Origin: an uncultured Actinomycetes bacterium
GTDB lineage: Bacteria; Actinomycetota; JAICYB01
Assembly (NCBI GenBank): GCA_964560135.1
Contig: CAZLKN010000001.1
Coordinates: 30,061-94,060 of the forward strand
Length of the DNA: 64,000 nt
Direction of reading: 5' to 3'
The position numbers and the translations under genes were made by a program. Positions 1 to 64,000 of this stretch are shown in pieces. Position 1 is the first letter of the stretch; each line of letters opens with the position of its first letter. The notes below the pieces were generated by a model, which had not been told where the DNA came from, searched no databases, and was given only the letters and a program-made list of their open reading frames with translations.

Positions 1-1610
1 GCTTCTTTCGTGCGGGCACGGTCGGCGAGGTCCCGCTCGACCTCGGAGGGGTCGAGCCACCCGAGACGTTGTCTGAGCCTGATGTCGTCCCCCGACCAGA
101 ACGCGGCGAAGGGCGGCATGTCGTGGGTGTTGAGGCTGGCGAAGGCCATCTTCGGGACCGGGGTCACGGGAGGGTCCTCGTCTGGTGTGACCTCGTACTG
201 GAGCACGTAGGTCCGGTGCAGGCCGTGGCGGCGCATCGCCGAGCGCACGCCGCGCGGAACGGTCCCCAGATCCTCGCCGACGATCGCCGTTCCCGCCCGG
301 TGGGCTTCGAGGCACAGGATCGCGTACAGCTCGTCGGAGGGATAGCGGACGTACACGCCGTCGGTGGGTGTGTGCCCCGCCGGGATCCAGTACAGGCGGT
401 GGAGGCCCATGACGTGGTCGATCCGCACCACGCCGGCGTACCGGACCAGCCGGGCGATCACTGTGCGGAGATGATCGTAGCCCTCCTCACGCAGGTGACG
501 GGGATGCAGGGGCATGAACCCCCAGTCCTGCCCGCCGGTGAAGAACCTGTCCGGAGGCGCCCCTGCGGAGGCTCCCATGGCGAAGCAGGAACGGTGCCGC
601 CAGACGTCGTAGCCGTTGGGGTCGGAGCCCACCGGGAGGTCCAGGTAGAGGTCGCCCCGGTCGCGCCGTCCGATGGCCTCCAACTGTTCGGCGACGACCC
701 ACTGGGCGTAGAGGTGGTACCGCACGCGCGGGTCGCGGTCGTCCACGGTGATGCGGCCGTCTCGGGCTCCGGCGGGCCAGTCGGGCCACGGCGCCCGGTG
801 CGCTTCGGTGGCCGCTCGGAAGCCCGCGTAGTCGCGCACCTCCGGCGTGCCGGCGACGAAGTTCGCGAGGGCGCCCCGACGGGCGCCGTCCGTCCGGTCG
901 AAGACGTGCCGCGCGAGCATCTCCAGGACGCGCCGCTTCAGCGCCGCCACGCCACGGTGATCCACCAGCGCGGTGGAACGCAGCGCATCCGTCTCCGCGC
1001 GAAACCCCGGGGAAGCCATGAGCTCCCGTGCTTCCGGGCAGTCGGCCAGATCCGGGATGCGCTCCGGGTCGACGAGGGTCTCATCGAAGAACAGCCGGCT
1101 CGCCGGGGAGTAGGGGCTGGGCTCGAACGGATGCTCGCCCGTGAACCGCGCCAGCAGGGGCAGCGTGGCCACCACGTCGCCGCCGAGTCCGGCGACCCGG
1201 TCCAGGAGGGCTTCCATCTCGGTGAGATCGCCGATCCCAGTGTCGCGTCGCGACCGCAGCGCGTAGAGGGGAGCGAAGATTCCCCACGTCCGGCCGATAC
1301 TCGGGGCCCGCCGGGGGGCCGAGATCACGAGGGATTCGGCGGTGCGGCTCCCGGACTCGGCGTGCAGGCGGTGGTAGCCGAGTGGCAGCGGCTCGGGGAG
1401 GCGCGTGGACGGTGGCTCTCCGTGCCAGGAGCGGTCCTCACCGTGTTCCAGCCGCAGATGGAGCTCGGCGGGGGCCCGGAGCGGTATGACCACATCGCGA
1501 CCCTCCCACGCCACGAGCACGGGCTCCAGGAGCCGCTCCTCCAGCTCGGCCTGCCGCGCCCGCAGCGCCTCGGACGCGCCCCGGGGGTCCTCCAGTGGTG
1601 CTCCGAGCAC
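1..1610 (-). CDS. malQ: 4-alpha-glucanotransferase (amylomaltase, MalQ). The 3' end runs off the window. The 5' end is set at the first canonical in-frame start, GTG at 1610. Conserved N-terminal homology continues upstream to about 1735 with no ATG/GTG/TTG in frame.
   Basis: The minus-strand translation contains RIDHVMGLHRLYWIP and GEDLGTVP, which are hallmark MalQ motifs. An N-terminal segment TDALRSLARSYGVQVSFTDVGG matches the actinobacterial MalQ N-terminus (compare C. glutamicum LNELADLYGVATSYTDYKG). The ORF is absent from the six-frame track because its stop codon lies beyond position 1. Confidence 0.8.
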   Translation of the reverse strand, partial: MLGAPLEDPRGASEALRARQAELEERLLEPVLVAWEGRDVVIPLRAPAELHLRLEHGEDRSWHGEPPSTRLPEPLPLGYHRLHAESGSRTAESLVISAPRRAPSIGRTWGIFAPLYALRSRRDTGIGDLTEMEALLDRVAGLGGDVVATLPLLARFTGEHPFEPSPYSPASRLFFDETLVDPERIPDLADCPEARELMASPGFRAETDALRSTALVDHRGVAALKRRVLEMLARHVFDRTDGARRGALANFVAGTPEVRDYAGFRAATEAHRAPWPDWPAGARDGRITVDDRDPRVRYHLYAQWVVAEQLEAIGRRDRGDLYLDLPVGSDPNGYDVWRHRSCFAMGASAGAPPDRFFTGGQDWGFMPLHPRHLREEGYDHLRTVIARLVRYAGVVRIDHVMGLHRLYWIPAGHTPTDGVYVRYPSDELYAILCLEAHRAGTAIVGEDLGTVPRGVRSAMRRHGLHRTYVLQYEVTPDEDPPVTPVPKMAFASLNTHDMPPFAAFWSGDDIRLRQRLGWLDPSEVERDLADRARTKE

Positions 1611-1729
1611 CCGGAGCGCGCCGGCGATCGCGCGGTTCGACGCCCGCCGGCGGCGGCCCCCGACGTCGGTGAAGGAGACCTGGACGCCGTAGCTGCGGGC
1701 CAGGGACCGGAGGGCGTCGGTGCTCTGGG

Positions 1730-4700
1730 TCAGCTCCGGTCCTCCAGGAGTTGGAGGATGCCCTGGATCGGGATCTTCAGCCAGTCCGGTCTGTTGTTGG
1801 CCTCGTAGGAGATCTCGTACACGGCCTTCTCGATCAGGAAGGTTTCCAGGAGCACCTCGATGTGCCGCGGGTCCTCCGGGATGAAGCGCGATCCGGCGGC
1901 GGTTTCCAGGTAGGTCCCGAGGAAGGAGGCCGAGGTCCACAGGTACCAGAGCCGCGCCCAGGGATCGAGCACGGACGGGTCGTCCGGGAGCAGGCCGCCC
2001 TCCACGTCCTCGGACACGAGCGGGGTGTAGGCGGCGTAGTGGAAGGACCGGAGCATCCCCGCCACGTCGCGCAGGGGAGAGCGCTTGATGCGCCGTTCGC
2101 TCAACGGCCTGGCGGGTTCCCCCTCGAAGTCGATGATAACGAAGTCCTTCCCGGTATAGAGGACCTGGCCCAGGTGGTAGTCACCGTGGCACCGGATCCG
2201 GTCCGTCGTGATCTTCTCCCGGGTGAGCTGGTGGAAGCGCTGCGTGATCTCCTCTTCGAGGTCCAGGACCTGGGCTGCCTCCGGCAGGTGCTTCGCTCGC
2301 TGCCGCAGGAGGTGGAAGGTCCGCTCGGTGAGTGCGCGCATCGACTGGTACAAGGATCGCTGGTAGAGCGTACTGAAGGCCTCGGGAGCGAACGCCGCGT
2401 CCTCGGCCTGGGAGCACAGCGCCAGGTGCAACTCGGCGGTCCGTTGTCCGAGGAGCCGCGCGGAGCCCAGATACGGTCCGATGGCCTCGATGGCCTCGGC
2501 CGGTGGGGTCTGCCCGGCCAGCCGGAGCACGCCGGTCTCCCGCGGGAGGACCACTTCGTCTCGCTCCTCGGCCGGCACGGTCAGCGCCCGCTCGTAGAAC
2601 CGTCCCAGCTCGTCCAGCGTGTATCTCCATGCGTCGCCCTGGTTCGGGACGTACTCCTGGAGGATGGCCAGGGTCCTGGGGCGGCTCCGTCCGCGGCGGT
2701 ACTCGATCGCACCGGCGACCTTCGGCACGTGGGGGAAGGCGGCCCGCTCGGTCAGGAAGCGGCCGATCTCCAGGTCCGGATTGACGCCGGGATCGGGACG
2801 GCGGAAGAGCTTGAGGATGAAACGGTCTCCGTACGCGATGGAGGTGTTGCTCTGCTCGGCCCCCATGACGGACGGCTGCAGCTCCTCGTTGGCGCGCCGC
2901 CGGAGCTTGCTGAACGCGCCCGTGGTGGACGTCGTGAGCTTGCCGTGCTCCCCGGACAGGCTCCGCCGGCGGCCGATCAGCGAGAAGAGCATCTCGGCGA
3001 CGGGCTGCTCCCAGGTGGCGTCGACCAGCAGCTGCTCGCCGTCGCGGGTACGCAGCTTGGCGACCCCCGACCCCGGGTACCACTCGCTGAGCTCCTCGGC
3101 ACGGTCGCCCGACACCACGGTGAGCGGGAGCAGGTAAGTCTCCGCGTCCCCTTCCGTGTACTCCACGGAGACGAAAGCCAGCATCGCCAGCGGCTTGGAG
3201 GACCGGGACGGCTTCCCGCCCTTGGGGCCCTCGACCCGCGCGGGGAGCGGGACCGCCTCCTCCAGTTCGACGGACTTGATCTTCCGTGCCTTGCCACCGA
3301 ACCACCGGCGTCCACGGATCCAGGCGGGCAGGATCTCCTCGAGCTCCGAGCGCCCGCGCTTCGAGAACAGCTGCGTCCACGCTCCCACCTCGATGGTGCG
3401 CAGACGGGGTGTGGGGACGTCCGCCTCCTGGCGGGGCGCCTCCAGGGAGAACCAGTAGAAGGCGTGGGGGCCGAGGGTCAGGAAGTACGGGAGTTCGCCG
3501 ACCGGGGGGAACTCGTGGTGGCCGAACACCTCGACGGGAACCGCGCCGCGGTGGGCAGAGAGGTCGAGCTCGACGTACTGCACGAACCGCGAGAGGTTCG
3601 CGACCACGAGGATGTGTTCGTCCTCGTGGGATCGGAGGAACACGAGCACCTTGCGATTTTCCGGATACAAGAACTCGATCGATCCCCGTCCGAAGGCCTG
3701 ATAGCGCTTCCGGAGAGCGATCAGGCGCTTCGTCCACCACAGCAGCGAGTGGGGGTTGTTCTGCTGAGCCTCCACGTTCACGGCCTCGGCGTGGTACTCG
3801 GGGTCGATGATCACGGGGAGGAACAGCCGCTGCGGGTTGGCGCGGGAGAACCCTGCGTTGCGGTCGGAGGACCACTGCATGGGGGTACGGACGGCGTTAC
3901 GGTCGCCCAGGTAGATGTTGTCGCCCATGCCGATCTCGTCGCCGTAATAGACGATCGGCGTGCCTGGGAGCGAGAAGAGCAGCCCGTTCATGAGCTCGAT
4001 CTTCTTGCGGTCCCCCTGTAGGAGCGGAGCGAGCCGCCGCCGGATGCCGAGGTTGACCCGTGCCTGCGGATCCTCCGCGTAGGCCCGGTACATGTAGTCC
4101 CGCTCCTCGTCGGTCACCATCTCGAGCGTCAGCTCGTCATGGTTGCGGAGGAACATCGCCCACTGCGCGTTGGGCGGTATCGCCGGCGTCTGCTTGAGGA
4201 TGTCGATGATCGGGAACCGGTCCTCCATCCGGATCGCCATGAACATCCGTGGCATCACCGGGAAGTGGAAGGCCATGTTGCATTCGTCGCCGTCGCCGAA
4301 GTAGGTCACGGCGTCCTCGGGCCACTGGTTGGCTTCGGCCAGCAGCATCCGGCTGCCGAACCGCTCGTCGACGTGGGCCCGCAGCTTCTTCAGGAACGCG
4401 TGGGTCTGGGGGAGGTTCTCGCAGTTCGTCCCTTCCTGCTCGTACAGGTAGGGAACGGCGTCGAGGCGCATGCCGTCCACCCCCATGGCGAACCAGAAGT
4501 CCACGACCTCCAGCAGGGCGCGGTGCACCACGGGGTTCTCGAAGTTGAGGTCCGGCTGGTGGGAGTAGAAGCGGTGCCAGTAGTAGGCCTGCGCCTCGTG
4601 ATCCCAGGTCCAATTCGAGACCTCGAAGTCCTGGAAGATGATCCGGGCGTCCTGGTAGCGCTCCGGGGTGTCGCTCCACACGTAGAAGTCGCGCTCGGGC

Positions 4701-5077
4701 GAACCCGCGGGGGCCCGCCTGGCCCGCTGGAACCAGGGGTGCTGATCGGAGGTGTGGTTCAGCACGAGCTCGGTGATCACCCGCAGGCCCTGCCGGCGGG
4801 CCTCGCGCATGAACAACCGGAAGTCGCGCAGTGTGCCGTAGTTGGCGTGGATGTTGGTGTAGTCGGCGGTGTCGTACCCGTCGTCACGCAACGGGGAGGG
4901 GTAGAAGGGGAGGATCCAGATGGCCGTGACGCCGAGATCCTGGAGGTAGTCGAGTTTCTGCGTCAGGCCGCGGAAGTCGCCGATGCCGTCGGAGTCGGAG
5001 TCGTGGAAGGCACGGATGTGCGTCTGGTAGATGACGGCATCCTTGTACCAGAGCGGATCCTCGTTTGATCCGGTCAC
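1730..5077 (-). CDS. treS: Fusion of trehalose synthase (TreS) and maltokinase (Pep2/Mak).
   Basis: The N-terminal roughly 600 aa is a GH13 trehalose synthase (EDPLWYKDAVIYQ, GIGDFRGL, GVDGMRLDAVPYL, NHDELTLEM). The C-terminal roughly 450 aa is maltokinase-like (DFEGEP...RSPLRDVAGMLRSFHYAAY). The start was chosen as GTG at 5077 because of the upstream GAGGGG RBS and because it lies 10 nt downstream of the glgE stop. Confidence 0.85.
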   Translation of the reverse strand: MTGSNEDPLWYKDAVIYQTHIRAFHDSDSDGIGDFRGLTQKLDYLQDLGVTAIWILPFYPSPLRDDGYDTADYTNIHANYGTLRDFRLFMREARRQGLRVITELVLNHTSDQHPWFQRARRAPAGSPERDFYVWSDTPERYQDARIIFQDFEVSNWTWDHEAQAYYWHRFYSHQPDLNFENPVVHRALLEVVDFWFAMGVDGMRLDAVPYLYEQEGTNCENLPQTHAFLKKLRAHVDERFGSRMLLAEANQWPEDAVTYFGDGDECNMAFHFPVMPRMFMAIRMEDRFPIIDILKQTPAIPPNAQWAMFLRNHDELTLEMVTDEERDYMYRAYAEDPQARVNLGIRRRLAPLLQGDRKKIELMNGLLFSLPGTPIVYYGDEIGMGDNIYLGDRNAVRTPMQWSSDRNAGFSRANPQRLFLPVIIDPEYHAEAVNVEAQQNNPHSLLWWTKRLIALRKRYQAFGRGSIEFLYPENRKVLVFLRSHEDEHILVVANLSRFVQYVELDLSAHRGAVPVEVFGHHEFPPVGELPYFLTLGPHAFYWFSLEAPRQEADVPTPRLRTIEVGAWTQLFSKRGRSELEEILPAWIRGRRWFGGKARKIKSVELEEAVPLPARVEGPKGGKPSRSSKPLAMLAFVSVEYTEGDAETYLLPLTVVSGDRAEELSEWYPGSGVAKLRTRDGEQLLVDATWEQPVAEMLFSLIGRRRSLSGEHGKLTTSTTGAFSKLRRRANEELQPSVMGAEQSNTSIAYGDRFILKLFRRPDPGVNPDLEIGRFLTERAAFPHVPKVAGAIEYRRGRSRPRTLAILQEYVPNQGDAWRYTLDELGRFYERALTVPAEERDEVVLPRETGVLRLAGQTPPAEAIEAIGPYLGSARLLGQRTAELHLALCSQAEDAAFAPEAFSTLYQRSLYQSMRALTERTFHLLRQRAKHLPEAAQVLDLEEEITQRFHQLTREKITTDRIRCHGDYHLGQVLYTGKDFVIIDFEGEPARPLSERRIKRSPLRDVAGMLRSFHYAAYTPLVSEDVEGGLLPDDPSVLDPWARLWYLWTSASFLGTYLETAAGSRFIPEDPRHIEVLLETFLIEKAVYEISYEANNRPDWLKIPIQGILQLLEDRS

Positions 5078-5087
5078 GCGCAGCCCC

Positions 5088-7064
5088 TCACATGAAGTAG
5101 TCGAAGTCGTGTTCGGTCCGGACCCGATGCCGGAGCCGGAAGATGTGGGCCGGCATCGAATGGGGATCGATCTCCACGTAGTTGTGCGGCCCATGCCAGA
5201 GGTACCTTGCGTCGGTGAGCAGGTCGTGGACCTGGTACGGGTGCTCCTCGGAGATGCCGAGTTCCGCCAGCGGCAGGCTGACCCAGCCCGACCGGGCATG
5301 GCTCGGATCGAGGTTCACGACCGTCAGGATCGCGTTCTCGCCGTCGTCGCTCACCTTCGAGTACGCGATCAGCTCCTCGTTGTCGATGGGGTGGAATTGC
5401 AGGGTGCGGTCGGTCTGCAGCGCCGGGTTCTCACGCCGGATCCGGTTGATCCGTCCGATCAGATCGGCGAGGCTGCCCGGATCGTCCAGGTTCCAGGACC
5501 GGATCTCGAATTTCTCGGAGTGCAGGTACTCCTCCCTCCCCGGGGCCACCGGCTCGCTCACGCAGAGCTCGAAGGCCGGTCCGTAGATGCCGTAGTTGGC
5601 GCTGAGCGTTGCCGCGAGGATGAGCCTGGACATGAAGGCCGGACGCCCGCCCCACTGGAGCAGCTCCGGCAGGATGTCCGGCGTGTTCGGCCAGAGGTTG
5701 GGACGGAAGAACTCTCCGACCACGGCCATATCGGCGAAGTACGATTCCAGCTCCCACTTGGCGTTCCGCCAGGTGAAGTAGGTGTACGACTGCGTGAACC
5801 CGAGCTTCGCCAGGGCGTACATCACCCGCGGACGCGTGAAGGCTTCGGACAGGAAGATCACCTCGGGATGCCGGGCTTTCACCTCGGCGATCATCCACTC
5901 CCAGAACGGGAAGGCCTTCGTGTGTGGGTTGTCCACGCGGAAGATCGTGATCCCACGGTCGATCCAGAACTCGACGACCCCACGCAAAGCCTCCCACAGC
6001 TCCTGCCACGCCTCGGTCTCGAAGTCGAGCGGATAGATGTCCTCGTAGCGTTTCGGCGGGTTCTCCGCATACCGGATCGTGCCGTCGGGCAGGCGCCGGA
6101 ACCACTCGGGATGCTCCTTCGTCCACGGATGATCGGGTGAGCACTGATAGGCGACGTCCATGGCGACCTCGAGGCCGTGCCGCCGCGCGGCGGCGACGAA
6201 CCGGTCGAAGTCCTCGAGCGTCCCGAGGTCGGGATGGACGGCAGTGTGGCCACCGTCCTCGGAGCCGATCGCCCACGGGCTTCCGACGTCCCCCGGCTCA
6301 CCTCGGGGTGCGTTGTTCTTTCCCTTGCGGTTGGTGGTGCCGATGGGATGGATCGGTGGCAGGTACACGATGTCGAAGCCCATGCGCGCGACGTAGGGGA
6401 GCACGCGCTCGGCGTCCTCGAGGATGCCGTGATTCTCGCCGGAGCCGAAGGACCGCGGGAAGAACTCGTACCACGAGGAGAAGCCCGCCCGCGGCGGGTC
6501 CACGACCACCTCGAGCTCCCGTGGATAGGTGGTGGCGAGGCTGCGATCGGGGTGGGCCTCCATGAGGGCGCGCAGCTCGGGGTCGAAGGCCATCTCCGGG
6601 CCCTCGGCCTCCTCGAGGCGCTTGGCCCAGCTCCGCAGTCGGGTTCGCTGGGGACCCTTGGCGCGCTTGGCGGCGGCGGCGGCGAGCTCGGCCCCCACGA
6701 GCAGGTCCACGGAGACGTCGACGCCGGCGTCCACCTTCTTGCGCAGGTCCCGGTACCAGGTGCGGAACCGGTCCACCCAGCCGACCACGGTGTAGCGGTA
6801 CCGTCCGAGCTCGCCGACACGGAACGAGCCGGACCAGCGGTCGTTCCAGCCGAGCTCCATGGGTGTCTCGTGCCAGTCGCCGGCCTCACCGTCGGCGCGC
6901 CAGCACAGAACGACGGACACGGCATCGTGGCCGTCGGCGAAGGCGTCCGCCTCGACGGCCACCTCCTCCCCGGGCACCCGCTTGATCGGGAACCGGCCGG
7001 CGTCGATCTCGGGGTACACCCCTTCGATCAACACCCGCCGGCGCTCGGCTCCCGCCGTGCTCAC
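5088..7064 (-). CDS. glgE: Alpha-1,4-glucan:maltose-1-phosphate maltosyltransferase (GlgE).
   Basis: The 658-aa protein has an N-terminus VLIEGVYPEIDAGRFPIKRVPGEEVAVEADAFADGHDAV that is typical of GlgE, and a GH13 core. Its GTG start overlaps the upstream mscS stop as GTGA. Confidence 0.85.
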   Translation of the reverse strand: MSTAGAERRRVLIEGVYPEIDAGRFPIKRVPGEEVAVEADAFADGHDAVSVVLCWRADGEAGDWHETPMELGWNDRWSGSFRVGELGRYRYTVVGWVDRFRTWYRDLRKKVDAGVDVSVDLLVGAELAAAAAKRAKGPQRTRLRSWAKRLEEAEGPEMAFDPELRALMEAHPDRSLATTYPRELEVVVDPPRAGFSSWYEFFPRSFGSGENHGILEDAERVLPYVARMGFDIVYLPPIHPIGTTNRKGKNNAPRGEPGDVGSPWAIGSEDGGHTAVHPDLGTLEDFDRFVAAARRHGLEVAMDVAYQCSPDHPWTKEHPEWFRRLPDGTIRYAENPPKRYEDIYPLDFETEAWQELWEALRGVVEFWIDRGITIFRVDNPHTKAFPFWEWMIAEVKARHPEVIFLSEAFTRPRVMYALAKLGFTQSYTYFTWRNAKWELESYFADMAVVGEFFRPNLWPNTPDILPELLQWGGRPAFMSRLILAATLSANYGIYGPAFELCVSEPVAPGREEYLHSEKFEIRSWNLDDPGSLADLIGRINRIRRENPALQTDRTLQFHPIDNEELIAYSKVSDDGENAILTVVNLDPSHARSGWVSLPLAELGISEEHPYQVHDLLTDARYLWHGPHNYVEIDPHSMPAHIFRLRHRVRTEHDFDYFM

Positions 7065-8002
7065 CGCTTCTGGTCCTTCCTCTCGGGGGGCTTCTCACCC
7101 ATGCCGGCCTGACGGATCGCGTCGTCCTCGTAGCGGACGATGATCTGCCGGTGGGGGTAGGGGATCGAGATCCCCGCGTCGTCGTACGCGAGCTTGATCC
7201 GCCGGCGGAACTCGCGACCCGTTTCCCACTGCTTACCCGGCATGGTCTCGATGTACATCTTCACGCTGACCTGGGAGTCGGCGTAGTCGTCGACGCCGAG
7301 TACCGTCAGCGGCCCCAACATCACCCCCGCGAAGTCCGGCTCCTTGCGCATGTCATCGGCCACCGCCCGGACGATCCCGATGGCGCGGTCGACGTCCTCC
7401 TCGTAGGGCACCGGGAGGTCGAACAGGTAGCGGGAGAAGCCGCTCGTGAAGTTCGAGCTGACCGTGACCTCCCCGTTCGGGATCACATGACGCTGCCCGT
7501 TGAGGTCTCGTACGACGGTCGTGCGCAGGGTGATCTTCTCCACGAGCCCCGAGACGCCGGCCAGCTCGACGATGTCGCCGACGTGGTACTGGTCCTCCAG
7601 CAGGATGAAGAACCCCGAGATCACGTCGCGGACGAGGGATTGGGCACCGAACCCGATCGCCACCCCGCCGATCCCGGCCGCGGCCAGCAGGGGGCCGAGG
7701 TCGATCCCGGGGATCTGCCCCAGGATGAGCAGCACGGCCAGGCCCCAGATCAGGGCCGTGGAGGCCGTGCGCAGCACGCCGGCGATGGTCTGGGTGCGCT
7801 TCTGCTCGATGGCGCGCGCGGCGTCCATCCCCTCGACACCGAGCTTCCGCACGAAGCGACGGATCGACAACCGGATGATCCACTGGAGCAGCAGCGCGAT
7901 CCCGATGACCGCGCCGATGCGGATCAGGATGAAGATGTACCCGGGGATGTCCTCGGCTCCGGGGAGGTCCGGGAGCTCCTGGAGGAGTTCAGCCGCGTTC
8001 AT
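7061..8002 (-). CDS. Mechanosensitive ion channel, MscS family.
   Basis: The protein has an N-terminal transmembrane region and a conserved MS_channel core (GIGGVAIGFGAQSLVRDVISGFFILLEDQYHVGDIVEL...RTTVVRDLNGQRHVIPNG). A strong RBS (AGGAGGGGAGG) precedes the ATG. The stop overlaps the glgE start. Confidence 0.85.
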   Translation of the reverse strand: MNAAELLQELPDLPGAEDIPGYIFILIRIGAVIGIALLLQWIIRLSIRRFVRKLGVEGMDAARAIEQKRTQTIAGVLRTASTALIWGLAVLLILGQIPGIDLGPLLAAAGIGGVAIGFGAQSLVRDVISGFFILLEDQYHVGDIVELAGVSGLVEKITLRTTVVRDLNGQRHVIPNGEVTVSSNFTSGFSRYLFDLPVPYEEDVDRAIGIVRAVADDMRKEPDFAGVMLGPLTVLGVDDYADSQVSVKMYIETMPGKQWETGREFRRRIKLAYDDAGISIPYPHRQIIVRYEDDAIRQAGMGEKPPERKDQKR

Positions 8003-8049
8003 CGCCTCCCCTCCTGTCCGCCTGTTCCGTGTTCGGCTACCCGACGAGA

Positions 8050-9027
8050 CTATCGTGCCGCGTCATCGGAAGGCCGTCCGGGGGCGCCTCCCTCGGGGGC
8101 GAGGGTCGCGTCGGGTGCAGGGGGAGCGGCGCGTGTGCCGGGGCGGCGCTCGTCCGGCCACAGCCGCTCGATCTCGGCGTTGAGCTCGGCCCCCACGAGG
8201 ATGGCCACGGCGGTCAGGAACAGCCACAGGAGGATCGCGATCGGGGTGGCCAGCGGGCCGTAGACGGTGTCGCCCTGGATGGTCCACGCCACGTAGAGAC
8301 GGAGCGCGCCGGCCCCCGCGAGCCAGATGGCCGCCGCGACCATCGCGCCGGGAAGGTCCCGGATCCAGCGGGTCCCCCGCGGAGGCGCCGCATGGTAGAA
8401 GGTCGCGAGCATCCCGATCCCGAGCATCCCGACCACGGGCCAGTACAGAACCCGCCACGCCGTGGCCATCGCGGCATCGAGCCCGAGCGGCCGCACGAGC
8501 GCCTCTCCCAACCGGGGTCCGGCGATGAGCACGGGCATCAGGACAGCGATGGCGAGCACCGCCCCGAAGGTCATCCCCAGGGCCACGATGCGTCGCCGGA
8601 CCGCCGAGCGGGTATCAGGTTCGTTGTAGGCCATGGCGACGGCGTCGTTCAGAACCCGGACGGCGCGGGAGGAGGACCACAACGCGATGACGGCACCGAT
8701 CGACACCACGTCGGCCCGGCCCTCGAACAGCAGCTCGTCGATGGTGGGCTCGAGCCACTGCTCACGTGTCTGGGGGGTGAGGAACGAGCCGGCCCCACCC
8801 AGGATCTGCTCGCGGAGCGCATCGAGCGTGTCGGGACCCAGCGCTTCTCCGACGAACCCGAGGGTGCCGAGGATCGCGAGCAGGAACGGCGGCAGTGACA
8901 GGAGGGTGAAGAACGCGACCTCCGCCCCGAGCCCGATCACCCGGTCGCCGTTCGCAGCCCCCACCGTACGGGTGACGAGCGTCAGGGCCGCTTGGGCGCC
9001 GCTCGGCCGATCAGGGTTCGTGCCCAC
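8050..9027 (-). CDS. YihY/BrkB (virulence factor BrkB / RNase BN-like) family membrane protein.
   Basis: The sequence shows the YihY signature (GAEVAFFTLLSLPPFLLAILG) and has multiple transmembrane segments. The start is GTG. Confidence 0.75.
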   Translation of the reverse strand: MGTNPDRPSGAQAALTLVTRTVGAANGDRVIGLGAEVAFFTLLSLPPFLLAILGTLGFVGEALGPDTLDALREQILGGAGSFLTPQTREQWLEPTIDELLFEGRADVVSIGAVIALWSSSRAVRVLNDAVAMAYNEPDTRSAVRRRIVALGMTFGAVLAIAVLMPVLIAGPRLGEALVRPLGLDAAMATAWRVLYWPVVGMLGIGMLATFYHAAPPRGTRWIRDLPGAMVAAAIWLAGAGALRLYVAWTIQGDTVYGPLATPIAILLWLFLTAVAILVGAELNAEIERLWPDERRPGTRAAPPAPDATLAPEGGAPGRPSDDAAR

Positions 9028-9095
9028 GGTCCGAGTCTACGCCGGGGCGTCGAGCGCCTTGCCCGCTTCTCGTGTGGGACGGTAGCGTCGTGGAC

Positions 9096-10271
9096 ATGCG
9101 GCTCGACAACGACACGATCCTCGAGCTGTGCCGGCTCCAGGATCCGGTCGGGGTCATCTCGATCTACGTCGGCACGACCCCGGAGCGACAGACCGGCTAT
9201 CAGCCCCAGTGGGTTCTGGCGATTCGCAACCAGATCCGCGAGCTCCGCGCCCGCGTCAAGGAAGAGGGCCCTCGGGAACGGTGGGTGGCGGTCCACGAGC
9301 GTCTCGACGGGTTGAACTCGGAGCTCGAAGGCCTCCTGGACCCCAAGCTGCGTGGTCGGGGACGCGCGCTGTTCATCCCCGTGTCCTCCGCGGACGTCTA
9401 CAGCATCGTCCTGCAGATGCCGCTGCCCGACACCGTCGTTCTGGAGAAGCGCGCGTTCGTCCGTCCGTTGGTGGTCGCGATGGACGAAGGGCGCGCGGCG
9501 GGCGTGGTCTTCGTGGACCGCTCCGGTCTGCGCCTGCTCGAATGGCGGTTCGGCGAGGTCGAGGAGATCTCGGAGCATCCCTTCGTGGACGAGTCCAGCG
9601 AGTGGCGCGAGATGAAGGGCCCGGCACAGACCAATCCCGCCCTGGACCAGCAGGCATCCGTGCAGCGGGACACCTTCGAGGACCGCCTCGACGAGCACCG
9701 GGCGAAGTTCGTCAAGCAGGTCGCGGTGGAGGTGCAGAAGGAGGTATCCGCGCGATCGTGGGACCGGCTGGTGGTCGCCGGTGAGGCACGCCTCGCGCAG
9801 CCGTTCGCGGACGTGGTCCGGGTCAACGGGTTGGAGATCCTGCGGACGGATCATGATCTGCGGCATGCCGGTTCCCACGAGGTGGACGAAGCCGTCGCGC
9901 CGTTGCTGACCGAGTCCCAGCGTCGCCTCGAGCTGTCCCTCGTGGAGCGGGCGAAGGAGCTGGGTCTGTCCGGACGGCAGGGCGCCCTCGGGCTGTCCGA
10001 CACGCTGGGGGCGCTCGGCGAGGGCCGCGTGCAGCACCTGCTCTACGACGACAGCCGGGATTTCACCGGGTTCCATACCTCCGACGGACGTCTGTTCCAC
10101 GACGCCGACGGGAACGCACCCTCGCGTGCGGAGCTGGAGCCCGAACCGCACCTGACCGAGCGGATGATCGAGCGCACGTTGGAAACGGGGGGGCGTGTGA
10201 CGCCCGTCGAGGGACCGGCGGCGGAGGCGCTGGAACCGCACGGCGGGGTCGCCGCGATCCTGCGGTGGTGA
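9096..10271 (+). CDS. Bacterial eRF1/Pelota/Vms1-like protein (putative Vms1/Ankzf1-family peptidyl-tRNA hydrolase or baeRF-type rescue factor).
   Basis: The N-terminus (LDNDTILELCRLQDPVGVISIYV) resembles that of Vms1-like bacterial proteins. There is a central RNaseH-like block (AAGVVFVDRSGLRLLEW) followed by a GxxQ-type loop (KGPAQTN, nt 9618-9629). The C-terminal GALGLSDTLGALGEGRVQHLLYD matches the eRF1/Pelota domain-3 pattern. Alternative in-frame starts are GTG at 9072 and 9090. Confidence 0.5.
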   Translation: MRLDNDTILELCRLQDPVGVISIYVGTTPERQTGYQPQWVLAIRNQIRELRARVKEEGPRERWVAVHERLDGLNSELEGLLDPKLRGRGRALFIPVSSADVYSIVLQMPLPDTVVLEKRAFVRPLVVAMDEGRAAGVVFVDRSGLRLLEWRFGEVEEISEHPFVDESSEWREMKGPAQTNPALDQQASVQRDTFEDRLDEHRAKFVKQVAVEVQKEVSARSWDRLVVAGEARLAQPFADVVRVNGLEILRTDHDLRHAGSHEVDEAVAPLLTESQRRLELSLVERAKELGLSGRQGALGLSDTLGALGEGRVQHLLYDDSRDFTGFHTSDGRLFHDADGNAPSRAELEPEPHLTERMIERTLETGGRVTPVEGPAAEALEPHGGVAAILRW

Positions 10272-10747
10272 CCAACGGTTCACCCGGGGCTCCACGTCGG
10301 CTGCTGCGGAGCCGTTCCGACCGGCTCATCGCGGGGGTCTGCGGGGGTCTCGGCCACTACCTCGGGATCGACCCGGTCTGGGTCCGCGTAGCCACGATCC
10401 TCATCATCCTCCTGCCCGGCATCGGCATCGTCGCCGTGGGCATCGCCTACCTCGTGGGGGTCGTGGTGGTTCCGGAGGAGCAGGCACCCGAACCACTCCC
10501 GCAGGGCGGGACGGCGTCCGCGGCGGCGGCACACCACACGCAGGCCCCTCCGCCACCGTCCCCGTCGCGGCCACCCGATGACGGACGCGACCAGGGCCGG
10601 CTCCTCGTCGGCGGGTTCCTGGTCGCCCTGGGAACGGTGTTGCTGGCCCGGATCTACCTGCCCGAGATCTTCACCGTCGCGGTGATCGGCCCCATCGTGT
10701 TGATCGCGCTGGGGGTGCTGGTCGTCGCGCAGGGGCTCCGGCGATGA
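10265..10747 (+). CDS. PspC-domain membrane protein (phage-shock / envelope-stress family).
   Basis: The PspC domain motif is RLLRSRSDRLIAGVCGGLGHYLGIDPVWVRV, followed by a transmembrane helix and a Pro-rich tail. The GTG start overlaps the stop of the upstream eRF1-like gene. Confidence 0.8.
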   Translation: MVTNGSPGAPRRLLRSRSDRLIAGVCGGLGHYLGIDPVWVRVATILIILLPGIGIVAVGIAYLVGVVVVPEEQAPEPLPQGGTASAAAAHHTQAPPPPSPSRPPDDGRDQGRLLVGGFLVALGTVLLARIYLPEIFTVAVIGPIVLIALGVLVVAQGLRR

Positions 10748-11436
10748 GATCGGGACGGCTGATCGTCGGATCGTTCCTCGTGGTCGCCGGCGTCGCCTGG
10801 CTCATGGATTCGCTGGGGCTCGTCGCACTCTCCGCCGGTATGGTGCTTTCGGTCGGGTTGATCCTCGTCGGGGTGGCGTTGCTCGTCACATCCGCCCGGC
10901 CCGGCGGCCACGGAGGGTTGATCATCCTCGGCGTGATCCTGACCCTGGTGCTCGGTCTGGGCACGACGGTGCGTGACCGGGCTGATGCCGCGCTGTTCCG
11001 CGGTGGGATCGGTGACCGGGTGGAGCGGCCCAGCACCCGCGCGGAGGCGCAACGCACCTTCGAGCTCGGCGCAGGCAACCTCAGACTCGACTTGACGGCT
11101 CTGGGCGCGACCCGCTCGCCGATCCGCGTCCGGGCCCGCGTGGGCACCGGCGAGCTGACGGTTGTCGTGCCCTCGCATGCGGCCGTCCGGATCACCTCGC
11201 ACGTGCAGGTGGGCCGCATCACGGTGTTCGGGCAGGAGCGTGGGTCGGGGCTCGACGTGACCGACACCTTCAGGGGAGGTGACGGCGGTCCCGTGCGGCT
11301 CAACCTCGACCTGCGCGCCGGCGCTGGTCGCATCGTGGTCGACGGCCGGCCGACACCGGACGCTCCGCCGGAGCCCTACAGGCGGGCACCGTCAGAACCC
11401 CGGGTCGGGCCGATCGAGGAGCCCTCCGATGCCTGA
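10744..11436 (+). CDS. LiaF-like / DUF2154-type 'toast-rack' membrane protein (cell-envelope stress module).
   Basis: The protein has two N-terminal transmembrane helices, then a beta-rich C-terminal domain (GAGNLRLDLTALG...VRARVGTGELTVVVPSHAAVRITSHVQVGRITVFG). It overlaps pspC as ATGA. Confidence 0.65.
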   Translation: MRSGRLIVGSFLVVAGVAWLMDSLGLVALSAGMVLSVGLILVGVALLVTSARPGGHGGLIILGVILTLVLGLGTTVRDRADAALFRGGIGDRVERPSTRAEAQRTFELGAGNLRLDLTALGATRSPIRVRARVGTGELTVVVPSHAAVRITSHVQVGRITVFGQERGSGLDVTDTFRGGDGGPVRLNLDLRAGAGRIVVDGRPTPDAPPEPYRRAPSEPRVGPIEEPSDA

Positions 11437-11671
11437 GCACGGCGTAGACGTGACCGCCGCGGTCTCCGGGGCGTTGTTCGTGGTCCTGGGCGGGCTGTTC
11501 CTCCTCGACCAGCTCGACGTGATCGTGGTGGCTCCGAGGCTCGTCTGGCCGCTGCTGCTGATCGGACTCGGAATCGCCGTCCTCGCCGGAAGCCGGCGCT
11601 CCCGCGGCGACGCCCCGGCGGAGGACGGCGACTCCCCAGCCGGGACCGACGACCCGCCGCTCGCCCCGTAG
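11429..11671 (+). CDS. Small two-TM membrane protein (80 aa), third gene of the PspC module.
   Basis: The sequence is MPEHGVDVTAAVSGALFVVLGGLFLLDQ...LLIGLGIAVLAG. It overlaps the upstream gene by 8 nt and is immediately followed by the next ATG. Confidence 0.5.
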   Translation: MPEHGVDVTAAVSGALFVVLGGLFLLDQLDVIVVAPRLVWPLLLIGLGIAVLAGSRRSRGDAPAEDGDSPAGTDDPPLAP

Positions 11672-12718
11672 ATGCTGCGCGTCGGGCTGGCGGGGTGCGG
11701 GTTCATCGGACGCGTGCACGCATGGGCGCTGTGGGCGCTGCGCCGGTCGAGCCTCGTGGACGCCGCCCTGGTGGCGGTGTTCGACCACGACCCCGAGCGC
11801 GCGGATCAGCTCGCGGCTCCACACGAGGCACGGACGGTCTCCAGCTCTGAGGCCCTGTGCGACGCGGTCGATGTCGTGTACGTGTGCACCCCCACGGCAG
11901 AGCACGCCGCGATCGTGGACGTTGCGGTCTCGCGGGGACTGGCGATCTTCTGCGAGAAGCCGTTGGCGACCGACCTCGCGGGGGCCGAACGGATCGCTAC
12001 GGCGCTCCGGCGGGTTCCGCACCAGGTCGGACTCGTGCTCAGGGCCGCTCCCGTCTTCCGGCGCCTGAACGAGGTGCTGGCCTCCGGTGTGTACGGCCGG
12101 GTGATGACGCTGCACCTGCGGGACGACCAGTTCTTCCCGACCCAGGGCCACTACGCCTCGTCGTGGCGGGCACAGGTGGACGTCGCCGGCGGCGGAACGC
12201 TGATCGAGCATTCGATCCACGACCTCGACCTGTTCCGCTGGCTGCTCGGCGATCCCGAGGAGATCTCTTGCCGTACGGCCTCCTTCTTCGGGCATCCGGG
12301 CATCGAGGATCTCGCTGTGGCCACGCTCACCTACCCTGGTGGCGTCATCGCCGGCCTCACCAGCGTCTGGCACCAGGTCCTCACGCGCCCGTCGACCCGG
12401 CGGCTCGAGGTGTTCTCCGAGCAGGCCCTGATCTGGACGGACGACGACTACACGGGACCGCTGCACATCGAAACCTCGGACGGGAGCGAGACGCTGGCGT
12501 GCCCGCCGGAGCCCTGGGTGGACCAGCTTCCCGTTCCCGAAGGTGTCCGCCGGCCACTCGGTCACTACGCGCAGGCCACCAAGGCCTTCCTGGAACGCAT
12601 CCACGGGACGGCGTCCTCGGCGTCGCTCGCGGGGGCCGAGGACGCCCTAGCCGCGCACCGGCTGGTGGCCGAGGCGTACCGGTCCGCGCTGGATGGTGGC
12701 CGGCCGCTGCGCCTGTAG
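11672..12718 (+). CDS. Gfo/Idh/MocA family NAD(P)-dependent oxidoreductase.
   Basis: The N-terminal Rossmann motif is MLRVGLAGCGFIGRVHA, and EKPLA is present. The protein is 348 aa. Confidence 0.8.
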   Translation: MLRVGLAGCGFIGRVHAWALWALRRSSLVDAALVAVFDHDPERADQLAAPHEARTVSSSEALCDAVDVVYVCTPTAEHAAIVDVAVSRGLAIFCEKPLATDLAGAERIATALRRVPHQVGLVLRAAPVFRRLNEVLASGVYGRVMTLHLRDDQFFPTQGHYASSWRAQVDVAGGGTLIEHSIHDLDLFRWLLGDPEEISCRTASFFGHPGIEDLAVATLTYPGGVIAGLTSVWHQVLTRPSTRRLEVFSEQALIWTDDDYTGPLHIETSDGSETLACPPEPWVDQLPVPEGVRRPLGHYAQATKAFLERIHGTASSASLAGAEDALAAHRLVAEAYRSALDGGRPLRL

Positions 12719-15250
12719 CTCCGCGTGTGGGCTGCGCTGCGATATGCCGATCCCCCAGGGGCAGCGGTCGAGCCACTCCATGAACTCTTCGGCGGGAAGC
12801 GGCCGGCAGATGTGGAATCCCTGGGCGAGATCGCAGCTCGTGAGCTCCATCAGACGGTCCAGCGTCTCTCGGGTCTCGACGCCTTCGACGACCGTCCGCA
12901 GCCCGAGGTTGTGACTGAGGTCCACGATCGATCGCACGATGGTGGCGTCGTTCTCGTCGTCGGCCATCCCGGCAACGAACGACCGGTCGATCTTGATCTC
13001 GTGGATGGGCATCCTCCGGAGGTGGGAGAGCGATGAGTATCCCGTACCGAAGTCGTCCACGCTCAGTCTGACGCCGGTCTCACCCAGCCGGTCCAGGAGC
13101 TCGACGGTCTCCCGGCGCCCGTCCATGAGCTCCGTCTCGGTGATCTCGAGTGTCAGGCGGTCGACGGGGAGGTTCGTCCCATCGAGTTGTTCCTGGACCC
13201 AGACGGGGAAGTTCGGATCGGAGAAGCTCGCTGCAGACACGTTCACGGCCATCGACAGATCCAGACCGCTTGCGCGCCAGGCTGCGCACTGCTCGAGCGC
13301 GCGACGGATCACCCATGTCGTCAGCGGATGGATCAGTCCCGATGTGACGGCGAGCGGAAGGAACTCGCCTGGCGCCAGCAGGCCGTGCTGGGGGTGGTTC
13401 CAGCGGACGAGCGCCTCGACCCCCACGACCTGGCCCGACCGGAAGTCGATCTTGGGCTGGTAGTGGAGCGTGAGCTCGTTGCCGTTGATCGCGCGCCTGA
13501 GCTCGGACACCTCGGCCAGGCGTCTCCTGCTGTTCGGATCATCGTCGGCCGACCAGAACGCCCACCGCGTCTGCATGCGCTTCGCTGCGTACATCGCGAC
13601 GTCCGCCCGGTGCACCAGGGTCTCCGGGTCCGCAGCGTGTTCGGGGTACAGCGCGATCCCCATGCTGATCGTGGCCTGTACCTTCCGTCCGTCGATGGAG
13701 AAGGGCTGCTCGAGAACCGCCCGGATCCGGCTTGCTACGCGGATCATCTCCCCGCGGTCACCGGCGCCCGGGAGCAGGATCGCGAACTCGTCGCCGCCCA
13801 GTCTGGCCACCGTGTCCGTCTCCCGCAGCAGCTTCACCAGCCGTGCCCCCAGGTCCCGCAGGAGCTGGTCACCACCGCTGTGGCCGAGGGTGTCGTTGAC
13901 GTCCTTGAACCGGTCGACGTCGAGGATGAAGATGGCTAGGCGGCTGCCGTCACGGCGTGCAAGCGCCAGACCGTGCTCCATGCGTTCGTAGAGCAGCGTC
14001 CGGTTGGCCAGACCGGTCAGCGGGTCGTGTAGCGCTTGGTGGCGGAGCGTCGCCTCGGCCTGCTTGCGGTCGGTCACGTCGTCGAAGGCGAGGCCGACGC
14101 ACCGGTCGGGCAGGGGAAACAGCTTCACGGAGAACCGACGCGCGTTGCCCGCGGCATCGTCGAGCCGGACATCGTCCACGTGGATGCAGCTGTTCGACCT
14201 CACGACACGGGACCCGATGGACGGCAACCCGCGACGGCAGAGGTCCTCGAAGATCTCGTGGACACGGCGCCCGACGACGTCGGCCGGGGCCCTTCCGCTC
14301 AACTCCGACGCCGCCGGGTTGAGTGCGACGAGCCGGAAGCTCTCCTGATCGTCGGGATCGTCCAACTGCCAGACGTGCAGGCCCACCTGCATGTTCTCGA
14401 AGATGTCGGCGTACTGACGGATCCTCTCCTGCGCCTGCTTGCGGGCCGTGACATCGACCATCTCGCCGCGCAGCCAGATCACGGAGCCGTCGGGTGCGAG
14501 ATCCACCTTCATGCTGTCCTCGAGCCACAGAACGGACCCGTCGGCGGCGATCATCCGGTACTCCACGGTCTGGTCGTACCCCTGCTCCATGGCGTCGAGG
14601 AACGCCTGGGCGGTGGGGACCAGGTCGCTGGGATGGATCTGGTCGAGCCAGAACCGGGGGTCTCCGAGCCAGGCCTCGGGAGGATGCCCGAGCAGCGACT
14701 CGATCTGCCGGCTCACGAAGGTGATGTGACGGGTCGCGGGATCAGCTTCCCAGACCACGGCGTCAAGGCCGTCGACGAGGTTTGCGTAGCGCCGCCGGAC
14801 GGAACGCTCGCGTTCGGCGATGGCGCCGATCGTGACGATGACCGTCGGAGCGCAGATCAGATACGCCACGATGCCCGGCAGGGCGCTGTCCTGTCCCTGG
14901 ATGACGGCGGCGAGAGCGAACCCCTGCACGGCAGCGACGGCGGTGGCGGCGACGGTCCGCCGGTCGATCAGGACGGTCATCAGCGCGAGATCGGCGAGGG
15001 ACGCGAGGAGGACCGGCGTCCAGACGGCAGGGAAGAGCACGACCACGCCGATCGCCATCGCTTGGTCGATGAAGGCTGTGACCGCCGGGAGCCGTCCGAG
15101 GCGCCTGGCCCACAGGTGCATCAGGAGGTCGACGGGAAGGATGACGAAGAGGCACACGGCCGCGAGCCAGCCCCGGTTCGGTCCGACCTGCGGGATCAGC
15201 CCCGCCGCCGCTCCGAGCGCGACGATCGAGATGTGGCGGCATCCGAACAC
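12647..15250 (-). CDS. Membrane-anchored PAS-PAS-GGDEF-EAL protein (diguanylate cyclase/phosphodiesterase).
   Basis: The sequence contains GGDEF (ARLGGDEF with an RETD I-site) and an EAL domain (GVEALVRW, DDFGTGYSSLSHL), preceded by PAS repeats and an N-terminal multi-TM region. The 5' end is uncertain. GTG at 15250 was chosen as the first start downstream of the neighbouring gene's stop. The longest ORF extends to 15526. Confidence 0.75.
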   Translation of the reverse strand: MFGCRHISIVALGAAAGLIPQVGPNRGWLAAVCLFVILPVDLLMHLWARRLGRLPAVTAFIDQAMAIGVVVLFPAVWTPVLLASLADLALMTVLIDRRTVAATAVAAVQGFALAAVIQGQDSALPGIVAYLICAPTVIVTIGAIAERERSVRRRYANLVDGLDAVVWEADPATRHITFVSRQIESLLGHPPEAWLGDPRFWLDQIHPSDLVPTAQAFLDAMEQGYDQTVEYRMIAADGSVLWLEDSMKVDLAPDGSVIWLRGEMVDVTARKQAQERIRQYADIFENMQVGLHVWQLDDPDDQESFRLVALNPAASELSGRAPADVVGRRVHEIFEDLCRRGLPSIGSRVVRSNSCIHVDDVRLDDAAGNARRFSVKLFPLPDRCVGLAFDDVTDRKQAEATLRHQALHDPLTGLANRTLLYERMEHGLALARRDGSRLAIFILDVDRFKDVNDTLGHSGGDQLLRDLGARLVKLLRETDTVARLGGDEFAILLPGAGDRGEMIRVASRIRAVLEQPFSIDGRKVQATISMGIALYPEHAADPETLVHRADVAMYAAKRMQTRWAFWSADDDPNSRRRLAEVSELRRAINGNELTLHYQPKIDFRSGQVVGVEALVRWNHPQHGLLAPGEFLPLAVTSGLIHPLTTWVIRRALEQCAAWRASGLDLSMAVNVSAASFSDPNFPVWVQEQLDGTNLPVDRLTLEITETELMDGRRETVELLDRLGETGVRLSVDDFGTGYSSLSHLRRMPIHEIKIDRSFVAGMADDENDATIVRSIVDLSHNLGLRTVVEGVETRETLDRLMELTSCDLAQGFHICRPLPAEEFMEWLDRCPWGIGISQRSPHAELQAQRPATIQRGPVRLGHQPVRG

Positions 15251-15435
15251 GCGTGCCCACAGATGATCGGATCCCGCTTCCCGCGGCGAACCGTTGGCGT
15301 GCAGCGGCGAACGCAGACCCACCCTGACTGTTCTCCTTCCTGCCCCCACCAGGCCGTTCGTCGGTGCACCACGGGTATCGGCACGGGCAGGCCGGACCTT
15401 TAGGGCATCGAGGACATGGCGCTCCGAAGAAGGGT

Positions 15436-17829
15436 TCAGGCCACGGTGTCGCTGTGCGTCAGCAGGCTGTCGACCTCGCTGGCCGGCAGCGGTCGGAACA
15501 GGTGGAAGCCCTGGACCACGTCGCACCCGATGCGGCGCAGGTACTGGAGCTGATCCATGGTCTCGACACCCTCGGCCACCACCTCGATACCGAGGTCCTG
15601 GGAGAGGTTGATGACGGAGCGGACGATCGCCATGTCCTCGGCGCTGTGCGTGAGGCCGGACACGAACGAGCGGTCGATCTTCAGGATGGAGAAGGGGAAG
15701 CGCTTCAGGTAGCTGAGGGACGAGTATCCGAGGCCGAAATCATCGATCGCCAGGCGCACCCCCAGCGCGTGGATCTGCTCCGTCAGCTCGAGCATCGCCA
15801 GGTCGTCCCGCATCACCACGCTCTCCGTGACCTCCAGCACCAGCGGCTGGCGCGGGCCCCCGTCGTTGAGGACGGCGGTCAGGTGGGCCATGAAGTCGTG
15901 TTGGCGCAGTTCCTTGGCCGACAGGTTCACGCAGATCGCCAGCGGCTCGTCGCCTTGTCCGTTCCAGATCTGGACCTGCCGGTAAGCCTGCTCCAGGACC
16001 CATCGACCCAGCGGGACGATCAGGCCTGTCTCCTCGGCCAGCGGGATGAACTCCGCGGGGAGCAGCCGCCCGCGTGCCGGATGTTCCCAGCGAACCAGCG
16101 CCTCGAGCCCTGCCATCCGCCCGGTCCGCAACGAGACCAGGGGCTGATACAGGAGCTCGAGTTCCCCGCCCCGGATGGCGCGTCGTAGTTCGGTCTCCAT
16201 CTCCAGACGCCGCCGGGCTCGCGCGGTCATCTCCGAGCGGTACAGCTCCACCCGGCTCCCACCGAGCTCCTTGGCCCGGTACATGGCCAGATCGGCGTCC
16301 TGGATGAAGTCCCGGTCGCGATCCGAGGCGGGACCGTAGGCGATGCCGATCGACGCCGAGACGAACACGTCCCGGCCGTCGATCGAGAAGCGGTCCTGGA
16401 GCTCCTCGCACAGCCGCATGGCTGCCAGCACCGCGCCCTGTTCGCCGTCGACGCCCTCGACGAGCACGGTGAACTCGTCGCCGCCGAAGCGGGCGATCGT
16501 GTCCGCCGGGCGCAGGCACGCGGTGAGCCGGTCCGCCACCGCTCGCAGGAGCTCGTCCCCGACGTCGTGCCCGAGGCTGTCGTTGACCTTCTTGAAGTGG
16601 TCGAGGTCGAGGAAGAGCACGGCGATAGCGCCCGGGCTCCGGGCTTTGCGCTCCAGGCAGTGGTTGAGGCGGTCGAGGAAAAGGGCGCGGTTCGGAAGCC
16701 CGGTCAGCGCGTCGTGGAAGGCCTGGTGGGTGAGCGTCTCCTCGAAGGCCCGGCGCTCGGTGAACCTGCGGGCCACGGTGAGCGCCGCGCCCGCCTGGAG
16801 GGCGAGCAGCTCGAGACACTCCACCTCGTCGGCCGAGACGATCCGGTCGTTCCGGGTCCCTGCGACCAGAACCGCCACCAGCTCACCCGCGGACCAGATC
16901 GGGGTCGCGATGACCGTCCGGTAGCCGAGCTCGCGGATCGCCGGGATGCCCTTGTGCCATGCCGCATAGTCACCGACCACCACCGTCATCTGCCGTCGGT
17001 AGGCGAGGCCCGCGATCCCCGTGTCGAACGGATGATCGGCGGCATAGCCTTCAGGGAGGCCGCGGGGATGCATCACGCGATACCTGGCGCTGCGCTCGTC
17101 GAACAGACAGATCTCGGTGCCGTCGAAGCCGATCGCCACCGTCGCCTCGGCCACCGAGTCGAGGACCTTGCCCACCTCCGGACTGGTCATGCTGCGGCTC
17201 GCCGCGGCGACGATGCCGAGGAGTTCGGCCCGGCGCTCTGAACCTTCGACGACGACGCCGTAGGCGTCCACCTGCTTGCGGAGGTTACGGGCCAGATAGC
17301 CGCTCGCGAGGGCGACGATCAGGATGATCCCGAGGCGGTAGGACACTGATTCGGGACGGAGGGTGACCGCGTCGTGGACCTGTGAGGCGGCGAACTCACG
17401 GACCGGATACAGGAACGCGATCGCGCCCCAGGTGAGCATCGCTCCGCGCAGGCCACCGCGTAGCGCGCCCTCGAGTGGCGGTATCACCAGAAGCGCCCAG
17501 AGTGCGCCGGTCGGGTCGAAGGCGAAGATCCAGGTGATCGCGAAGATGATGAGGACGTCGGCCACGAGTTCGAGGCTGCCGATCCGCTGGAGGGTCTTCG
17601 GGTCGCGGAACCGCCGCCCGTACAACGAGAGGACGTTGACGGCCGTCAGGGCGGCGGCGACGCCCAGCGCGGTCGCGAGCTTCGGGAAGGGCACCGAGAT
17701 CCCGGCGGGAGGACGGTAGAAGGTGAACTGGACGATGGCGAAGGGAACCGCCAGCCAGCGGACGCGGCGCATCGCGGCATCCGTCGACAGGAGCTCGTCT
17801 CTCAGACGGGTTCCATGTGGCGACCTCAC
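15436..17829 (-). CDS. Membrane-anchored GAF-GGDEF-EAL protein (diguanylate cyclase/phosphodiesterase).
   Basis: The protein has an N-terminal transmembrane region, a GAF-like region, GGDEF (ARFGGDEF with an RPAD I-site) and EAL ([21 protein letters not shown]). An alternative start is the Met at 17772. Confidence 0.8.
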
Positions 17830-17961
17830 CGGCTCCCCCGTTCCTGGTCGACGTCGACTTGTCCGGATATCCCATCGGAACGTCCGGATCCGGATCGCCG
17901 GTTGCTCCCCTGAACGGACATAACGGACGAACCGGGTCGCATCCCCCGGAGGCGCCTCGGA

Positions 17962-18366
17962 TCACTCGTCCTCGCCGCGCTCGAACCCGAGCGCGAGCGA
18001 GTTGATGCACCAGCGCTGACCCGTCGGTTGCGGGCCGTCGTCGAAGACGTGCCCGAGGTGCGATCCGCATCTGCGACACAGCACCTCTTTGCGGATCATC
18101 CCGTGGCTGGTGTCCTGCCGGAGCTCCACGGTCTCCTCGGAGGCGGGGGACCAGAAGCTCGGCCAGCCCGACCCCGAATCGAACTTGGCGTCCGAGGCGA
18201 AGAGCTCCGCCCCGCACGCGGCGCAGTGGTAGGTGCCCTGCTCGTGGTTGTGCAGCAGTTCGCCGCTGAACGCGGGTTCGGTGCCGTGACCGCGCAGGAT
18301 CGCGTAGCGGTCGGGCGGGAGGGTCTCCCGCCACTCCTCCTCGCTTCGTTCCACCTCGCGTGTCAT
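17962..18366 (-). CDS. msrB: Peptide-methionine (R)-S-oxide reductase MsrB.
   Basis: The 134-aa protein has the SelR motifs (CAACGAELF, GWPSFW, CRRCGSHLGHVF) and the two CxxC Zn sites. Confidence 0.9.
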   Translation of the reverse strand: MTREVERSEEEWRETLPPDRYAILRGHGTEPAFSGELLHNHEQGTYHCAACGAELFASDAKFDSGSGWPSFWSPASEETVELRQDTSHGMIRKEVLCRRCGSHLGHVFDDGPQPTGQRWCINSLALGFERGEDE

Positions 18367-18474
18367 CGCTCCTCAGCCTACCGGCCGCGCGGCGCCCAGG
18401 CGCCCTCTTGTTCGAAGATGTCCCCACGGGTATCGTTTTCCTCCGGGAGATCGGCCGAAGGGGAAGGATCCGAG

Positions 18475-19491
18475 GTGGCCACAGGCGACATCCACGACGC
18501 CGAAGACGTCGCACGCCACGACGTCGAAGACGTCGCACGCCAGACGCGCACGTATTCGCAGTGGTCCTCCACCAAGGGGCTGCGTACCGACATCCTCCCT
18601 TGGCGCCTCTGGGAGAAGGCCAAGCGGCTCCCATGGGACCCGGCGCAGATCGACTTCTCGCAGGACGCGAAGGACTGGGACACGCTCGACGAGGAACAGC
18701 GCGTCACCGTGGCCGGGCTCGCGCGTGGCTTCATGGTCGGTGAAGAGGGGGTCACGCTCGACATCCTCCCGCTCATCCTGGCCACCGCCGACGAGGGACG
18801 CTGTGAGGAGACGATGTTCCTCACCACCTTCGCCATGGAGGAGGCCACGCACGTCGACTTCTTCCACCGCTGGTTCAAGGCCGTCGACGTCGACCCCGTC
18901 GGGATGGAGCACCTCGCACGGCGGCGGATGGTCGAACGGGGGGTGGAGCCCCCGGACTGGGAGCGCCCGAACGGACTGTTCGAGTTCGGGCTCCCGCGCG
19001 TGATGCGACGTCTGCTCGTGGACCGTTCCCCGGAGGCCTTCCTCGACGCAGGCGTCACGTACAACCAGTTCGTGGAGGGCTGCCTGGCCATCGCCGGGTA
19101 CCGGATGTGGGCGCAGATGTTCTCCTCCTTCGGCGTCTTCCCCGGCCTCCAGGAGGGTCTGCGGTACGTGCAGCGCGATGAACGGCGGCACATCGCCTAC
19201 GGCACCTACCTGTGCCGGCGCATCATCGCCGCCCATCCCGAGACCTTCGAGTTCGGTCGGGACCGTCTGTACCGGCTCCGGGACGGCTACATCGAGAGCG
19301 TCCCCGGGGGCGCCGGCGACGCCCTGAACGGGGACAGCCCGCCGAACCCGTTCGCCCCGTTCATCCAGACCGTCATCAAGCAGGTGGACCGGCGTGTGCA
19401 GGTGCTCGAGCGCGCCAAAGGGCTGACATCCGAGGAGGCAGAACGCGGGGCGGGGGCCGAGGAGGCCGAGGTCGAACTGGAGGCGGTGTAG
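18475..19491 (+). CDS. R2-like ligand-binding oxidase (ferritin-like di-metal carboxylate protein, RNR-R2 superfamily).
   Basis: The ferritin-like metal ligands are EEATHVDFF, EGCLAIAGYRMW and DERRHIAYG. The GTG start follows a GGAAGGA RBS. The longer ORF from 18028 is antisense to msrB. Confidence 0.7.
   Translation: MATGDIHDAEDVARHDVEDVARQTRTYSQWSSTKGLRTDILPWRLWEKAKRLPWDPAQIDFSQDAKDWDTLDEEQRVTVAGLARGFMVGEEGVTLDILPLILATADEGRCEETMFLTTFAMEEATHVDFFHRWFKAVDVDPVGMEHLARRRMVERGVEPPDWERPNGLFEFGLPRVMRRLLVDRSPEAFLDAGVTYNQFVEGCLAIAGYRMWAQMFSSFGVFPGLQEGLRYVQRDERRHIAYGTYLCRRIIAAHPETFEFGRDRLYRLRDGYIESVPGGAGDALNGDSPPNPFAPFIQTVIKQVDRRVQVLERAKGLTSEEAERGAGAEEAEVELEAV
18490..18546. repeat. Imperfect tandem direct repeat (about 25 nt x2) inside the 5' end of the R2lox-like gene.
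   Basis: The sequence cacgacgccgaagacgtcgcacgcca / cgacgtcgaagacgtcgcacgccag encodes DAEDVARH / DVEDVARQ. Confidence 0.6.
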
Positions 19492-19534
19492 CTTTCGTGT
19501 CGCGCCGGACGGCGATCCGGTCCATCATCGAGGG

Positions 19535-20389
19535 ATGACCGATGCGCTGTGTCTGCTCACCGTCCACGCCCATCCCGACGACGAAGCGTCGAAGGGTGCG
19601 GGCACGGTCGCCAGGTACGCCGCCGAGGGCGTGCGCACCGTTCTCGTCTGCTGCACCGGTGGGGAGGCCGGGGACATCCTGAACCCGGCCATGGATCGGC
19701 CCGATGTCCGGGCCTGCCTGCCGCAGATCCGGCGTGAGGAGCTGAAGCACGCCGCGGCGATCATCGGATACTCGAACATCGTGACCCTCGACTACAAGGA
19801 CTCGGGCATGCCGGGGACCCCGCACAACGACGACCCCGAGTGCTTCGCGCAGGCCGACTTCCGGGAGGCGGTCGGACGGCTGGTGACCGCGATCCGGCGT
19901 GAGCGGCCGCAGGTGATCGTGACCTACTCCGACGACCAGCGCGGGTACCCGCATCCTGACCACCTGCGGGTGCACGACATCTCGATGCACGCCTTCGACG
20001 TGGCCGGGGATCCCGATGCCTACACCTGGGCGGGTCCCCCGTGGCAGCCGGCGAAGCTCTACTACATCGTGTGGTCGCGGGCGCGCATGCTCGCTACGCA
20101 CGAGAAGTTCAACGAGCTCGGCCTGGAGAGCCCGTTCGACGAGCGCTGGTTCGACCGGCCAGACCAGGATGGCCGGATCTCCACCCGCGTCGACGTCGGC
20201 GAATGGATGCACGTCCGCAGCGAGGCGCTGCGGGCACACGCCACCCAGATCGACCCCGCGTCACCCTTCTGGTTCGGGCTCCCGCCCGAAGCCGCCCGCG
20301 AGGCCTACCCCTACGACGACTACATCCTTGCCCGAGGGCTCGTGGACGCACCCAACCCGGAGGACGACCTGTTCGCAGGACTCCGCTGA
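19535..20389 (+). CDS. mca: Mycothiol S-conjugate amidase (Mca; LmbE-like Zn hydrolase).
   Basis: The protein aligns end to end with known Mca sequences (HAHPDDE, GGEAGDILNPAMDRPDV, YPHPDH, LRAHATQIDP, EDDLFAGL). Confidence 0.8.
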   Translation: MTDALCLLTVHAHPDDEASKGAGTVARYAAEGVRTVLVCCTGGEAGDILNPAMDRPDVRACLPQIRREELKHAAAIIGYSNIVTLDYKDSGMPGTPHNDDPECFAQADFREAVGRLVTAIRRERPQVIVTYSDDQRGYPHPDHLRVHDISMHAFDVAGDPDAYTWAGPPWQPAKLYYIVWSRARMLATHEKFNELGLESPFDERWFDRPDQDGRISTRVDVGEWMHVRSEALRAHATQIDPASPFWFGLPPEAAREAYPYDDYILARGLVDAPNPEDDLFAGLR

Positions 20390-20474
20390 GGAGCAGCCGC
20401 GTCCGCCCCGCGCGCGGTGACCGGCCGGGTGTTTGAAGGTCGCCCGATCGTGGTACGGAGAGGGGACCGGAAGT

Positions 20475-20549
20475 CGGGGATCGCGGTTCGCCGAAGCGCC
20501 TGCCTCGTAGCACCCCCCCGCGGCGCTCACGATCGGACCGCGATCCCCG
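20475..20549. terminator. Nested GC-rich stem-loop between two convergent 3' ends. It is a candidate bidirectional terminator or structured element.
   Basis: A 13-bp outer stem (20475-20487 pairing with 20537-20549) encloses a 7-bp inner stem (20494-20500 pairing with 20522-20528). It lies between the mca stop and the stop of the minus-strand amidinotransferase gene. Confidence 0.35.
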
Positions 20550-20556
20550 CTCCGTC

Positions 20557-21387
20557 TCAAGGGCCCCCGAGCCGGACGTCGAGGGCCAGGGTGAGGCAGC
20601 GCACCCCGCCCCCGGCTTTCAGGAACTGGTCCACCGGTGACACGACGGTCTCGAAGCCCGCGCGGCGCAGCTCGGCGTCCAGGCGCGCCGTGCATGCCGG
20701 CATCACCACGGTCCGTCCGACCACGACCGAGTTCGCGCAGAAGGCCTCGGCCTCCCCGGCCTCGAGCACGATCGGCTCCGGGACGAGGCTGCGGACGACG
20801 TCGCGGCCATAACGGTCCCAGGCATCGGGGACGACGAGAGCCCGCCGCTCGTCGAGGGGGCAGAAGGTGAGATCGAGGTGGTAGTAACGGGGATCCACCA
20901 GCTCGACGGACAGCACTTCTACGCCGAGCGTGGCCGCCAGGGAGGTGTGGGCGTCGAAGTCCGACCGGATCCGGTAGCCGGCCACCACGCGATCGCCGAA
21001 GGGCAGGGCATCGCCGGCCCCCTCGAAGAACGGACCGCTCGGCAGCTCCTCGATGCGCGAGGCTCGTTCGCGGAACCACTCGGTGAAGTGTTTCTCCTCG
21101 CCGGTACGCTCGGGATGACGGAAGCGGCTGGGCACGAAGATCTCGCCGTCGACCATCCCGGCGTTGGCGGTGAAGACCATGTCCGGCAGGCCGTCGACCG
21201 GATCCACGACCTCGATCTCGGCCCCCGCGCCCCGGAGGGTGTCGACGAGCGCCGTCCACTGGCGCATCGACTCGTCGGGGTCGGCCTGGACCTCCCGGTG
21301 CATCCACGGGTTGATCTCGTACAGCACCCCGAAGTGCCGCGCGGGGCACATCAGGTACCGGCGTCCCCAGGGCAGCGCGTCGGTCAT
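20557..21387 (-). CDS. Amidinotransferase/DDAH/arginine-dihydrolase-fold enzyme (guanidino-group modifying enzyme superfamily).
   Basis: The 276-aa protein ends in the catalytic GGGVRCLTLAL Cys motif. The start was chosen at MTDALPWGRRYLM, which overlaps the upstream gene as ATGA. Confidence 0.65.
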   Translation of the reverse strand: MTDALPWGRRYLMCPARHFGVLYEINPWMHREVQADPDESMRQWTALVDTLRGAGAEIEVVDPVDGLPDMVFTANAGMVDGEIFVPSRFRHPERTGEEKHFTEWFRERASRIEELPSGPFFEGAGDALPFGDRVVAGYRIRSDFDAHTSLAATLGVEVLSVELVDPRYYHLDLTFCPLDERRALVVPDAWDRYGRDVVRSLVPEPIVLEAGEAEAFCANSVVVGRTVVMPACTARLDAELRRAGFETVVSPVDQFLKAGGGVRCLTLALDVRLGGP

Positions 21388-22634
21388 CGTCCGACGCACA
21401 GGTGCTGCGCCAGGCCCTGGCAGAACAGGCCGGCGTCGGTGACGATCCCGAGCACCTGGTGGCTCCCGCGGTCCGCGAGCTTGGTGACCACGGCCTGGTT
21501 GATGTCGACGCAGTAGGTCTCCACCGCGGCGGGCAGGATGTTGCCGGTGGCGATCGCGTGGAGGGTGGAGGCCAGCATCAGTGCGACGCTGACCCCCGGG
21601 ACGAGGGAGCGCATCGCGTCCTGGGCTTCGACGACGTCGGTGAGGACGTCCGGCAGGGGGCCGTCGTCGCGGACGGATCCACCGAGCACGAAGGGCACGC
21701 CGCGGCGCACGCACTCGTACATCACCCCGGAGGTGACGATGCCCTGCTCGACGGCGGCGGCGATCGAGCCGACGCGCCGGATCTCGTTGATGGCGCGCAG
21801 ATGGTTGGCGTGGCCTCCCTCGGTGGGGGTGCCCTCGCGGATCGAGACCCCGAGGGAGGTGCCGAGCAGCGCCGACTCGATGTCATGGACGGCGAAACCG
21901 TTGCCCGCGAACAGCACGTCGATCCAGCCCTCCCGCACCAGTCTGGCGACGTCGGCTCCGGCTCCCGTGTGCACCACCGCCGGACCGCAGACGGCCAGCA
22001 GCTTGCCGCCGTCGCCCTTGGCCCGCTCGATGCGGCGTGCCACCTCCGCCACGATCAGGCCCTTGGGTTTCTCGCTCGACACCTCCGAGGACATGAACTC
22101 GAAGGCGGGCTTGGCCCCGGCGATCTTCCCCGCCTCCGGCCCCCGGGGGCGCTCCAGCGGACGCACCCGTACCCCGGCCGAGCCGACAACCACCAGGTCG
22201 CCGGCGCGGATCCGGTGCATGGGCACCGTCCGGGCGGATCCGAGGTCGGGGGCCACCACCAGCGCGCAGTCCATCTCGGGGTTGCCGACGTCGAGCCAGC
22301 GGGAGTCCACCCGGACCTGTGTGGGCAGGTTGGTCGTGGAGTAGAAGTTCCGGGGAAGCGCACCGTCGCGATCCGCGTCCTCGAGGGTCGCGTCGGGCTC
22401 GTCCACCGGATGGGCGCCGTGGGGATGCAGCTCTTCCAACAGCGCCTTGAGCTCACCGGCGGTGGGGGCCGTGACCTCGATGCGCGCGTACGAGGGATCG
22501 GTGTGGCCCTTGCCGACCTCCATCTCCAGGAGCCTGTAGTCGGCACCCGCGTCCACGATCACGTCGAGGATCTTCGCGAGGATCAGCGAGTCGATGATGT
22601 GCCCGCGGACCTCGACCATCGCGCTCGCGCCCAT
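21384..22634 (-). CDS. LOR/SDH bifunctional-enzyme conserved-domain protein (TIGR00300 family; archaeal-type ornithine cyclodeaminase-like).
   Basis: The N-terminus MVEVRGHIIDSLILAKILDVIVDAGADYRLLEM is typical of TIGR00300. The protein is 416 aa. The longer ORF up to 22868 has no support. Confidence 0.65.
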   Translation of the reverse strand: MGASAMVEVRGHIIDSLILAKILDVIVDAGADYRLLEMEVGKGHTDPSYARIEVTAPTAGELKALLEELHPHGAHPVDEPDATLEDADRDGALPRNFYSTTNLPTQVRVDSRWLDVGNPEMDCALVVAPDLGSARTVPMHRIRAGDLVVVGSAGVRVRPLERPRGPEAGKIAGAKPAFEFMSSEVSSEKPKGLIVAEVARRIERAKGDGGKLLAVCGPAVVHTGAGADVARLVREGWIDVLFAGNGFAVHDIESALLGTSLGVSIREGTPTEGGHANHLRAINEIRRVGSIAAAVEQGIVTSGVMYECVRRGVPFVLGGSVRDDGPLPDVLTDVVEAQDAMRSLVPGVSVALMLASTLHAIATGNILPAAVETYCVDINQAVVTKLADRGSHQVLGIVTDAGLFCQGLAQHLCVGR

Positions 22635-22712
22635 CGGCCCAGTGTGGCAGGTGGCGCGGAAAGGGTGCACGCTCTCAGGGGGACCCCGACCGGGCAGTCG
22701 AAGGGAGGAGCG

Positions 22713-23087
22713 ATGGCGAAGCGGGACCAGCGCGGGGGAGTGCTCCGAGCCCTGTGGCAGAACGTCACCGTCGATCTGGAGCCGACGAGCCGGTTCGGTT
22801 CCGGCAGGGCCGACGAGGCCGATGTGAAGACCACGATCGCGCTGACCGAGGAGCCGGATGAGCGCCATCGGCGCATCTTCGAGCGACTGGAGAAGCGGGA
22901 GCTCGTCACCGTCGACAACGATAGCCGCCTGGTGCGCTTCTACGAGCGGTTCGTCTTGGAGCCCGACACCGACGGGGTGTACACCTTCTCCATCACCGCT
23001 CCCCGGTTCGCCGAACTCGTGGGAGGTGGGGACGGTTCTCCTCCCACAGGCGCGTGGACCCTTCGATGTCGGTCAAAACGAACGTGA
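22713..23087 (+). CDS. Hypothetical small protein (124 aa).
   Basis: The ORF is the C-terminal part of a long shadow ORF, but it has its own GGGAGGAG RBS before the ATG and a non-repetitive composition (MAKRDQRGG...YERFVLEPDTDGVYTFSI). Confidence 0.4.
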   Translation: MAKRDQRGGVLRALWQNVTVDLEPTSRFGSGRADEADVKTTIALTEEPDERHRRIFERLEKRELVTVDNDSRLVRFYERFVLEPDTDGVYTFSITAPRFAELVGGGDGSPPTGAWTLRCRSKRT

Positions 23088-23214
23088 CCGTCCCCGTGGG
23101 CAATGACGGCTTGCGGGATCGTCGTCGCTTGGTCTCGGGCATCAGGGGTCCCCTCCCCCGACGGTACGCCGGGCACATCGGCCGCACAAGGCCGGGCACC
23201 GGGGATAATGGGGT

Positions 23215-24222
23215 GTGTCCGACTCCTCCGAGACGATCGAGGTCGCCGGACGGCGGGTGAGGGTCTCGAACCCGGACAAGGTCTACTTCCCTGCCACCGG
23301 GGCCACGAAGATGGACCTCGTCCGCTACTACCTGGCCGTCGGAGATGGCGCGCTCCGCGGTTGCCGCGACCGGCCGACGATGCTGCACCGGTTCCCCGAC
23401 GGCGTCGAGGGCAAGGAGATCTACCAGAAGCGGGTGCCCCACCCACCGGAGTGGATCGAGACCGTCACGGTGCGGTTCCCGTCCGGACGTGAGGCGCGCT
23501 TCCTCGCCCCCCAGGAGCTCTCCGACGTGATCTGGGCGGTGAACCTCGGGTGCCTGGAGATGAATCCGTGGAACGTGCGTCGCGCGGACGTGGACCACCC
23601 CGACGAACTGCGCGTCGACCTCGACCCGACCCCCGGGGTTCCGTTCGCCGACGTCCGGCTCGTCGCCGCCGAGGTCCGCACGGTGCTCGCGGAGCACGGT
23701 TTCTCCGGCTATCCGAAGACGTCGGGGAAGCGGGGGATCCACGTGTACGTGCGCATCGAGCCGAGGTGGCCGTTCACCGAGGTCCGCCGGGCGGCGCTCG
23801 CGCTGGCCCGCGAGGTTGAGCGCCGGATGCCCGAGGTGGCGACGACGGCGTGGTGGAAGGAGGAGCGCCGCGGCGTGTTCCTCGACTTCAACCAGAACGC
23901 CCGCGACCGGACGATCGCGTCGGCGTACTCGGTGCGGCCCACTCCCGGGGGCCGGGTCTCGTGTCCGTTGGACTGGGACGAGGTCGCCGATGTCGAGCCC
24001 GACGATCTGGTTCTCGCCACCGTCCCGGCCCGGTGCGCGGAGCGCGGGGACCCCCACGCGTCCATCGACGACGCCGCGTTCGGCCTCGAGCCGCTCCTGG
24101 AGCTCGCGGCCCGCGACGAGCATGAGGGACTGGGTGACGCTCCGTGGCCCCCGCACTTCCCGAAGGCTCCGGGAGAGGCGCGACGGGCGCCGCCGTCACG
24201 CCGGACTCAGCGCGAGACCTGA
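23215..24222 (+). CDS. LigD-type polymerase/primase domain protein (Prim-PolC-like; stand-alone NHEJ/BER polymerase).
   Basis: The sequence VSNPDKVYFPATGATKMDLVRYY...HRFPDG...GKRGIHVYVRIEP...FLDFNQNARDRTIASAYSVRP matches the LigD Pol/AEP primase domain. The start is GTG. Confidence 0.8.
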   Translation: MSDSSETIEVAGRRVRVSNPDKVYFPATGATKMDLVRYYLAVGDGALRGCRDRPTMLHRFPDGVEGKEIYQKRVPHPPEWIETVTVRFPSGREARFLAPQELSDVIWAVNLGCLEMNPWNVRRADVDHPDELRVDLDPTPGVPFADVRLVAAEVRTVLAEHGFSGYPKTSGKRGIHVYVRIEPRWPFTEVRRAALALAREVERRMPEVATTAWWKEERRGVFLDFNQNARDRTIASAYSVRPTPGGRVSCPLDWDEVADVEPDDLVLATVPARCAERGDPHASIDDAAFGLEPLLELAARDEHEGLGDAPWPPHFPKAPGEARRAPPSRRTQRET

Positions 24223-25235
24223 TCGAAGGTGCATTCGGCCGGCGACTTGTCCTCGCGCCAGCGCAGGAAGGTGGCGGCGTGGCGGAACCGCGGTCCCTGC
24301 ATGTGGTCGTAGGCGACCTCGCAGACCAGCCGGGGCTCCACGGCGACGTAGGTGGGGTCTTTGCCCGCGGACCAGCGGCTCGCCTCCCCGGGGGCCCGTC
24401 CCCCCTCGAAACCTCCGTCGCGCTCCAGCGGACGGAGCAGCTCCAGCAGCTCCCGGCGCTCGCGCGCCTTGAACGACGAGGTGTGGCCCACGAAGTGCAG
24501 CGCGCCGCCGGGGTCGTGGAGGCCGAGGAGCAGGGAGCCGACGCCCTCGCCGTCCTTGTGGATGCGATACCCGCCGACGACGCAGTCGGCCGTGCGGCGG
24601 TGCTTGATCTTGTGCATCACGCGCTCGCCCGGCGCGTAGGGGAGGTCGCGGTGCTTGGCAATGACGCCGTCGAGCCCGAAACGCTCCAGGTCCCGCAGCC
24701 AGGCCTCCGCCTGCTCCGGATCGGTGGTGCGGTCGGTGAGCCAGACACGGGGGCCGGGGGCCAAGGCAGGCTCCTCCGGGGTGGTGGCTGCCGGGCCCGT
24801 GAGGACCCCGGTCAGGCGATCCCAGCGGCCGGACAACGGCGTGGAGCGGAGGTCCTCGTCGTCGACGGCCACGAGATCGAAGGCAACGAAGGAGGCGGGG
24901 GTTTCCGCCGCCAGCTTCGCGACGCGTGAGGCCGCCGGGTGCAGACGCATCTGGAGCGCGTCGAAGTCCAGGCCCGCGTCGGTGGGCATGATGATCTCAC
25001 CGTCGACGACACAGCGCCGGGACAGCGCATCTGCGAGCGCTTGTTCGACCTCCGGGAAGTAGCGGTTCATCGGACGGTCGTTGCGGCTGCGCAGTTCGAT
25101 CCGCTGCCCGTCACCGAACACCACGGCGCGGAACCCGTCCCACTTGGGTTCGTAGATCAGGCCTTCGCCGCGCGGGATCCCGGAGGTGAGCTTAGCGAGC
25201 ATCGGCTTGAGGGGCGGGACGACCGGTTGGACCAT
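24207..25235 (-). CDS. ATP-dependent DNA ligase (LigC/LigD ligase-domain type).
   Basis: The sequence has the adenylation KxDG motif (YEPKWDGFRAV), DGEII, the GLDGVIAK motif, and a C-terminal OB fold. The start is uncertain: ATG at 25235, or TTG at 25283. Confidence 0.8.
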   Translation of the reverse strand: MVQPVVPPLKPMLAKLTSGIPRGEGLIYEPKWDGFRAVVFGDGQRIELRSRNDRPMNRYFPEVEQALADALSRRCVVDGEIIMPTDAGLDFDALQMRLHPAASRVAKLAAETPASFVAFDLVAVDDEDLRSTPLSGRWDRLTGVLTGPAATTPEEPALAPGPRVWLTDRTTDPEQAEAWLRDLERFGLDGVIAKHRDLPYAPGERVMHKIKHRRTADCVVGGYRIHKDGEGVGSLLLGLHDPGGALHFVGHTSSFKARERRELLELLRPLERDGGFEGGRAPGEASRWSAGKDPTYVAVEPRLVCEVAYDHMQGPRFRHAATFLRWREDKSPAECTFDQVSR

Positions 25236-25303
25236 GCCTCCATGGTGCACCGTCGGGCACCGGTTAGGCTCGGGGGAGGGCAACGGATGAGGGAGGGCTG
25301 CTC

Positions 25304-25525
25304 GTGGCGGGTATCCAGCGCGGCCGGCTGTACCGGTCCAGAACCAACAGGATGATCAGCGGGGTCTGCGGCGGTGTTGCCGAGTGGGTGGGTATGGACG
25401 TCTCGCTTGTTCGCGTCCTCTGGGCGGTGATCACCCTGATCGGCGGGATCGTCCCAGGCGTCCTGCTCTACATCGTCCTGATGCTCGTACTCCCGGAGGC
25501 CGATGAGCCGGCGAGCGACACCTAG
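25304..25525 (+). CDS. Minimal PspC-domain membrane protein (73 aa).
   Basis: The PspC motif is LYRSRTNRMISGVCGGVAEWVGMDVSLVRVLWAV, followed by one transmembrane helix. Confidence 0.7.
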   Translation: MAGIQRGRLYRSRTNRMISGVCGGVAEWVGMDVSLVRVLWAVITLIGGIVPGVLLYIVLMLVLPEADEPASDT

Positions 25526-25914
25526 CCCATCGTCGTGACGTGGTCCGGACGTACCTTCACCACGAGGCGCTCCTCCTCGGGCGACGACCAGGGATAGCGC
25601 TCCTTGTCCAGGTACTTCTGCGCCATCTTGTCGATGAACGCCTTCTCCGGGTCCTTCTCGACCACTTCCACCTCACCGCGGATCTCGATGTACCGGTAGG
25701 GGTTGTCCGGATCGGTGATCGAAACGGCGACGCGGGGGGTCCGCTCGATGTTGCGGATCTTCTGCCGGGTGGTGGTCTGGCTGAACTTCAGGTGCGAACC
25801 GTCCCACTCGTACCAGACGGGGTTCGACTGCGGCGCGCCGTCGGGCCCGATCGTGGCCACGTGCGCGAAGCCGGGCTTCTCGAGGATGTCCTTGTGGGTT
25901 TCAGGCACCGTCAT
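25522..25914 (-). CDS. Pyridoxamine 5'-phosphate oxidase (PPOX) family / F420-dependent split-barrel protein.
   Basis: The 130-aa protein has the FMN-binding split-barrel pattern (FAHVATIGPDGAPQSNPVWYEWDG...PRVAVSITD). Confidence 0.65.
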   Translation of the reverse strand: MTVPETHKDILEKPGFAHVATIGPDGAPQSNPVWYEWDGSHLKFSQTTTRQKIRNIERTPRVAVSITDPDNPYRYIEIRGEVEVVEKDPEKAFIDKMAQKYLDKERYPWSSPEEERLVVKVRPDHVTTMG

Positions 25915-26043
25915 CGTTGCCTCCTTCCTCGTCTCGCTTCGTCTCGCTTCGGGATCAACCTTCCCCCGAGGTTAGGATATTCCCGCGCGGACGGACTTCT
26001 ATCCGTCGCCGGCAGGTGGGCCGGGGGCCGAGGGAGGTGAGCC

Positions 26044-27243
26044 ATGGACGATGTCGCGGCGACGCCCCGGGCGTTCGATCCGCTGGCCCCCGAGTTCCTC
26101 GCCGACCCCTATCCCGTGTACCGGTCGCTGCGGGAAGCCGACCCCGTCCACTGGAACGAGGCCATCGGTGCGTGGATCTGCACCCGCCATGCCGACTGCA
26201 CGGCGGTGCTGCGCGATGACCGTTTCTCGGCGGACCGCACCCGCAGCGACAACTTCAAGCAACTCGACCTGACCCGGGACGTCCCCCGCTCGATGCTGAG
26301 CGCCGACCCGCCCGACCACACGCGTCTGCGGACGCTCGTCAACAAGGCATTCACGGCCCGTACGGTGGAGCGGCTCCGTCCCAGGATCCACGAGATCACC
26401 GACCGGCTCCTCGACGAGGCATCGGAGAAGGGTCGGATCGACGTGATCGCGGATCTCGCCTATCCGCTGCCGATCACGGTGATCGCCGAGATGCTCGGCG
26501 TGCCGTCCTCCGACCGCGACACCTTCCGCGACCGGTCGAGCGCGATCGCATTGTCGCTCGGCCCCCTCACGCCCCCCGAGGTCCAGGAGCGCGCGATCGC
26601 CGCCCGGGACGAGCTGGTCGCCTACTTCTCCGAGGTGCTGGAACGCCGCCGGAACGATCCCGGTGAGGATCTCATCACCGCGCTGCTGCAGGCCGAGGAG
26701 GAGGGCGACGTGCTGAGCCTCGGCGAGCTGCTCGCGATGCTGCTCCTGCTGCTGATCGCCGGACACGAGACCACGGTGAACCTGATCGGGAACGGCCTCT
26801 ACGCGCTGCTGCGGCACCCCGACCAGATGCAGCGGATGCGCGAGGACCCGTCGCTGGTCCGCAGCGGCGTCGAGGAGCTCCTCCGGTTCGACTCACCCGT
26901 GCAGCTCACGGGCCGGGTGGCGAACGAGGAGCTCGACCTCGCCGGTCGGCGTGTGCGCCCCCGGCAGTCGGTGATCACGTTGCTGGCCGCCGCGAACCGC
27001 GACCCAGAGGTGTTCGCCGACCCCGACCGCCTCGACCTCGCCCGGGCCCCCAACCCGCACCTGTCCTTCGGGGCCGGGATCCATTTCTGCCTCGGCGCGC
27101 CGCTGGCTCGGCTGGAGGGTGGGATCGCGCTGACGTCGCTGATCCGGCGCTTCCCGGGGATCGGGTTGGCCGGTGAGGCGCCGGCCTACCGGCCGGCGAT
27201 CGTGCTGCGGGGACTCGAGCGCCTCCCCGTGACGCTCGGCTGA
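26044..27243 (+). CDS. Cytochrome P450.
   Basis: The heme-binding loop [17 protein letters not shown] is present, with an ETTVN I-helix region and the EELLRF ExxR motif. A GAGGGAGG RBS precedes the ATG. Confidence 0.85.
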
Positions 27244-27355
27244 GCTCAGGCGGGAACGTCGATACACTGGCGCCATGCCGGCCCAGACGTACGCAGGCAA
27301 GGAATGCATCTGCCAGTTCCAGCGCGGGATCTGCGATCAGACCTGCGTGCAGGAC

Positions 27356-28030
27356 ATGCTGTCCACGACCTTCTACATCGCGTGCATCAAGCTCACGGGA
27401 CGGCGGTGTGTGGTCGTCGGCGGGGGCCCGGTGGGCCTGGAGAAGGTGGAAGGCCTGCTCGCCTGTGACGCGAGGGTGACGCTGATCGCGCCGGAGGCCG
27501 TCCGGGCGCTGCGCGACTTCGCCGGCGAGGAATCGATCACCTGGCTGCGGCGTGACTACGAGGGCCCGCAGGATCTCGAGGGAGCCTTCGTCGCGATCGC
27601 GGCCACCGACGACACCGACATCAACGTCCGCGTCTACGAGGACGCCGAGGCGCGCGCGATGCTGGTGAACGTCGTCGACGTGCCGCCGCTGTGCAACTTC
27701 ATCCTTCCGGCCATCCTCCGCACCGGTCCTCTGGCGATCGCGATCTCGACCGCCGGGGCGAGTCCGGCCCTCGCCAAGCGGATCCGGACCGAGATCTCGG
27801 AGCGCTTCGGCGACGCCTACGCCCGCTTGGCCGAGATCCTGAACGACTACCGGGGATGGGCCAAGGCGACGCTGCCCACCTACCAGGACCGCAAGCGGTT
27901 CTTCGAGTCGATCGTCTACGCCGACCCCGACCCCGTCGACATGCTGCGGACGGGGGACGAGGCGCAGGTTCACGAGTTGATCGCCGCCGCGCAGCGCGAA
28001 GCCATGGCCCGCGCCGGCGCCACCGCCTGA
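27356..28030 (+). CDS. Precorrin-2 dehydrogenase / sirohydrochlorin ferrochelatase (SirC/CysG N-terminal-domain-like).
   Basis: The sequence [21 protein letters not shown] is an NAD-binding motif of the siroheme synthase N-terminal domain. The Met at 27356 was chosen over the longer ORF that starts at 27275. Confidence 0.6.
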
Positions 28031-28063
28031 CGCCGCCGGGGATACCGCCGAGCCCCCTCGGGT

Positions 28064-28930
28064 ATGGTGATGGGGATGGAGATCGTCGTCGGGATTCTCG
28101 CCATCGTGGTCGTTCTCGGCCTCATCTATCTGGTCGTGCAGCGACTCAAGCCGTCCGAAGACCGGCCGGCGGCACGGCGGGAGGAGGGCCGGCCGGCCGT
28201 CGGGCCCGTCGTGACCCTCGACATCGACACCTCCGAGCCGGACAACCCGATCGTCCAGCGGCTCGTCCGCGATGCTGCGGCCCAGTACTTCGCCACCCAC
28301 GCCGACGCGAAGAAGGTGGAAGTACGGGACCGGACGGGACGGGAACTCGACGTGGTGACACGGGAGCGGGTCGAGGAGGAGGCGCCGTCGGCGACGCTGC
28401 CGGAGCACCTCTACGAGCCACGGGCCCGCCGCCATGCGCCGGGCCCGGGCGGCGGAGCCGACCAGGGGCCGGGCGCCGTGGCCCATTTCGACACCTCAGC
28501 CGATGCGGCCCCCCACAGGACGTTGGCGGAGCTGTTCGATCTCCCCGAGGCGGTGCATGCGAAGCTGCAGAAGCCCAACGACCCGGTCGATCTGTGCAGG
28601 GCGATCCTGGAGGCGGCGGGTCTCGAGGTCCGCGTGGACGGTGACGTGCTCGTCTCCGGGGACGAGGCCTTGGTCGTCGTGGACACGACGATCGGATCAC
28701 CGGTACGCCCCGACGACCTGAGCCAGGCCTTCCTGCGATTCCAGGAGACCAAGGCCCGGTCGGGGGTGGTTGTGAGCCCCGGATTGATGTATCCCGAGGA
28801 GCTCAAGCGCCGGCAGGCGATGGCGCCGAACCTGCTCCACGCGGGCCCCGAGGGCATCCAGCGGATGGCGGATGCGGTCGCCCTGGGGGCGAACCCCCTG
28901 CGGTTCGTCACCGGACCCCCGGTGGGCTGA
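28064..28930 (+). CDS. Hypothetical membrane-anchored protein (N-terminal TM helix plus cytoplasmic domain).
   Basis: The N-terminus is MVMGMEIVVGILAIVVVLGLIYLVV. There are no recognisable motifs. The composition looks protein-like, and a hairpin follows the stop. Confidence 0.45.
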   Translation: MVMGMEIVVGILAIVVVLGLIYLVVQRLKPSEDRPAARREEGRPAVGPVVTLDIDTSEPDNPIVQRLVRDAAAQYFATHADAKKVEVRDRTGRELDVVTRERVEEEAPSATLPEHLYEPRARRHAPGPGGGADQGPGAVAHFDTSADAAPHRTLAELFDLPEAVHAKLQKPNDPVDLCRAILEAAGLEVRVDGDVLVSGDEALVVVDTTIGSPVRPDDLSQAFLRFQETKARSGVVVSPGLMYPEELKRRQAMAPNLLHAGPEGIQRMADAVALGANPLRFVTGPPVG

Positions 28931-29061
28931 GCCTCGCAATCCCCGGCCCACCTGGGCGCTCCTGATAGACTGAAGGAGCCACCTGGCCGCGGCCTCCGCC
29001 GCGCGAGGCCCTGTGATCGCATGGGATACGGGCCCGAACGTATGTGGATAAGGAGTCTTTC

Positions 29062-30330
29062 GTGGAAAGCACCGACCTGACCATGGAGCGCACCGACCTG
29101 TCCTTCGCCGACCTCGGCGTCGCAGAGCCGATCCTCCGCCGCCTCGAGTCCCGCGGTATCGACAACCCCTTCGAGATCCAGGCGCTCGTCCTACGCGACG
29201 CTCTCGAGGGCCGCGATGTGCTCGGCAAAGCCAAGACCGGATCCGGCAAGACCCTCGCCTTCGGGATCCCCCTCATCCAGCGGATGAAGGAGGGGATCAA
29301 CGGGACCCAGGCCGTCGTGCTCGTTCCGACCCGCGAGTTGTGCGCGCAGGTCGCCGAGGAGCTCCGCCGGATCGCGCCCTCCAAGGCGCGGATCCTCGCA
29401 GCCTACGGAGGCGTCGGGATGGGGATGAACCTCCGGGAGGCCCCGGGGGCCCACATCATCGTGGCCACACCCGGACGGCTGATCGATCTGCTGGAGCGCC
29501 GGACGGCCAACCTGGAAAACGTCCACCTGCTCGTGATCGACGAAGCGGACCGGATGGCCGACATGGGATTCCTGCCGCAGGTCGCCACCATCCTCCGGTA
29601 CGTCCCGACCGAACGGCAGACGATGCTGTTCTCCGCCACCCTCGACCACGCGATCTCCGGGCTCGTGGCCCAGACCCGTGACGCCGTCCGCCACGAGGTC
29701 ATCGACGACGTCCCGACCGTGGAGAACGTCCAGCACCACTTCTTCGAGGCCCACCAGATGGACAAGGAAGCCGTCCTCGCCTCACTCCTGAAAGCGGCGA
29801 CCGGTCTCACGCTCGTCTTCACCCGCACGAAGCGCTCCTGTGACAAGCTCGCGCAGCGCCTCAAGGACGACGGGGTGAAGGCCGTCGCCATCCACGGCGA
29901 CCTCAACCAGGTCGCTCGCGAGCGGGCCCTCGACGATTTCGAGACCGGCAAGGTCAACGTGCTCGTCGCCACCGACGTGGCCGCGCGGGGCCTCGACATC
30001 GAAGGCATCGAGATGGTCGTGAACTACGATCCGCCGGACGATCACAAGAACTACCTGCACCGGGTGGGGCGGACCGCTCGCGCCGGAAAGTCCGGGGTCG
30101 GTGTGACCCTCTCCAACTGGGAGCAGCGCACCGAGGTCGAGAGGATGGCCCGGCGTCTTCGGCTGGAACCGAAGATCGAGGAGGTCTTCTCGAGCGACCC
30201 GCGGCTCGCGCGCGTGCCGAGCGGCGAGCTCGAAGGCGCCCCCATGGGCGACACGCCTCCACCGGAGGAGCTCGCCACAGCGGTGGGGGCCTACTCGGCC
30301 CTCAAGCGCCGCGGACGCCGCCGCCGCTAG
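29062..30330 (+). CDS. DEAD-box ATP-dependent RNA helicase.
   Basis: The sequence has a Q-motif region, AKTGSGKTLAF (motif I), VIDEADRM (DEAD), SAT, and HRVGRTARAG (motif VI). GTG at 29062 follows an AAGGAG RBS. In-frame alternatives are GTG at 29044 and ATG at 29083. Confidence 0.85.
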   Translation: MESTDLTMERTDLSFADLGVAEPILRRLESRGIDNPFEIQALVLRDALEGRDVLGKAKTGSGKTLAFGIPLIQRMKEGINGTQAVVLVPTRELCAQVAEELRRIAPSKARILAAYGGVGMGMNLREAPGAHIIVATPGRLIDLLERRTANLENVHLLVIDEADRMADMGFLPQVATILRYVPTERQTMLFSATLDHAISGLVAQTRDAVRHEVIDDVPTVENVQHHFFEAHQMDKEAVLASLLKAATGLTLVFTRTKRSCDKLAQRLKDDGVKAVAIHGDLNQVARERALDDFETGKVNVLVATDVAARGLDIEGIEMVVNYDPPDDHKNYLHRVGRTARAGKSGVGVTLSNWEQRTEVERMARRLRLEPKIEEVFSSDPRLARVPSGELEGAPMGDTPPPEELATAVGAYSALKRRGRRRR

Positions 30331-30353
30331 CCGGCCCGGCGCCCGCGGGCCGG
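30331..30353. terminator. GC hairpin (8-bp stem, 7-nt loop) between the convergent helicase and hydrolase genes.
   Basis: ccggcccg-gcgcccg-cgggccgg begins immediately after the helicase stop and ends immediately before the stop of the minus-strand hydrolase gene. Confidence 0.35.
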
Positions 30354-30360
30354 TGATCCG

Positions 30361-32835
30361 TCAGGGTTGGATCTGGATGTGGTGTTTCCCGGGATGTACG
30401 GTGACGCTTCCCGTGAAGGCTCCGATGTCCTCGCCGTCCATGATCACGCGGCCCCCGACGAGCCCGTCGAGATGGATCTTCACCCGGCGGTCGGTGTCGA
30501 TGTTCGCGAACAGGGGAGGCGTCACGGGGAGTTCGGCCCGGGCCATGTCGATCCGGAAGGACGACACGTTGCCGATCAGGGCGTCGAACCGGTTGCGGGT
30601 CGCCCCCGGAGCCGCCGGCCGGTCGTAGCCCGTGGTGACTGCGGCGCCCGAGTGCTCGGGCGGCCCGTCGACGGTGGCCACCGGCCCGGCTGCCGTGGGG
30701 GACGTGGTTGCGCGATCGAGCGTGACGTCCACCGTTCCGGTCCACCAGAGATCGCCGAGCGGCGTGTCCCGGCTCGTGCACGCCGCGGCCGAAGGCTCGT
30801 CGTATACGCGGATCCCGCTCACCCAGTAGGCGGCATCGGCTCGCTCCGCGTACAGCGGGCTCCAGTGGACGGGATCCAGGCACGGCATCCGGGCGTAGCT
30901 GACGCGGGCGGGTGAGAAGGGCAGTTTCCGGTTCGCGAGCCAGGAGGCGCCGAGGTGCCATTCGTCGAGGATCGGGAACGTGTAGTGCTCGTAGCCCGCG
31001 AACAGATGCAGCCGGTGCGGCTGCTGGCGGTCGAGGTACCCGCGCGCCTGGGCGGCCACGCCGCTCGCCGGGACCAGCGGATCATTGGTGCCGTGGAGGA
31101 TGACCGTGGGGACGTGGCGGGCGTTGCCGATCAACGGATGTGTCGTGTAGAGGGGACGGTCGTTCTGCGGGGATCCGGGTGCCAGGGGATAGTTCCACTG
31201 CCCGAGAACCGGGGGCGCGGCGACGGCCATCGCGCCTGCGAAGCGGTCCGGGTACAGCATCGATAGGAGATAGGCGCCCCAGCCGCCCATCGAGTGTCCG
31301 GCGACGGAGAGGCGGTCCGGGTCGAGGTGGAGGAACGCGTGGGCGTCGGCGACGGCGTCCAGGACGTCGATCTGGGAATCGCCCACGTACCATCCCGACG
31401 AGCCGCGCCCGCGCGGGGAGATCAGCACGTTCCGGCGATCCTCGCCGAGCTCCCGCACCATGTTCGGTACGTAGTAGGCGGCCTGATGCTCCCCCGGCCC
31501 CCGCCAGTGCAGCCACAACGTCGACGGGTTCGGCAGGATCGGCTCGTAGGTCGTCGGCACGTAGAGGCCGTAGGGCTGGCGGCGGCTCACCGGTCCGGCC
31601 TCGGCGACGGGATGCGGACGGCCGTTGCGCTGCCCGTCGGTCACCCGCGACTCGAAGATCCGGACGTGGTGGCCGGGCCGGATCCGCCAGGTCTCGTGAG
31701 CGCCGGAGGCCAGGGACACCAGGTCGACGACCGTCGAGAACCGGTTCGACAGCCGGGCCACCCCGTCGCCGGACGCGTCGTGGGTCCGGCGCAGCTCGAA
31801 GGCCTGAGTCTCGTCCATCCACGGGCGCAGCGGTTCGACGCCGCCCCGGAAGGCCAGGTTCATCACCCGGGGGCCGGGCTCCGGGGTGACCGGCGCACGC
31901 CATGCCCCGGCCCCCGGCTCCCACAGCCCGGCCCCCGCCCACAGGCGCCAGCGGGTGACCGGCACGTCATCTCGCGTGCGCTCGAGGAGCGCCCGCGGCA
32001 CGGAAGCCTCGACCACACCCCCGAACCCGTCCGGGTTGTCCGGGCCCCCGGCCCCCAGGTCGTCGGTGGCCACGAGGGCGCCGGGCGCGGCCGCACCGTC
32101 GAGCAGCACGCCGTGGCGGGTCAGGGTGAGCACATGGTCCGCTCCCGGGGTGGCCACCCCCGAGGACAGATCCCATCGGCCGGACCCCGTGGCGAGGTCG
32201 TTGTCGGCATCGACGGCGACGGCGACCACCGGTTCGTCGTCGGGGGTGAGGGCGTTCAGCCGGACGAGGAAGAGCACGTCCTCGATGTCGGCGGCCATCC
32301 GCAGCTCGAGGATGTCGGCGGAGCCCTCCGTGGCCCCATCCGGGTAGCGGGAGGCGCCGTAGCGCTCGACACCCTGTTCGCACTCGGTCTCCGGGTGCGA
32401 GAACACTCCGGCGACGTCCACCGCCGGGATGAACTCGCGGCCGAGGGCGGAGTGGAGGGCCTGGTACCTCGGCCAGCCCGCCGCCGACTCGGCCTCGGCG
32501 TTGCGGTCGCGTCGCTCGACCACGCAGGACCGCGCCGTGCCGGTGTCGTCGAGGATGAAGTCCTGGTGGACGAGCTGACCGGCCTGGACGGTGGTCGTGC
32601 CCCCGAGTCCCGTGACGGCTACCCCCTCGTCCCAGTCCGACGGATCGCCGTCGACGGTCTTCGCGGTGGGAGCCAGGAATGGCGCGGGCAGACGTTCGAT
32701 CGAGCCGAGGGGGATGTTCGGTCCGAAGGCCGCGCGGGGGACCTGATCGAGGGTCGAGCGTGTTGTCCCCGCCTGGGCCGGCAGGGTGATCGTCAGTGCG
32801 AGGACACCGACGACGGCGAATGTGCTTCGCTGCAA
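30361..32835 (-). CDS. Secreted multidomain serine hydrolase (alpha/beta-hydrolase / esterase-like core), paralogue A.
   Basis: The protein has a signal peptide (MQRSTFAVVGVLALTITLPAQA), an N-terminal domain containing the HQDFILDDTG motif, an alpha/beta-hydrolase nucleophile elbow (SVAGHSMGGWGAYLL), and a C-terminal beta-rich domain. The start is TTG. The gene is paralogous to 53083-55242. Confidence 0.6.
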   Translation of the reverse strand: MQRSTFAVVGVLALTITLPAQAGTTRSTLDQVPRAAFGPNIPLGSIERLPAPFLAPTAKTVDGDPSDWDEGVAVTGLGGTTTVQAGQLVHQDFILDDTGTARSCVVERRDRNAEAESAAGWPRYQALHSALGREFIPAVDVAGVFSHPETECEQGVERYGASRYPDGATEGSADILELRMAADIEDVLFLVRLNALTPDDEPVVAVAVDADNDLATGSGRWDLSSGVATPGADHVLTLTRHGVLLDGAAAPGALVATDDLGAGGPDNPDGFGGVVEASVPRALLERTRDDVPVTRWRLWAGAGLWEPGAGAWRAPVTPEPGPRVMNLAFRGGVEPLRPWMDETQAFELRRTHDASGDGVARLSNRFSTVVDLVSLASGAHETWRIRPGHHVRIFESRVTDGQRNGRPHPVAEAGPVSRRQPYGLYVPTTYEPILPNPSTLWLHWRGPGEHQAAYYVPNMVRELGEDRRNVLISPRGRGSSGWYVGDSQIDVLDAVADAHAFLHLDPDRLSVAGHSMGGWGAYLLSMLYPDRFAGAMAVAAPPVLGQWNYPLAPGSPQNDRPLYTTHPLIGNARHVPTVILHGTNDPLVPASGVAAQARGYLDRQQPHRLHLFAGYEHYTFPILDEWHLGASWLANRKLPFSPARVSYARMPCLDPVHWSPLYAERADAAYWVSGIRVYDEPSAAACTSRDTPLGDLWWTGTVDVTLDRATTSPTAAGPVATVDGPPEHSGAAVTTGYDRPAAPGATRNRFDALIGNVSSFRIDMARAELPVTPPLFANIDTDRRVKIHLDGLVGGRVIMDGEDIGAFTGSVTVHPGKHHIQIQP

Positions 32836-33254
32836 ACGTTCCCCCCGGTGGGATCCGTGGCCTCCGCTCTCCGCATGGACGGATTCGCCATCCGGGGAGC
32901 GATCCCCTGCCGGAGGTGGTGCGCGACCGACGCGAGCAGCCGCTGGGGGTCCAGGGGACGCACGAGCCGGTCGGGGCTATCGGGGACGGCCCCCGGCGGC
33001 GCCACGAGGATGAGGGGTGTCTCGGCGAGCGAAGGGTGGTCGGTGACCCCCGGCAGCGGCCCGGCTCCGTTGGACGACGCAAGGCGCGTGTCGAGCACGA
33101 TCAGATCGGGGCGCCGCAGATGCGCAACCTCCGCCGCTTCGGATCTCGTCGAGGCCTCGCGGACGTCGTACCCCTCGTCGGCGAGGACGATCCGGTAGAG
33201 CGCCCGGTGGTTGTCGTCGCCGTCGACGAGCAGGATGCGCAGGGGCTCGCTCAT
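32793..33254 (-). CDS. Stand-alone response-regulator receiver protein (CheY-like, no output domain).
   Basis: The sequence MSEPLRILLVDGDDNHRALYRIVLADEGYDV...PDLIVLD carries the receiver domain's acidic pocket and phospho-acceptor Asp. The 3' end overlaps the start of the downstream hydrolase gene by 43 nt. Confidence 0.7.
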   Translation of the reverse strand: MSEPLRILLVDGDDNHRALYRIVLADEGYDVREASTRSEAAEVAHLRRPDLIVLDTRLASSNGAGPLPGVTDHPSLAETPLILVAPPGAVPDSPDRLVRPLDPQRLLASVAHHLRQGIAPRMANPSMRRAEATDPTGGNVCSEAHSPSSVSSH

Positions 33255-33345
33255 GAATCCTTTCCGGTGTCCGTTTGGCCGTCGCATACGCTCCCTTGTT
33301 TCCCGGCGAGAAGCGTGATAAACAGATTGGCTTCGTCCGGCGGGA

Positions 33346-33999
33346 TCAGACGGTCTCGAGGTCGAGGCTGCGCCACAGGTACCAGGCTGCGGCCGACCTG
33401 AAGGGACGCCAGGGTTCGGCGATCCGCGCGAGTGCCGGGGGTGTCGGTTCGATGCCGTAGGCACGGGCGACCGCATTACGGACTCCGAGGTCGCCCACCG
33501 GCCAGACGTCGGCGCGCCCGAGCTTGAACATCAGGAACATCTCCGCGGTCCAGCGTCCGATGCCGCGGACCCGGACCAGTTCGGCGATCACGTCCTCGTC
33601 GGCGAGCCGGGCGATGCGCTGGAGCCGCAGGTCGCCGGAGGCCACCCGGGTGCCGAGATCGCGGATCGAGGCGGCCTTGGCGGTGGAGATCCCCACGGCG
33701 CGCAGTTCGTCCTCGCCGAGGGCCAGGATGTCCTCGGGACGGACGCGCCGCCCGTCGGTGTAGGCGCTGAGGAACCGCTGCCAGATCGTCTCCGCGGCCT
33801 TGCCCGACAGCTGCTGCCCGACGATCGCCCGGACGAGTGTCGTGAGATGGTCGCCGCGGGCACCGGGCTTCAGCCCGCACCGCCCGACGGCGCCCACGAT
33901 CGTGCGCATCACGGGGTCGGCGGTGCGCAGATGCCGGGCGGCGGCGGCGCGGTCCAAGCGGAGCGGCGTCCCGACAGGGCGCCCGGGCGTCGCGGCCAT
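33346..33999 (-). CDS. DNA-3-methyladenine glycosylase II-like (AlkA / HhH-GPD family).
   Basis: The sequence has the HhH-GPD motif (LVRVRGIGRWTAEMFLMFKLGRADVWPVGDLGVRNA) and the catalytic Asp region. Confidence 0.75.
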   Translation of the reverse strand: MAATPGRPVGTPLRLDRAAAARHLRTADPVMRTIVGAVGRCGLKPGARGDHLTTLVRAIVGQQLSGKAAETIWQRFLSAYTDGRRVRPEDILALGEDELRAVGISTAKAASIRDLGTRVASGDLRLQRIARLADEDVIAELVRVRGIGRWTAEMFLMFKLGRADVWPVGDLGVRNAVARAYGIEPTPPALARIAEPWRPFRSAAAWYLWRSLDLETV

Positions 34000-34143
34000 G
34001 GGCTCACTCTACCGCCGTTGGCGACGCGGCCACCCCTCCTGCGTAGAACGGGCCGGTAGCCGGTCACCCGAACGGGCTATGGCCCCGGCGGAGGTTCTGT
34101 CCGAAGGTTGAACCGGCGGGCCGATACGAGGCGGGAGACGCGC

Positions 34144-35001
34144 ATGGCTTCGAACAGCTCCAATGGGAGCGCGACAGGGACACCACCGGCGACGACGCAG
34201 GCCCTCATGGTCCTGGACGGACGGCGCATCGAGGGGACCCTGCATCTCGACCCGGACAAGCGGCGCTTCTCCGATGCCTGGGAGGCGCTCCTGAACACCC
34301 AGCGATCCTTCGTGCCCGTCACCAACGCCACGATCAACTCGACGGCCTCGCCACGGACCGAGGCTGCAGACTTTCTGCTCGTCGACAAGAAGGAAGTGAG
34401 GGCGGTGGGCCCGCTCGGGGAGCGTGTCGATGCGTCCTCCGGGCCGATCCGGCGGACCGAGCTCGAGCGGGTACCGGTGGTGCTGATGCTGGAGGGTCTC
34501 CGCGTGGCGGGCGTGGCGCACCTGGATCCGAACCGCGGACGGTTCTCCGACACCTGGGAGGCGCTGCAGCGGGACCGGCGGCCGTTCGTGATCCTGACGG
34601 ATGCCACGGCGACCTACCACGACGAATCTCAGACCGTGGCGATGCAGGTCATGATGATCGGGAAGGACGAGATCCAGGCCGTCTACCCGTTGGAGGTATC
34701 CGACGGCGTCACGCCTGCTCGCCGTCTCCAGCGCGAGTCGATGCAGGCCAGATTGATACTCGACGGACTCCAGGTTGAGGGAACACTGCACGTCGAGCAG
34801 CATCCTGTGGCCCGCTACGCGCGATTCTCGGATCTCTGGGAGGCGCTGATGCGGGACCGGCGGAGCTTCCTGCCGGTCACGGACGCCACGATGTGGACGG
34901 GGGATGGAGGCTCGAAGCTCGCCGTCGCCCCTCTGCTGGTCGTGGAGAAGGGCGACATCCGCGCGGCCCTGCCTGTTGGAGTGAGCTCGACGACGTCGTA
35001 G
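34144..35001 (+). CDS. Hypothetical protein made of three tandem copies of an approximately 90-aa domain of unknown function.
   Basis: Each internal repeat has the pattern hhLDG-h-EGT-H-h-(D)-RFSD-WEAL-R-F-PVTDAT...K-I-A-PL. The ATG at 34144 follows a GGGAG RBS. The longer ORF begins with TTG at 34108. Confidence 0.6.
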   Translation: MASNSSNGSATGTPPATTQALMVLDGRRIEGTLHLDPDKRRFSDAWEALLNTQRSFVPVTNATINSTASPRTEAADFLLVDKKEVRAVGPLGERVDASSGPIRRTELERVPVVLMLEGLRVAGVAHLDPNRGRFSDTWEALQRDRRPFVILTDATATYHDESQTVAMQVMMIGKDEIQAVYPLEVSDGVTPARRLQRESMQARLILDGLQVEGTLHVEQHPVARYARFSDLWEALMRDRRSFLPVTDATMWTGDGGSKLAVAPLLVVEKGDIRAALPVGVSSTTS

Positions 35002-35100
35002 TCACGAAAGCGTGCTCCCCGGATCCTCCTCGTGTTTTTGCTTGCCACCGGAGCGGGTAGGCACCGACCCAGACGGGTCGAACAAGGAGGAGGATCCGAC

Positions 35101-35382
35101 ATGGCCAGAGACCGTGAGGTTATCCGCGAGGAACGTGTGGATCGTGGTGGTCCGCCCGGGTGGGGGCCGGGGCCCATCATCGGGGCGGTCCTGGCGGCGA
35201 TCCTGGTCGTCGTGCTGCTCCTGTTCGTGTTCGGTGCTCTGGGCACCGGGACGGGCGGCGGAGACGGGGACACGCAGATCGACACCCCGGACCAGATCGA
35301 GATCGATCCGGGCGGCGGCGGAGACGGGGGTGGGACCGACGGCGGCGGGACCGACGGCGGTGGGACCGACGGGGGTGGCTAG
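35101..35382 (+). CDS. Small single-TM protein with an acidic Gly-rich C-terminal repeat tail (GGGTD x3).
   Basis: A very strong RBS (AAGGAGGAGGA, then 6 nt, then ATG) precedes the gene. The N-terminus is basic, one transmembrane helix follows (IIGAVLAAILVVVLLLFVFGAL), and the tail is GTGTGGGDGDTQIDTPDQIEIDPGGGGDGGGTDGGGTDGGGTDGGG. Confidence 0.55.
   Translation: MARDREVIREERVDRGGPPGWGPGPIIGAVLAAILVVVLLLFVFGALGTGTGGGDGDTQIDTPDQIEIDPGGGGDGGGTDGGGTDGGGTDGGG
35329..35379. repeat. 15-nt tandem repeat (ggtgggaccgacggc x3) encoding the GGGTD repeats.
   Basis: The repeat is directly visible at the 3' end of the small membrane-protein gene. Confidence 0.7.
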
Positions 35383-35471
35383 CCTGACATGAACACCCGA
35401 CCTGCGTAGCGGCAGGAGATGTGCCCTCCCGGGGCGAAGGGTGGCCCACGGAGTCACACGGGAGGGCACGC

Positions 35472-37268
35472 ATGCGGACGCTGCGCACGGTCGGGGTCGT
35501 CGTCGGGCTGGGGGCGTTGCTCCTGGGGCTCGGCCCGGCCCCCGCGTCAACGGCCGCCGACGACCAGCTCGAGGCAGGCTTCGCGGTGCGTTCCATCCTG
35601 CCGGACCCCGAGATCTACGACGAGGTCTGGCACACGGGCCGCCGGCGGCCGACGGGCGTGCTGGACGGGAACTGGGCTCGGGCGGTGGTGCTCGAGCAGG
35701 GCGATCGGCGGCTCGGGATCGTGGCCCTGGATCTGCTCGGCCTGTTCTACGACGACGTGGTCGAGATCCGAGAAGCCGTGCGCGCCGAGCTCGGCGCCGG
35801 CACCCAGGTGATCGTGGCATCGACCCATTCGCATGCCACCGTGGACACCCTCGGGATCTACGGCCCCGACGAGGTCACCTCGGGACTGCACGAGGAATAT
35901 CAGGAATTTGTCCGGACGCAGGCGGCGGAGGCGGTGATCGCCGCCGCGGACGCCGTCGAGCCCGTGCGCGCGCGCTTCGCGTCGCGTCAGGCCCCCGACG
36001 GCCTGAACGAGTACGACATCAACCGGTACCCGGGCTCCTTCGACGACGGGGTGAACGCGATCTCCTTCGAACGCACCGACGGGAGCGCGGTGGGTACCCT
36101 CGTGAACTGGGCCAGCCATCCGGAGCTGGTCGACCCACGGTCCTCGTCGGATCCCGACATCCCGGAGGGGATCCGCGGCGCGATCCTGTCCAGCGACTAC
36201 GTCCACACCCTGCGCGAGACCGTCGAGGGTGGCGGGGGCGGGACGGCGGTGTTCGTCAACGGACCCGTGGGGGCCGTGACGGGGCTCGCGATGCAGCCGA
36301 CCGACCCGGCTACCGGTGAGGTGTTCACGGAGCGCCGGTCGGTGGCCAAGGCCTACCACGTGGGCCGGACGGTGGGGGCAACGGCCCTCGAGGCGCTGGG
36401 GGACGGGTTCGTCGTGGACAACCCGCAGCTCGAGGTGGATTCGGTCGTCTTCGACCTGCGCATCGACAATCCGTTCCTGCTCGCCCTCAAGGCCACGGGA
36501 GTCGTGGGACGCGCGACCTACGAGGCGGGCGTGGAGGTGCCACTCGGCCGCCACGTGCGAACCGAGATGGTGCGTGTGGGCTTGGGTCCGGCGGAGTTCC
36601 TCACGGTCCCTGGCGAGCTGCACCCGGACGTGTACACCGGCGGCTACCTGCCGCGCTCCGAGCGCGCGAACCCCGACGTGCCGAGGGAGCGGGCGATCCG
36701 TCCCCAGATGTCGGGGGAGATCAGGTTCCTCATCGGTCTGGGACAGGACGAGCTCGGGTACTTCGTGTCGGCCACCGACTTCGTCGGGCCCTCCACCGTC
36801 TTCCCCGTCTACGGCCGGGGCGTCGACCGGAACGGACGCAGCCACTACCAGGAGACGCTCTCGCTCGGACGCGACACCGCCCGCACCATCGGACAGTTCG
36901 CGTCGCTCCTGCTCGGCCAGGAACCGGAGGCCGACTACGTGGCGTACCCCGGCGGTTTCCTCGACGCCGACGGCGTGCCCTCCTACCGGGGTGACCACTC
37001 GGGTGACGTCCGGGGGATCTGGATCGACACCTCGGGCAGCGGACGCTACGAGTTCGGCGGCGACGCCCAGGTGGTCACGCCGCTGCCCGCCGGTGTTCCC
37101 GCCGCCTACGGGTTCCTGGACGCCCGGGGTCGGGATATGGGGGCCTCACCGTCCACGGCCGCCCGCGGGGTGTGGGCGGACGGCGACGGCGATGGCGCCT
37201 TCGATCCGCTCCGCGACCCCCACCTGTTCTTCGACAGCTACCACGTGGGCAAGGGCGAGATCCCGTAG
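35472..37268 (+). CDS. Secreted neutral/alkaline ceramidase-family hydrolase.
   Basis: There is a signal peptide (MRTLRTVGVVVGLGALLLGLGPAPASTAA). The sequence IVALDLLGLF...VIVASTHSHATVDTLGIYG resembles the neutral ceramidase N-terminal catalytic region. A GGGAGGG RBS precedes the ATG. Confidence 0.55.
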   Translation: MRTLRTVGVVVGLGALLLGLGPAPASTAADDQLEAGFAVRSILPDPEIYDEVWHTGRRRPTGVLDGNWARAVVLEQGDRRLGIVALDLLGLFYDDVVEIREAVRAELGAGTQVIVASTHSHATVDTLGIYGPDEVTSGLHEEYQEFVRTQAAEAVIAAADAVEPVRARFASRQAPDGLNEYDINRYPGSFDDGVNAISFERTDGSAVGTLVNWASHPELVDPRSSSDPDIPEGIRGAILSSDYVHTLRETVEGGGGGTAVFVNGPVGAVTGLAMQPTDPATGEVFTERRSVAKAYHVGRTVGATALEALGDGFVVDNPQLEVDSVVFDLRIDNPFLLALKATGVVGRATYEAGVEVPLGRHVRTEMVRVGLGPAEFLTVPGELHPDVYTGGYLPRSERANPDVPRERAIRPQMSGEIRFLIGLGQDELGYFVSATDFVGPSTVFPVYGRGVDRNGRSHYQETLSLGRDTARTIGQFASLLLGQEPEADYVAYPGGFLDADGVPSYRGDHSGDVRGIWIDTSGSGRYEFGGDAQVVTPLPAGVPAAYGFLDARGRDMGASPSTAARGVWADGDGDGAFDPLRDPHLFFDSYHVGKGEIP

Positions 37269-37272
37269 CGGG

Positions 37273-38244
37273 CTACCAGGCGTAGGCTTCGGGGGCCGGG
37301 CCCCCGGGCCCGGGGAAGATCTCGTCGAGCCTGCCGAGCACCGCCTCGCCGAGGGTGATCTGAAGCGCCCGCAGCGAGCCGTCGAGCTGCTCGAGCGTGC
37401 GGGGGCCGATGATCGGCGCCGTCACCGCCTGGCGGGTGAGGAGCCATGCGAGGGCGACGTCCGCGGGGGTCTCGCCGATCTCGGCGCACAGCTTCTCGTA
37501 GGCCTCGATCCGGTCGCGATGCTTTTCGAGCGTCTCCTGGATCCGGTCGGACGCGCGCCGTCCCTCGGCCTGCTTGCCGATCACGCCGCCCAGCAGTCCG
37601 CCGGCCAGCGGACTCCACGGGATCACGCCGAGGCCGTAGCGCTCGCAGGCGGGGAGCACCTCGAGCTCGACGGTGCGGGCGTTGAGGTTGTACAGGCTCT
37701 GCTCGCTCACGAGGCCGAGGAAGTGCCGGGCCTTCGCGGCCTCGCAGGCCTGCGCGATGTGCCAGCCGGCGAAGTTGGACGACCCGGCGTAGATCACCTT
37801 CCCCTGCGCGACGAGGGTCTCGCAGGCCTCCCAGATCTCCTCCCACGATGTGGACCGGTCGACGTGGTGGAACTGGTAGAGGTCGATGTGGTCGGTCTTC
37901 AGACGCTTCAGGCTCTCCTCACAGGCGCGCCGGATGTTGAGCCCCGACAGTCGCGAGTGGTTGGGCCATTCCGCCATGCGTCCGAAGACCTTCGTGGCCA
38001 GGACGGTCTTCTCCCGGCGCCCGCCGCCTTTGGCGAACCAGCCTCCGATGATCTGCTCGGTGACGCCCTCGCCGAGCTTGGCGCCGTAGACATTCGCGGT
38101 GTCGAAGAAGTTGATCCCGTGCTCGTGGGCCCGGTCCATGATCGCGTGTGCGTCTTCTTCGGTGGTCTGGGGGCCGAAGTTCATCGTGCCGAGGCACAGG
38201 CGGCTGACCTTGAGGCCGGAACGGCCGAGGTGGGCGTAGTCCAT
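37273..38244 (-). CDS. Aldo/keto reductase.
   Basis: The sequence LGRSGLKVSRLCLGTMNFG...INFFDTANVYG has the AKR catalytic tetrad context. Confidence 0.85.
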   Translation of the reverse strand: MDYAHLGRSGLKVSRLCLGTMNFGPQTTEEDAHAIMDRAHEHGINFFDTANVYGAKLGEGVTEQIIGGWFAKGGGRREKTVLATKVFGRMAEWPNHSRLSGLNIRRACEESLKRLKTDHIDLYQFHHVDRSTSWEEIWEACETLVAQGKVIYAGSSNFAGWHIAQACEAAKARHFLGLVSEQSLYNLNARTVELEVLPACERYGLGVIPWSPLAGGLLGGVIGKQAEGRRASDRIQETLEKHRDRIEAYEKLCAEIGETPADVALAWLLTRQAVTAPIIGPRTLEQLDGSLRALQITLGEAVLGRLDEIFPGPGGPAPEAYAW

Positions 38245-38373
38245 GCGTCCCTCCTTGCGCGCGGACGGTCAGTGTATCGCCCCGTCGTGGGGGCCGGTTT
38301 TTGTCACTACCAGAACGTATGATCGTGTTGTCTTTTCCGTTCGGTCGAGCCCCTTTCGAGGTGAGGAGTCCTG

Positions 38374-39651
38374 GTGGATAGGAAGGCGTTGTCGGCGCTG
38401 CCGTCGGCGGTATTGACGGAGATGGTGGATCAGCTCTACGCGCTGATCTGCCGCCTGGTCGTGCTGCTGATCACGGTGGCCGATGTGTGCCGGGAGCGCG
38501 GTGTGCATCTGGAGGATCAGGTGCCGTCGATGGAGGACTGGCTGCGGATCCGTCTTGGGGTGCGGCGGTCGACGGCGCGGGAGTACGTGCGGATGGGTCG
38601 GGCGGCTTCCGGGTTGCCGGCGACGTCTGCGGCGTTGGCCGGCGGCCTGCTGTCGGTCGACCAGTTCAGTGCCGTGTCCCGGTATGCGACGCCGGAGACC
38701 GATGAGGAGCTGGCGCGTACGTCGGTTGGGGTGCCCGTGACGGTCCTGGACCGGCGGGCCCGCCGTGCGCGGGACCTCTCGGCAGAGGACGCGGACGCGT
38801 CGCATCGGGCGCGCCGGGTACGGATCCGTGAGGATCGTGAGCGTGGCGAGTACCACCTTTGGGCGAGGTTGCCGGGAGCCGAGGGTGCGGTGGTGAGGAA
38901 GGCTCTCGAGCTGGAGGCCGACCGGATGGAGCCTGATCCGGTGACGGGTGTGTTCGCACCGTACGAGATGCGGTTGGCGGATGCCCTGGTGGGGATGGCC
39001 CGGGACCGGTTGGGTGGGCAGGCGAAGAGCTCCCCGGAGCGGGCGACGGTGGTCGTGCACGTGGATGCCGCCGCTCTCGCGTCGGGTCAGGGGTATGCGG
39101 AGGTCCAAGGCGGTCCCCCGATCGCGATCGAGACCGCGAAGCGTCTGTTGTGTGATGCGAACGTCCGCACCCTCTTGGAGTCGGAGGGTCGGGCGGTGGG
39201 GATCGGCCGGCGGAGCCGGAGCGTGCCACCGGCGATTGAGCAGATCATCTGGCATCGGGATGGGGGCTGCGTGTTCCTGGGCTGCGGGCGGAGGCTGTGG
39301 GTGCAGGTGCACCACCTGAAGGAATGGGGGTGCGGGGGTCCCACGGATGCCCACAATCTGGTGCTGGTCTGCCCGCTGTGTCACCAGCTCGTGCACGAGG
39401 GCGGGTGGCGGATCGAGGGCAACCCGTACGAGGAGTTGATCTTCCGGGCGCCGGACGGCCGCGAATGGCGGACGGGTCCGGCGGGCCTTCATGCCGAAAC
39501 CCGTGCCCGGTTCTTCGAGGAAGATCCGATCTCCGAAAGCCCTGAGGCGGAGCCGGCTGAGCTCCCACCTGCGGCTCGGGGGCCGGCCGAAGACTCGGGA
39601 ACGATGGAACTCCCGGATGAGCCTGCGCCCCCCTACGACGACACCTCCTGA
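38374..39651 (+). CDS. HNH endonuclease with an N-terminal DUF222 domain (actinobacterial '13E12-repeat' family; putative selfish element).
   Basis: The HNH region is WHRDGGCVFLGCGRRLWVQVHHLKEW...HNLVLVCPLCHQLVHEGGW. The N-terminus has a DUF222-like architecture. The start is GTG. Confidence 0.75.
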   Translation: MDRKALSALPSAVLTEMVDQLYALICRLVVLLITVADVCRERGVHLEDQVPSMEDWLRIRLGVRRSTAREYVRMGRAASGLPATSAALAGGLLSVDQFSAVSRYATPETDEELARTSVGVPVTVLDRRARRARDLSAEDADASHRARRVRIREDRERGEYHLWARLPGAEGAVVRKALELEADRMEPDPVTGVFAPYEMRLADALVGMARDRLGGQAKSSPERATVVVHVDAAALASGQGYAEVQGGPPIAIETAKRLLCDANVRTLLESEGRAVGIGRRSRSVPPAIEQIIWHRDGGCVFLGCGRRLWVQVHHLKEWGCGGPTDAHNLVLVCPLCHQLVHEGGWRIEGNPYEELIFRAPDGREWRTGPAGLHAETRARFFEEDPISESPEAEPAELPPAARGPAEDSGTMELPDEPAPPYDDTS

Positions 39652-39798
39652 ACAGGAGTCTGGCGCTGAGGACGACGCCATCTCGCCGGATACACTCCGG
39701 ACATGCCGCACTGGTAGGAGTCGCGGCCGAACACGGTCTGCCGGCAGCCGAGGTGACTCGTGGATCCGTCGAGCGAAGGACAGATGAATGGCGCCTCG

Positions 39799-40248
39799 AT
39801 GACCGAGGTCCGGTCCGCGCGTTCGGACGAGGCTGCGCGGTTGACCCAGATCGCCTTCGCGGCGAAGCGGCACTGGGGCTACGGGGACGCGCTGATCGAC
39901 CTCTGGGCCGATGAGCTCACGGTCTCGCGCGAGCTCGTCGCCGAGCATCCCGTCTACTGCGCGGAGCGGAATGCCGAGATCGTCGGGTTCTACGCTCTGA
40001 GCGAACAGGACGCCGGCTTCGAGCTCGAACACATGTGGGTCGACCCCCAGCACATCGGCTCCGGCGTCGGCACCCTCCTGTTCGAACACGCCGTCCGGAC
40101 GGTGGTCTCCCTCGGTGGATCGGAGCTGGTCATCGTCGCCGATCCGAACGCCGAGGGCTTCTACCGGAAGATGGGCGCGGCCCCCGCGGGCACGGTCCCG
40201 TCTCGCCCCGAGGGCCGAAGGCTGCCACTCCTCAGGTTGGTGGTTTGA
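39799..40248 (+). CDS. GNAT family N-acetyltransferase.
   Basis: The acetyl-CoA motif region is HIGSGVGTLLFEHAV, with ...VADPNAEGFYRKMG. Upstream in-frame alternative starts lie at 39760 and 39784. Confidence 0.65.
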   Translation: MTEVRSARSDEAARLTQIAFAAKRHWGYGDALIDLWADELTVSRELVAEHPVYCAERNAEIVGFYALSEQDAGFELEHMWVDPQHIGSGVGTLLFEHAVRTVVSLGGSELVIVADPNAEGFYRKMGAAPAGTVPSRPEGRRLPLLRLVV

Positions 40249-40265
40249 GCGAACCGTACTTGCCT

Positions 40266-41099
40266 TCAGCGCACGATGCGTGACATGCGACGGTCGGCCA
40301 GGACCTTGCCCCCGGTCTGACACCGTGGACAGTACGTGACCTCGTAGCTCTCGTAGGACACCCGCCGCAGGTCCTCGCCGCAGGCCGGGCACGGGTGCCC
40401 CCACCGGCGGTGGACGGTGAAGTGGTCGCCGATCTTCGTGGGCAGGCCCCCGGAGCGTTTCCGCTCGGCCTCCAGCGCCTCGTCCAGGACGCGCCGGGTC
40501 TCGGCCAGCAGCCGCTCCCGATCCTCCGGGCCCAGCGACTTCAGGGTCGCGTACGGGGAGATCGCGGCGGCGTGGAGGATGTCGTCGACGTAACCGCGGC
40601 CGATACCGGCGACGGTGCGCTGGTCGCGCAGGATCGTGTGGACGCGACGGGTGTCCTCCCCGTCGCGCACCAGCGCTGCGAAGGCCTCCGAGTCCGGCTC
40701 CGGGCCGAGCTTGGTCAGCGGCCCATCGTCGCCGGAGGCCAGCACCCACCAGCCGGCCTTACGCTCCGTGCCGAACTCCTTCACGAGCACCGAGGGCCTG
40801 CCGGCGAAGCGCAGACGCACCACGCCGAACTTCGGGCGGGTGCGCTTGGGTGGGTCCTCGACATCGATCCGGCCCCCTTGCGAGAGATGGACGAGCAGCC
40901 GCGGCCCGGAGAAGTCCCAGACCAGGTACTTGCCGCGCCGACCCACACCGGCGAGCTCGCGTCCGTGCAGCGACTCCGGCGCCGGATCGTAGGTCTTGAG
41001 GGCGGAGAACTGGAGGGGGTCGCTCCCTGCGAACACGGCTCCGCGCAGGAGCGCGTCGAGCCGTTCGGCCAGGGCCTGCACCTCGGGGAGCTCGGGCAC
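40266..41099 (-). CDS. Formamidopyrimidine-DNA glycosylase / endonuclease VIII family (Fpg/Nei).
   Basis: The canonical N-terminus MPELPEV is present, with the catalytic Pro2 and Glu3, an H2TH region, and a C-terminal zinc finger (CPACGEDL...CPRCQ). Confidence 0.85.
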
Positions 41100-41108
41100 G
41101 ACACCATT

Positions 41109-41636
41109 CTACGTACCGATGATCAGCGGCAGGGTCCGGTAGGACACCTCCTCGGAGAGCGCGATCACCGTGGTGGTCCGGTCGATGCCGCGGACCTCGA
41201 GGATCCGGTCCAGCACCTCCTGGAGGTGCTCGTGGGTGTGGGCCACGACCCGCAGGTGCAGGTCGCTCTCGCCGGTGATCGTGTGGACCTCGAGCACCTC
41301 CGGGATCGAGCGGAGATGGTCGACGATGGCCGCCCGGCGCCCCTGGGCGAAGGCGATGGAGCAGAAAGCCAGCACCGGGTAGCCGGCGGCGGCGGGGTCG
41401 ATCTGGAGGTCGAGCGCCCCGAGGACACCGCGGGCCCGCAGCTTCTCGAGACGCGACTGCACCGTCCCCCGCGCGACCCCCAGCGTGCGGGCCAGCTCCA
41501 TCACGGGAACCCGGGGGTCGTCGGCCAGGGCCGCGATGAGGCGGCGATCCACACCGTCCAGGGTGCCTGACAGATCGATCACCTCCGTCGCATTTTTCGC
41601 AAGAACACTGTACAGATCGTCCAGTCGCGGGGCCAT
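41109..41636 (-). CDS. Lrp/AsnC family transcriptional regulator.
   Basis: The protein has an HTH (LDGVDRRLIAALADDPRVPVMELARTLGVARGTVQSRL) and a RAM domain. The gene is divergent from hppD. Confidence 0.8.
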   Translation of the reverse strand: MAPRLDDLYSVLAKNATEVIDLSGTLDGVDRRLIAALADDPRVPVMELARTLGVARGTVQSRLEKLRARGVLGALDLQIDPAAAGYPVLAFCSIAFAQGRRAAIVDHLRSIPEVLEVHTITGESDLHLRVVAHTHEHLQEVLDRILEVRGIDRTTTVIALSEEVSYRTLPLIIGT

Positions 41637-41709
41637 CGCTTGACGGTGTGCTGCCCTGCTGGGGATGTTGTGTGCACGATCCGTCCTGTGCGAGGAGGAG
41701 GCGACCACG

Positions 41710-42813
41710 ATGGACACGAAGCAGCAGCAACGGACGCTCGGCCTGGAGGGGGTCGACCATCTCGAGTTCTGGGTGGGTAATGCCCGTGCCTACGCCGGAT
41801 TCCTCGCCGCCAACTTCGGGTTCTCGATCCTCGCCTACGCGGGGCAGGAAACCGGCCTGCGCGACCGCGCGTCCTACGTGCTCCAGCAGGGGGAGATCCG
41901 GTTCGTCGTCACCGGGAGCCTGCTCCCCGACACCGCGATCGCCGACCATGTCCGGCTCCACGGCGACGGGGTCCGGTGCGTGGCGTTGCGGGTGCGTGAC
42001 TGCAAGGACGCCTACGCGCAGGCTCTCGAGCGCGGCGCTCGGGGCATCGCCGAGCCCGAGGAGCAGAGCGACGAGCACGGCAGCATCGTCACCGCCTCGA
42101 TCGCCGCCTATGGGGACACCATCCACACCTTCGTGGAGCGCTCCGACTACCGCGGCATCTTCGCCCCCGGCTACGGGCCCCCGCGGCAGCGTGACCCCGA
42201 GGGGGCCCCGGTGGACCTGGAGGCCATCGACCACGTGGTCGCCAACGTGCCGGAGATGGAGCCCTGGGTGCGCTACTACGAGCAGATCATGGGCTTCTCG
42301 CAGCTCACCCACTTCACCGACGAGGACGTGTCCACCGAGTACTCGGCGCTCATGTCCAAGGTCGTCGAGGACGGCGGCGGCAAGATCGTGCTGCCGATCA
42401 ACGAGCCCGCCACCGGCAAGCGCAAGTCGCAGATCGAAGAGTACCTCGAGTACTACCGGGGGCCGGGGGTGCAGCACATCGCGATGCGCACCGACGACAT
42501 CGTGTCCGCGGTGCGGTCGCTGCGGGCGCGCGGGGTGCGGTTCCTGCGCGTGCCGAAGACCTACTACGACGAGGCCCGCGAACGGATGACCGGGGTCGAT
42601 CTGCCCTGGGAGGACCTCGCCGAGCTCGGGATCCTCGTGGACCGCGACCACGACGGCCATCTGCTCCAGATCTTCACCGAGAACGTCTGCGACCGGCCCA
42701 CCGTGTTCTTCGAGATCATCCAGCGGGAGGGGTCGCGGGGCTTCGGCGTGGGCAACTTCAAGGCGCTGTTCCAGGCCATCGAGCGCGAGCAGGCCGACCG
42801 CGGCAACCTGTAG
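41710..42813 (+). CDS. hppD: 4-hydroxyphenylpyruvate dioxygenase.
   Basis: The protein has the VOC fold and the HPPD C-terminal iron-site motifs (QHIAMRTDDI, FFEIIQR). A GAGGAGGAGG RBS precedes the ATG. Confidence 0.85.
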   Translation: MDTKQQQRTLGLEGVDHLEFWVGNARAYAGFLAANFGFSILAYAGQETGLRDRASYVLQQGEIRFVVTGSLLPDTAIADHVRLHGDGVRCVALRVRDCKDAYAQALERGARGIAEPEEQSDEHGSIVTASIAAYGDTIHTFVERSDYRGIFAPGYGPPRQRDPEGAPVDLEAIDHVVANVPEMEPWVRYYEQIMGFSQLTHFTDEDVSTEYSALMSKVVEDGGGKIVLPINEPATGKRKSQIEEYLEYYRGPGVQHIAMRTDDIVSAVRSLRARGVRFLRVPKTYYDEARERMTGVDLPWEDLAELGILVDRDHDGHLLQIFTENVCDRPTVFFEIIQREGSRGFGVGNFKALFQAIEREQADRGNL

Positions 42814-42844
42814 TGGAGCCCGCGAGCCGCCAGGAGGAGGGGAC

Positions 42845-43948
42845 ATGAAGGGACTGCCGCAGTGGATCAAGGGGAAGACGAGCCGGCAGGCGCACGTCGC
42901 CCTCCCCGAGGGCACCTGCGAGGAGGAGCATGGCCGGCTCGGGTTCTTCGGCGCCGCCAGCCACCTGTACCGTCTGCACCCGCCCACGGGCTGGACGAAG
43001 GTCGAGGGCCCGGCCGCCCACCATGCGATGGACCTCGGCAAGCTCGACATCGGCGACGAGCTGTGGGCCACCGAGATCCTCTACAACGACGACGTCTCGA
43101 TCGCCTACCACCGCTACCGGGAGGGCCGTCCGGAGTTCCTGCGGGACGCCGACGGCGACCTGCTGTACTTCGTCCACAACGGCGCCGGCCGGCTGCAGAC
43201 CGAGTACGGGCCGCTGGGCTACCGTCCCGGCGATTACCTGTACCTGCCCCGAGGCACCACCTTCCGTTTCGAGCCCGCCGAGCCCACCGACCTGCTGGTG
43301 CTCGAGAGCCGCACCGGCCCCCTCGAGCTCCCCGACCGCGGGATCCTCGGCCGCCACGCGCTGTTCGACCCGGCGGTGCTCGAGGTGCCCGAGCCTGACC
43401 CGGTGGACGAGGAGGGTGAGTTCGTCATCGTCGTGAAGCGGCTCGGCGTCGAGACCCGCGTCACCTATCCCCACCATCCGTGCGACGTGGTCGGCTGGAA
43501 GGGCGACCTCGCGCCGATGCGGCTGAACGTAGAGGACTTCCGTCCGGTGTCCTCGGCCCGGTACCACCTGCCGCCGTCGGCGCACTCCACCTTCACCGGT
43601 GAGGGCTTCGTGGTGGCGACCTTCGCGCCCCGTCCGGGCGAGGAGGACCCCGAGGCGCTGAAGCTCCCCTTCTACCACCGCAACATCGACTTCGACGAGG
43701 TGATCTTCTACCACCGGGGCGACTTCATGTCACGGTCCGGGATCGACGCGGGGATGCTGACCTTCCACGGCGCCGGGTTGCACCACGGGCCCCAACCGAA
43801 GGCTGTGGAGCGCGCCGCCGAGGCGCCGCCCGGTCCCCGGCAGCTCCAGGAGTACGCGGTGATGATCGACACCCGCGGCCCACTGTCCGTCGCCGACCCA
43901 GGCCTCAAGGTGGACATCTCCGGCTACGCGATGAGCTGGACGCAGTGA
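42845..43948 (+). CDS. hmgA: Homogentisate 1,2-dioxygenase.
   Basis: The cupin core contains His ligands (HRNIDFDEVIFYHRGDF ... FHGAGLHHGP). The N-terminus is MKGLPQWIKGK. A GGAGGAGG RBS is present. Confidence 0.8.
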   Translation: MKGLPQWIKGKTSRQAHVALPEGTCEEEHGRLGFFGAASHLYRLHPPTGWTKVEGPAAHHAMDLGKLDIGDELWATEILYNDDVSIAYHRYREGRPEFLRDADGDLLYFVHNGAGRLQTEYGPLGYRPGDYLYLPRGTTFRFEPAEPTDLLVLESRTGPLELPDRGILGRHALFDPAVLEVPEPDPVDEEGEFVIVVKRLGVETRVTYPHHPCDVVGWKGDLAPMRLNVEDFRPVSSARYHLPPSAHSTFTGEGFVVATFAPRPGEEDPEALKLPFYHRNIDFDEVIFYHRGDFMSRSGIDAGMLTFHGAGLHHGPQPKAVERAAEAPPGPRQLQEYAVMIDTRGPLSVADPGLKVDISGYAMSWTQ

Positions 43949-43954
43949 CGAGGC

Positions 43955-44503
43955 TCAGCGGCGGAACAGGTGGTTGAGGTCGATCGCTATTCCCCGCGGC
44001 TGCAGCGGTGAGGCGCTTTCGGGGGCCCGGATAGTCTGCGGCGCTGCATACCGTCCGTCTTCGAGGCGGTAGATCTCGACCCGGTCGGCGTCGGGGTCGG
44101 TGATCCAGTACTCGGGGATGCCGAAGCGCTCGTACCGGGAAAGCTTGAGCTTCCGGTCCCGGCGGGGGTCGGACAGGATCTCGATCACCCACGACGGAGT
44201 TCCCCAGATGTTGGCGTCCGTGAGCACGTCGATCCGCTCGTCGGTGACGAACACGATGTCGGGCTGAACCACGTCTCCGCTCGAATCGAGGACGACGTCG
44301 AACGGCGCTACGTACGCCTCGCCTCCGCCGTGCCGATCGAGGTGGTCGGCGATGAGGATGTAGAGGCGACCAAGGATCTGCTGGTGACGCCTGTTCGGGC
44401 TCGGAACCACGTAGGCCTCCCCGTCGATCAGCTCCCATCGCTGACCCTCGGGGAAGTGGACGTAATCGTCGTAGGTCAGCCTTCGTTCAGGCCTGGTCGC
44501 CAT
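43955..44503 (-). CDS. Uma2-family (DUF820) PD-(D/E)xK endonuclease-like protein.
   Basis: The sequence YERFGIPEYWITDPDADRVEIYRL and the QPDIVFV...E block match the Uma2 restriction-endonuclease-like fold. The start is at MATRPERRL, with a GGGAGCGAGG RBS. The longer ORF is antisense to the FAH gene. Confidence 0.7.
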   Translation of the reverse strand: MATRPERRLTYDDYVHFPEGQRWELIDGEAYVVPSPNRRHQQILGRLYILIADHLDRHGGGEAYVAPFDVVLDSSGDVVQPDIVFVTDERIDVLTDANIWGTPSWVIEILSDPRRDRKLKLSRYERFGIPEYWITDPDADRVEIYRLEDGRYAAPQTIRAPESASPLQPRGIAIDLNHLFRR

Positions 44504-44596
44504 AACCTCGCTCCCACATCGGCCCTGCTTCGGGGAAGGCATTTCCAACGCTAGCACGGGATGCCGACGGTCAATCGGAGAGGTATCCTTCCCTCC

Positions 44597-45505
44597 ATGA
44601 AGCTTGTGCGGTTTCGGGCCCCCGACGAGCGGGTGTGGGCGGGCACCATCGAGGACGATCACGTCACGGTGGTGCTGCCCGGCGACGGCAACGCCGGACG
44701 CGGGGCGCTGATCGACCTGGCGATGGCGCAGCGTCACCGGGAGGGCGCCGTCCTGAAGGACGGCCCGTCCTATGGTCTGGATGAGGTCAGGATCCTGTCG
44801 CCGGTGCCCGATCCCCCGTCGGTCCGCGACTTCTACGCCTTCGAGGAGCACGTGGCCACCGCCCGGCGGATGCGGGGCATGGAGATGGACCCCGACTGGT
44901 ACGAGCTGCCGGTCTTCTACTTCACCAATCCCCACGTGATCTACGGGGACGCCGACGAGGTCCCGGTGCCGCGGTCCAGCTCCGCGGTCGACTACGAGCT
45001 CGAGGTCGCCGCGGTGGTGGGCCGGGACGCCTCGGACGTGAGCGCCGAGGAGGCCGCCGAGATGATCGCCGGCTACACGATCTTCAACGACTTCTCGGCC
45101 CGCGATCTCCAGGTGCGCGAGATGGCCCAGAGTCTCGGCCCGGCCAAGGGCAAGGACTTCGCGAACGCCTTCGGCCCGGTGCTCGTGACCCCCGACGAGC
45201 TGCCCGGGGGCCCGGAGGGCCGGCCCCGCGGCACGATGACGGCGCGCGTGAACGGCACAGAGTACTCGCGGGGGGAACTCGGCGACTGCCACTGGAGCTT
45301 CGCGGACATGATCGCCTACGCCTCCCGCGACTCGCGGGTGCGCCGGGGTGATCTGATCGGCTCCGGGACCGTCGGGACGGGCTGCGTTCTGGAGCTCCAG
45401 GCCGTCCACGGTGCCGAGCGGTACCCGTGGCTGCAGCCGGGCGACACCGTGGAGCTCGAGGTGGACGGCATCGGCGTGCTCCGCAACACGCTCCGCGGCG
45501 GATAG
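44597..45505 (+). CDS. Fumarylacetoacetate hydrolase (FAH) family protein.
   Basis: The FAH-fold metal-site motifs are present (YELEVAAVVGRD, GYTIFNDFSARDLQ, GDLIGSGTVG). Confidence 0.75.
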   Translation: MKLVRFRAPDERVWAGTIEDDHVTVVLPGDGNAGRGALIDLAMAQRHREGAVLKDGPSYGLDEVRILSPVPDPPSVRDFYAFEEHVATARRMRGMEMDPDWYELPVFYFTNPHVIYGDADEVPVPRSSSAVDYELEVAAVVGRDASDVSAEEAAEMIAGYTIFNDFSARDLQVREMAQSLGPAKGKDFANAFGPVLVTPDELPGGPEGRPRGTMTARVNGTEYSRGELGDCHWSFADMIAYASRDSRVRRGDLIGSGTVGTGCVLELQAVHGAERYPWLQPGDTVELEVDGIGVLRNTLRGG

Positions 45506-45534
45506 CGCCGAGGGGCTGGTACCGTGGCGCCCCG

Positions 45535-46719
45535 ATGGCCGACCAGCGCATCCTGACGCCCTCGTTCCTCCGGCTCGCCGCCGCGACCGGGGCGTTCTTC
45601 ATCGGGTTCGCGATGCTGATCCCGATCCTGCCCCGGTATCTCGTGGCCACGGGCAAGAACGAGGTCCAGGTGGGGCTGCTGCTGGGCGCATTCTCCGTGA
45701 CGGCGCTGGTGTTGCGTCCGGTCGTCGGACGCGAGATCGACAGCCGCGGGCGGCGCGTGTTCCTCGTCATCGGACTGGGTGTCTCGGCGATCGCCTGCGC
45801 GGGCTACGTCCTCGCGGAGGGGTTCGTCGCGCTTCTGGCGCTGCGCCTGCTCCACGGGGCGGCCATCGCCTGCTTCTATCCGTCCGCGGCGTCGATCGCC
45901 GCCGACCTCGCGCCTCCGGCCCGGCGGGCCGAGGTGATGTCGTACTTCTCGATGTTTCTGTACGCCGGACTCGCCATCGGGCCGGTGATCGGCGAGTCGA
46001 TGGCGCCACCGAACCCCGATGTCGAGCCGTCGTACTTCACCGGCGCGCTCCTGCTCGCGGCGGGGATCTCGGTTGTCGGGTTCCTCGCCGGCACGCGGAT
46101 GCCCAGCGACCGTCTCACGCCCGAACCCGGCGCGCTCCGGGCGCCGCTCGTCAGCCGGGCCGCACTGTTCCCCGCGATGGTGCTGAGCCTCGCCGCCGTG
46201 GCGTGGGCGGCCACCGCCTACATCCCCTTGTACGCACAGGCCGCGGGGGCCGAGACGCGCCTGTTCTTCTTCGTGCTCGCCGCGACGGTCATCGTGCTGC
46301 GTGCCTTCGTCGGGAAGGCCGCCGACGTCTACGGGCGCTCGGCGGTGATCGTGCCTGGTCTGCTCCTCGCCGGAGCGGGGATGCTCGTGCTCACCTCGAC
46401 CCCGTCGGTGCGGGTCCTGGTGGTCACCGCGCTGGTGTTCGGGATTGGCTGGGGCGCGCTGTTCCCGGCACTGATGACGCTCGCGATCGACCGCGTGTCG
46501 CCCCGGGGCCGGGGCTCGGCCCTCGGCACCTTCACCGCCGCCTTCGACCTCGCCTTCGGCGGGGGCCAGGCGCTGCTCGGCGCGATCTGGGGGGCGGCGG
46601 GATTCCGGGTGCTGTTCATGGTGGCCGGAACGTTCTGTTTCCTGTCCTGCGCCACCTACGTGGCCGGCTACCGACGCTCCGCCGGACGCTGGCCCGCTCT
46701 TGATCATGCCGAGGGGTAG
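45535..46719 (+). CDS. MFS transporter.
   Basis: The protein has 12 predicted transmembrane segments and the MFS loop motif (GREIDSRGRRVFL). Confidence 0.8.
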   Translation: MADQRILTPSFLRLAAATGAFFIGFAMLIPILPRYLVATGKNEVQVGLLLGAFSVTALVLRPVVGREIDSRGRRVFLVIGLGVSAIACAGYVLAEGFVALLALRLLHGAAIACFYPSAASIAADLAPPARRAEVMSYFSMFLYAGLAIGPVIGESMAPPNPDVEPSYFTGALLLAAGISVVGFLAGTRMPSDRLTPEPGALRAPLVSRAALFPAMVLSLAAVAWAATAYIPLYAQAAGAETRLFFFVLAATVIVLRAFVGKAADVYGRSAVIVPGLLLAGAGMLVLTSTPSVRVLVVTALVFGIGWGALFPALMTLAIDRVSPRGRGSALGTFTAAFDLAFGGGQALLGAIWGAAGFRVLFMVAGTFCFLSCATYVAGYRRSAGRWPALDHAEG

Positions 46720-46759
46720 GGTGGAGGACGCCGACCCACCCGATGCGAAGGAGAGCCAG

Positions 46760-47269
46760 ATGGCGCTGCACGCGACGCTCGCGACCTCGATGGGGGACAT
46801 CCGTGTCCGGTTGCTGTCCGAGACCGCCCCGAAGACCGTGGAGAACTTCGTCGGTCTGGCCACCGGTCAGAGGACGTGGACCGACCCGAAGACCGGTGAG
46901 GAGCGGTCGGACTCCCTCTACAACGGGACGGTCTTCCACCGCGTGATCCCCGACTTCATGATCCAGGGAGGCGACCCGCTGGGGACCGGCACCGGCGGCC
47001 CCGGTTACCAGTTCGAAGACGAGGTGCAGGGTGGACCGTCCTTCGACAAGCCCGGCTACCTGGCGATGGCCAACGCGGGACCGAACACCAACGGCAGCCA
47101 GTTCTTCGTGACGGTGGCCGCGACGCCGTGGCTGGACGGAAAGCACACGATCTTCGGTGAGGTCGTGGACGGCCAGGATGTGGCCGACGCCATCTCGAAG
47201 ACCTCCGCCACGCGGGACCGTCCGGACACCGAAGTGGTCCTCAACGAGGTCCGCATCGAGGAGGGCTAG
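46760..47269 (+). CDS. Peptidyl-prolyl cis-trans isomerase, cyclophilin type.
   Basis: The sequence contains FHRVIPDFMIQGGDP and GYLAMANAGPNTNGSQFFVT. An AAGGAGAG RBS is present. Confidence 0.9.
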   Translation: MALHATLATSMGDIRVRLLSETAPKTVENFVGLATGQRTWTDPKTGEERSDSLYNGTVFHRVIPDFMIQGGDPLGTGTGGPGYQFEDEVQGGPSFDKPGYLAMANAGPNTNGSQFFVTVAATPWLDGKHTIFGEVVDGQDVADAISKTSATRDRPDTEVVLNEVRIEEG

Positions 47270-48210
47270 CGCGACGTGGCGGCCTCACGCATCTCGCGGT
47301 AGAGGCGCTCGGTATCCTCCCGCCGGCAGAGCTCGGTCCCCGGCGTCATGACCGCCGCGACTCCGGCGGCGACGCCGAACCGGACCGCCTCCACCAGGTC
47401 CTCGCCCCGGGCCAGGGCGAGAGCGGTGCCGCCGACCATCGAGTCGCCGGCGCCGATCCGGCTGCGCACCTCGGTGGACGGGGTCGGGAAGCGTTCGGAT
47501 CCGTCCGCGGTCACGAGCATCGCCCCCTCGGCCCCCAGGGAGACGACGATGGTCTGCGTCGGGGTGCCGGCGATCAGGGAGCGGGCGGCGTCCTCGGCCT
47601 CGCCGGAGGTCCGCAGCTCGCGTCCGCAGGCTTGGCCGAGCTCCCGGATGTTCGGCTTCACGAGGAACACCCCCGCCTGGATCGCGTGCTGCAGTGCCTC
47701 GCCGCTGGTGTCCACCACGAGTCGTCCGCCGCGGTCGTTGACCGTCGAGGCGAGGCGGGTGTGGAAGTCGTCCGGCGCGCCCGGCGGCAGGCTCCCGCTG
47801 GCCACCACGATCTCCGGCTCGGGAGCCAGTCCGGCCACCTCGTCGAGGCACGCCCGCCACTCCTGCTCGGACAGATGGGGGCCGGGCATCGTGAAGCGGA
47901 ACTGGTCCCCCGTCGATCGTTCGGCGACGTGGAAGCTCTCGTTGGTCGTCCCCGCGATCTCGATCGGGGCGGCCTCCACGCCCTCGGCGTCGAGCAGCTG
48001 GCGCAGGGCCCGGCCGGTCTGGCCCCCCGCCGTGTAGACGGCGACCGACGTGCCACCGAGCAGGGCGATCGCGCGGGAGGCGTTGATCCCGCCGCCGCCC
48101 GGTTCGTAGCGGGGACGGGAACACCGCAGCTTCTGGTTGGCGACGAGCTCGTCGGTCTCGGTGCTCATGTCGAGCGCCGGGTTCATCGTCAGGGTGGCGA
48201 TCCGCTTCAC
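47266..48210 (-). CDS. PfkB-family sugar kinase (1-phosphofructokinase / tagatose-6-P kinase type).
   Basis: The PfkB motifs are NPALDMS and the C-terminal GAGDSMVGG. GTG at 48210 follows a GAGAGGG RBS. The 3' end overlaps the ppi gene by 4 nt. Confidence 0.75.
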   Translation of the reverse strand: MKRIATLTMNPALDMSTETDELVANQKLRCSRPRYEPGGGGINASRAIALLGGTSVAVYTAGGQTGRALRQLLDAEGVEAAPIEIAGTTNESFHVAERSTGDQFRFTMPGPHLSEQEWRACLDEVAGLAPEPEIVVASGSLPPGAPDDFHTRLASTVNDRGGRLVVDTSGEALQHAIQAGVFLVKPNIRELGQACGRELRTSGEAEDAARSLIAGTPTQTIVVSLGAEGAMLVTADGSERFPTPSTEVRSRIGAGDSMVGGTALALARGEDLVEAVRFGVAAGVAAVMTPGTELCRREDTERLYREMREAATSR

Positions 48211-48284
48211 GTGCGCCCTCTCGGCTCGCGGACGGGTGACCCTGATAGGTTTCCCCTGATGGCCGGTCGAGCGCACATCCGGGC

Positions 48285-48647
48285 GTGGGGATGAGGTACT
48301 GGACCCCCGAGGAAGCCAACGAGGCGTTGGGGTGGGTCTCGGAGCGGGTCGAGCGTGTCCGGCGGACCTTCGAGGCCACCCAGGGACGGCTCCAGCGCAT
48401 CCGGGGCAACGGCGAGCGCACCGAAGAGGCGCAGCCCGGCTCGATCCGGGAGCCCGTCGAGGAGCTCGAACGCGAAGGCATCGTCGTCCGTGACCTCGCC
48501 CGCGGGTTGATCGACTTCCCGGCGCGGACGGCGTCCGGGCGCCCCTACTGGCTGTGCTGGGTGGCCGGGGAGAGCGAGGTTGCCTGGTGGCACTGGCCCG
48601 AGGAAGGCTTCGCCGGCCGCCGTCCCCTGAGCGATCCGCCCGTCTAG
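48285..48647 (+). CDS. DUF2203-family small protein.
   Basis: The 120-aa protein is MRYWTPEEANEALGWVSERVERV...WLCWVAGESEVAWWH. Confidence 0.5.
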   Translation: MGMRYWTPEEANEALGWVSERVERVRRTFEATQGRLQRIRGNGERTEEAQPGSIREPVEELEREGIVVRDLARGLIDFPARTASGRPYWLCWVAGESEVAWWHWPEEGFAGRRPLSDPPV

Positions 48648-50032
48648 ATCGGCGCGCCCGAGACCGTGAGCGGCCAGGGACGGATCCGTTCCGCGGCCAG
48701 GGCCACGTCCAGCAACAGCGGCTCGGCGTAGCGGCGTCCGTAGACCTGGAGGCCCACGGGCAGACCGTTGCCGGTGAGCCCGGCGGGGATGCTCACCGCC
48801 GGATACCCGGAGATGTTCCCCGGGATCGTGAGCGCCCCCGTCTCGAAGGGCGCGACGCCGACCCCTTCCACCTCCTGCGGCGGGGGACCGTCGGCGTCGA
48901 AGGCCTCGTAGGGGTTCGTGGCGCAGAAGACGAGGTCGACATCGGCGAAGATGTCGGCCATCGCCTCGTTGGTGTCCACGCGGAAGGATTCCGCCATCGC
49001 CGCGGCGGCGATCGTGTAGTGCTCGAAGAAGCCGCACCCGAACTGCACCGGCTCGGACATCTCCTCGGCCCGGTTCGGCCAGTGGTCACCGAAGGTCTCG
49101 TAGAGCTCCGGGAGTCCGGCGGCCCCCCAGGCGAGCAGGTTCGCCGGCAGCGCGACCTCACGCTTCACACGCGTGAGACGGAGCTCGGTGATCAGGTCCT
49201 CGGCCAGGTCGGTCACGATGCGCCGGACCTCGGAGGTGATCCTGGTGGTGCCGAGGTCGGGTGCAACCACCGCGTGCAGGCCGGCCAGGTCGTGGGATCC
49301 GAGACCCGCCTCCCAGCCGTCCACGCGTGGCAGGGAGAACGGGTCGCGCGGGTCGTAGCCGTTGCAGACGTCGAACCAGCGTGCGGTGTCCCGAACCGAC
49401 CGGGACACACAGCCGAGGCAGACGTTCAGGAAGCCGATGGGGCCCCGGGGGCCGAGCGGGATCCGTCCGAAGGTGGACTTGAGGCCGAGCAGCCCCGAGT
49501 ACCCGGCGGGGATGCGGATCGAGCCGCCCCCGTCGCCGGCCGTGGCGATCGGGACGAGGCCCGCGGCCACCGCCGCCGCTGAGCCGCCCGACGACCCGCC
49601 GGGGGTCCGCTCGAGGTCCCAGGGGTTGCGGGTCGTTCCGTTGAGCGGGGTGGAGGTCCAGTTCACGAAGCCGATCTCGCTGGAGGTGGTGAGCCCCACG
49701 GGCACGGCGCCGGCGTCCAGCAGCCGCTGTACGAAGGTGCTCGTGTAGGCGGCCTTGCGGTCGCGGTAGATGAGGGAGGCCTGCGTGTCCGGCCAGCTTT
49801 CCAGGTAGTCGAGCTCCTTGATCCCGATCGGGACGCCGCCCAGCGGCAGCGAGACGTCGGCGTCCGCAGCGGCCCGCCGGGCCCGGTCGGGATCAAGGAA
49901 GGCGAAGGCATTGACCCCGGAGCGCCCGATCGCATCCAGCGAGGCCTCGAGGGCCTCGAGGGGCGACAGCTCGGACGCGCGGAAGGCGTCGACGAGCGCG
50001 ACGGCGTCGGCGAGCCACGGTTCGGGAGCCAT
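48644..50032 (-). CDS. Amidase (amidase-signature family).
   Basis: The AS motif is GGSSGGSAAAVAAGLVPIATAGDGGGSIRIPA. Confidence 0.85.
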   Translation of the reverse strand: MAPEPWLADAVALVDAFRASELSPLEALEASLDAIGRSGVNAFAFLDPDRARRAAADADVSLPLGGVPIGIKELDYLESWPDTQASLIYRDRKAAYTSTFVQRLLDAGAVPVGLTTSSEIGFVNWTSTPLNGTTRNPWDLERTPGGSSGGSAAAVAAGLVPIATAGDGGGSIRIPAGYSGLLGLKSTFGRIPLGPRGPIGFLNVCLGCVSRSVRDTARWFDVCNGYDPRDPFSLPRVDGWEAGLGSHDLAGLHAVVAPDLGTTRITSEVRRIVTDLAEDLITELRLTRVKREVALPANLLAWGAAGLPELYETFGDHWPNRAEEMSEPVQFGCGFFEHYTIAAAAMAESFRVDTNEAMADIFADVDLVFCATNPYEAFDADGPPPQEVEGVGVAPFETGALTIPGNISGYPAVSIPAGLTGNGLPVGLQVYGRRYAEPLLLDVALAAERIRPWPLTVSGAPI

Positions 50033-50064
50033 TCCCGCGGATCGTACCCGACCGGCCCCGTAGG

Positions 50065-50664
50065 ATGACCGGTATGGAGTTCCGGGAGGTCGTGCGGCGG
50101 CGCAGGATGGTGCGCAACTTCGCCGACCGTCCGCTCCCCGACGGGGCTCTCGACCGCATCCTCGACGTCGGGCTGCGGGCCCCCTCGGCGGGGTTCACGC
50201 AGGGCTGGGCGTTCCTCGTGTGCGAGGGGGCCGACCAGACCCGGCGGTTCTGGGACGCGGTGTTCCCCGCCGAGCGGCGGGACGGGTTCCGGTGGCCGGG
50301 GCTGTTCCGAGCCCCCGCGATCGTCGTGCCGCTGTCCCACATGGACGCCTACCTCGATCGCTACGCGGAGCCCGACAAGGGCTGGACCGACCGCGATCCG
50401 GAACGCTGGCCGGTGCCCTACTGGCATGTCGACACCGGCTTCGCTGCGCTGCTGATGCTCCTCGCCGCCGTGGACGAGGGTCTGGGGGCGCTGTTCTTCG
50501 GGGTCTGGGACCAGGACGCCTTCAAGGCCGCCTTCGGCGTGCCCGAGGCCTACACCCCGATCGGTGCGATCGCCATCGGGCACCCGGCCCCCGACGAACC
50601 GTCGTCCTCGCTGCGGCGGGGCCGCCGCGGGATCGAGGACGTCGTCCACCGCGGCCGCTGGTGA
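50065..50664 (+). CDS. Nitroreductase family protein.
   Basis: The sequence RRMVRNF...RAPSAGFTQGW matches the nitroreductase fold motif. Confidence 0.75.
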   Translation: MTGMEFREVVRRRRMVRNFADRPLPDGALDRILDVGLRAPSAGFTQGWAFLVCEGADQTRRFWDAVFPAERRDGFRWPGLFRAPAIVVPLSHMDAYLDRYAEPDKGWTDRDPERWPVPYWHVDTGFAALLMLLAAVDEGLGALFFGVWDQDAFKAAFGVPEAYTPIGAIAIGHPAPDEPSSSLRRGRRGIEDVVHRGRW

Positions 50665-50674
50665 CGGCTACCCG

Positions 50675-50711
50675 TTGACCGTTACCTCGAGTAACTGTTA
50701 CCGTTGGTAAC
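50675..50711. promoter_or_regulatory. Putative TetR operator and promoter: a TTGACC -35-like hexamer followed by two tandem palindromes, GTTAC-N5-GTAAC and GTTACC-N3-GGTAAC, ending at the tetR start codon.
   Basis: The sequence is ttgaccGTTACctcgaGTAACtGTTACCgttGGTAACatg. The inverted repeats sit directly upstream of the TetR ATG at 50712. Confidence 0.55.
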
Positions 50712-51383
50712 ATGAAGGCGAGACGTGGACGCAGGCCCGATCCCGAACGTGCCGCGCGGCGAGCGCGCCGACGCGACGAGCTGCTGGACGCCGCCGCTGC
50801 GGTGATCCGCCGTGAGGGGCCCACGGCGTCGATGGACGCCCTGGCTGCCGAGGCCGGCGTCACCAAGCCCATCCTCTACCGCCACTTCGGCGACCGCGCG
50901 GGTCTGATCCGTGAGCTCGCCGACCGTTTCGGCGGGGAGCTGCGGGCCGAGCTGGCGGCAGCGCTCACCGCCGACGGCGGCCCGCAGGAGACCCTGGTTC
51001 GGGCGATCGACGGCTACGTCCGGTTCGTCGAGCGCAACCCGCAGATCTACCGCTTCCTCACCCAGCAGGCGCTGGCCGAGCATCCCGAGGAGACCGTGGG
51101 ACTGATCCGCGACGTCGGGCGGGAGGTCGCGCTCGTGATCGGGGAGCGGCTGCGCGAGGCGGGCGCCGACTCGGGGGCCGCGGAGCCCTGGGGCTACGGG
51201 ATGGTCGGCATGGTGCACCTCGCCACCGACCGGTGGCTGGCCGAACCGACGATGCCCCGGGAACGGCTCGTGGCCTATCTCGCCGACCTGCTGTGGGCCG
51301 GCATGCGCGGGATGGGTATACCCGACGCAGAGACGCAGACCGCCGGTGCGATCCCCATCGAGGGACGGAGGAAGGCCCGATGA
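50712..51383 (+). CDS. TetR/AcrR family transcriptional regulator.
   Basis: The HTH is LAAEAGVTKPILYRHFGDRAGL. The stop overlaps the next gene as ATGA. Confidence 0.85.
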   Translation: MKARRGRRPDPERAARRARRRDELLDAAAAVIRREGPTASMDALAAEAGVTKPILYRHFGDRAGLIRELADRFGGELRAELAAALTADGGPQETLVRAIDGYVRFVERNPQIYRFLTQQALAEHPEETVGLIRDVGREVALVIGERLREAGADSGAAEPWGYGMVGMVHLATDRWLAEPTMPRERLVAYLADLLWAGMRGMGIPDAETQTAGAIPIEGRRKAR

Positions 51384-53143
51384 CCACGATCCTGCTCGCA
51401 CACGGGGGCGGTAGCGGAGGCACGAGCCTGGCGAGCTGGCGCCCGTTGATCGCCCTGCTCGTGGTCTACGCCGGGATCGTCGTCGCTCTCACCGTGTTCG
51501 GACGGCACGGCGACCATCCATGGCGCCTCGGACGGTTCCTGCTCCGCATCCCCCATGGTCTCGAGCGGTTCACGGGGATCCCGGGGTGGGCTGCGGCGAC
51601 GGTGGGTACGGCGCTATTCGGCCTGCTGGTGGCGGGGATGGGCTTCTACACCGACGTCGCGTGGCACGTGGCTCTCGGCCGGGACGAGGAGCTGTTCACC
51701 GCGCCGCACGCCGCGATCGTCCTCGGACTCCTGCTGATCGCCGGTGCCGCGATGATCGGCGTGCTGTTCGCGACGTTGCAGCGCGTGCCGACCGGGGCGC
51801 GTATCGGGCCGGTGCGGGTGCCGTGGTCGGTCGTCCCCTTGGGGATCCTCGGTTTCTCGGCTCTCATGGGCTTCCCTCTCGACGAGGTCTGGCACGGGAT
51901 CTACGGCATCGACGTCACGATGTGGAGCCCGACCCACATGCTGATGATCCTCGGTGCCGCGCTGTCGCCACTGGCGGCGTGGCTCGTGCTCGCCGAGGCG
52001 GGCGTGTCCGCCCGGGGTGCCTGGGGGCGCGGGGTGCACGCCGTGACGGCGTGGCTCGTCCTCCAGGGGCTCGCGGCCCCGATGGGGGAGTTCGTGTTCG
52101 GTGTCCCGCAGTTCCAGCAGCTCTTCCACCCGCTGCTCACGATCCTGGCCGGGGGCTTCGCGCTCGTCGTCGTCCGGCTCGTGCTCGGCCGCGGCTGGGC
52201 TCTCGGGATCGCGGTGTTCACGTTCGTCTTCGACCTGGGAGGGATCCCGGGGATGCCCGACAGCCCGGTGAACATGCGCGCCGGCGGGTTCTACCTCGTC
52301 TCCGCGGCGGCCGTCGAGGCCGCCGGATGGCTGTTCGGCACGGACCGGCGGCTGCGGTTCGCGATCGCATCCGGACTCGGCGTGGGCACGCTCGGCATGG
52401 CCGGGGAGTTCTGGTGGAACGCCGGGGCCCACCAGCCGTGGACGACGGCACTCCTGCCCGACGCCGCGATCCTCGGACTCGTCGCGGCGGTCGCCGTGGC
52501 CGTCCTCGGTGCGGCCTACGGCGGATCGGTGGCGCTCCGTGGGGCGGGGATCCGGCCTGCCGCGATTGCGGTGGCCGTCCTCGTGGCGGTGGCTGCGATC
52601 CTGTGGCCCATGCCTCGGCGCGTCGGCGACGTGCACGCGGACCTGCGACTGACCGAGGCCGCACCGGGCGAGGTGACCGTTCACGTGACCCTCGATCCGC
52701 CGGACGCCGCCGCCGACGCGCGCTGGTTCCAGGTGATCGCCTGGCAGGGCGGCGACCTGCACGTGGCGGAGCTCCGTCCTCTGGGAGACGGGCGCTACGT
52801 GGCGACCGGACCGATGCCGGTCACCGGCTCCAGCAAGACGCTCGTCCGGTTGCAGCGCGGGGCCGAGCTGATGGCCGCCCCCGTGTATCTGCCGGCCGAC
52901 CCGGAGATCGACGCTCCCGAGATCCCCGCGGTGGACCGCTCGGTCGCGTTCGCCGGCGAGCAGCGCTTCCTGCTGCGCGAAACCCGGCCCGGCCCTCCCG
53001 CGTTCTCGATCGCCGTCCACGGCCTGCTGGCCCTGGCCTCGCTGGCCTGGGTGCTCTCGCTGGCGTGGGCCGCCTCCCGCGTCTACGCGGACGAGACCGT
53101 GAGCGTCGCGGTCCCCGCCGGGACCGTCACCTCCAGGCCCTGA
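51380..53143 (+). CDS. Polytopic integral membrane protein (587 aa) of unknown function, TetR-coupled.
   Basis: The protein has at least 10 hydrophobic segments (MTTILLAHGG...), then a C-terminal soluble region and a final transmembrane segment. The huge 51520-56460 ORF in another frame is rejected. Confidence 0.6.
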   Translation: MTTILLAHGGGSGGTSLASWRPLIALLVVYAGIVVALTVFGRHGDHPWRLGRFLLRIPHGLERFTGIPGWAAATVGTALFGLLVAGMGFYTDVAWHVALGRDEELFTAPHAAIVLGLLLIAGAAMIGVLFATLQRVPTGARIGPVRVPWSVVPLGILGFSALMGFPLDEVWHGIYGIDVTMWSPTHMLMILGAALSPLAAWLVLAEAGVSARGAWGRGVHAVTAWLVLQGLAAPMGEFVFGVPQFQQLFHPLLTILAGGFALVVVRLVLGRGWALGIAVFTFVFDLGGIPGMPDSPVNMRAGGFYLVSAAAVEAAGWLFGTDRRLRFAIASGLGVGTLGMAGEFWWNAGAHQPWTTALLPDAAILGLVAAVAVAVLGAAYGGSVALRGAGIRPAAIAVAVLVAVAAILWPMPRRVGDVHADLRLTEAAPGEVTVHVTLDPPDAAADARWFQVIAWQGGDLHVAELRPLGDGRYVATGPMPVTGSSKTLVRLQRGAELMAAPVYLPADPEIDAPEIPAVDRSVAFAGEQRFLLRETRPGPPAFSIAVHGLLALASLAWVLSLAWAASRVYADETVSVAVPAGTVTSRP

Positions 53144-55242
53144 GCGGTGACGGAGCTCGGCACGGTGTTGCCGTCGCCGTCCACCACGACCGCACCCGCC
53201 GCGAAATCCCCGGCGAGCAGGATCACCGTCGCCTCGTCGGCGTCGGTGGTGAGCTCGATGTCGCTCGCCGTCGAGATCGCCGCCTCGGCCAGCACGATGG
53301 TCGCCCCGGCCACACCGCGCAGGCGCAGGCTGAGCGCATTGGCGGTGGCGTCGTCGCCCAGGGTGCGGTCGAGACCGTTGGTGATGTGCGGCGTCGGGGG
53401 GCCGAGCGCCACGCCCGACATATCCGTGGTCTGGGGGACGCGGGCGGCGATCGCCGCCGACACCGCTTCGACCTCCGCCATCTCCAGGGCGTTCTGCACG
53501 TCGCGGACCCAGTAGGAGGATCGCAGGTCGTAGCCGAGGGCCTCGACGTGGCCGAGGATCACATCCCGCTCCGCGTCGTCCTTGTCCGTGGTCCACATCG
53601 ACGGCCGCACCTTGAAATGGACGCGGGCCGGATCGGTGACGCGCTCGCGTCCGGCGATCCACGCCGACTCGCGACTCCACTCGTCGACCCAGACGAACGT
53701 CAGGTGGTCCATCCCCGGGTGCTCGTGAAAGCGGTACTCGTACCCGAGCTCGTGGAAGCGTGCCGCCTGCTCCCGGACGCCGGTGATCGGGACGAGCTCG
53801 TCGTTGGTGCCGTGGACGATCATCGTCGGGATGTGCTGCATGTTCTCGAGCCGGTCGAAGTCGGTGGGGACACCGGCCCACGACACCGCGGACGAGAACA
53901 GCTCGGGGAACAGCGTCCCCAGCCGGTAGGTGCCGTAGCCGCCCATCGAGTATCCGCCGAGCGTGATGCGGTCGGGATCGATGAGGAACCGGCTCTGGAC
54001 GTCGTTGAACACCTCCAGGGTGTCCACGAATGCTTCGTTGCGGTACCAGCCGTCCGGCCCCCGGGCCAGCGGTGTGGCGACGATCGCGCCGCGCGCGTCC
54101 CCGATCTGCTCGTACATCGTGAAGTAGCTCGTGGCGTTCTCACCGCCCCGGTACTGGTTGTGGTGGACCGAGAGCGAGTGCAGGAGCAGGAACAGCGGCG
54201 TCGGCTCCTGCGGGTCGTAGTCCTGCGGGATCCAGAGCCCGTATGGCTGCAGCTCGCTGCGGTACTGCGGGAAGCTGTCGCCGGCGCCCGCGCCGAGGTC
54301 CTGGCGGGAGCGGAAGATCGCGTTGTAGAAGCCGGGCTCGAGCTCGAAGGTCTCGCTCGCGCCGGCATGCAGCTTGCCGAGGTCGACGTCGTGGCCGAAG
54401 TCGGCGACGTCGCCGATGAGGAGCGCTTGCGCCTGGGCGTCCTCCTGCCAGGCGCCACCGCGGGGCTCGAGCTCGCGGGCGTTGAAGGCGAGGTCGAACA
54501 CGCGGGTGAGGCTCGGGCCGCCGGAGTTGAAGGTGCCGGGGACCACGCCGCCGGGGAGGCCCACCATCCACTGGGGGCCGACGGGGCAGGCCGACGGGAG
54601 GTCCGAGCAGGGCTGCTGCAGCCCCGCTCCCACGTTCAGCCGCAGCGTGTCGCCGGTGGCGACTCCGGGGATCCGGAGGTCGATGGTGTTGGCGTCCACG
54701 TCCACGTGCGCCCCGTAGCCCGCCGCCGAGCCGTCGGCGCGGTCGAGGTACACGGAGCCGCCGGAGACGGTGGCGAACACATCCCAGGGGGAGCGCACGC
54801 CCGCGTCGTAGGGCCACAGCCGCACGTCGGCGTCGCCGGTGTCCACCGCGACGCCGATGATCGGCACGGCCGGATCGACCAGGGTGTTGAGGGTCACGCG
54901 CACGTCGAGATCGTCGCCGTCGGCACGCACCCGGACCTCGGCGATGTCCGCGGCGTTGCCGGCGTAGGCGTCCCCGGCCGGGTAGCGGAAGTCGCCGCGG
55001 GTCGCGGCCAGCGTCACCCGCTGGGCGGCGCCGGCGGGGGTGGTGTCGGCACCGTAGTCGTCGAAGATGAAGTCCTGCCAGATCCACTCGCCGGTGTCGT
55101 GGATGCCCGTGCCGCCGAACATCGTGGCATCGCCCACCCACGGTTCCGGTACCGGTGGCCCGATGATGACCTCATCGGCCCCCACGGGCGCACCCGTCAC
55201 GACCAGCGCGACGATCAGAGCCAGCACGCTACGGCGTCGCAT
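53083..55242 (-). CDS. Secreted multidomain serine hydrolase (alpha/beta-hydrolase core), paralogue B.
   Basis: The protein has a signal peptide (MRRRSVLALIVALVVTGAPVGA), a WQDFIFDDYG N-domain motif (compare HQDFILDDTG in paralogue A), a GxSxG elbow (ITLGGYSMGGYGTYRL), the sequence MIVHGTNDELVP, and a C-terminal beta-rich Thr/Ala-rich domain. A GAGGGGG RBS is present. Confidence 0.65.
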   Translation of the reverse strand: MRRRSVLALIVALVVTGAPVGADEVIIGPPVPEPWVGDATMFGGTGIHDTGEWIWQDFIFDDYGADTTPAGAAQRVTLAATRGDFRYPAGDAYAGNAADIAEVRVRADGDDLDVRVTLNTLVDPAVPIIGVAVDTGDADVRLWPYDAGVRSPWDVFATVSGGSVYLDRADGSAAGYGAHVDVDANTIDLRIPGVATGDTLRLNVGAGLQQPCSDLPSACPVGPQWMVGLPGGVVPGTFNSGGPSLTRVFDLAFNARELEPRGGAWQEDAQAQALLIGDVADFGHDVDLGKLHAGASETFELEPGFYNAIFRSRQDLGAGAGDSFPQYRSELQPYGLWIPQDYDPQEPTPLFLLLHSLSVHHNQYRGGENATSYFTMYEQIGDARGAIVATPLARGPDGWYRNEAFVDTLEVFNDVQSRFLIDPDRITLGGYSMGGYGTYRLGTLFPELFSSAVSWAGVPTDFDRLENMQHIPTMIVHGTNDELVPITGVREQAARFHELGYEYRFHEHPGMDHLTFVWVDEWSRESAWIAGRERVTDPARVHFKVRPSMWTTDKDDAERDVILGHVEALGYDLRSSYWVRDVQNALEMAEVEAVSAAIAARVPQTTDMSGVALGPPTPHITNGLDRTLGDDATANALSLRLRGVAGATIVLAEAAISTASDIELTTDADEATVILLAGDFAAGAVVVDGDGNTVPSSVTAQGLEVTVPAGTATLTVSSA

Positions 55243-55339
55243 GGTGCACTACCCCCTCGCTTGACTACCCGGTCAAGGAAATTGATTCGACGTCGGCGGC
55301 CCGCCTCCTGCTCCGCGCGAACGTGTACCCTCGGGACGC

Positions 55340-56566
55340 ATGACCGTCGACACGAGCCCCGAGCAGCTCCCGTGGCGGATGGTCGTCGAGCCCGACGACC
55401 TCGCCGAGCTGTGTACGGACCTCCGGGCCGCGGGGCGTTTCGGCATCGACATGGAGTTCAGCCGGGAGCGGACCTACTACGCGACCCTGGAGCTCGTCCA
55501 GGTTGCGTCCCCCGACCAGCTTGCGATCGTGGATCCGCTGCGGATCGAGGACCTGTCCCCGCTGTTCGACCTCGTCGCCGACCCGGACGTGGAGTGCGTC
55601 TTCCACGCCGGCTCCCAGGACCTCGAGATCATGTACCAGGCCGCCGAACGGGAGCCCCGTCGCGTTTTCGACACGCAGATCGCCGCCGCGCTCGTCGGCT
55701 TCGGCGATCAGACCCGCTACGACATCCTCGTCCGCAAGATGCTGAACCGGAAGCTCTCCAAGCATCAGTCGACCACGGACTGGGCCAAGCGTCCCCTGAG
55801 CGAGGAGCAGGTCGCCTACGCGCTGGACGACGTCCGCTACCTGCTGCCGCTGCGCGACGCGCTGGCCGAGCGGCTGGACAAGGAGGGTCGAAGCGGCTGG
55901 GTGGCCGAGGAGATGCAGCACCTCGAGCAGGCCGCTACCTACATCAAGGATCCGGAGTCGCTGCTGCGCGGCATCAAGGGTTTCGGCAAGCTGGACGGCG
56001 AGCAGCTCGCGATCCTGCGCGAGCTCGCCGTGTGGCGCACCGAGCTCGCCCAGCGGCGCAACCAGCCGATCCGTTGGGTCGTGCCGGACGACGTCCTGCT
56101 TGCGATCGCCCGGCGCAAGCCGAGCAAGATCGAGCAGTTGACGGAGCTGCGCCGCCTTTCGCAGAAGGTCGCCGAGCGCGAGGGGGCCGAGATCCTGGAG
56201 CGGGTGAAGCGGGCCCGCTCGCTGCCGTCCGACGATCGGCCGCAGGTGAGGGCCTTCGAGGCCGAGGACCGCGTGATCGACGCCGTCGTGGAGCTGCTGG
56301 ACGTGTGGGTGCGCCAGCGCGCACACGACACCGGCGTCGCCGCCTCCTACCTGGGTACGCGCAAGCACATCACCGAGCTCGTCCGGGCGGTGCGCGCCGG
56401 CACCCACGAGAGCGACCCGCCGGAGCTGCTGCGGGGCTGGCGGCGGGAGCTCGTCGGTGACGAGCTCGTGGACCTCGCCGAGGGCCGGACGGGCATCGCG
56501 GTGGATCCATCCACGGGCCGGGTGCATCCTGTTGCTCATCCTGGTGAGGCGAGAGGTGGTGCATAG
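55340..56566 (+). CDS. rnd: Ribonuclease D.
   Basis: The protein has a DEDDy 3'-5' exonuclease domain (GIDMEFSRERTYYATLELVQVAS...VFHAGSQDLEIM...YALDDVRYLL) and an HRDC domain. Confidence 0.8.
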   Translation: MTVDTSPEQLPWRMVVEPDDLAELCTDLRAAGRFGIDMEFSRERTYYATLELVQVASPDQLAIVDPLRIEDLSPLFDLVADPDVECVFHAGSQDLEIMYQAAEREPRRVFDTQIAAALVGFGDQTRYDILVRKMLNRKLSKHQSTTDWAKRPLSEEQVAYALDDVRYLLPLRDALAERLDKEGRSGWVAEEMQHLEQAATYIKDPESLLRGIKGFGKLDGEQLAILRELAVWRTELAQRRNQPIRWVVPDDVLLAIARRKPSKIEQLTELRRLSQKVAEREGAEILERVKRARSLPSDDRPQVRAFEAEDRVIDAVVELLDVWVRQRAHDTGVAASYLGTRKHITELVRAVRAGTHESDPPELLRGWRRELVGDELVDLAEGRTGIAVDPSTGRVHPVAHPGEARGGA

Positions 56567-56568
56567 GA

Positions 56569-57045
56569 ATGAGATGGTCTTCCCTCGATGGGCTGCTCCG
56601 GGGCTCTCTGTTGGTGTTGCTCGTCGTGCTACTCGGGGTCATGGGGTGGTTGACGGTCGGTGCCGACCCCGGGACTCAAGCCGAAGCTTCCTATCCTCCG
56701 TCCCCGGAACCCCAGGAGCCGTTTCCGACGGGGATCTTTGACGATCCCTCTCACCCTGGGGGCGCCCGTGCCGCTGATTACATGTTCAGTAACCGGTGGA
56801 ACGGTGTTGCGGGTTCGAGGCTGTTGATCGTCCACGCCGGTGCATTTCGTGACGCTTCAGAACAAGGGTTGTTGTTCATGCTCGAGTTCGACGAGGAACG
56901 GTTGCTTGTCGACGGAGACGTTCACCTCGTCCCAGGGCAGACAGGGATGGCCCGGATCGAGGCGGACGCGGGAACGCTCCTGACGATTTCGACGAGTGGG
57001 GGCGGGACCTACACATTCGATGCGTCCGATGGGACGTGGCAATGA
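56569..57045 (+). CDS. Hypothetical membrane-anchored protein.
   Basis: The ATG lies 2 nt after the rnd stop. There is an N-terminal transmembrane helix (LLVLLVVLLGVMGWLTV). Confidence 0.45.
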   Translation: MRWSSLDGLLRGSLLVLLVVLLGVMGWLTVGADPGTQAEASYPPSPEPQEPFPTGIFDDPSHPGGARAADYMFSNRWNGVAGSRLLIVHAGAFRDASEQGLLFMLEFDEERLLVDGDVHLVPGQTGMARIEADAGTLLTISTSGGGTYTFDASDGTWQ

Positions 57046-57093
57046 AGGGGTTCGCTCCGCGCAGGGGAAGATGGCTCGTTCCCCGATAGCCGT

Positions 57094-57996
57094 TCAGGCC
57101 CCCAGGTGTTCTCCGAACCAGGCCGTGGCGTGCTCGACGGCCGGGCCTACGTAGGTCTCCACGTCGTAGAGGTCGACGTGGTTGGTGGTGTCCAGCCACA
57201 CGATCTCCTTTGGGCCCGCCATCCGGTCGTGGGCTTCCTGCGCGAGGCTGGGTGCGCAGTAGGCGTCGGTGCGTCCGTGGACGATCAGTGCCGGGGTGGG
57301 TGAGATGAAGTCGGCCCCGCACAGGGCGTCGAAGGTCAGCAGCTCGTGGATCGACAGCGTGGTCACCCGGTTCTCCCAGTCCGGCGCCGCGCCGCGCTCG
57401 GTGCCGTAGTAGTCGAAGGGCTCCTGGCCCCCCATCGCCGCCGGCTCGCCTTCGGGGGCCACCGCCGCCATGTACGCGACCTCGCCGGTGCGGTGCTGCT
57501 CCTGCGCGACGGTGGCGAAGTTCGCCATCTGTGACCGGTAGCCCTCCTCGCCCATGCCCTCGCGCATCTTGTACGGCGAGTTGTAGCCGCCGGCGACGAG
57601 CACCGCGGCTTTGACGCGGGGGTCGAAGCCCGCGAAGCGCAGCGCGTAGCCGCCTCCGAGGCAGATGCCGCAGACGCCGATGCGCTCGGCGTCGACCTCG
57701 GGCCGGGAGGCGAGAAGGCTGACGGCGTCCCGCAGGTCGGCCAGCTTCCCGGGGGCGTCCTCGTGCTGGCGGGGCTCGCCCTCGCTGGCGCCGAAGTTGC
57801 GGTGGTCGAAGGCGAGGGTGACGAAGCCGGCCTCGGCGATCCGCCGCGCGTAGTGTCCGGTCACCTGTCCCTTGACGCCGGTGAAGGGTCCGGTGAACAC
57901 GATCGCGGGTGCGGACCCGCCGGGCCCGGAGGGCAGATACAGGTCGCCCGCGAGCGTGCGGCCGTCGGATCGAAACTCGGTACGGACCGGCTCCAT
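57094..57996 (-). CDS. Alpha/beta hydrolase (dienelactone-hydrolase-like).
   Basis: A nucleophile elbow is present ([16 protein letters not shown]). The start is at MEPVRTEF, with an AAGGGAGG RBS. Confidence 0.7.
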
Positions 57997-58115
57997 CGCA
58001 ACCTCCCTTGCTCGTGGCGCCCAGTGTATGCCGCACGAAGAGCCGATCACGCATACACTCGGGGACCGCCCTCGACGGCTCGTGTCGAGGCGCGTCCTAC
58101 CGGGAAGAGGGAACC

Positions 58116-58418
58116 ATGGGATCAACGCTCAGAGCCGTCCTTGTCCGGGGTGCGATCGGTGCGCTCTTCTTCGCCGTGGGATGCGGCGACCCGCCGGTTC
58201 TGCCGACGCCCACCCCGACGACGTCCCCGACGCCGTCGCCCACGGCATCTCCGGCCCCGACCCCATCGCCGACCCCCGCGCCGACTCCGTCCCCGACCCC
58301 CGCACCGACTCCGTCCCCGACGGTGCCCCCGGACCCGACCCCGACCCCGACGGTGCCCCCGGACCCGACCCCGACCCCGACGGTGCCCCCGGACGCGACC
58401 CCTACACCGCGGGGGTAG
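58116..58418 (+). CDS. Small lipoprotein with a Pro/Thr-rich low-complexity repeat tail.
   Basis: A lipobox is present (LFFAVGCGD), followed by (PTPSPT / PTPTVPPD) repeats encoded by 24-30 nt tandem DNA repeats. A GGGAAGAGGGAA RBS is present. Confidence 0.55.
58270..58400. repeat. Tandem 24-30 nt repeats encoding the Pro/Thr-rich tail of the lipoprotein.
   Basis: ccgaccccgacggtgcccccggacccgacc occurs 3 times, preceded by ccgactccgtccccgacccccgca x2. Confidence 0.7.
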
Positions 58419-58437
58419 GACGCTGCGTGCTCGTCGG

Positions 58438-59247
58438 CTAGCCCGGCGTTCCTCCGTCGGAGGCGACGTGGTGGCGGAGCCAGTCTTCCCAGCGCACCCG
58501 GCCGAGCTCACCCTCGGCGACGAGGTTGGCCCCCTCGCGGAAGGCGCGTGAGGCGGCCCCGGGGATGTAGAGGGAGAAGACCGGCTTCCGTTCCCCCGCG
58601 GCGATCAGGTACGAGATCACGAGATCCAGCGCGCCGTGGACCTCGGGGCCCCCGAGGTCGGGGAGGCGTCCGCGGGCGCCGGTGTCCACACAGGCTGCGA
58701 GGCGGTCGGCGACCTCGCCCACATCCACCGGCTGGAAGCGGATGTGCTTCGGGACGATCACTCCGGGCAGTCGCCGCTGGCGCTCGGCGAGGGCCACGAT
58801 GAACTCGTGGAACTGGGTGGTGCGCAGAACCGTGGAGGCGAACCCGGAGGCCTCGATCACCTTCTCGGTCTGCAGCTTCGCGCGGTAGTAGCCGAGCGGG
58901 ATCCGGTCGACGCCCACGATCGAGATGTAGACGAGATGCGGACTGCCCACACCGGCGCGGGCGGCTTCGATCAGGCGGCTCGTGCCCTCCACGTCGACGC
59001 GACGGGCCCGTCCGTACAGCGGCAGGCGCGTGGAGCTGGCGCAGTGCACGATCGCGGTCGTCCCTGCGGTGGCTTCCTCGAGCCCAGCCCCGGTGCGGAG
59101 ATCACCCTGGACCGCGGCGACGCCCTCGGGGACGCGCGGGCGCTCGCGGCGGGAGAGCACCCGCACCTCGTGGCCCGCGTCGAGCAGCCGCGTCACCACG
59201 GCGCGGCCGCAGATCCCTGTGCCCCCGGTGACCAGAACCCGCGCCAT
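58438..59247 (-). CDS. NAD(P)H-binding NmrA-like / atypical SDR family protein.
   Basis: The N-terminus MARVLVTGGTGICGRAVVTRLLDAGHEVRVLSR is a Rossmann GxxGxxG motif. The ATG overlaps the tricorn stop as TGATG. Confidence 0.75.
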   Translation of the reverse strand: MARVLVTGGTGICGRAVVTRLLDAGHEVRVLSRRERPRVPEGVAAVQGDLRTGAGLEEATAGTTAIVHCASSTRLPLYGRARRVDVEGTSRLIEAARAGVGSPHLVYISIVGVDRIPLGYYRAKLQTEKVIEASGFASTVLRTTQFHEFIVALAERQRRLPGVIVPKHIRFQPVDVGEVADRLAACVDTGARGRLPDLGGPEVHGALDLVISYLIAAGERKPVFSLYIPGAASRAFREGANLVAEGELGRVRWEDWLRHHVASDGGTPG

Positions 59248-62200
59248 CACCTGCGCCGTTTCTTCGGACCTTCGCGCGGCGGCAGCTTCGGTGCGGTCAG
59301 CACGGGCCGGGCCTCGAGGTCGGGCTCTACCGGACGGTGCCGGCGCAGCGCCCGCATCACGAGCTTGAGCGCGGTGTCCATCTGGGGATCGCGTCCGGCG
59401 GCGTGGTCCTGGGGCTTGATGTCCACGTCGTGGTCGGGGTCGGTCCCGTAGTTCTCGACCTGCCAGCGGACGTCTTTGAACCAGAAGGAGAACTCGGGCT
59501 GGGTGGTGATGCCGTTGTCCACCAGCACGTGGCGCATCGTGATCCCGATCACCCCGCCCCAGGTGCGCTTGCCGACGACGGGGCCCAGGCGAGCCAGCTT
59601 GAACACGTGGGTGAAGATGTCGCCGTCGGATCCGGCCTGTTCGTTGGTGATGCACACCAGGGGGCCGGACGGGGAGTCCTCGGGATAGGGATGCGGAGCC
59701 CCCCAACGCGTCACCGCGTACCCGAAGCGCTGCCGAGCGAGCTTCTCGAGCAGGAGCTCCGAGACGAAGCCGCCGCTGTTGAAACGGACATCGACGATCA
59801 GCGCTTCCCGGTCGAGCTCGGACTTGTAGGCGCGGTGGAACTCCGAGTAGCCGGCGGCGCCCATGTCGGGGATGTGCACGTAGCCCACACGCCCGTCGGT
59901 CTGCTCGTGGATCCGGGCGCGGTTGGTCTCCACCCACTCGCGGTACCGTGCGGGTTCCTCGGTGCGCAGCGTCCTCACCACCACGGTCCGGGGGTTGCGT
60001 CCCCGGCGGTCGCCGACCGTCAGCTCGACGTTCACGCCGGCCTGGTGCACGAGCAGCATCTGCGGTGAGACATCCGGTCCGACCGCCTGCCCGTTTACCG
60101 CCAGGATCGTGTCGCCTTCCCGGACTCCCACCCCGGGTGCGGTCAGTGGAGATGTGCGTTCGGGATCCCAGGAGTCGCCGCGGACGATCGGTGCGACGCT
60201 CCACCGTCCCGCCCGCGGGGCGAAGGCGTAGTCGCAGCCGAGGTGGCCGAGCGGCCAAGGCGGCGGCGGTTTCACGTCGCCGCCGATCTCGTAGGCGTGG
60301 GACGTCCCGAGCTCCCCGAGCATCTCCCACATCAGGTCCGAGAACTCGAGGCGGGTGGCGACCTTGTCGGTCAGCGGCAGGTAGCGCTCGTGGATCGCGT
60401 CCCAGTCCACCCCGGACATGTCCGCAACCCAGAAGTGGTCACGCTGGAAGCGCCAGGCCTCCCGGAACATCTGCCGCCACTCCGCCGGCGGATCCACCGA
60501 TACGCGGACACGTCCGAGGTCGATCCACCCGCTGCGGCGTCCCGCCCCCTCGTGCTCGGCCCCCTTGTCCGGCTTGTCGCCCGCCTTCAGCGCGCGCAGG
60601 CGGCGCCCGGCCCGGTACAGCAGCGTGCCGCCGTCCTGCGAGACCCGGAACGACGAGATGCCCTGCACGAGGACGTCGTGCTTCAGCTCGTTCAGGTCGT
60701 AGACCTCGAGCTTCCCCTTGGGCTCCTCCTCGGTGTCGAAGAGGCTCTCCCCCAGCGATCCGGTCACCGGATGGTTGGTGAACAGCACCTTGCCGCCGAT
60801 CCCCCACACCTGCGTGTAGCGACCCTCGGCCATCGGGAAAGCGACCACGCGATCCCCGATCCCCTCGAGGTCGATCCGTAGCTGCGGTCGATCGTCCTTC
60901 TTGGCGTCGTCCTTCTTCTCGCCGAATCCCTTCGGCTTCGGGACGAACGGGGACGGTTCGTCGGCTCGCAGCGTCACGAGGTGAGGGCGCACCGGACGCG
61001 GGAAGCCGAGATCGAAGGACACGTAGTCGAAGACCGGATCCAGCACCCGGTAGGACAGGAAATAGAGGTAGCGCCCGTCAGGATCGAACGAGGGACGCAG
61101 GTCGTTGAACTCGGGCCTGGTCACGAGGTGGGTGTCGCCCGAGGACGTCTCCCAGAGCTTGATCGAGGTGGTGTTTGTGGTCGTGGAACAGGCGTAGGCG
61201 AGGAAGCGTCCGTCGGGGGCCCAGGCGAGCCCGGAGATCGGGTGGTAGGGGCTGCGGTCGAGGATCCTCGCGGTGCCGGCGTCGAGGTCGACGAGGAGGA
61301 GCTCCATGCGGTGGTTGGCGACGGCGACCTCGTTGCCCGCCGGTGAGGGTACGAGCTCGATCGCGCGGCCGAGGTCGACGTCGTCGAGGCGTCGCGGCGT
61401 GGACGGATCGTCGGCGGGGTAGACCTCCAAGGCTTCCTCGCCGCCCTGGTCGGAGACGGCCACGAGGGCTCCGGCGTCGTGGGTCCAGCGGGGGAGGCGG
61501 TAGCGGACGCCGTCCCGGACGCCGTACTGGCGCACCGCCTGCTCCCACAGCGGCATCGTGTACAGCTTCCCGCGGGCGGACAGAGCCAGCGAGTGACCCT
61601 CCGGGTGCAGCGCCACGTCGTGGACGAACTTCGCGGCCCCCACGAACTTCCGGTTGCGCTGGACGCGGGGACTGCCGAGATCCACGTCGACCCGGCGGGT
61701 GCTGTCGTCGTCGGGGTCGTACAGCCAGATCTCGGCGGCGAGCTGGTAGACGATGCGGGTGCCGTCGGTCTTCGCCCAGCGCGCGTAGAACTCATCGTGG
61801 TCGGTGTGGCGGCGGACGTCGCGCCCATCGGCACGGCACGAATACAGGTTCCCGATCCCTTCGTGATCCGACAGGAAGTAGATCCGCCGGCCGAGCCACA
61901 TCGGCGAGGCCAGATTGCCGTCGAGGGAGGCCAGGCGGCGGAAGGTGCCGTCGCCGCGACGGTCCACCCAGGCCTCCCCGCGCGTCCCGCCGCGGTAGCG
62001 CTTCCACCGGGCCGGGTCGGCGGTGTGCCGTCCGATCACGACCCCGTCGCCGGATGGAGCGAAGGACGCCTCTGTGGCCGGGCCGAAGGGAAGCTGCTCC
62101 GGCACACCCCCCTCGGGCGCGGTCAGGTAGAGGTGACGGTGGCCGGCGAAGGGCTGCGCGGCGTCGCTCGCGAACAAGACCCGTCCGTCGGGGGCCCACC

Positions 62201-62474
62201 CCTCCACCGAGGACCTCGCTCCCAGATAGGTGAGACGCCGGGCCGGACCGCCGCCGGCGGGCATCACGAAGATCTCGGCGTGGTGCTCCTCGGTGCCGGT
62301 GAACGCGATCCAGGTGCCGTCCGGCGAGATGGCGGCGCGGCCCACCGGGCCGAGATTGGATGTGAGCCGGCGGGCCGTTCCGCCCTCGGTGTTCACCGTC
62401 CACAGGTCGTCCTCGGTGACGAACACGATCGTGTCACCCCGGATGCTCGGTGTTCGCAGGTATCCCTCGTTCAC
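59247..62474 (-). CDS. Tricorn protease homologue (beta-propeller plus S41 C-terminal-processing-protease domain).
   Basis: The N-terminus YLRTPSIRGDTIVFVTEDDLWTV..GGTARRLTS...ISPDGTWIAFT is typical of tricorn. There are multiple WD/beta-propeller-like repeats and a C-terminal S41 region (GDTILAVNG... FNSGG... GPLVCITNEQAGSDGDIFT). GTG at 62474 follows an AGGGAGG RBS. The longer ORF up to 63854 has no support. Confidence 0.7.
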   Translation of the reverse strand: MNEGYLRTPSIRGDTIVFVTEDDLWTVNTEGGTARRLTSNLGPVGRAAISPDGTWIAFTGTEEHHAEIFVMPAGGGPARRLTYLGARSSVEGWAPDGRVLFASDAAQPFAGHRHLYLTAPEGGVPEQLPFGPATEASFAPSGDGVVIGRHTADPARWKRYRGGTRGEAWVDRRGDGTFRRLASLDGNLASPMWLGRRIYFLSDHEGIGNLYSCRADGRDVRRHTDHDEFYARWAKTDGTRIVYQLAAEIWLYDPDDDSTRRVDVDLGSPRVQRNRKFVGAAKFVHDVALHPEGHSLALSARGKLYTMPLWEQAVRQYGVRDGVRYRLPRWTHDAGALVAVSDQGGEEALEVYPADDPSTPRRLDDVDLGRAIELVPSPAGNEVAVANHRMELLLVDLDAGTARILDRSPYHPISGLAWAPDGRFLAYACSTTTNTTSIKLWETSSGDTHLVTRPEFNDLRPSFDPDGRYLYFLSYRVLDPVFDYVSFDLGFPRPVRPHLVTLRADEPSPFVPKPKGFGEKKDDAKKDDRPQLRIDLEGIGDRVVAFPMAEGRYTQVWGIGGKVLFTNHPVTGSLGESLFDTEEEPKGKLEVYDLNELKHDVLVQGISSFRVSQDGGTLLYRAGRRLRALKAGDKPDKGAEHEGAGRRSGWIDLGRVRVSVDPPAEWRQMFREAWRFQRDHFWVADMSGVDWDAIHERYLPLTDKVATRLEFSDLMWEMLGELGTSHAYEIGGDVKPPPPWPLGHLGCDYAFAPRAGRWSVAPIVRGDSWDPERTSPLTAPGVGVREGDTILAVNGQAVGPDVSPQMLLVHQAGVNVELTVGDRRGRNPRTVVVRTLRTEEPARYREWVETNRARIHEQTDGRVGYVHIPDMGAAGYSEFHRAYKSELDREALIVDVRFNSGGFVSELLLEKLARQRFGYAVTRWGAPHPYPEDSPSGPLVCITNEQAGSDGDIFTHVFKLARLGPVVGKRTWGGVIGITMRHVLVDNGITTQPEFSFWFKDVRWQVENYGTDPDHDVDIKPQDHAAGRDPQMDTALKLVMRALRRHRPVEPDLEARPVLTAPKLPPREGPKKRRR

Positions 62475-62546
62475 CCCGGCCTCCCTTCGACGCGTCCCAC
62501 CGGCGGCCCATGATAGGAGACCGGGGACCGACACAGAGGAGTCGAC

Positions 62547-63374
62547 GTGGCGCTGTACCACCGGTATGCGAACCTCCGCGGCTGGCATTGGGGCGCGGCG
62601 AAGCTGGGCGTCGTGCTGCTGCTGCTCGCACTCGGACGCGGCCATGCCCTGTACTCGAACCTCGTGGTCACCGTCGCGCTCGTCGACGCGTACGTGAAGC
62701 GTCCCGTCCGGGACGGTTGTCGGTTGGCAGACGTGGGGCTCGACCCCCGGGGCGCGGTGCGCGGGACCCTGGGCGGGTTCGTGCTCGGGGCGGTGATGAT
62801 CTCGGCCGGGATCGGGATCTTGGCGGCCTTCGGTTTCTACCGGGTGGGGTCGGTGGTGTTCGCACCGGGGGCGTTGGCGTGGGCGGTGGTGTTCTTCCTG
62901 AGCGTCTCGGTGCTCGAGGAGGTGATCGCCCGGGGGATGGTGCTGCGATGGCTGGAGCCGCGGACGGGATCCTGGCTCGCGCTGGGACTGAGCTCGCTCG
63001 CCTTCGGGGTGCTGCACGCGGCCAATCCCAACGCGACCCTGCTGGCCACGCTGGCGATCGCGCTGGAGGCCGGCGTGCTGCTGGGGGCCGCCTACCTCGC
63101 CACCCGGGGTCTGTGGTGGCCGATCGGCATCCACTGGTCGTGGAACCTGTTCCAGGGTCCCGTCTACGGGGCTCACGTCTCGGGCATGGAGATGGAGGGG
63201 ATCGTGCGCGGGGAGCTCGTCGGGCCACAGCTCTGGACGGGTGGATCCTTCGGCCCGGAGGCGGGCCTGGTCATGATCGTGATCGGCACGGCCGGGGGCC
63301 TGGGCTTCGTGGACCTGGCAGTGCGGCGGGGGCGCATGAGGTCGGCACGGCACGCGGGGACCGGGCAGGAATAG
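62547..63374 (+). CDS. CPBP family intramembrane glutamic endopeptidase (CAAX protease-like).
   Basis: The EExxxR motif (LEEVIARG) and the FxxxH motif (FGVLHAAN) are present, within a multi-TM protein. Confidence 0.7.
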   Translation: MALYHRYANLRGWHWGAAKLGVVLLLLALGRGHALYSNLVVTVALVDAYVKRPVRDGCRLADVGLDPRGAVRGTLGGFVLGAVMISAGIGILAAFGFYRVGSVVFAPGALAWAVVFFLSVSVLEEVIARGMVLRWLEPRTGSWLALGLSSLAFGVLHAANPNATLLATLAIALEAGVLLGAAYLATRGLWWPIGIHWSWNLFQGPVYGAHVSGMEMEGIVRGELVGPQLWTGGSFGPEAGLVMIVIGTAGGLGFVDLAVRRGRMRSARHAGTGQE

Positions 63375-63395
63375 GTCACGGAGGAGGCAGGGATA

Positions 63396-63923
63396 TTGGA
63401 GTATCGCGTCGCAGGTCCAGCCGACACGGAGCTGATCGCCGGACTGCATACCGAAAGCTGGCGCCGCACGTACCGGGGTATGTACCGTGACGAATTCCTG
63501 GACGGTGACCTGGACGGCAACCGGCGGGAGGTCTGGCGGGGGCGACTGGAGCGTCCGGAGGACAACCAGCTCGTGTACATCGCACTCGAGGACGGCCGGA
63601 CCGCGGGTTTCGTCTGCGCCTACGGGGCCGAGGACGCTCGGTGGGGATCGCTCGTCGACAACCTGCACGTCGCTGATGGATTCCGGCGTCGCGGGATCGC
63701 CTCGGCACTCATGCGGGAGGCGGGAGCCTGGCTGGACGCCAGATACGGTGACTGCGGCGTGTACCTCTGGGTGCTGGAGGCCAATGAGAGCGCGCGTCGC
63801 TTCTATGAAGCCCTTGGAGCGACGGACGCGGAGACGGTGCACATGGAGGTCCATCCCGGAGGCTGGGCGAGGACATGCCGCTATGTCTGGCCGCGCCCGG
63901 GCCTCCTTGCCGGCGTGGAGTGA
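63396..63923 (+). CDS. GNAT family N-acetyltransferase.
   Basis: The acetyl-CoA binding segment is FRRRGIASALMREAGAWL. The start is TTG, after a GGAGGAGG RBS. Confidence 0.7.
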   Translation: MEYRVAGPADTELIAGLHTESWRRTYRGMYRDEFLDGDLDGNRREVWRGRLERPEDNQLVYIALEDGRTAGFVCAYGAEDARWGSLVDNLHVADGFRRRGIASALMREAGAWLDARYGDCGVYLWVLEANESARRFYEALGATDAETVHMEVHPGGWARTCRYVWPRPGLLAGVE

Positions 63924-64000
63924 TCGTCGTTGGCTACCGGCGCCCCCGGCCCCCGAGCAGCGGCACCAGCATCTCGTCGGGCGTGAGGCTGCCGTGCCCG

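What the first reader, a model, noticed from the sequence alone, without database searches (positions are those of the whole stretch)
1..8002. Mechanosensitive channel gene heads a four-gene alpha-glucan operon (mscS-glgE-treS/pep2-malQ)
All four genes are on the minus strand with overlapping or near-abutting boundaries: GTGA at 7061-7064, then a 10-nt gap, then the treS stop abutting the malQ N-terminus. An MscS channel that is translationally coupled to GlgE, a TreS-maltokinase fusion and amylomaltase suggests a coordinated response to osmotic downshift. The channel would open, and trehalose, a compatible solute, would be converted into maltose-1-P and then alpha-glucan. The TreS-Mak fusion (about 1115 aa) places both steps that feed GlgE in one polypeptide.
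Basis: partly seen in the sequence, partly recalled or inferred. Interest (0 to 1): 0.5.

Follow-up and report, generated by a model that had tools for sequence, protein, structure and literature searches.

The report
Channel gene joined to alpha-glucan operon
An ordinary set of genes that turns the sugar trehalose into a glycogen-like polymer sits directly behind a pressure-release channel gene in a small group of uncultured bacteria; the arrangement is real and recurs in relatives, but a physiological link is only a reasonable guess.

Summary
On the minus strand lie MscS (7061-8002), GlgE (5088-7064, GTGA overlap), a 1115-aa TreS-maltokinase fusion (1730-5077, 10-nt gap) and MalQ (1-1733, cut by the window edge).

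Three details are wrong or incomplete:
- mscS does not head the cluster. A co-directional YihY/BrkB membrane gene (8050-9027) lies 47 nt upstream and is conserved there in relatives.
- The cluster is not demonstrably four genes. malQ is truncated, and the closest unlinked relatives continue with glgB.
- malQ has no canonical start codon, only a CTG overlapping the treS-mak stop.

The mscS-glgE junction is absent from 68 testable GTDB GlgE loci. It recurs in three other diverged lineages of the same MscS clade (83%, 58% and about 55% MscS identity), mostly with 4-nt overlaps. Five sister lineages instead carry a small PF01910 gene after mscS, also overlapping.

The best reading is that a standard GlgE operon was appended to an older yihY-mscS cassette and is probably co-transcribed with it. 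The osmotic-downshift rationale is plausible but untested. All parts are known families. Interest is modest.

The parts
8050..9027 (-). yihY/brkB-family membrane protein gene (325 aa, GTG start). It is the likely first gene of the co-directional cluster.
   Evidence: PF03631 scores 169.4 bits against a cut-off of 33.7. GC3 is 0.88. A YihY gene lies directly upstream of mscS in L085, L087, L120, L121, L124 and L125.
8003..8049 (-). 47-nt yihY-mscS spacer with a strong Shine-Dalgarno-like GGAGGGGAGG a few nt before the mscS ATG.
   Evidence: The sequence was read. There is no terminator-like site. The fold is no better than shuffles, z = +0.94.
7061..8002 (-). mscS: a small-conductance mechanosensitive channel family protein of 313 aa.
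   Evidence: PF21088, PF00924 and PF21082 all score above their gathering scores. The best solved relative is the MscS chain of PDB 3t9n/3udc, E = 2e-49. The best NCBIfam model is NF047601 at 209.7 bits, below its equivalog cut-off of 500.
7061..7064 (-). GTGA overlap: the glgE GTG start overlaps the mscS TGA stop. AGGAAGGA lies about 9 nt upstream.
   Evidence: The same GTGA junction is seen directly in L125. L084 has a 4-nt overlap by its gene coordinates.
5088..7064 (-). glgE: alpha-1,4-glucan:maltose-1-phosphate maltosyltransferase, 658 aa.
   Evidence: PF11896 scores 203 bits and PF21702 scores 115 bits, with a GH13 core. The match to the solved GlgE isoform 1 chain 5vsj is 615 bits, with FRVDNPHTK and FL(S/A)EAFTRP aligned.
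5078..5087 (-). 10-nt glgE-treS spacer (GGGGCTGCGC). A GAGGGG Shine-Dalgarno-like motif spans the glgE stop.
1730..5077 (-). treS-mak (treS/pep2) fusion: trehalose synthase plus maltokinase, 1115 aa, GTG start.
   Evidence: TIGR02456 scores 900.9 against 678.35, and TIGR02457 scores 494 against 375.05. PF00128, PF16657 and PF18085 also match. The match to solved TreS chain 5x7u is 886 bits.
1730..1733 (-). CTGA junction: the treS-mak TGA stop overlaps the only plausible malQ start, a CTG at 1733-1731. GGAGGA lies 6 nt upstream.
1..1733 (-). malQ: 4-alpha-glucanotransferase (amylomaltase). 577 aa are visible and the 3' end is cut by the window edge.
   Evidence: PF02446 scores 267 bits and PF21226 also matches. 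TIGR00217 scores 258.6 against 205.65. Homologues in L118 and L119 are 675 and 673 aa and are followed by glgB.

Best explanation
This is a lineage-specific operon fusion. The standard GlgE alpha-glucan operon is glgE, then treS-mak, then malQ, and it very probably continues with glgB beyond the left edge of the window. Here it lies immediately downstream of an older membrane-protein pair, yihY-mscS.

All five visible genes are co-directional, with gaps of 47, -4, 10 and -4 nt. Each junction has a Shine-Dalgarno-like motif and none has a terminator-like site. The cluster is therefore most likely transcribed as one unit from a promoter upstream of yihY, with translational coupling at the overlapping junctions.

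The enzymes work as in the known GlgE pathway:
- TreS converts trehalose to maltose.
- Mak phosphorylates maltose to maltose-1-phosphate.
- GlgE adds maltosyl units to alpha-1,4-glucan.
- MalQ disproportionates maltooligosaccharides and can supply maltose independently of trehalose.

The most likely adaptive sense is inferred, not shown. Cells that have loaded solutes would co-express a tension-gated release valve (MscS) with the route that converts the compatible solute trehalose into osmotically inert polymer. That would prepare them for osmotic downshift.

Sub-confidences: gene identities about 0.98; appended to an older yihY-mscS cassette about 0.8; co-transcription about 0.7; osmotic rationale about 0.35.
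For: - Gene identities are supported.
- Junction sequences and Shine-Dalgarno-like motifs were read. A simple scan found no terminator-like site in any intergenic junction over 1-10500. The yihY-mscS spacer is unstructured, and there is no Rfam element.
- mscS-glgE recurs in L084 (MscS 83%, GlgE 88% identity), L085 (58% and 69%, as yihY-mscS-glgE with a 2-nt gap) and L125/L126 (53-56% and 55-57%). L125 reads yihY-mscS-glgE with ATGA and GTGA overlaps and has the same divergent baeRF and GFO flank as the window.
- yihY-mscS is the older unit. Five sister lineages have (K+ channel)-yihY-mscS or K+ channel-mscS followed by PF01910 instead of glgE.
- The closest unlinked GlgE loci read glgE, treS/mak, malQ, glgB and, in L118, glgX.
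- The MscS-linked GlgEs group together in a neighbour-joining tree of the N-terminal region, though weakly (52% and 15% bootstrap). This is consistent with one origin and vertical retention.
- From the literature: the glgE-treS/pep2-glgB operon converts trehalose to branched glucan. MalQ can feed maltose to Pep2. [quoted passage not shown]
Against: - There are no transcript data. An internal promoter inside mscS or yihY cannot be excluded, because the sigma-70 consensus scan is uninformative for a 70% GC organism.
- The adjacency is absent from 0 of 68 testable GTDB GlgE loci, from L118 and L119, and from 30 JGI MscS loci. It is not a general feature of the pathway.
- mscS is followed by an unrelated PF01910 gene in sister lineages. 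Four of the five overlap mscS by 4 nt and L124 has a 64-nt gap. Tight packing downstream of mscS therefore occurs without any obvious functional link.
- The MscS tree does not resolve whether the junction arose once or more than once (bootstraps 10-58%).
- MscS gating is post-translational and fast, so co-transcription is not needed for a downshift response.
- No paper linking MscS to the GlgE operon was found.
Confidence: 0.45

Rival explanations
1. Neutral juxtaposition. A rearrangement placed the GlgE operon behind yihY-mscS, replacing or displacing PF01910. The arrangement has simply been inherited. Overlapping stop and start codons reflect genome compaction in a high-GC lineage. There may be read-through co-transcription, but MscS/YihY and alpha-glucan synthesis share no physiology.
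For: - In sister lineages the same mscS stop is overlapped by an unrelated 96-aa PF01910 gene.
- Short overlaps are frequent among co-directional pairs in this window.
- The adjacency is absent everywhere outside one clade.
- The GlgE tree is compatible with a single event followed by vertical descent.
Against: - The junction has persisted while MscS diverged to about 55% and the GlgE N-domain to about 56% identity. By general comparative-genomics knowledge, gene order outside operons usually decays at that divergence.
- The tight junction is maintained in all four lineages.
- The neighbourhood has an osmotic and envelope theme, with a K+ channel, MscS, PspC and LiaF. That makes trehalose disposal a coherent addition.
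Confidence: 0.4
2. Adjacent but separately transcribed. glgE, treS-mak and malQ have their own promoter inside the 3' part of mscS, as unlinked GlgE operons have their own promoters. yihY-mscS is then an independent unit whose transcript ends by a non-canonical terminator.
For: - GlgE operons elsewhere start at glgE with their own upstream region (L118 and L119).
- Promoters of this organism cannot be recognised with the available consensus scan.
Against: - The 4-nt overlap leaves no intergenic room.
- No terminator-like hairpin lies in or after mscS.
- The overlap is conserved in L084 and L125.
Confidence: 0.15
3. Pathway-specific conduit. The YihY-MscS pair serves the glucan pathway directly. 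It might act as a release valve or exporter for trehalose, maltose or toxic maltose-1-phosphate, or take part in exporting GlgE-made glucan to the cell surface. This would be analogous to the MscS-family glutamate exporter MscCG (author's background knowledge).
For: The only support is the conserved adjacency in four lineages, together with the unknown function of YihY/BrkB proteins.
Against: - yihY-mscS exists without glgE in at least five sister lineages and is usually paired with a K+ channel gene. This points to a general ion and osmotic role.
- The channel is a minimal MscS of 313 aa with three Pfam domains and no extra domain of the MscCG type.
- No literature support was found.
Confidence: 0.05

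Closest known systems
GlgE pathway operon (glgE, treS/pep2, glgB) of Pseudomonas aeruginosa PAO1 (PA2151-53) and actinomycetes
   Same: - The enzymes and order are the same: glgE followed by a fused treS-maltokinase gene. In the 80 GTDB loci, 57 of 58 adjacent TreS and Mak genes are fused, and glgE lies directly upstream of treS in 54.
- The chemistry is the same: trehalose to maltose to maltose-1-phosphate to alpha-1,4-glucan (PMC8084333).
   Different: - Here malQ follows treS-mak, as in L118, L119 and 6 of 80 GTDB loci (Thermoanaerobaculia and one Thermoleophilia MAG). In PAO1 malQ sits in the glgA operon.
- glgB is not visible because of the window edge.
- Two membrane-protein genes, yihY and mscS, precede glgE. 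This was not seen in any of the 68 testable GTDB loci.
MscS small-conductance mechanosensitive channel family (closest solved chain: PDB 3t9n/3udc; also E. coli MscS 2oau)
   Same: It has a three-domain MscS core: TM2/3, the beta-domain and the C-terminal domain. Its size is similar at 313 aa. The match to 3t9n is E = 2e-49 over residues 64-289.
   Different: - It scores below the NCBIfam equivalog cut-off (209.7 against 500), so it is a family member and not an assigned orthologue.
- Its gene context, yihY upstream and glgE overlapping downstream, is unusual.
K+ channel (Ion_trans_2/TrkA), yihY, mscS, PF01910 cassette of sister lineages (L086, L087, L120, L121, L124)
   Same: - The MscS is orthologous at 54-63% identity.
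- YihY lies upstream.
- The divergent GFO, PspC and LiaF flank is shared.
   Different: In the window lineage the gene overlapping the mscS stop is glgE and not the 96-aa PF01910 gene. No PF01910 homologue or K+ channel gene was found by tblastn in the 64-kb window.

Membership tests
MscS mechanosensitive channel family | The MscS core domains (TM2/3, beta-domain, C-terminal domain) score above the Pfam gathering scores. | tested here: met
   PF21088 scores 25.0 against 23.1, PF00924 scores 67.2 against 20.2, and PF21082 scores 33.1 against 21. The match to PDB 3t9n is E = 2e-49.
MscS mechanosensitive channel family | Assignment to a curated MscS equivalog (NCBIfam cut-off). | tested here: not met
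   The best model, NF047601, scores 209.7 bits against a cut-off of 500. This is membership at family level only.
MscS mechanosensitive channel family | A heptameric, tension-gated channel that rescues cells from hypo-osmotic shock. | not testable with these tools
   This needs electrophysiology or a downshock assay in a channel-less E. coli strain.
GlgE (alpha-1,4-glucan:maltose-1-phosphate maltosyltransferase, GH13_3) | GlgE-specific N/S and C domains flanking a GH13 catalytic core. | tested here: met
   PF11896 scores 203.1 bits, PF21702 scores 115 bits and PF00128 scores 34.4 bits.
GlgE (alpha-1,4-glucan:maltose-1-phosphate maltosyltransferase, GH13_3) | Conserved catalytic-region motifs aligned with a solved GlgE. 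| tested here: met
   The match to 5vsj is 615 bits. FRVDNPHTK and FLSEAFTRP align with FRVDNPHTK and FLAEAFTRP of the solved chain. That these motifs hold the nucleophile Asp and the acid/base Glu is my own background knowledge.
TreS-maltokinase (TreS/Pep2) fusion | The N-terminal TreS domain scores above the curated cut-off. | tested here: met
   TIGR02456 scores 900.9 against 678.35 over residues 10-545. The match to 5x7u is 886 bits.
TreS-maltokinase (TreS/Pep2) fusion | The C-terminal maltokinase domain scores above the curated cut-off, in the same ORF. | tested here: met
   TIGR02457 scores 494 against 375.05 over residues 559-1111. PF18085 (Mak_N_cap) also matches. It is a single ORF, 1730-5077.
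MalQ 4-alpha-glucanotransferase (GH77) | The GH77 catalytic domain and MalQ N-domain score above cut-offs. | tested here: met
   PF02446 scores 267.2 bits and PF21226 scores 42.6 bits. TIGR00217 scores 258.6 against 205.65.
MalQ 4-alpha-glucanotransferase (GH77) | A complete ORF with a canonical start codon. | tested here: not met
   The 3' end is cut by the window edge. The only start candidate at the conserved N-terminus is the CTG at 1733-1731.
YihY/BrkB family membrane protein | The PF03631 domain scores above the gathering score. | tested here: met
   It scores 169.4 bits against 33.7 over residues 27-288.
Single operon yihY-mscS-glgE-treS/mak-malQ | Same strand, short or negative intergenic distances, and no terminator-like sites between the genes. 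| tested here: met
   The gaps are 47, -4, 10 and -4 nt. The only terminator-like hit lies inside treS-mak (3191-3177), and one hit is fewer than the shuffles give (mean 2.0).
Single operon yihY-mscS-glgE-treS/mak-malQ | The mscS-glgE adjacency is conserved in related genomes. | tested here: inconclusive
   It is present in 4 of 9 sampled lineages of the MscS clade: the window, L084, L085 and L125/L126. It is absent from 5 sister lineages, from 68 of 68 testable GTDB GlgE loci and from 30 JGI MscS loci.
Single operon yihY-mscS-glgE-treS/mak-malQ | A polycistronic transcript is observed. | not testable with these tools
   No transcript data are available.
Canonical GlgE operon (glgE, treS/pep2, glgB) | glgB is present in the same cluster. 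| not testable with these tools
   The window ends inside malQ. The relatives L118 and L119 have glgB directly after malQ.

The most novel reading that the evidence does not exclude
In this uncultured clade the YihY-MscS pair has been recruited as a working part of trehalose and alpha-glucan metabolism. One form would be an osmotically co-regulated 'exit module', in which the channel vents solutes while TreS-Mak-GlgE polymerise trehalose. A more radical form would be a dedicated conduit or safety valve for pathway sugars such as trehalose, maltose or maltose-1-phosphate.
Probability: 0.12. Interest if true: 0.6.

Novelty: new variant of a known kind. Interest (0 to 1): 0.3.

Why it matters
If the co-expression is functional, it would be a genomic hint of how bacteria that use trehalose as a compatible solute dispose of it on osmotic downshift. 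Solute release through a channel would act in parallel with polymerisation into osmotically inert glucan. It would also give a first functional context for a YihY/BrkB protein.

If the arrangement is neutral, it is a useful caution. Four-nucleotide overlaps in compact high-GC genomes do not by themselves indicate shared function, as the mscS-PF01910 junction in sister lineages shows. In either case the enzymes and the channel are ordinary members of known families.

Tried and rejected
- **GTDB scan with GlgE.** The best hits were only 62% identical, and the window's own genome or close relatives were not returned. It served only as a broad negative control (0 of 68).
- **JGI metagenome scan with MscS.** It returned 30 loci of at most 61% identity, none with GlgE. 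It added no new linked lineage.
- **MscS neighbour-joining tree (a first attempt timed out).** Deep nodes have 10-58% bootstrap support. Single and multiple origins of the junction could not be distinguished.
- **GlgE N-domain tree.** Monophyly of the linked GlgEs is only weakly supported.
- **Promoter scan.** It found zero sigma-70-like sites, which is uninformative at 70% GC.
- **Rfam.** No riboswitch or leader was found.
- **Cluster look-up for names or accessions of the source genome.** It returned no names. The taxonomy (probably Actinomycetota) rests only on the names of the nearest GlgE and MscS homologues and on typical actinobacterial genes in the window (DUF222-HNH and PIG-L).
- **Literature.** No paper links MscS or YihY with GlgE or trehalose operons.
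- **Plus-strand ORFs.** I considered and rejected the long plus-strand ORFs 69-1808 and 1751-4021 as genes. They fail the GC3/GC2 coding test and are antisense shadows of malQ and treS-mak.
- **Alternative treS start.** I rejected the ATG at 5299. It would overlap glgE by 212 nt, and its N-terminal extension falls outside the TreS model.
Full report
**Observation**

The region 1-9027 carries five co-directional minus-strand genes. Their codon-position GC is typical of coding sequence in a roughly 70% GC genome (GC3 0.79-0.93). Profile searches identify them as follows.

| Gene | Coordinates | Evidence |
|---|---|---|
| YihY/BrkB family membrane protein | 8050-9027 | PF03631, 169 bits |
| MscS-family channel, 313 aa | 7061-8002 | three MscS Pfam domains above gathering score; closest solved chain 3t9n, E = 2e-49 |
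| GlgE, 658 aa | 5088-7064 | PF11896 and PF21702; 615 bits to solved GlgE chain 5vsj, with FRVDNPHTK and FLSEAFTRP aligned |
| TreS-maltokinase fusion, exactly 1115 aa | 1730-5077 | TIGR02456 900.9 against 678, TIGR02457 494 against 375 |
| MalQ amylomaltase | 1-1733 | TIGR00217 258.6 against 205.65; runs off the left edge of the window |

GTGA lies at 7061-7064, and a 10-nt spacer separates the glgE stop from the treS GTG at 5077. The conserved MalQ N-terminus begins at the treS-mak stop. Each junction has a Shine-Dalgarno-like motif:
- GGAGGGGAGG before the mscS ATG.
- AGGAAGGA before the glgE GTG.
- GAGGGG before the treS GTG.
- GGAGGA before the malQ CTG.

**Corrections to the observation**

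First, mscS does not head the cluster. yihY ends 47 nt upstream on the same strand. No terminator-like site lies between them, and the spacer folds no better than shuffled sequence (z = +0.94).

Second, 'four-gene' is an artefact of the window boundary. Only 577 aa of MalQ are visible, against 673-675 aa in homologues. The two closest unlinked GlgE loci read glgE, treS/mak, malQ, glgB and, in L118, glgX (L118 and L119).

Third, malQ has no ATG, GTG or TTG near its conserved N-terminal helix. The only candidate is a CTG at 1733-1731. It overlaps the treS-mak TGA as CTGA and has GGAGGA 6 nt upstream. Homologues start at the equivalent place with TTG or GTG.

**Is the adjacency conserved?**

I scanned one genome per GTDB species with GlgE, which gave 80 loci at no more than 62% identity. 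In these loci:
- glgE lies directly upstream of treS in 54.
- TreS and Mak are fused in 57 of the 58 loci where they are adjacent.
- malQ directly follows mak in 6.

The enzyme part of the cluster, including the fusion, is therefore ordinary. It matches the described glgE-treS/pep2-glgB operon (PMC8084333).

None of the 68 loci with at least 1.5 kb of upstream sequence has a co-directional MscS next to glgE. Only two have any MscS-like hit within 10 kb, and both are on the other strand. Thirty JGI metagenome loci with MscS relatives of at most 61% identity also lack GlgE.

Looking up the contexts of the closest MscS homologues gave a sharper picture.

| Locus | MscS identity to window | Context |
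|---|---|---|
| L084 | 83% | mscS-glgE, 4-nt overlap (GlgE 88%) |
| L085 | 58% | yihY-mscS-glgE, 2-nt gap (GlgE 69%) |
| L125/L126 | 53-56% | yihY-mscS-glgE, ATGA and GTGA overlaps; same divergent baeRF and GFO flank as the window |
| L121 | 63% | yihY-mscS-PF01910 |
| L120 | 61% | K+ channel-yihY-mscS-PF01910 |
| L086 | 57% | K+ channel-mscS-PF01910 |
| L124 | 55% | yihY-mscS-PF01910 (64-nt gap) |
| L087 | 54% | K+ channel-yihY-mscS-PF01910 |

In the five sister lineages the gene after mscS is a 96-98-aa PF01910 (Thiamine_BP/YkoF-like) gene. It overlaps the mscS stop by 4 nt in four of the five. These lineages usually carry an Ion_trans_2/TrkA K+ channel gene and yihY upstream, and they share the divergent GFO, PspC and LiaF flank.

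yihY-mscS is therefore the older unit, and glgE was appended to it in part of the clade.

A neighbour-joining tree of MscS leaves the deep nodes unresolved (10-58% bootstrap). A tree of the GlgE N-terminal region groups the MscS-linked GlgEs together, but weakly (52% and 15%). This is compatible with one origin and vertical retention and does not prove it.

**Interpretation**

The structural conclusion is well supported. This is a lineage-specific fusion of a standard GlgE operon to a yihY-mscS cassette. The lineage is uncultured and probably belongs to the Actinomycetota. That assignment rests on the names of the nearest homologues and on the DUF222-HNH and PIG-L genes in the window.

Co-transcription is likely, at about 0.7. 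The evidence is the overlapping or near-abutting junctions kept in four diverged lineages, the absence of terminator-like sites and the absence of an Rfam element.

- The neighbourhood has an osmotic and envelope theme, with a K+ channel in relatives and PspC and LiaF nearby.
- The GlgE pathway is known to convert trehalose into glucan.

It remains an inference. MscS gating does not depend on transcription. MalQ gives the operon a trehalose-independent input. The same mscS stop is overlapped by an unrelated gene in sister lineages, and short overlaps are common among co-directional genes in this window. I put the osmotic rationale at about 0.35 and a neutral, inherited juxtaposition at about 0.4. 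No paper linking MscS or YihY to the GlgE pathway was found.

**Novelty and verdict**

Every protein is an ordinary member of a known family, and the TreS-Mak fusion is the norm. What is new is the gene-order variant, yihY-mscS fused to the head of the GlgE operon. It is confined to a small clade but retained there over substantial divergence. This is a new variant of a known kind and of modest interest (0.3). Transcript mapping and a resolved gain-and-loss history of the junction would decide between selection and accident.

Noticed in passing
window 1730-1745 (minus strand): malQ has no ATG, GTG or TTG at its conserved N-terminus. The only candidate start is the CTG at 1733-1731, which overlaps the treS-mak stop as CTGA and has a GGAGGA Shine-Dalgarno motif 6 nt upstream. 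Homologues in L012, L014, L018, L019, L023 and L036 start with TTG or GTG at the same position. Possible explanations are a rare CTG initiation, termination-reinitiation or a sequencing error.
   Followed up: partly
L086 2816-5091; L087 3424-6551; L120 3-2732; L121; L124: Sister lineages carry a conserved cassette of a K+ channel (Ion_trans_2/TrkA), yihY, mscS and PF01910 (a 96-aa Thiamine_BP/YkoF-like gene). PF01910 overlaps the mscS stop by 4 nt in four of the five. Neither the K+ channel nor PF01910 gives a tblastn hit in the 64-kb window.
   Followed up: partly
window 9072-11436 (+): A bacterial archaeo-eukaryotic release-factor-like gene (baeRF family 10/5) lies divergent from yihY, with only about 44 nt between the called starts. 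It is overlapped at its end by a PspC-domain gene (10265-10747) and then by a LiaF-like gene (10744-11436). The baeRF and GFO flank is conserved next to yihY-mscS-glgE in L125.
   Followed up: partly
window 12647-15739 and 15436-17961 (minus strand): Two large tandem c-di-GMP turnover genes (PAS-PAS-GGDEF-EAL and GAF-GGDEF-EAL) lie about 4.6 kb from the cluster. The coordinates given are the stop-to-stop limits of the two reading frames.
   Followed up: no
window 23215-25283: There is a convergent pair of a LigD primase-polymerase domain gene (+) and an ATP-dependent DNA ligase gene (-), overlapping by about 16 nt at their 3' ends. These are non-homologous end-joining components encoded as separate genes.
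   Followed up: no
window 20557-22670 (minus strand): An ArgZ-like arginine dihydrolase (LOR/SDH N-domain plus ArgZ C-domains) lies next to a DDAH-like amidinotransferase-fold gene.
   Followed up: no
window 28064-28930 (+) and 35421-37268 (+): Two ORFs of 288 and 615 aa have coding-type GC3 but no Pfam match at E <= 1e-5.
   Followed up: no
L118 11988-12278: In the closest unlinked GlgE locus (Actinomycetota MAG GCA_035573915.1), a 96-aa ORF with no Pfam hit is called on the opposite strand between glgE and treS-mak. It interrupts the otherwise tight operon.
   Followed up: no

What the first reader, a model, noticed from the sequence alone, without database searches (positions are those of the whole stretch)
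9072..12718. eRF1/Vms1-like putative peptidyl-tRNA hydrolase translationally coupled to a PspC / LiaF-like envelope-stress module
A 392-399-aa protein reads as eRF1/Pelota/Vms1-like. Its N-terminal block (PVGVISIYV) resembles the start of Vms1-family bacterial proteins. A central AAGVVFVDRSGLRLLEW block is followed by a GxxQ-type loop (KGPAQ at 9618-9629), which could correspond to the catalytic GGQ of eRF1 or the GSQ of Vms1. The C-terminal GALGLSDTLGALGEGRVQHLLYD is a domain-3-like motif. The stop of this gene overlaps the GTG start of a PspC-domain gene. That gene overlaps a LiaF-like toast-rack gene as ATGA, which in turn overlaps an 80-aa two-TM protein, and a Gfo/Idh/MocA oxidoreductase follows with no gap. 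A ribosome-rescue-type factor co-transcribed with membrane-stress sensors is not a described arrangement. It may link release of stalled secretory or membrane nascent chains to envelope stress, or the protein may be a non-translational eRF1-fold protein.
Basis: partly seen in the sequence, partly recalled or inferred. Interest (0 to 1): 0.8.

Follow-up and report, generated by a model that had tools for sequence, protein, structure and literature searches.

The report
Balon-type hibernation factor beside Psp-like cassette
The "eRF1/Vms1-like hydrolase" is a member of the known Balon family of ribosome hibernation factors, which park on idle ribosomes rather than release peptides, and its link to a PspC/LiaF-like membrane-stress cassette is real but optional and confined to a narrow actinobacterial clade.

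Summary
The 391-aa product (ATG 9096) does have an aeRF1 fold. More specifically, it is a full-length homologue of Msmeg1130, the Balon ribosome hibernation factor of Mycobacterium smegmatis (PDB 8v9j: sequence E 9e-46; AF2 model TM 0.81/0.87). It belongs to Pfam baeRF_family10, as Msmeg1130 does.

The proposed catalytic "KGPAQ" is not conserved: Gln is present in 2 of 38 homologues. It lies in a 16-residue insertion that Msmeg1130 lacks. No GGQ or NIKS motif is present, and no Vms1/VLRF1 model matched.

The PspC, Toastrack (LiaF-like) and LiaI-type TM genes form a known PspA-free Psp/Lia cassette that also occurs elsewhere without Balon. The order Balon→PspC→LiaF-like recurs in at least two other lineages (L047, L048; Balon 56–57% identical to the window's). 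It is missing in near relatives: P0009 Balon is 88% identical to the cassette-bearing P0005. One relative keeps a probable deletion scar. About 28 more distant Balon loci lack the cassette.

Best reading: this is a stress or dormancy operon in which a hibernation factor is co-expressed with a membrane-stress module. That is one more example of the published rule that Balon genes sit in stress operons. Interest is modest.

The parts
9083..9088 (+). -10-like hexamer TAGCGT, 7 nt upstream of ATG 9096; inferred promoter of a leaderless or near-leaderless operon mRNA
   Evidence: GGTAG(C/G)GTC is the only conserved block in the alignment of upstream regions from the window, L047, L048, L009 and L046. 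It always lies 6-7 nt before the start codon. The consensus sigma-70 scan found nothing. The promoter role is an inference from the actinobacterial TANNNT -10 rule.
9096..10271 (+). Balon-family (Msmeg1130-like, baeRF family 10) ribosome hibernation factor, 391 aa. The alternative GTG start at 9072 is unlikely.
   Evidence: Pfam baeRF_family10 2e-18. NCBIfam MSMEG_1130 family ribosome hibernation factor 1.9e-93, full length, 313.5 bits against a cut-off of 480. PDB 8v9j_z E 9.4e-46. AF2 pLDDT 90.7, Foldseek top hit 8v9j_z with TM 0.81/0.87.
9600..9665 (+). Middle-domain loop (residues 169-190, EWREMKGPAQTNPALDQQASVQ) at the position of the eRF1 GGQ loop; probable equivalent of the Balon 'lasso' loop.
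   Evidence: Low pLDDT, 51-58. Q178 is Gln in 2/38, Q185 in 25/38, Q190 in 14/38; the following helix Arg197 is invariant, 38/38. 16 residues of this loop are absent from Msmeg1130.
10265..10747 (+). PspC-domain membrane protein (159-160 aa); its start overlaps the Balon stop
   Evidence: Pfam PspC 1.1e-20, 73.6 bits, above cut-off. Junction read.
10744..11436 (+). LiaF-like protein: N-terminal TM helices plus a C-terminal Toastrack beta-helix domain (230 aa)
   Evidence: Pfam LiaF-like_C 3.7e-5, below cut-off. Homologues carry PF09922, and some are PspC+LiaF_C fusions. AF2 model is best matched by 4QRK, E 3.6e-5. 4QRK is named as a Toastrack exemplar in PMC11237479.
11429..11671 (+). 80-aa two-TM protein of the LiaI-LiaF-like TM family
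   Evidence: Pfam LiaI-LiaF-like_TM1 4.3e-8, 33.6 bits, above cut-off. The same small gene follows the LiaF-like gene in L043/L044, L045, L047 and the P0102 contig.
11672..12718 (+). Gfo/Idh/MocA oxidoreductase, last gene of the operon. It is the conserved direct neighbour of Balon in relatives that lack the cassette.
   Evidence: Pfam GFO_IDH_MocA plus C-terminal domains. L009/L010 and L046 have Balon followed directly by Gfo.
7061..9027 (-). Divergently transcribed MscS-type channel (7061-8002) and BrkB/YihY-family membrane protein (8050-9027); conserved synteny anchors upstream
   Evidence: Pfam hits. The same genes lie upstream of Balon in L009/L010 and L047.
12647..15526 (-). Convergent PAS-GGDEF-EAL gene; conserved synteny anchor downstream. 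Its 3' end overlaps the Gfo 3' end by 72 bp.
   Evidence: Pfam hits. Homologous EAL genes flank the locus in L009 and L043/L044.

Best explanation
The gene at 9096-10271 encodes a Balon-type ribosome hibernation factor of the Msmeg1130 / baeRF family 10 lineage.

By homology to the solved Msmeg1130-ribosome complexes, the protein should occupy the A site of idle or stalled 70S ribosomes. Its N domain should contact the decoding centre. [quoted passage not shown] Its C domain should contact EF-Tu. The expected result is that translation is blocked and ribosomes are protected during stress, without hydrolysis of peptidyl-tRNA.

In this genome the gene is the first cistron of a compact five-gene operon, probably transcribed as a leaderless mRNA. 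The four downstream genes are joined by overlapping or abutting stop and start codons. They are a PspA-free Psp/Lia-type membrane-stress cassette (PspC, a Toastrack/LiaF-like protein and a LiaI-type 2-TM protein) followed by a Gfo/Idh/MocA oxidoreductase.

The linkage most likely reflects co-expression under a common envelope, osmotic or dormancy stress, not a shared biochemical mechanism. The cassette is a portable unit that is ancestral at this locus in a narrow clade. It has been deleted repeatedly without replacement of Balon.

Shown here: family membership, fold, non-conservation of the Gln, operon anatomy, and the distribution of the adjacency.
Inferred: ribosome binding by this particular protein, leaderless transcription, and co-regulation.
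For: Identity of the protein:
- PDB 8v9j_z (Msmeg1130 Balon) E 9.4e-46, aligned over residues 9-399.
- NCBIfam MSMEG_1130-family ribosome hibernation factor, 1.9e-93, end to end.
- Pfam baeRF_family10 for both this protein and Msmeg1130.
- AF2 model pLDDT 90.7. Its best Foldseek matches are Msmeg1130 (TM 0.81/0.87, rmsd 3.3), then P. urativorans Balon (TM 0.67/0.71-0.72). aRF1/eRF1 reach TM about 0.45-0.5 and Pelota is lower.
- PMC10901736 reports that Msmeg1130 and Rv2629 bind the A site, lack NIKS/GGQ, inhibit translation 15-fold in vitro, and that Balon genes typically sit in stress-response operons.

Loop:
- Q178 is Gln in 2/38 homologues, no loop Gln is invariant, and Arg197 is invariant.
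- KGPAQ lies in an insertion absent from Msmeg1130.

Cassette:
- The same three-gene cassette occurs without Balon in the P0102 contig, and its last two genes with a cut upstream ORF in L045. PspC-Toastrack fusions exist.

Distribution:
- L047 and L048 carry the order Balon, PspC, LiaF-like.
- L009/L010 and L046 have Balon followed directly by Gfo at the same syntenic locus.
- P0005 (with cassette) and P0009 (without) are 88% identical.
- The L046 spacer retains about 38 nt homologous to the Balon-PspC spacer plus the first five PspC codons, with ATG changed to ACG.
- Profile-HMM screens found no PspC or Toastrack gene in about 28 distinct more distant Balon loci with at least 800 nt of downstream sequence.

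Other neighbours of this Balon clade are ion or osmotic-stress genes: MscS, TrkA, a Na/H exchanger, trehalase and Usp.
Against: - The NCBIfam score (313.5 bits) is below the curated equivalog cut-off (480), so this is a divergent subfamily and not a certified equivalog.
- No ribosome-binding data exist for this protein.
- Burroughs & Aravind 2019 (PMC6514570) singled out baeRF family 10 as possibly catalytic because of a conserved Gln. A semi-conserved Gln (Q185, 25/38) does exist in the loop.
- The cassette has persisted next to Balon across about 45% Balon sequence divergence. In the window it is fused to it by overlapping codons. Both facts could indicate more than co-regulation.
- Transcription and leaderless initiation are inferred from sequence only.
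Confidence: 0.72

Rival explanations
1. Membrane-stress-gated hibernation. The PspC/Toastrack/LiaI-TM complex physically sequesters or activates the Balon protein at the membrane, as PspBC does for PspA or LiaF for LiaS. Envelope damage would then directly switch ribosome hibernation on or off.
For: The order Balon, PspC, LiaF-like is kept in at least three lineages whose Balons are only 56-57% identical to the window's. Stop and start codons overlap in the window. Toastrack is predicted to be cytoplasmic and to act as a signalling partner domain (PMC11237479).
Against: The cassette is lost in relatives whose Balon is 83-88% identical to a cassette-linked Balon, with no visible compensating change in length or termini. 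It is absent from about 28 more distant Balon loci. The cassette occurs on its own in other contexts. None of the 98 Balon homologues carries a PspC Pfam domain, so no fusion is seen. In L047 and L048 the cassette is separated from Balon by a 26-31 nt spacer that has its own -10-like hexamer.
Confidence: 0.1
2. One reading: a catalytically active eRF1/Vms1-like peptidyl-tRNA hydrolase that releases stalled secretory or membrane nascent chains, coupled to envelope-stress sensing.
For: The protein has an aeRF1 superfamily fold. baeRF family 10 was once proposed as potentially catalytic (PMC6514570). A Gln at position 185 is present in 25/38 homologues. NCBI still names some homologues 'VLRF1 family aeRF1-type release factor'.
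Against: There is no GGQ or GSQ. The proposed GPAQ Gln is conserved in 2/38, and no loop Gln is invariant. The loop length varies, and 16 residues including GPAQ are missing from Msmeg1130. Msmeg1130, itself family 10, is experimentally a hibernation factor that inhibits translation and leaves the PTC inert (PMC10901736). No VLRF1 Pfam or NCBIfam model hits at E<=1. No Vms1 structure appears in the listed Foldseek matches.
Confidence: 0.04
3. Fortuitous juxtaposition. The three-gene Psp-like cassette simply landed in, or was left in, a permissive intergenic site between Balon and Gfo. The compact overlaps reflect genome streamlining and have no regulatory or functional meaning.
For: Both the cassette and Gfo are present or absent in different relatives at one conserved locus: window Balon-cassette-Gfo, L043/44 cassette-EAL without Gfo, L009/L046 Balon-Gfo. 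-10-like hexamers lie in front of PspC and Gfo in relatives, which suggests originally independent transcription units. The cassette is found in unrelated contexts.
Against: The same order and strand persist across deep divergence. In the window the spacers have been eliminated, so co-transcription and coupled translation are hard to avoid. The neighbours of this Balon clade are consistently membrane, ion or osmotic-stress genes. This fits the published pattern of stress operons.
Confidence: 0.14

Closest known systems
Msmeg1130 (Balon homologue of Mycobacterium smegmatis; PDB 8v9j/8v9l; NCBIfam NF052288; Pfam baeRF_family10)
   Same: Full-length collinear alignment at 33% identity. Same Pfam family. 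Predicted structure superposes with TM 0.81/0.87. Same C-terminal ...GVAAxLRW end, the same beta-hairpin insert in the C domain, the invariant Arg after the loop, and no GGQ/NIKS.
   Different: Scores below the NCBIfam equivalog cut-off, 313.5 vs 480 bits. The middle-domain loop is 16 residues longer, and this extra stretch contains GPAQ. The genomic context differs: here a PspC/Toastrack cassette and Gfo. The published mycobacterial copies are described next to hypoxia-response or EmrB genes.
Balon of Psychrobacter urativorans (PDB 8rd8/8rdv/8rdw)
   Same: Same three-domain architecture and overall shape, TM 0.67/0.71-0.72. Same proposed role, and it likewise resides in stress-response operons.
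   Different: Only 17-19% identity. The sequence-only match is marginal, E 0.68. The His-Pro 'HP motif' is not obviously present at the aligned N-domain loop, where the window has TTPERQTG.
aeRF1/eRF1, Pelota/Dom34 and Vms1/VLRF1
   Same: Common aeRF1-superfamily fold and domain order.
   Different: No NIKS, no GGQ or GSQ, and no conserved catalytic Gln. Structural similarity is much lower, TM <=0.5. No VLRF1 model hit.
PspA-free PspC / Toastrack / LiaI-LiaF-TM systems (Ravi et al. 2024, PMC11237479); LiaF/LiaI of Bacillus, VraT of Staphylococcus
   Same: The same three domain types are encoded by adjacent, overlapping genes. PspC-Toastrack fusions exist among the homologues.
   Different: No adjacent two-component system, PadR/HAAS regulator or PspA. 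Here the cassette is embedded downstream of a ribosome hibernation factor, a context not mentioned in that survey (0 occurrences of 'ribosom').

Membership tests
Balon family of ribosome hibernation factors (Msmeg1130 subgroup / baeRF family 10) | Three-domain aeRF1-like fold closest to solved Balon structures | tested here: met
   AF2 pLDDT 90.7. Foldseek top hits are 8v9j_z/8v9l_z (TM 0.81-0.87), then 8rdw/8rdv/8rd8, ahead of aRF1/eRF1.
Balon family of ribosome hibernation factors (Msmeg1130 subgroup / baeRF family 10) | Significant full-length sequence homology to an experimentally characterised member | tested here: met
   phmmer against PDB 8v9j_z gives E 9.4e-46 over residues 9-399. BLASTP gives 33% identity, E 2e-54. 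Both proteins are Pfam baeRF_family10.
Balon family of ribosome hibernation factors (Msmeg1130 subgroup / baeRF family 10) | Score above the curated NCBIfam equivalog cut-off (NF052288, 480 bits) | tested here: not met
   313.5 bits, E 1.9e-93, aligned 2-387 of 387. This indicates a divergent sister subfamily, not a certified equivalog.
Balon family of ribosome hibernation factors (Msmeg1130 subgroup / baeRF family 10) | Absence of the aeRF1 NIKS and GGQ motifs; variable 'lasso' loop in place of GGQ | tested here: met
   No GGQ or NIKS in the sequence. The loop at residues 169-190 has low confidence and variable sequence and length. Q178 is Gln in 2/38.
Balon family of ribosome hibernation factors (Msmeg1130 subgroup / baeRF family 10) | Beta-hairpin insertion in the C-terminal (EF-Tu-binding) domain | tested here: met
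   Residues about 319-350 form short strands in the model. They align with the corresponding Msmeg1130 segment. The more distant homologues P0084-P0097 lack this segment.
Balon family of ribosome hibernation factors (Msmeg1130 subgroup / baeRF family 10) | HP motif contacting the decoding centre; bL27 trap | tested here: inconclusive
   The weak alignment to P. urativorans Balon places its ...REHPAN... opposite the window's ...PERQTG.... Only a Pro (P29) is conserved in this clade. Residue-level mapping of the bL27 trap was not possible with these tools.
Balon family of ribosome hibernation factors (Msmeg1130 subgroup / baeRF family 10) | Binds the ribosomal A site with EF-Tu and inhibits translation | not testable with these tools
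   Requires biochemistry or cryo-EM. It has been shown for Msmeg1130 and Rv2629 only (PMC10901736).
Catalytic aeRF1 / Vms1 (VLRF1) peptidyl-tRNA hydrolases | Invariant catalytic Gln in a GGQ/GSQ-type loop of constrained length | tested here: not met
   No loop Gln is invariant: Q178 2/38, Q185 25/38, Q190 14/38. The loop differs by 16 residues from Msmeg1130.
Catalytic aeRF1 / Vms1 (VLRF1) peptidyl-tRNA hydrolases | Match to VLRF1/Vms1 profile or structure | tested here: not met
   Only baeRF families hit in Pfam, and only ribosome-hibernation-factor families in NCBIfam, at E<=1. No Vms1 chain appears in the listed Foldseek PDB matches.
PspA-free Psp/Lia-like cassette (PspC + Toastrack + LiaI-LiaF-TM) | PspC domain protein | tested here: met
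   PF04024, 73.6 bits against a cut-off of 25.
PspA-free Psp/Lia-like cassette (PspC + Toastrack + LiaI-LiaF-TM) | Toastrack (LiaF_C/DUF2154/DUF4097) beta-helix domain behind TM helices | tested here: met
   The Pfam sequence score is below cut-off, 24 vs 29 bits. However, the AF2 model shows three N-terminal helices followed by a beta-rich domain whose only significant PDB match is 4QRK, E 3.6e-5. 4QRK is the Toastrack exemplar in PMC11237479. The homologues carry PF09922.
PspA-free Psp/Lia-like cassette (PspC + Toastrack + LiaI-LiaF-TM) | LiaI-LiaF-type TM protein | tested here: met
   PF18917, 33.6 bits against a cut-off of 27.
PspA-free Psp/Lia-like cassette (PspC + Toastrack + LiaI-LiaF-TM) | Associated output (two-component system, PadR/HAAS regulator or PspA) nearby | tested here: not met
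   None lies in the operon or among the flanking genes. Forty of about 46 candidate genes in the window were scanned against Pfam and none is a PspA, LiaRS-type or PadR gene. The rest of the genome was not available.

The most novel reading that the evidence does not exclude
In this actinobacterial clade the PspC/Toastrack/LiaI-TM membrane complex is a dedicated sensor that controls the Balon protein post-translationally, by sequestration at or release from the membrane. Membrane damage would then be wired directly to ribosome hibernation. That would be the first known upstream signal input for a Balon-type factor.
Probability: 0.1. Interest if true: 0.7.

Novelty: new member of a known kind. 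Interest (0 to 1): 0.3.

Why it matters
The result corrects a tempting mis-annotation. NCBI still names close homologues "VLRF1 family aeRF1-type release factor", and a 2019 survey flagged baeRF family 10 as possibly catalytic. The evidence here places the protein with the Balon hibernation factors.

It also adds an envelope-stress (Psp/Lia-type) cassette to the published list of stress modules found beside Balon genes. The locus offers natural near-isogenic contrasts: relatives with and without the cassette, one of them with a probable deletion scar. These could be used to test whether membrane stress and ribosome hibernation are co-regulated.

By itself this does not reveal a new mechanism.

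Tried and rejected
- The search for related loci with the broad alignments A1 and A2 failed because no sufficiently conserved stretch existed. The narrower A3 worked, but the single genome-contig scan returned only 7 loci, all Gaiellales or Thermoleophilia and none with the cassette. The source genome itself is not in that collection.
- After I first concluded that the adjacency was unique to this genome and that the cassette was an insertion. Look-ups of closer homologues overturned this: L047 and L048 carry it, and the L046 spacer scar points to loss, not gain.
- An apparent "Gfo C-terminal remnant" after the cassette in L043/L044 was rejected as evidence of a Gfo deletion. Those 24 codons are the antisense of the conserved 3' end of the convergent EAL gene, which overlaps Gfo by 72 bp in the window.
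- The consensus sigma-70 promoter and intrinsic terminator scan found nothing in 8900-13000.
- No DosR-box-like motif was evident upstream by eye.
- Cluster look-up gave no taxon names.
- Pfam was run on 40 of about 46 candidate genes in the window. It found no HPF/RaiA, PspA, two-component system or second Balon copy.
- Literature searches for Balon together with PspC or phage shock found nothing relevant.

Full report

Yes, as far as the anatomy goes. The + strand between 9072 and 12718 carries five consecutive ORFs with high third-position GC. The junctions were read directly:
- The first gene ends ...CTG CGG TGG TGA at 10260-10271. A GTG at 10265 or 10268 starts the next gene.
- ATGA at 10744-10747 joins genes 2 and 3.
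- ATG 11429 lies 8 bp before the end of gene 3 (TGA 11434-11436). TAG|ATG at 11669-11674 joins genes 4 and 5.

The real start of gene 1 is most likely ATG 9096 (391 aa). All homologues begin there, and the identical database protein P0001 is 391 aa.

**2. What is gene 1?**

- Pfam places it in the bacterial aeRF1 clade: baeRF_family10 2e-18 and family5 4.6e-17.
- NCBIfam's best model is "MSMEG_1130 family ribosome hibernation factor". The match is E 1.9e-93 and runs end to end (2-387 of 387). At 313.5 bits it is below the equivalog cut-off of 480.
- Against PDB sequences the only significant hit is 8v9j chain z, "Ribosome hibernation factor Balon (MSMEG_1130)", at E 9.4e-46 over residues 9-399.
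- An AlphaFold2 model built on 38 homologues is confident (pLDDT 90.7, pTM 0.86).
- Foldseek ranks ribosome-bound Msmeg1130 first (TM 0.81/0.87, rmsd 3.3 Å). Psychrobacter Balon follows (TM 0.67/0.71-0.72), then aRF1/eRF1 (TM about 0.45-0.5), with Pelota/Dom34 lower. No Vms1 chain appears in the listed matches.
- Msmeg1130 is itself Pfam baeRF_family10, 5e-36.

The paper that defined the family (Helena-Bueno et al., Nature 2024, PMC10901736) reports several relevant points:
- Msmeg1130 and Rv2629 bind the ribosomal A site.
- They lack the NIKS and GGQ motifs and inhibit translation about 15-fold in vitro.
- Balon carries a "lasso" loop in place of GGQ and leaves the peptidyl-transferase centre inert.

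The functional label, a peptidyl-tRNA hydrolase or rescue factor, is not the best-supported one.

**3. The GxxQ test**

In the 38-sequence alignment A1, the Gln of KGPAQ (residue 178 of the 391-aa protein) is Gln in only 2 sequences. Most have Pro, Ala or Gly. Other loop glutamines are also not invariant: Q185 in 25/38 and Q190 in 14/38. The Arg that opens the following helix (R197) is invariant.

The loop (residues 169-190) is the only low-confidence stretch of the model. A pairwise alignment shows that 16 loop residues, including KGPAQ, are simply absent from Msmeg1130.

Burroughs & Aravind (2019, PMC6514570) did single out family 10 as possibly catalytic because of a conserved Gln. That prediction predates the Msmeg1130 structures and translation assays. 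I keep a small residual probability for catalysis.

**4. The downstream genes**

- Gene 2 is a PspC-domain membrane protein (73.6 bits).
- Gene 3 has N-terminal TM helices and a C-terminal domain that scores below the Pfam LiaF-like_C threshold (24 vs 29 bits). Its homologues carry PF09922, and several are PspC+LiaF_C fusions. The only significant PDB match of its AF2 model is 4QRK (E 3.6e-5). Ravi et al. (2024, PMC11237479) name 4QRK as an exemplar of the Toastrack domain.
- Gene 4 is a LiaI-LiaF-type 2-TM protein (33.6 bits).
- Gene 5 is a Gfo/Idh/MocA oxidoreductase.

[quoted passage not shown] The trio is therefore a known kind of membrane-stress cassette. The complete cassette occurs with overlapping genes in an unrelated context: after ClpB and before LemA in the P0102 contig. 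In L045 the LiaF-like and LiaI-type genes, preceded by a cut ORF, lie before a Na/Ca exchanger.

**5. Is the Balon-cassette adjacency conserved?**

This was the key test, and the answer is "in a narrow clade, and facultatively".

The flanks form a conserved locus: TreS-Pep2 (-), GlgE (-), MscS (-), BrkB (-) | Balon ... | PAS-GGDEF-EAL (-). Within that frame the arrangements are:
- Window: Balon, PspC, LiaF-like, TM, Gfo.
- L047 (Balon P0005, 56% identical to the window's): BrkB | Balon, PspC, LiaF-like, TM.
- L048 (P0004, 57%): Balon, PspC, LiaF-like.
- L043/L044 (LiaF-like 68% identical; the C-terminal stretch of the EAL protein 84% identical): PspC, LiaF-like, TM | EAL with no Gfo. The upstream part is not on the contig.
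- L009/L010 (P0009) and L046 (P0003): Balon directly followed by Gfo, in the same synteny.

P0003, P0004, P0005, P0007 and P0009 form a tight group (75-88% identity). P0005, with the cassette, and P0009, without it, are 88% identical.

The 70-nt Balon-Gfo spacer of L046 retains about 38 nt that align with the Balon-PspC spacer and the first five PspC codons of L047/L048. The ATG is mutated to ACG. I read this as a deletion scar. On that reading the cassette was ancestral and has been lost at least twice.

Outside this clade, phmmer and purpose-built profile HMMs for the PspC domain and the LiaF-like protein found no such gene. The screen covered about 28 distinct Balon loci with at least 800 nt of downstream sequence, from Gaiellales, Thermoleophilia, Nitriliruptorales and metagenomes. 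The PspC HMM did detect a second, diverged PspC gene in the window (25304-25525), which serves as a positive control. The precomputed Pfam annotation for L011-L014 agrees with this result.

**6. Regulation (inferred)**

The only conserved block upstream of Balon in five loci is GGTAG(C/G)GTC, placed 6-7 nt before the start codon (window TAGCGT at 9083-9088). This fits the actinobacterial TANNNT -10 element of leaderless transcripts.

In L047 and L048 a TACGCT or TAGGCT lies 6 nt before the PspC ATG. In L009 and L046 a TACGAT lies 5 nt before the Gfo ATG. In relatives the three units may therefore each have their own promoter.

In the window these spacers are gone and the genes overlap. The five genes are probably one translationally coupled operon. 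No terminator-like site lies inside it.

**7. How it most likely works**

The protein parks in the A site of idle or paused ribosomes and preserves them. This is inferred by homology to Msmeg1130. The operon co-expresses it with a membrane-stress cassette and an oxidoreductase.

Neighbours of this Balon clade elsewhere are MscS, BrkB, TrkA-type K+ proteins, a Na+/H+ exchanger, trehalase and Usp. This suggests an osmotic, ionic or envelope-stress theme. It matches the published generalisation that Balon genes sit in stress-response operons for heat, osmotic, acid and antibiotic stress.

A direct physical coupling between the cassette and Balon is not excluded. The rapid loss of the cassette from near-identical Balons, the stand-alone occurrence of the cassette and the absence of fusions all argue against it.

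**8. Novelty and score**

The protein is a new, somewhat divergent member of a family described in 2024. The cassette is a known module. Their juxtaposition is not mentioned in the Balon paper (0 occurrences of 'PspC'). It is not mentioned in the PSP survey (0 occurrences of 'ribosom'). No searchable paper mentions it. It is nevertheless clade-restricted, optional, and consistent with an already stated rule.

Interest is 0.3. The most novel reading still open is membrane-stress gating of hibernation through the cassette. I give it a probability of about 0.1, with an interest of about 0.7 if true.

Noticed in passing
L046:2265-2340 compared with L047:1752-1800 and L048:1817-1860: The Balon-Gfo spacer of L046 keeps about 38 nt homologous to the Balon-PspC spacer plus the first five PspC codons, with ATG changed to ACG. 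This is a probable scar of a precise deletion of the three-gene cassette. L009 lacks even this remnant.
   Followed up: partly
window 9083-9088; L047:1775-1780; L048:1833-1838; L009:2224-2229; L046:2327-2332: TANNNT -10-like hexamers sit 5-7 nt upstream of the start codons of Balon (all five loci), of PspC (L047, L048) and of Gfo (L009, L046). This suggests leaderless transcripts and separate promoters in relatives. The window has lost the internal spacers.
   Followed up: partly
window 25304-25525 (+): A second, stand-alone 73-aa PspC-domain gene (Pfam 1.1e-21). It lies between an ATP-dependent DNA ligase (24207-25283, -) and a PNPOx-family gene (25522-25914, -). A LigD primase-polymerase gene sits at 23215-24222 (+). 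No Toastrack partner is nearby.
   Followed up: partly
window 1730-7064 (-): A TreS-maltokinase (Pep2) fusion (1189 aa) and GlgE, which are enzymes of the trehalose-to-alpha-glucan pathway, lie immediately upstream of the MscS and BrkB genes. GlgE, MscS and BrkB keep the same order in L010.
   Followed up: partly
window 12647-12718: The convergent Gfo/Idh/MocA and PAS-GGDEF-EAL ORFs overlap by 72 bp at their 3' ends. This overlap produced a spurious 'Gfo remnant' hit in L043/L044, where Gfo is absent.
   Followed up: yes
homologues P0022, P0030, P0052: NCBI records name these Balon-family proteins 'VLRF1 family aeRF1-type release factor'. The current NCBIfam library gives ribosome-hibernation-factor models as the only hits.
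   Followed up: partly
L014:9197-10512; P0010 contig; L012:9289-10476: More distant members of this Balon clade sit next to TrkA_N/TrkA_C K+-transport regulators, a TrkA-type K+ channel, or a Na+/H+ exchanger together with trehalase, G6PD and Usp. This is a recurring ion or osmotic-stress theme.
   Followed up: no
window 38374-39651 (+): A DUF222 + HNH endonuclease gene, a type I recall as often repeated or mobile in Actinobacteria, lies in otherwise ordinary chromosomal context. The 1535-aa ORF at 59247-63854 (-) and the uncalled stretch at about 15.6-18.0 kb were not examined.
   Followed up: no

Follow-up and report, generated by a model that had tools for sequence, protein, structure and literature searches.

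The question raised by this locus is whether two overlapping genes on the minus strand of the window, by which we mean the whole 64-kb stretch of DNA that was analysed, together encode a route that converts arginine to proline. The first gene, ocd, codes for an ornithine cyclodeaminase of the TIGR00300 type (OCD) and the second, adh, for a guanidino-modifying enzyme resembling the N-domain of ArgZ (ADH), predicted to be an arginine dihydrolase. Judging from the two proteins and their relatives, we consider it likely that ocd and adh are a single operon, coupled at translation, whose products turn L-arginine into L-proline in two steps. The gene structure given in the preliminary description, with two minus-strand genes joined by an ATGA overlap, was confirmed by the open reading frames, by the junction sequence and by an independent gene call. 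The junction reads GGACGATGACCG, with the ADH ATG (21387-21385) lying on top of the OCD TGA (21386-21384), and identical products of 416 and 276 aa are on record from a separate annotation of a single NCBI contig of 233,399 bp, so that the starts chosen here agree with those of an independent call. The modules that cyanobacteria carry fused are thus present here, as had been proposed, as two separate reading frames in the opposite order, OCD first. The features discussed below are collected in Table 1.

Table 1. Position of the two genes, their domains, predicted active-site codons and flanking elements in the window
Feature	Position	Strand	Description	Basis
ocd	21384..22634	minus	416 aa + stop; TIGR00300-type ornithine cyclodeaminase (OCD)	ORF translation, family models
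adh	20557..21387	minus	276 aa + stop; ArgZ-N-domain-like guanidino-modifying enzyme (ADH), predicted arginine dihydrolase	ORF translation, homology
ATGA stop/start overlap	21384..21387	minus	ocd-adh translational coupling	sequence; same 4-nt junction commonest in relatives
Saccharop_dh_N (PF04455)	22329-22619	minus	OCD residues 6-102	Pfam
ArgZ-like_C_1st (PF21571)	22050-22325	minus	OCD residues 104-195	Pfam
ArgZ-like_C_2nd (PF21570)	21417-22046	minus	OCD residues 197-406, Rossmann domain	Pfam
ADH Asn75 codon	21163-21165	minus		alignment
ADH Arg94 codon	21106-21108	minus		alignment
ADH Glu122 codon	21022-21024	minus		alignment
ADH Arg141 codon	20965-20967	minus		alignment
ADH His170 codon	20878-20880	minus		alignment
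ADH Asp172 codon	20872-20874	minus		alignment
ADH Cys264 codon	20596-20598	minus		alignment
Region upstream of ocd	22635..22712	minus	78 nt, presumed promoter + 5' UTR	position only
GC-rich compound hairpin	20468..20554	minus	possible terminator; begins 3 nt past adh stop, between convergent genes	

In the case of OCD, the match to TIGR00300 reached 516 bits (E 6.7e-155; residues 6-410 on model positions 5-402 of 407). The curated threshold for this equivalog is 410.8 bits, so the match upholds the earlier placement of OCD among the ornithine cyclodeaminases of this family. NCBI's present name for the family is ornithine cyclodeaminase, nickel-pincer nucleotide-dependent; deposited close homologues carry the names 'TIGR00300 family protein' and 'lysine-ketoglutarate reductase/saccharopine dehydrogenase-like' ('LKR/SDH-like protein'). 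The three-domain architecture typical of TIGR00300 (Saccharop_dh_N, middle and Rossmann domains) was complete in the Pfam search, and phmmer aligned OCD residues 4-412 to residues 285-691 of AgrE (Alr4995, chain 6lrh_A) with 353 bits (E 1.7e-104) and scored 343 bits against residues 287-693 of Sll1336. The names under which close homologues are still deposited would leave room for another reaction, in which lysine, say, or some further diamino acid is cyclodeaminated and ADH acts on the matching guanidino acid (for instance homoarginine). We regard this as highly improbable given a score well above the equivalog cut-off, full-length alignment to the OCD domains of AgrE and ArgZ, and the PutA gene that adjoins ocd in some relatives.

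ADH has DDAH_eukar as its only Pfam match and scores about 250 bits with each of the NCBIfam models Arg_dihydro, bifunc_ArgZ and DiMArgaseDdahMtb. Against the arginine dihydrolase model (ArgZ/AgrE N-domain, NF052232) it obtained 250.6 bits, under the cut-off of 450 (the Sll1336 N-domain scores 529 bits on this model and the Acidimicrobiia partners 221-237), and against the Rv2323c-type 'dimethylargininase' model (DiMArgaseDdahMtb, NF045659) 254.8 bits, under the cut-off of 300 (475 bits for M. ulcerans ddaH and 387 for Kitasatospora). The canonical DDAH model (NF045658, P. aeruginosa type) gave 46.9 bits, far under its cut-off of 450, and on the bifunctional ArgZ/AgrE model (NF052231) the window proteins scored 421.6 and 251.6, the cut-off being 1025. 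Pairwise, ADH scored 208-213 bits with the dihydrolase modules of AgrE and ArgZ, with 210-213 bits (E 4.5e-62 at 213 bits) over residues 8-271 of Sll1336 (ArgZ), and true DDAH proteins gave E values of 1e-9 to 1e-10, with 45 bits for that of P. aeruginosa. Its identity is 44% to the Sll1336 domain, 38% to the mycobacterial homologue and 23% to genuine DDAH. Homologues at JGI are mostly named N-dimethylarginine dimethylaminohydrolase; other deposited names are 'dimethylarginine dimethylaminohydrolase family protein', 'arginine deiminase-related protein' and 'Amidinotransferase'.

The catalytic triad, on which the preliminary description had made its reading depend, was intact after alignment: Cys264, His170 and Glu122 of ADH, with Asp172 beside them, correspond to Cys264, His168 and Glu118 of ArgZ (numbering verified on 6jv1, a Cys-to-Ser entry), and Cys264 stands in the C-terminal motif LKAGGGVRCLTL. 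Asn75, within the motif FTANAG, aligns to Asn71 of ArgZ, and PDB entries of ArgZ mutants (Asn to Ser in 6juz, Cys to Ser in 6jv1) have their substitutions at the positions of Asn75 and Cys264 of ADH. Asn71 of ArgZ/AgrE is reportedly essential for dihydrolase activity, a result credited to Lee and Rhee in 2020. In a 12-sequence alignment that takes in ArgZ, the Rv2323c type, DDAH and the ADI type, Cys264, His170, Arg94, Arg141 and Glu97 were invariant, and the column of Asn75 held Asn in ArgZ and in the Acidimicrobiia, Mycobacterium, Kitasatospora and Halorubrum sequences and Asp in a genuine DDAH and in an ADI-family protein; across 143 family members the residue there was Asn in about 90%. 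ADH stands apart from canonical DDAH and much nearer to the dihydrolase domain of ArgZ (Asn for Asp, 23% identity, 47 against 213 bits), as the earlier reading required. Canonical DDAH (P. aeruginosa type, PDB 1h70) shares with ADH the fold superfamily, the Cys-His-acid triad and the two invariant Arg residues, but its residue at the Asn75 position is Asp, it hydrolyses its substrate only once, to citrulline, and it matches at only 23% identity and 40-47 bits.

We judge it very unlikely, in consequence, that ADH is a DDAH or some other single-step guanidino/ureido hydrolase and that OCD draws its ornithine from elsewhere. The best single NCBIfam score of ADH is indeed the one on DiMArgaseDdahMtb, and the Pfam match and the prevailing JGI names point the same way; yet that score lies under the model's cut-off, the P. 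aeruginosa-type model yields 47 bits, and ADH has Asn where genuine DDAH has Asp. Citrulline, moreover, would be useless to OCD and to ornithine aminotransferase, and the ADH family is coupled or fused to both, while genetics links the Rv2323c clade, too, to the formation of ornithine and proline.

Conservation was assessed in 80 species-representative relatives, all of them Acidimicrobiia or unclassified Actinomycetota MAGs. In 73 of the 80 loci adh followed ocd on the same strand with a gap of at most 150 nt, the OCD stop and the ADH start overlapped in 51 of 74 scorable loci (by 4 nt in 32 of those), and the same pair was present on three more metagenomic or MAG contigs, so that the two genes are co-conserved elsewhere, as the earlier reading had supposed. 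The pair is conserved across the class Acidimicrobiia and, because of this conservation, is real and probably functional. The genes flanking it are otherwise not conserved. Four relatives had OCD with no ADH within 10 kb, which suggests that OCD can also use ornithine from other sources. A PutA gene (Pro_dh + Aldedh) lies directly upstream of ocd in three loci (L031, L060 and L074) and glutamate dehydrogenase is found nearby in 21, neighbours that support proline as the probable product of OCD.

The 64-kb window lacks genes for arginine transport, for PutA, ornithine aminotransferase and glutamate dehydrogenase, and for a dedicated regulator, which counts against a catabolic route. The same chemistry might mainly supply proline, for biosynthesis or as a compatible solute, with no catabolic shunt. 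Such a role would agree with a pair standing alone in the window without PutA, transporter or regulator, with an OCD step that is effectively irreversible and makes proline directly, and with proline being the main labelled product from arginine in M. tuberculosis (PMC4569260). Nevertheless, the PutA-ocd-adh operons of three relatives and the glutamate dehydrogenase neighbours of 21 argue against it, as does the loss of three NH3 per arginine, a costly way of synthesising proline, and we hold this role to be unlikely.

In the family tree ADH belongs to a separate clade whose sister group consists of fusions between ADH and ornithine aminotransferase, and by the tree and the scores it appears as a third clade beside the ArgZ type and the Rv2323c type, below the cut-offs of both models. 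The phrase 'split, reordered ArgZ/AgrE' used in the preliminary description consequently stands as regards the separate modules in opposite order and falls as regards descent: we rejected the view that ADH is a fragment, or the pair a fission product, of an ArgZ-type gene, since in the tree ADH lies outside the fused proteins and does not nest with them. Among the best 150 representatives of the ADH family, 130 are stand-alone proteins and no full fusion of OCD followed by ADH was seen. One protein of 740 aa (P0224) was first taken for such a fusion in the order of the window, and Pfam identified it as an aminotransferase-ADH protein. Fusions of a class-III aminotransferase to ADH relatives occur in both orders, and several relatives have Saccharop_dh_N alone fused to ADH. 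In one of the aminotransferase fusions (P0124) the ADH portion shares 55% identity with the ADH of the window and the aminotransferase portion passes the Orn_aminotrans equivalog (464, cut-off 378.4). Because close relatives of ADH are thus fused to a genuine ornithine aminotransferase, ornithine is the likely product of ADH, an assignment further supported by the coupling to OCD, by the overlap of the homologous gene with rocD in M. ulcerans and by the Rv2323c phenotype.

The flanks of the operon were examined for signals of expression. The region upstream of ocd, which is shared with a divergent orphan ORF of 124 aa, held no match to a sigma-70-type promoter consensus, and folding of the 5' region was unremarkable (z = -0.4). 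An Rfam scan of positions 19000-24500 (E up to 1) revealed no riboswitch or leader and gave only a chance snoRNA match, and a scan for a terminator consensus returned only a single terminator-like site, at chance level and on the other strand. The hairpin downstream of adh has a 13-bp outer stem in both the MFE and the centroid structures and lacks a U tract; the z-score of the 176-nt stretch that holds it is not significant, and as a terminator it is therefore weakly evidenced.

Under the reading that we favour, an arginine-to-proline operon, ADH would act as a Cys-His-Glu guanidino-group hydrolase that hydrolyses arginine twice to give ornithine, CO2 and two NH3. Cys264 would be the nucleophile and His170 and Glu122 the acid-base pair, Arg94 and Arg141 would hold the alpha-carboxylate of the substrate, and Asn75 would take the place of the Asp of DDAH and ADI at the position that ArgZ/AgrE reportedly need for the second hydrolysis. 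OCD would then cyclise ornithine to proline with release of a third NH3. A hydride would be shuttled internally on a firmly bound dinucleotide, either NAD(H), which is the cofactor modelled in AgrE, or the nickel-pincer adenine dinucleotide that a 2025 report describes for this enzyme family. In genomes with PutA, proline would be oxidised further to glutamate, so that the net role would be the use of arginine as a source of nitrogen and carbon. Counting against the route are the score of ADH under the arginine dihydrolase cut-off and its equal score on a model named for dimethylargininase.

As regards the cofactor, a nickel-pincer adenine dinucleotide has been reported for OCDs of the TIGR00300 family (Desguin 2025, Int J Biol Macromol 330:147799, as cited in PMC13524815), and their discovery is there attributed to adjacency to larE (PMC13524815). 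The window OCD resembles these stand-alone enzymes in its equivalog family and three-domain architecture and differs from the larE-adjacent ones in that the window and 82 related loci have no adjacent lar genes, the conserved partner being a dihydrolase. Pfam and NCBIfam scans found no lar genes among 50 ORFs of the window, and none appeared among the recurrent neighbours in the 82 related loci or around a Clostridia OCD variant (L089); a regular-expression scan with LarB, LarC and LarE motifs over 1.34 Mb of related loci, which is a weak test, gave nothing credible. If OCD needs the nickel-pincer cofactor, larB, larC and larE must exist in the genome. That OCD is a nickel enzyme binding this dinucleotide, and that the separate ADH and OCD may also dock through Saccharop_dh_N, we put forward tentatively and with more doubt than confidence.

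AgrE (Anabaena Alr4995) and ArgZ (Synechocystis Sll1336) convert arginine to proline, CO2 and three NH3 (PMC8262935), and the reaction predicted for the window pair is identical; both modules are homologous over their full length, with the same Cys, His, Glu and Asn. The differences are that the cyanobacterial enzymes are single polypeptides of about 700 aa with the dihydrolase first, whereas the window encodes two, OCD and then ADH, so that without a covalent link any intramolecular channel is absent; that the window ADH scores under the Arg_dihydro cut-off and branches in another clade of its family; and that the phylum is another. Also comparable is the Rv2323c (ddaH)-rocD cluster of mycobacteria, which likewise has an actinobacterial, stand-alone ADH-family enzyme with the same active site, including the Asn, translationally coupled to an ornithine-consuming enzyme (the overlap in M. 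ulcerans is of 4 nt). There, however, the partner is ornithine aminotransferase and not a TIGR00300 OCD, the cluster includes an Lrp/AsnC regulator gene in divergent orientation and a gene for an amino-acid permease, neither of which accompanies the window pair, and the M. ulcerans protein passes DiMArgaseDdahMtb (475 bits) where the window ADH, 38% identical, does not (255). In M. tuberculosis, a 2015 study showed that arginine is converted to ornithine and proline by way of Rv2323c, whose loss abolishes the arginine-to-proline conversion (PMC4569260). In Coxiella burnetii, CBU_0279 (an ArgZ-N homologue) and CBU_1727 (OCD) have been proposed as an arginine-to-proline route with release of ammonia (bioRxiv preprint PMC13252051); they too are a stand-alone ArgZ-N-like enzyme and a separate OCD, but the genes are unlinked, and that pathway is likewise inferred only.

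The preliminary description had called such a shunt undescribed in actinobacteria, and this holds for the OCD-linked operon, on which our literature search found no paper, and not for the arginine-to-proline route itself in view of the 2015 work on Rv2323c (PMC4569260). The pair is a new arrangement of known enzymes and its chemistry is not new, for which reason the finding is useful to the specialist and unsurprising. What it provides is a testable functional assignment for two genes that deposited records still list under the other names given above, and it suggests that the name 'dimethylargininase' is probably misleading for the Rv2323c clade.

Acidimicrobiia are a widespread, largely uncultured class of Actinomycetota in soil and water. 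If the nickel cofactor is confirmed, their arginine and proline metabolism would require nickel and a lar pathway with genes in other parts of the genome, and arginine catabolism would be tied to nickel in a lineage that is abundant in the environment; if ADH and OCD dock, the channel of AgrE would be recreated without a covalent link. The partners found, OCD in Acidimicrobiia, ornithine aminotransferase in mycobacteria and in fusion proteins, and fused OCD in cyanobacteria, show, as far as gene arrangement and homology can, that an ADH-type enzyme has been linked several times independently to a user of ornithine. The arginine dihydrolase route would accordingly not be peculiar to cyanobacteria, and the unfused enzyme would be its common form.

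The preliminary description had placed on the minus strand two genes, for proteins of 416 and 276 amino acids, joined by an ATGA overlap, and both the sequence and matching recorded gene calls confirmed it. In GGACGATGACCG the ATG of the gene for the predicted arginine dihydrolase (ADH) is superposed on the TGA of the gene for the ornithine cyclodeaminase (OCD), and the exact products of both are recorded as called genes on a single 233,399-bp NCBI contig, so that the gene boundaries are independent of the start choice made in that description. ADH ends C-terminally in LKAGGGVRCLTL, and the G+C content is about 70% over the whole extent of the window. Around the pair, neither a promoter matching the sigma-70-type consensus nor an Rfam element was found, and the leader ahead of the OCD gene folds unremarkably. 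A GC-rich hairpin lies between the convergent genes, starting 3 nt past the ADH stop. A divergent ORF of moderately coding-like composition lies 78 nt upstream of the OCD gene. It has neither a Pfam match nor a homologue across 82 related loci, and could represent an orphan gene or a non-gene.

Coordinates of the gene pair, of related genes in other loci and of further genes in the window
Feature	Source	Position	Strand	Remark
OCD gene	window	22634..21384	minus	416 aa
ADH gene	window	21387..20557	minus	276 aa
ORF divergent from ocd	window	22713-23087	plus	124 aa; G+C by codon position 0.66/0.50/0.81
GlgE alpha-glucan pathway genes	window	3-7064	minus	MalQ, fused TreS-maltokinase-like protein (1189 aa), GlgE
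baeRF protein, PspC-domain and LiaF-like genes	window	9072-11671	plus
Two GGDEF-EAL genes	window	12647-17829	minus
MsrB gene	window	17962-18366	minus
R2-like ORF	window	18250-19491	plus	413 aa
Aldo-keto reductase gene	window	37273-38244	minus
DUF222 + HNH endonuclease gene	window	38374-39651	plus
Tyrosine/homogentisate catabolism cluster	window	41109-45505
Tricorn protease homologue	window	59247-62645	minus	1132 aa; 574 bits to PDB 1k32
PutA gene	L031	6727-9975
PutA gene	L060	1770-4994
PutA gene	L074	6596-9955
ADH remnant	L074	11206-11391		57 residues
Partial ADH match	L040	11636-12061
AI-2E-family gene (example)	L090	2478-3584
Aldo-keto reductase gene	L001	4673-5671
Saccharop_dh_N-ADH gene (P0107)	L092	989-2098
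Regulator, ddaH, rocD, permease	L083 (M. ulcerans, NZ_CP083743.1)	4335-8526

Among the other genes of the window, those for mycothiol amidase, an F420 enzyme, LigD/LigC and GlgE all fit Actinomycetota. The longest ORFs of two adjoining large GGDEF-EAL proteins, one with PAS domains and one with a GAF domain, overlap by about 90 nt, so that the first of the two probably starts farther downstream; likewise, the true start of an ORF weakly matching the ribonucleotide reductase small chain (R2-like) is probably later, since as called it overlaps the oppositely oriented MsrB gene by about 117 nt. The tyrosine/homogentisate cluster comprises an Lrp/AsnC regulator and divergent HPPD-like, homogentisate dioxygenase-like and fumarylacetoacetase-family genes, with a Uma2 endonuclease gene inserted on the opposite strand, and a bacterial eRF1-like (baeRF) protein gene is followed by those of two membrane proteins. 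The DUF222 and HNH endonuclease gene, where the local GC skew is unusually high (0.15 at 38-40 kb), may be a mobile-element remnant.

The proposed OCD-like membership of the first protein in TIGR00300 was borne out by a score of 516 bits (equivalog cut-off 410.8), by the Pfam domains Saccharop_dh_N, ArgZ-like_C_1st and ArgZ-like_C_2nd, and by the alignment of residues 4-412, among solved structures, with the C-terminal parts of the fused cyanobacterial enzymes AgrE (Alr4995; 353 bits, E 1.7e-104) and ArgZ (Sll1336; 343 bits). AgrE has been modelled with NAD(H). In the June 2026 NCBIfam release TIGR00300 is named 'ornithine cyclodeaminase, nickel-pincer nucleotide-dependent', and this family model predicts a nickel cofactor for the OCD of the window. 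PMC13524815 (2026), citing Desguin 2025, states that an ornithine cyclodeaminase uses nickel-pincer adenine dinucleotide non-covalently and that adjacency to larE led to it. Most cyanobacteria carry larB/C/E but no LarA, implying another cofactor user (PMC11796402, 2024), and the OCD domain of ArgZ/AgrE fits this missing user. A search for lar genes among the window ORFs and across the related loci gave none. Nickel-pincer-dependent members are also reported within the aldo-keto reductase superfamily (PMC13524815); the window has one gene of this superfamily, and a related locus has another near the pair, a closeness that is probably coincidence.

Residues 10-269 of ADH match the N-terminal dihydrolase domains of Sll1336 (208-213 bits, E ~1e-61) and Alr4995 (204-208 bits), as against only 40-45 bits for P. 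aeruginosa DDAH. On three NCBIfam models ADH scores nearly equally and under every cut-off, namely the model of the mycobacterial Rv2323c type named dimethylargininase (254.8 bits, cut-off 300), the N-part of bifunc_ArgZ (251.6) and Arg_dihydro (250.6, cut-off 450). Calibration on Arg_dihydro and DdahMtb (529 and 241 for the Sll1336 N-domain, 195 and 475 for M. ulcerans ddaH, and 213-240 on both for the Acidimicrobiia partners of ADH) indicates that ADH represents a third clade within one family, outside both curated subfamilies.

In the PDB variants of the Sll1336 N-domain the sole change from wild type is Asn to Ser in FTANAG (6juz) or Cys to Ser in KCLTL (6jv1); corrected for two extra N-terminal residues of chain 6juy_A, these residues are Asn71 and Cys264, while His168 lies on YHLD and Glu118 on FEGAGD. 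Asn71 was reportedly shown by Lee and Rhee in 2020 to be essential to dihydrolase activity. In a 12-sequence alignment (ArgZ, Acidimicrobiia, Mycobacterium, Kitasatospora, Halorubrum, a genuine DDAH and an ADI-family protein) ADH has Asn75, Glu122, His170, Asp172 and Cys264 at these columns, and Cys264, His170, Arg94, Arg141 and Glu97 are invariant. The active site of Sll1336 is conserved in ADH at Cys264, His170 and Glu122, with Asn75 at the position of ArgZ Asn71. The Asn75 column holds Asn in ArgZ, in every Acidimicrobiia partner and in the Rv2323c type, and Asp in Photobacterium DDAH (490 bits, passing the DDAH model) and the Thermomicrobium ADI-family protein; about 90% of family members in a 145-sequence alignment have Asn. 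In these alignments the column discriminates the ADH/ArgZ/Rv2323c group from DDAH and ADI, and ADH, with 46.9 bits on the P. aeruginosa-type DDAH model and Asn instead of Asp, does not group with canonical DDAH.

A neighbour-joining distance tree of 145 ADH domains, of which only the broad pattern is trustworthy as it carries no support values, groups ADH with its Acidimicrobiia partners, puts the ADH-aminotransferase fusions in the next clade out and assigns the Rv2323c type and the fusions of ArgZ type (Sll1336 among them) to other clades. Because ADH stands apart from the ArgZ-type fusions, the tree speaks against an origin of the pair by splitting of an ArgZ; the resemblance first noted to a 'split, reordered ArgZ/AgrE' route stands in that the same two modules occur as separate genes.

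When OCD was used as query against a single genome from each GTDB species, 80 loci came back at 63-73% identity, titled as Acidimicrobiia or unclassified Actinomycetota MAGs save two (one MAG binned as Burkholderiales, one as 'uncultured bacterium'), which makes Acidimicrobiia the most likely class of origin of the window. By tblastn, an ADH homologue lies directly downstream on the same strand with a gap below 100 nt in 70 loci and of 101-150 nt in three more, so that co-conservation within 150 nt extends to 73 of the 80; two loci have ADH within 1 kb and one has no room downstream. The ADH gene is lost or degraded in some relatives that keep OCD: L074 retains only a remnant, L040 a partial match, and L049, L070, L077 and L081 show no ADH inside 10 kb. 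The place of ADH after the OCD gene is taken in L049 by an FMN-dependent dehydrogenase gene. With the OCD ORF extended to its stop and the ADH start nearest the alignment chosen, stop and start overlap in 51 of 74 loci, most commonly by 4 nt (32 loci). The same pair was reached on independent contigs through ADH homologues. The flanking genes of the window are not conserved: apart from a ligase, a P450 and a siroheme synthase domain, seen again in 2-4 loci, none recurs. It is the two-gene unit that is maintained.

Other neighbours recur. An AI-2E-family membrane protein gene, often coupled, lies upstream of the OCD gene, and 54 of 82 loci have a homologue of it; 21 loci have glutamate dehydrogenase near the pair, and PutA (Pro_dh + Aldedh, ~1,100 aa) stands directly upstream of OCD on the same strand in three. 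None of these three genes occurs within the window. In one JGI contig the pair is followed by a coupled aldehyde dehydrogenase gene.

ADH has 3,812 relatives among 1.84 billion representatives, 564 at E <= 1e-30. The best 150 of the 3,812 include 130 stand-alone proteins, 7 ADH-OCD fusions of ArgZ type, 6 with only a small Saccharop_dh_N ahead of ADH and 4 that join ADH to a class-III aminotransferase on either side (P0124, 695 aa; P0122; P0172; P0224, 740 aa). In P0124 the aminotransferase part scores above the cut-off of the ornithine aminotransferase equivalog (464 bits vs 378.4), and the ADH part is 55% identical to the ADH of the window; such fusions probably account for the JGI label 'ornithine--oxo-acid transaminase' on some stand-alone ADH homologues. 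Since the family is repeatedly coupled to two different ornithine-consuming enzymes, the strongest available argument, the product of ADH would be ornithine and not the citrulline of DDAH or ADI. Saccharop_dh_N-ADH proteins lacking the Rossmann part (P0107, P0121, P0132, P0139, P0155, P0163, P0179) have one or two copies of Saccharop_dh_N, which may serve for docking or regulation, or the proteins may be deletion derivatives of ocd-adh pairs; from their existence one may speculate that Saccharop_dh_N is a candidate docking module between ADH and OCD. An Lrp/AsnC regulator lies just upstream of the P0107 gene.

In M. ulcerans an Lrp/AsnC regulator stands divergently to ddaH (Rv2323c type), rocD and an amino-acid permease gene, with a 4-nt overlap between ddaH and rocD; given this context, and Asn in the column of ArgZ Asn71, 'dimethylargininase' is a poor choice of PGAP name. 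Deletion of Rv2323c in M. tuberculosis abolishes proline formation from arginine (PMC4569260), and the view that such a route is not described for actinobacteria has to be narrowed: for the conserved Acidimicrobiia ocd-adh operon, or the separate clade of its dihydrolase, we found no description in the literature. The mycobacterial homologue is coupled to rocD, not to OCD as in the window. The AgrE pathway (PMC8262935, Flores) follows the same overall route, here proposed for two proteins instead of one, and a stand-alone ArgZ-like enzyme with a separate OCD has already been proposed in Coxiella. Some homologues already bear the name 'arginine dihydrolase' from automated pipelines, and OCD and ADH both come from characterised enzyme families.

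Taken from sequence, the ocd-adh pair quite probably constitutes an arginine-to-proline route, in which ADH would hydrolyse L-arginine to ornithine, CO2 and 2 NH3 and OCD would convert ornithine to proline and NH3, translational coupling holding the two at matched levels; where PutA is present, proline would pass onward to glutamate. Dihydrolase and OCD appear to have become associated on separate occasions, through an operon in Acidimicrobiia and through fusion in cyanobacteria.
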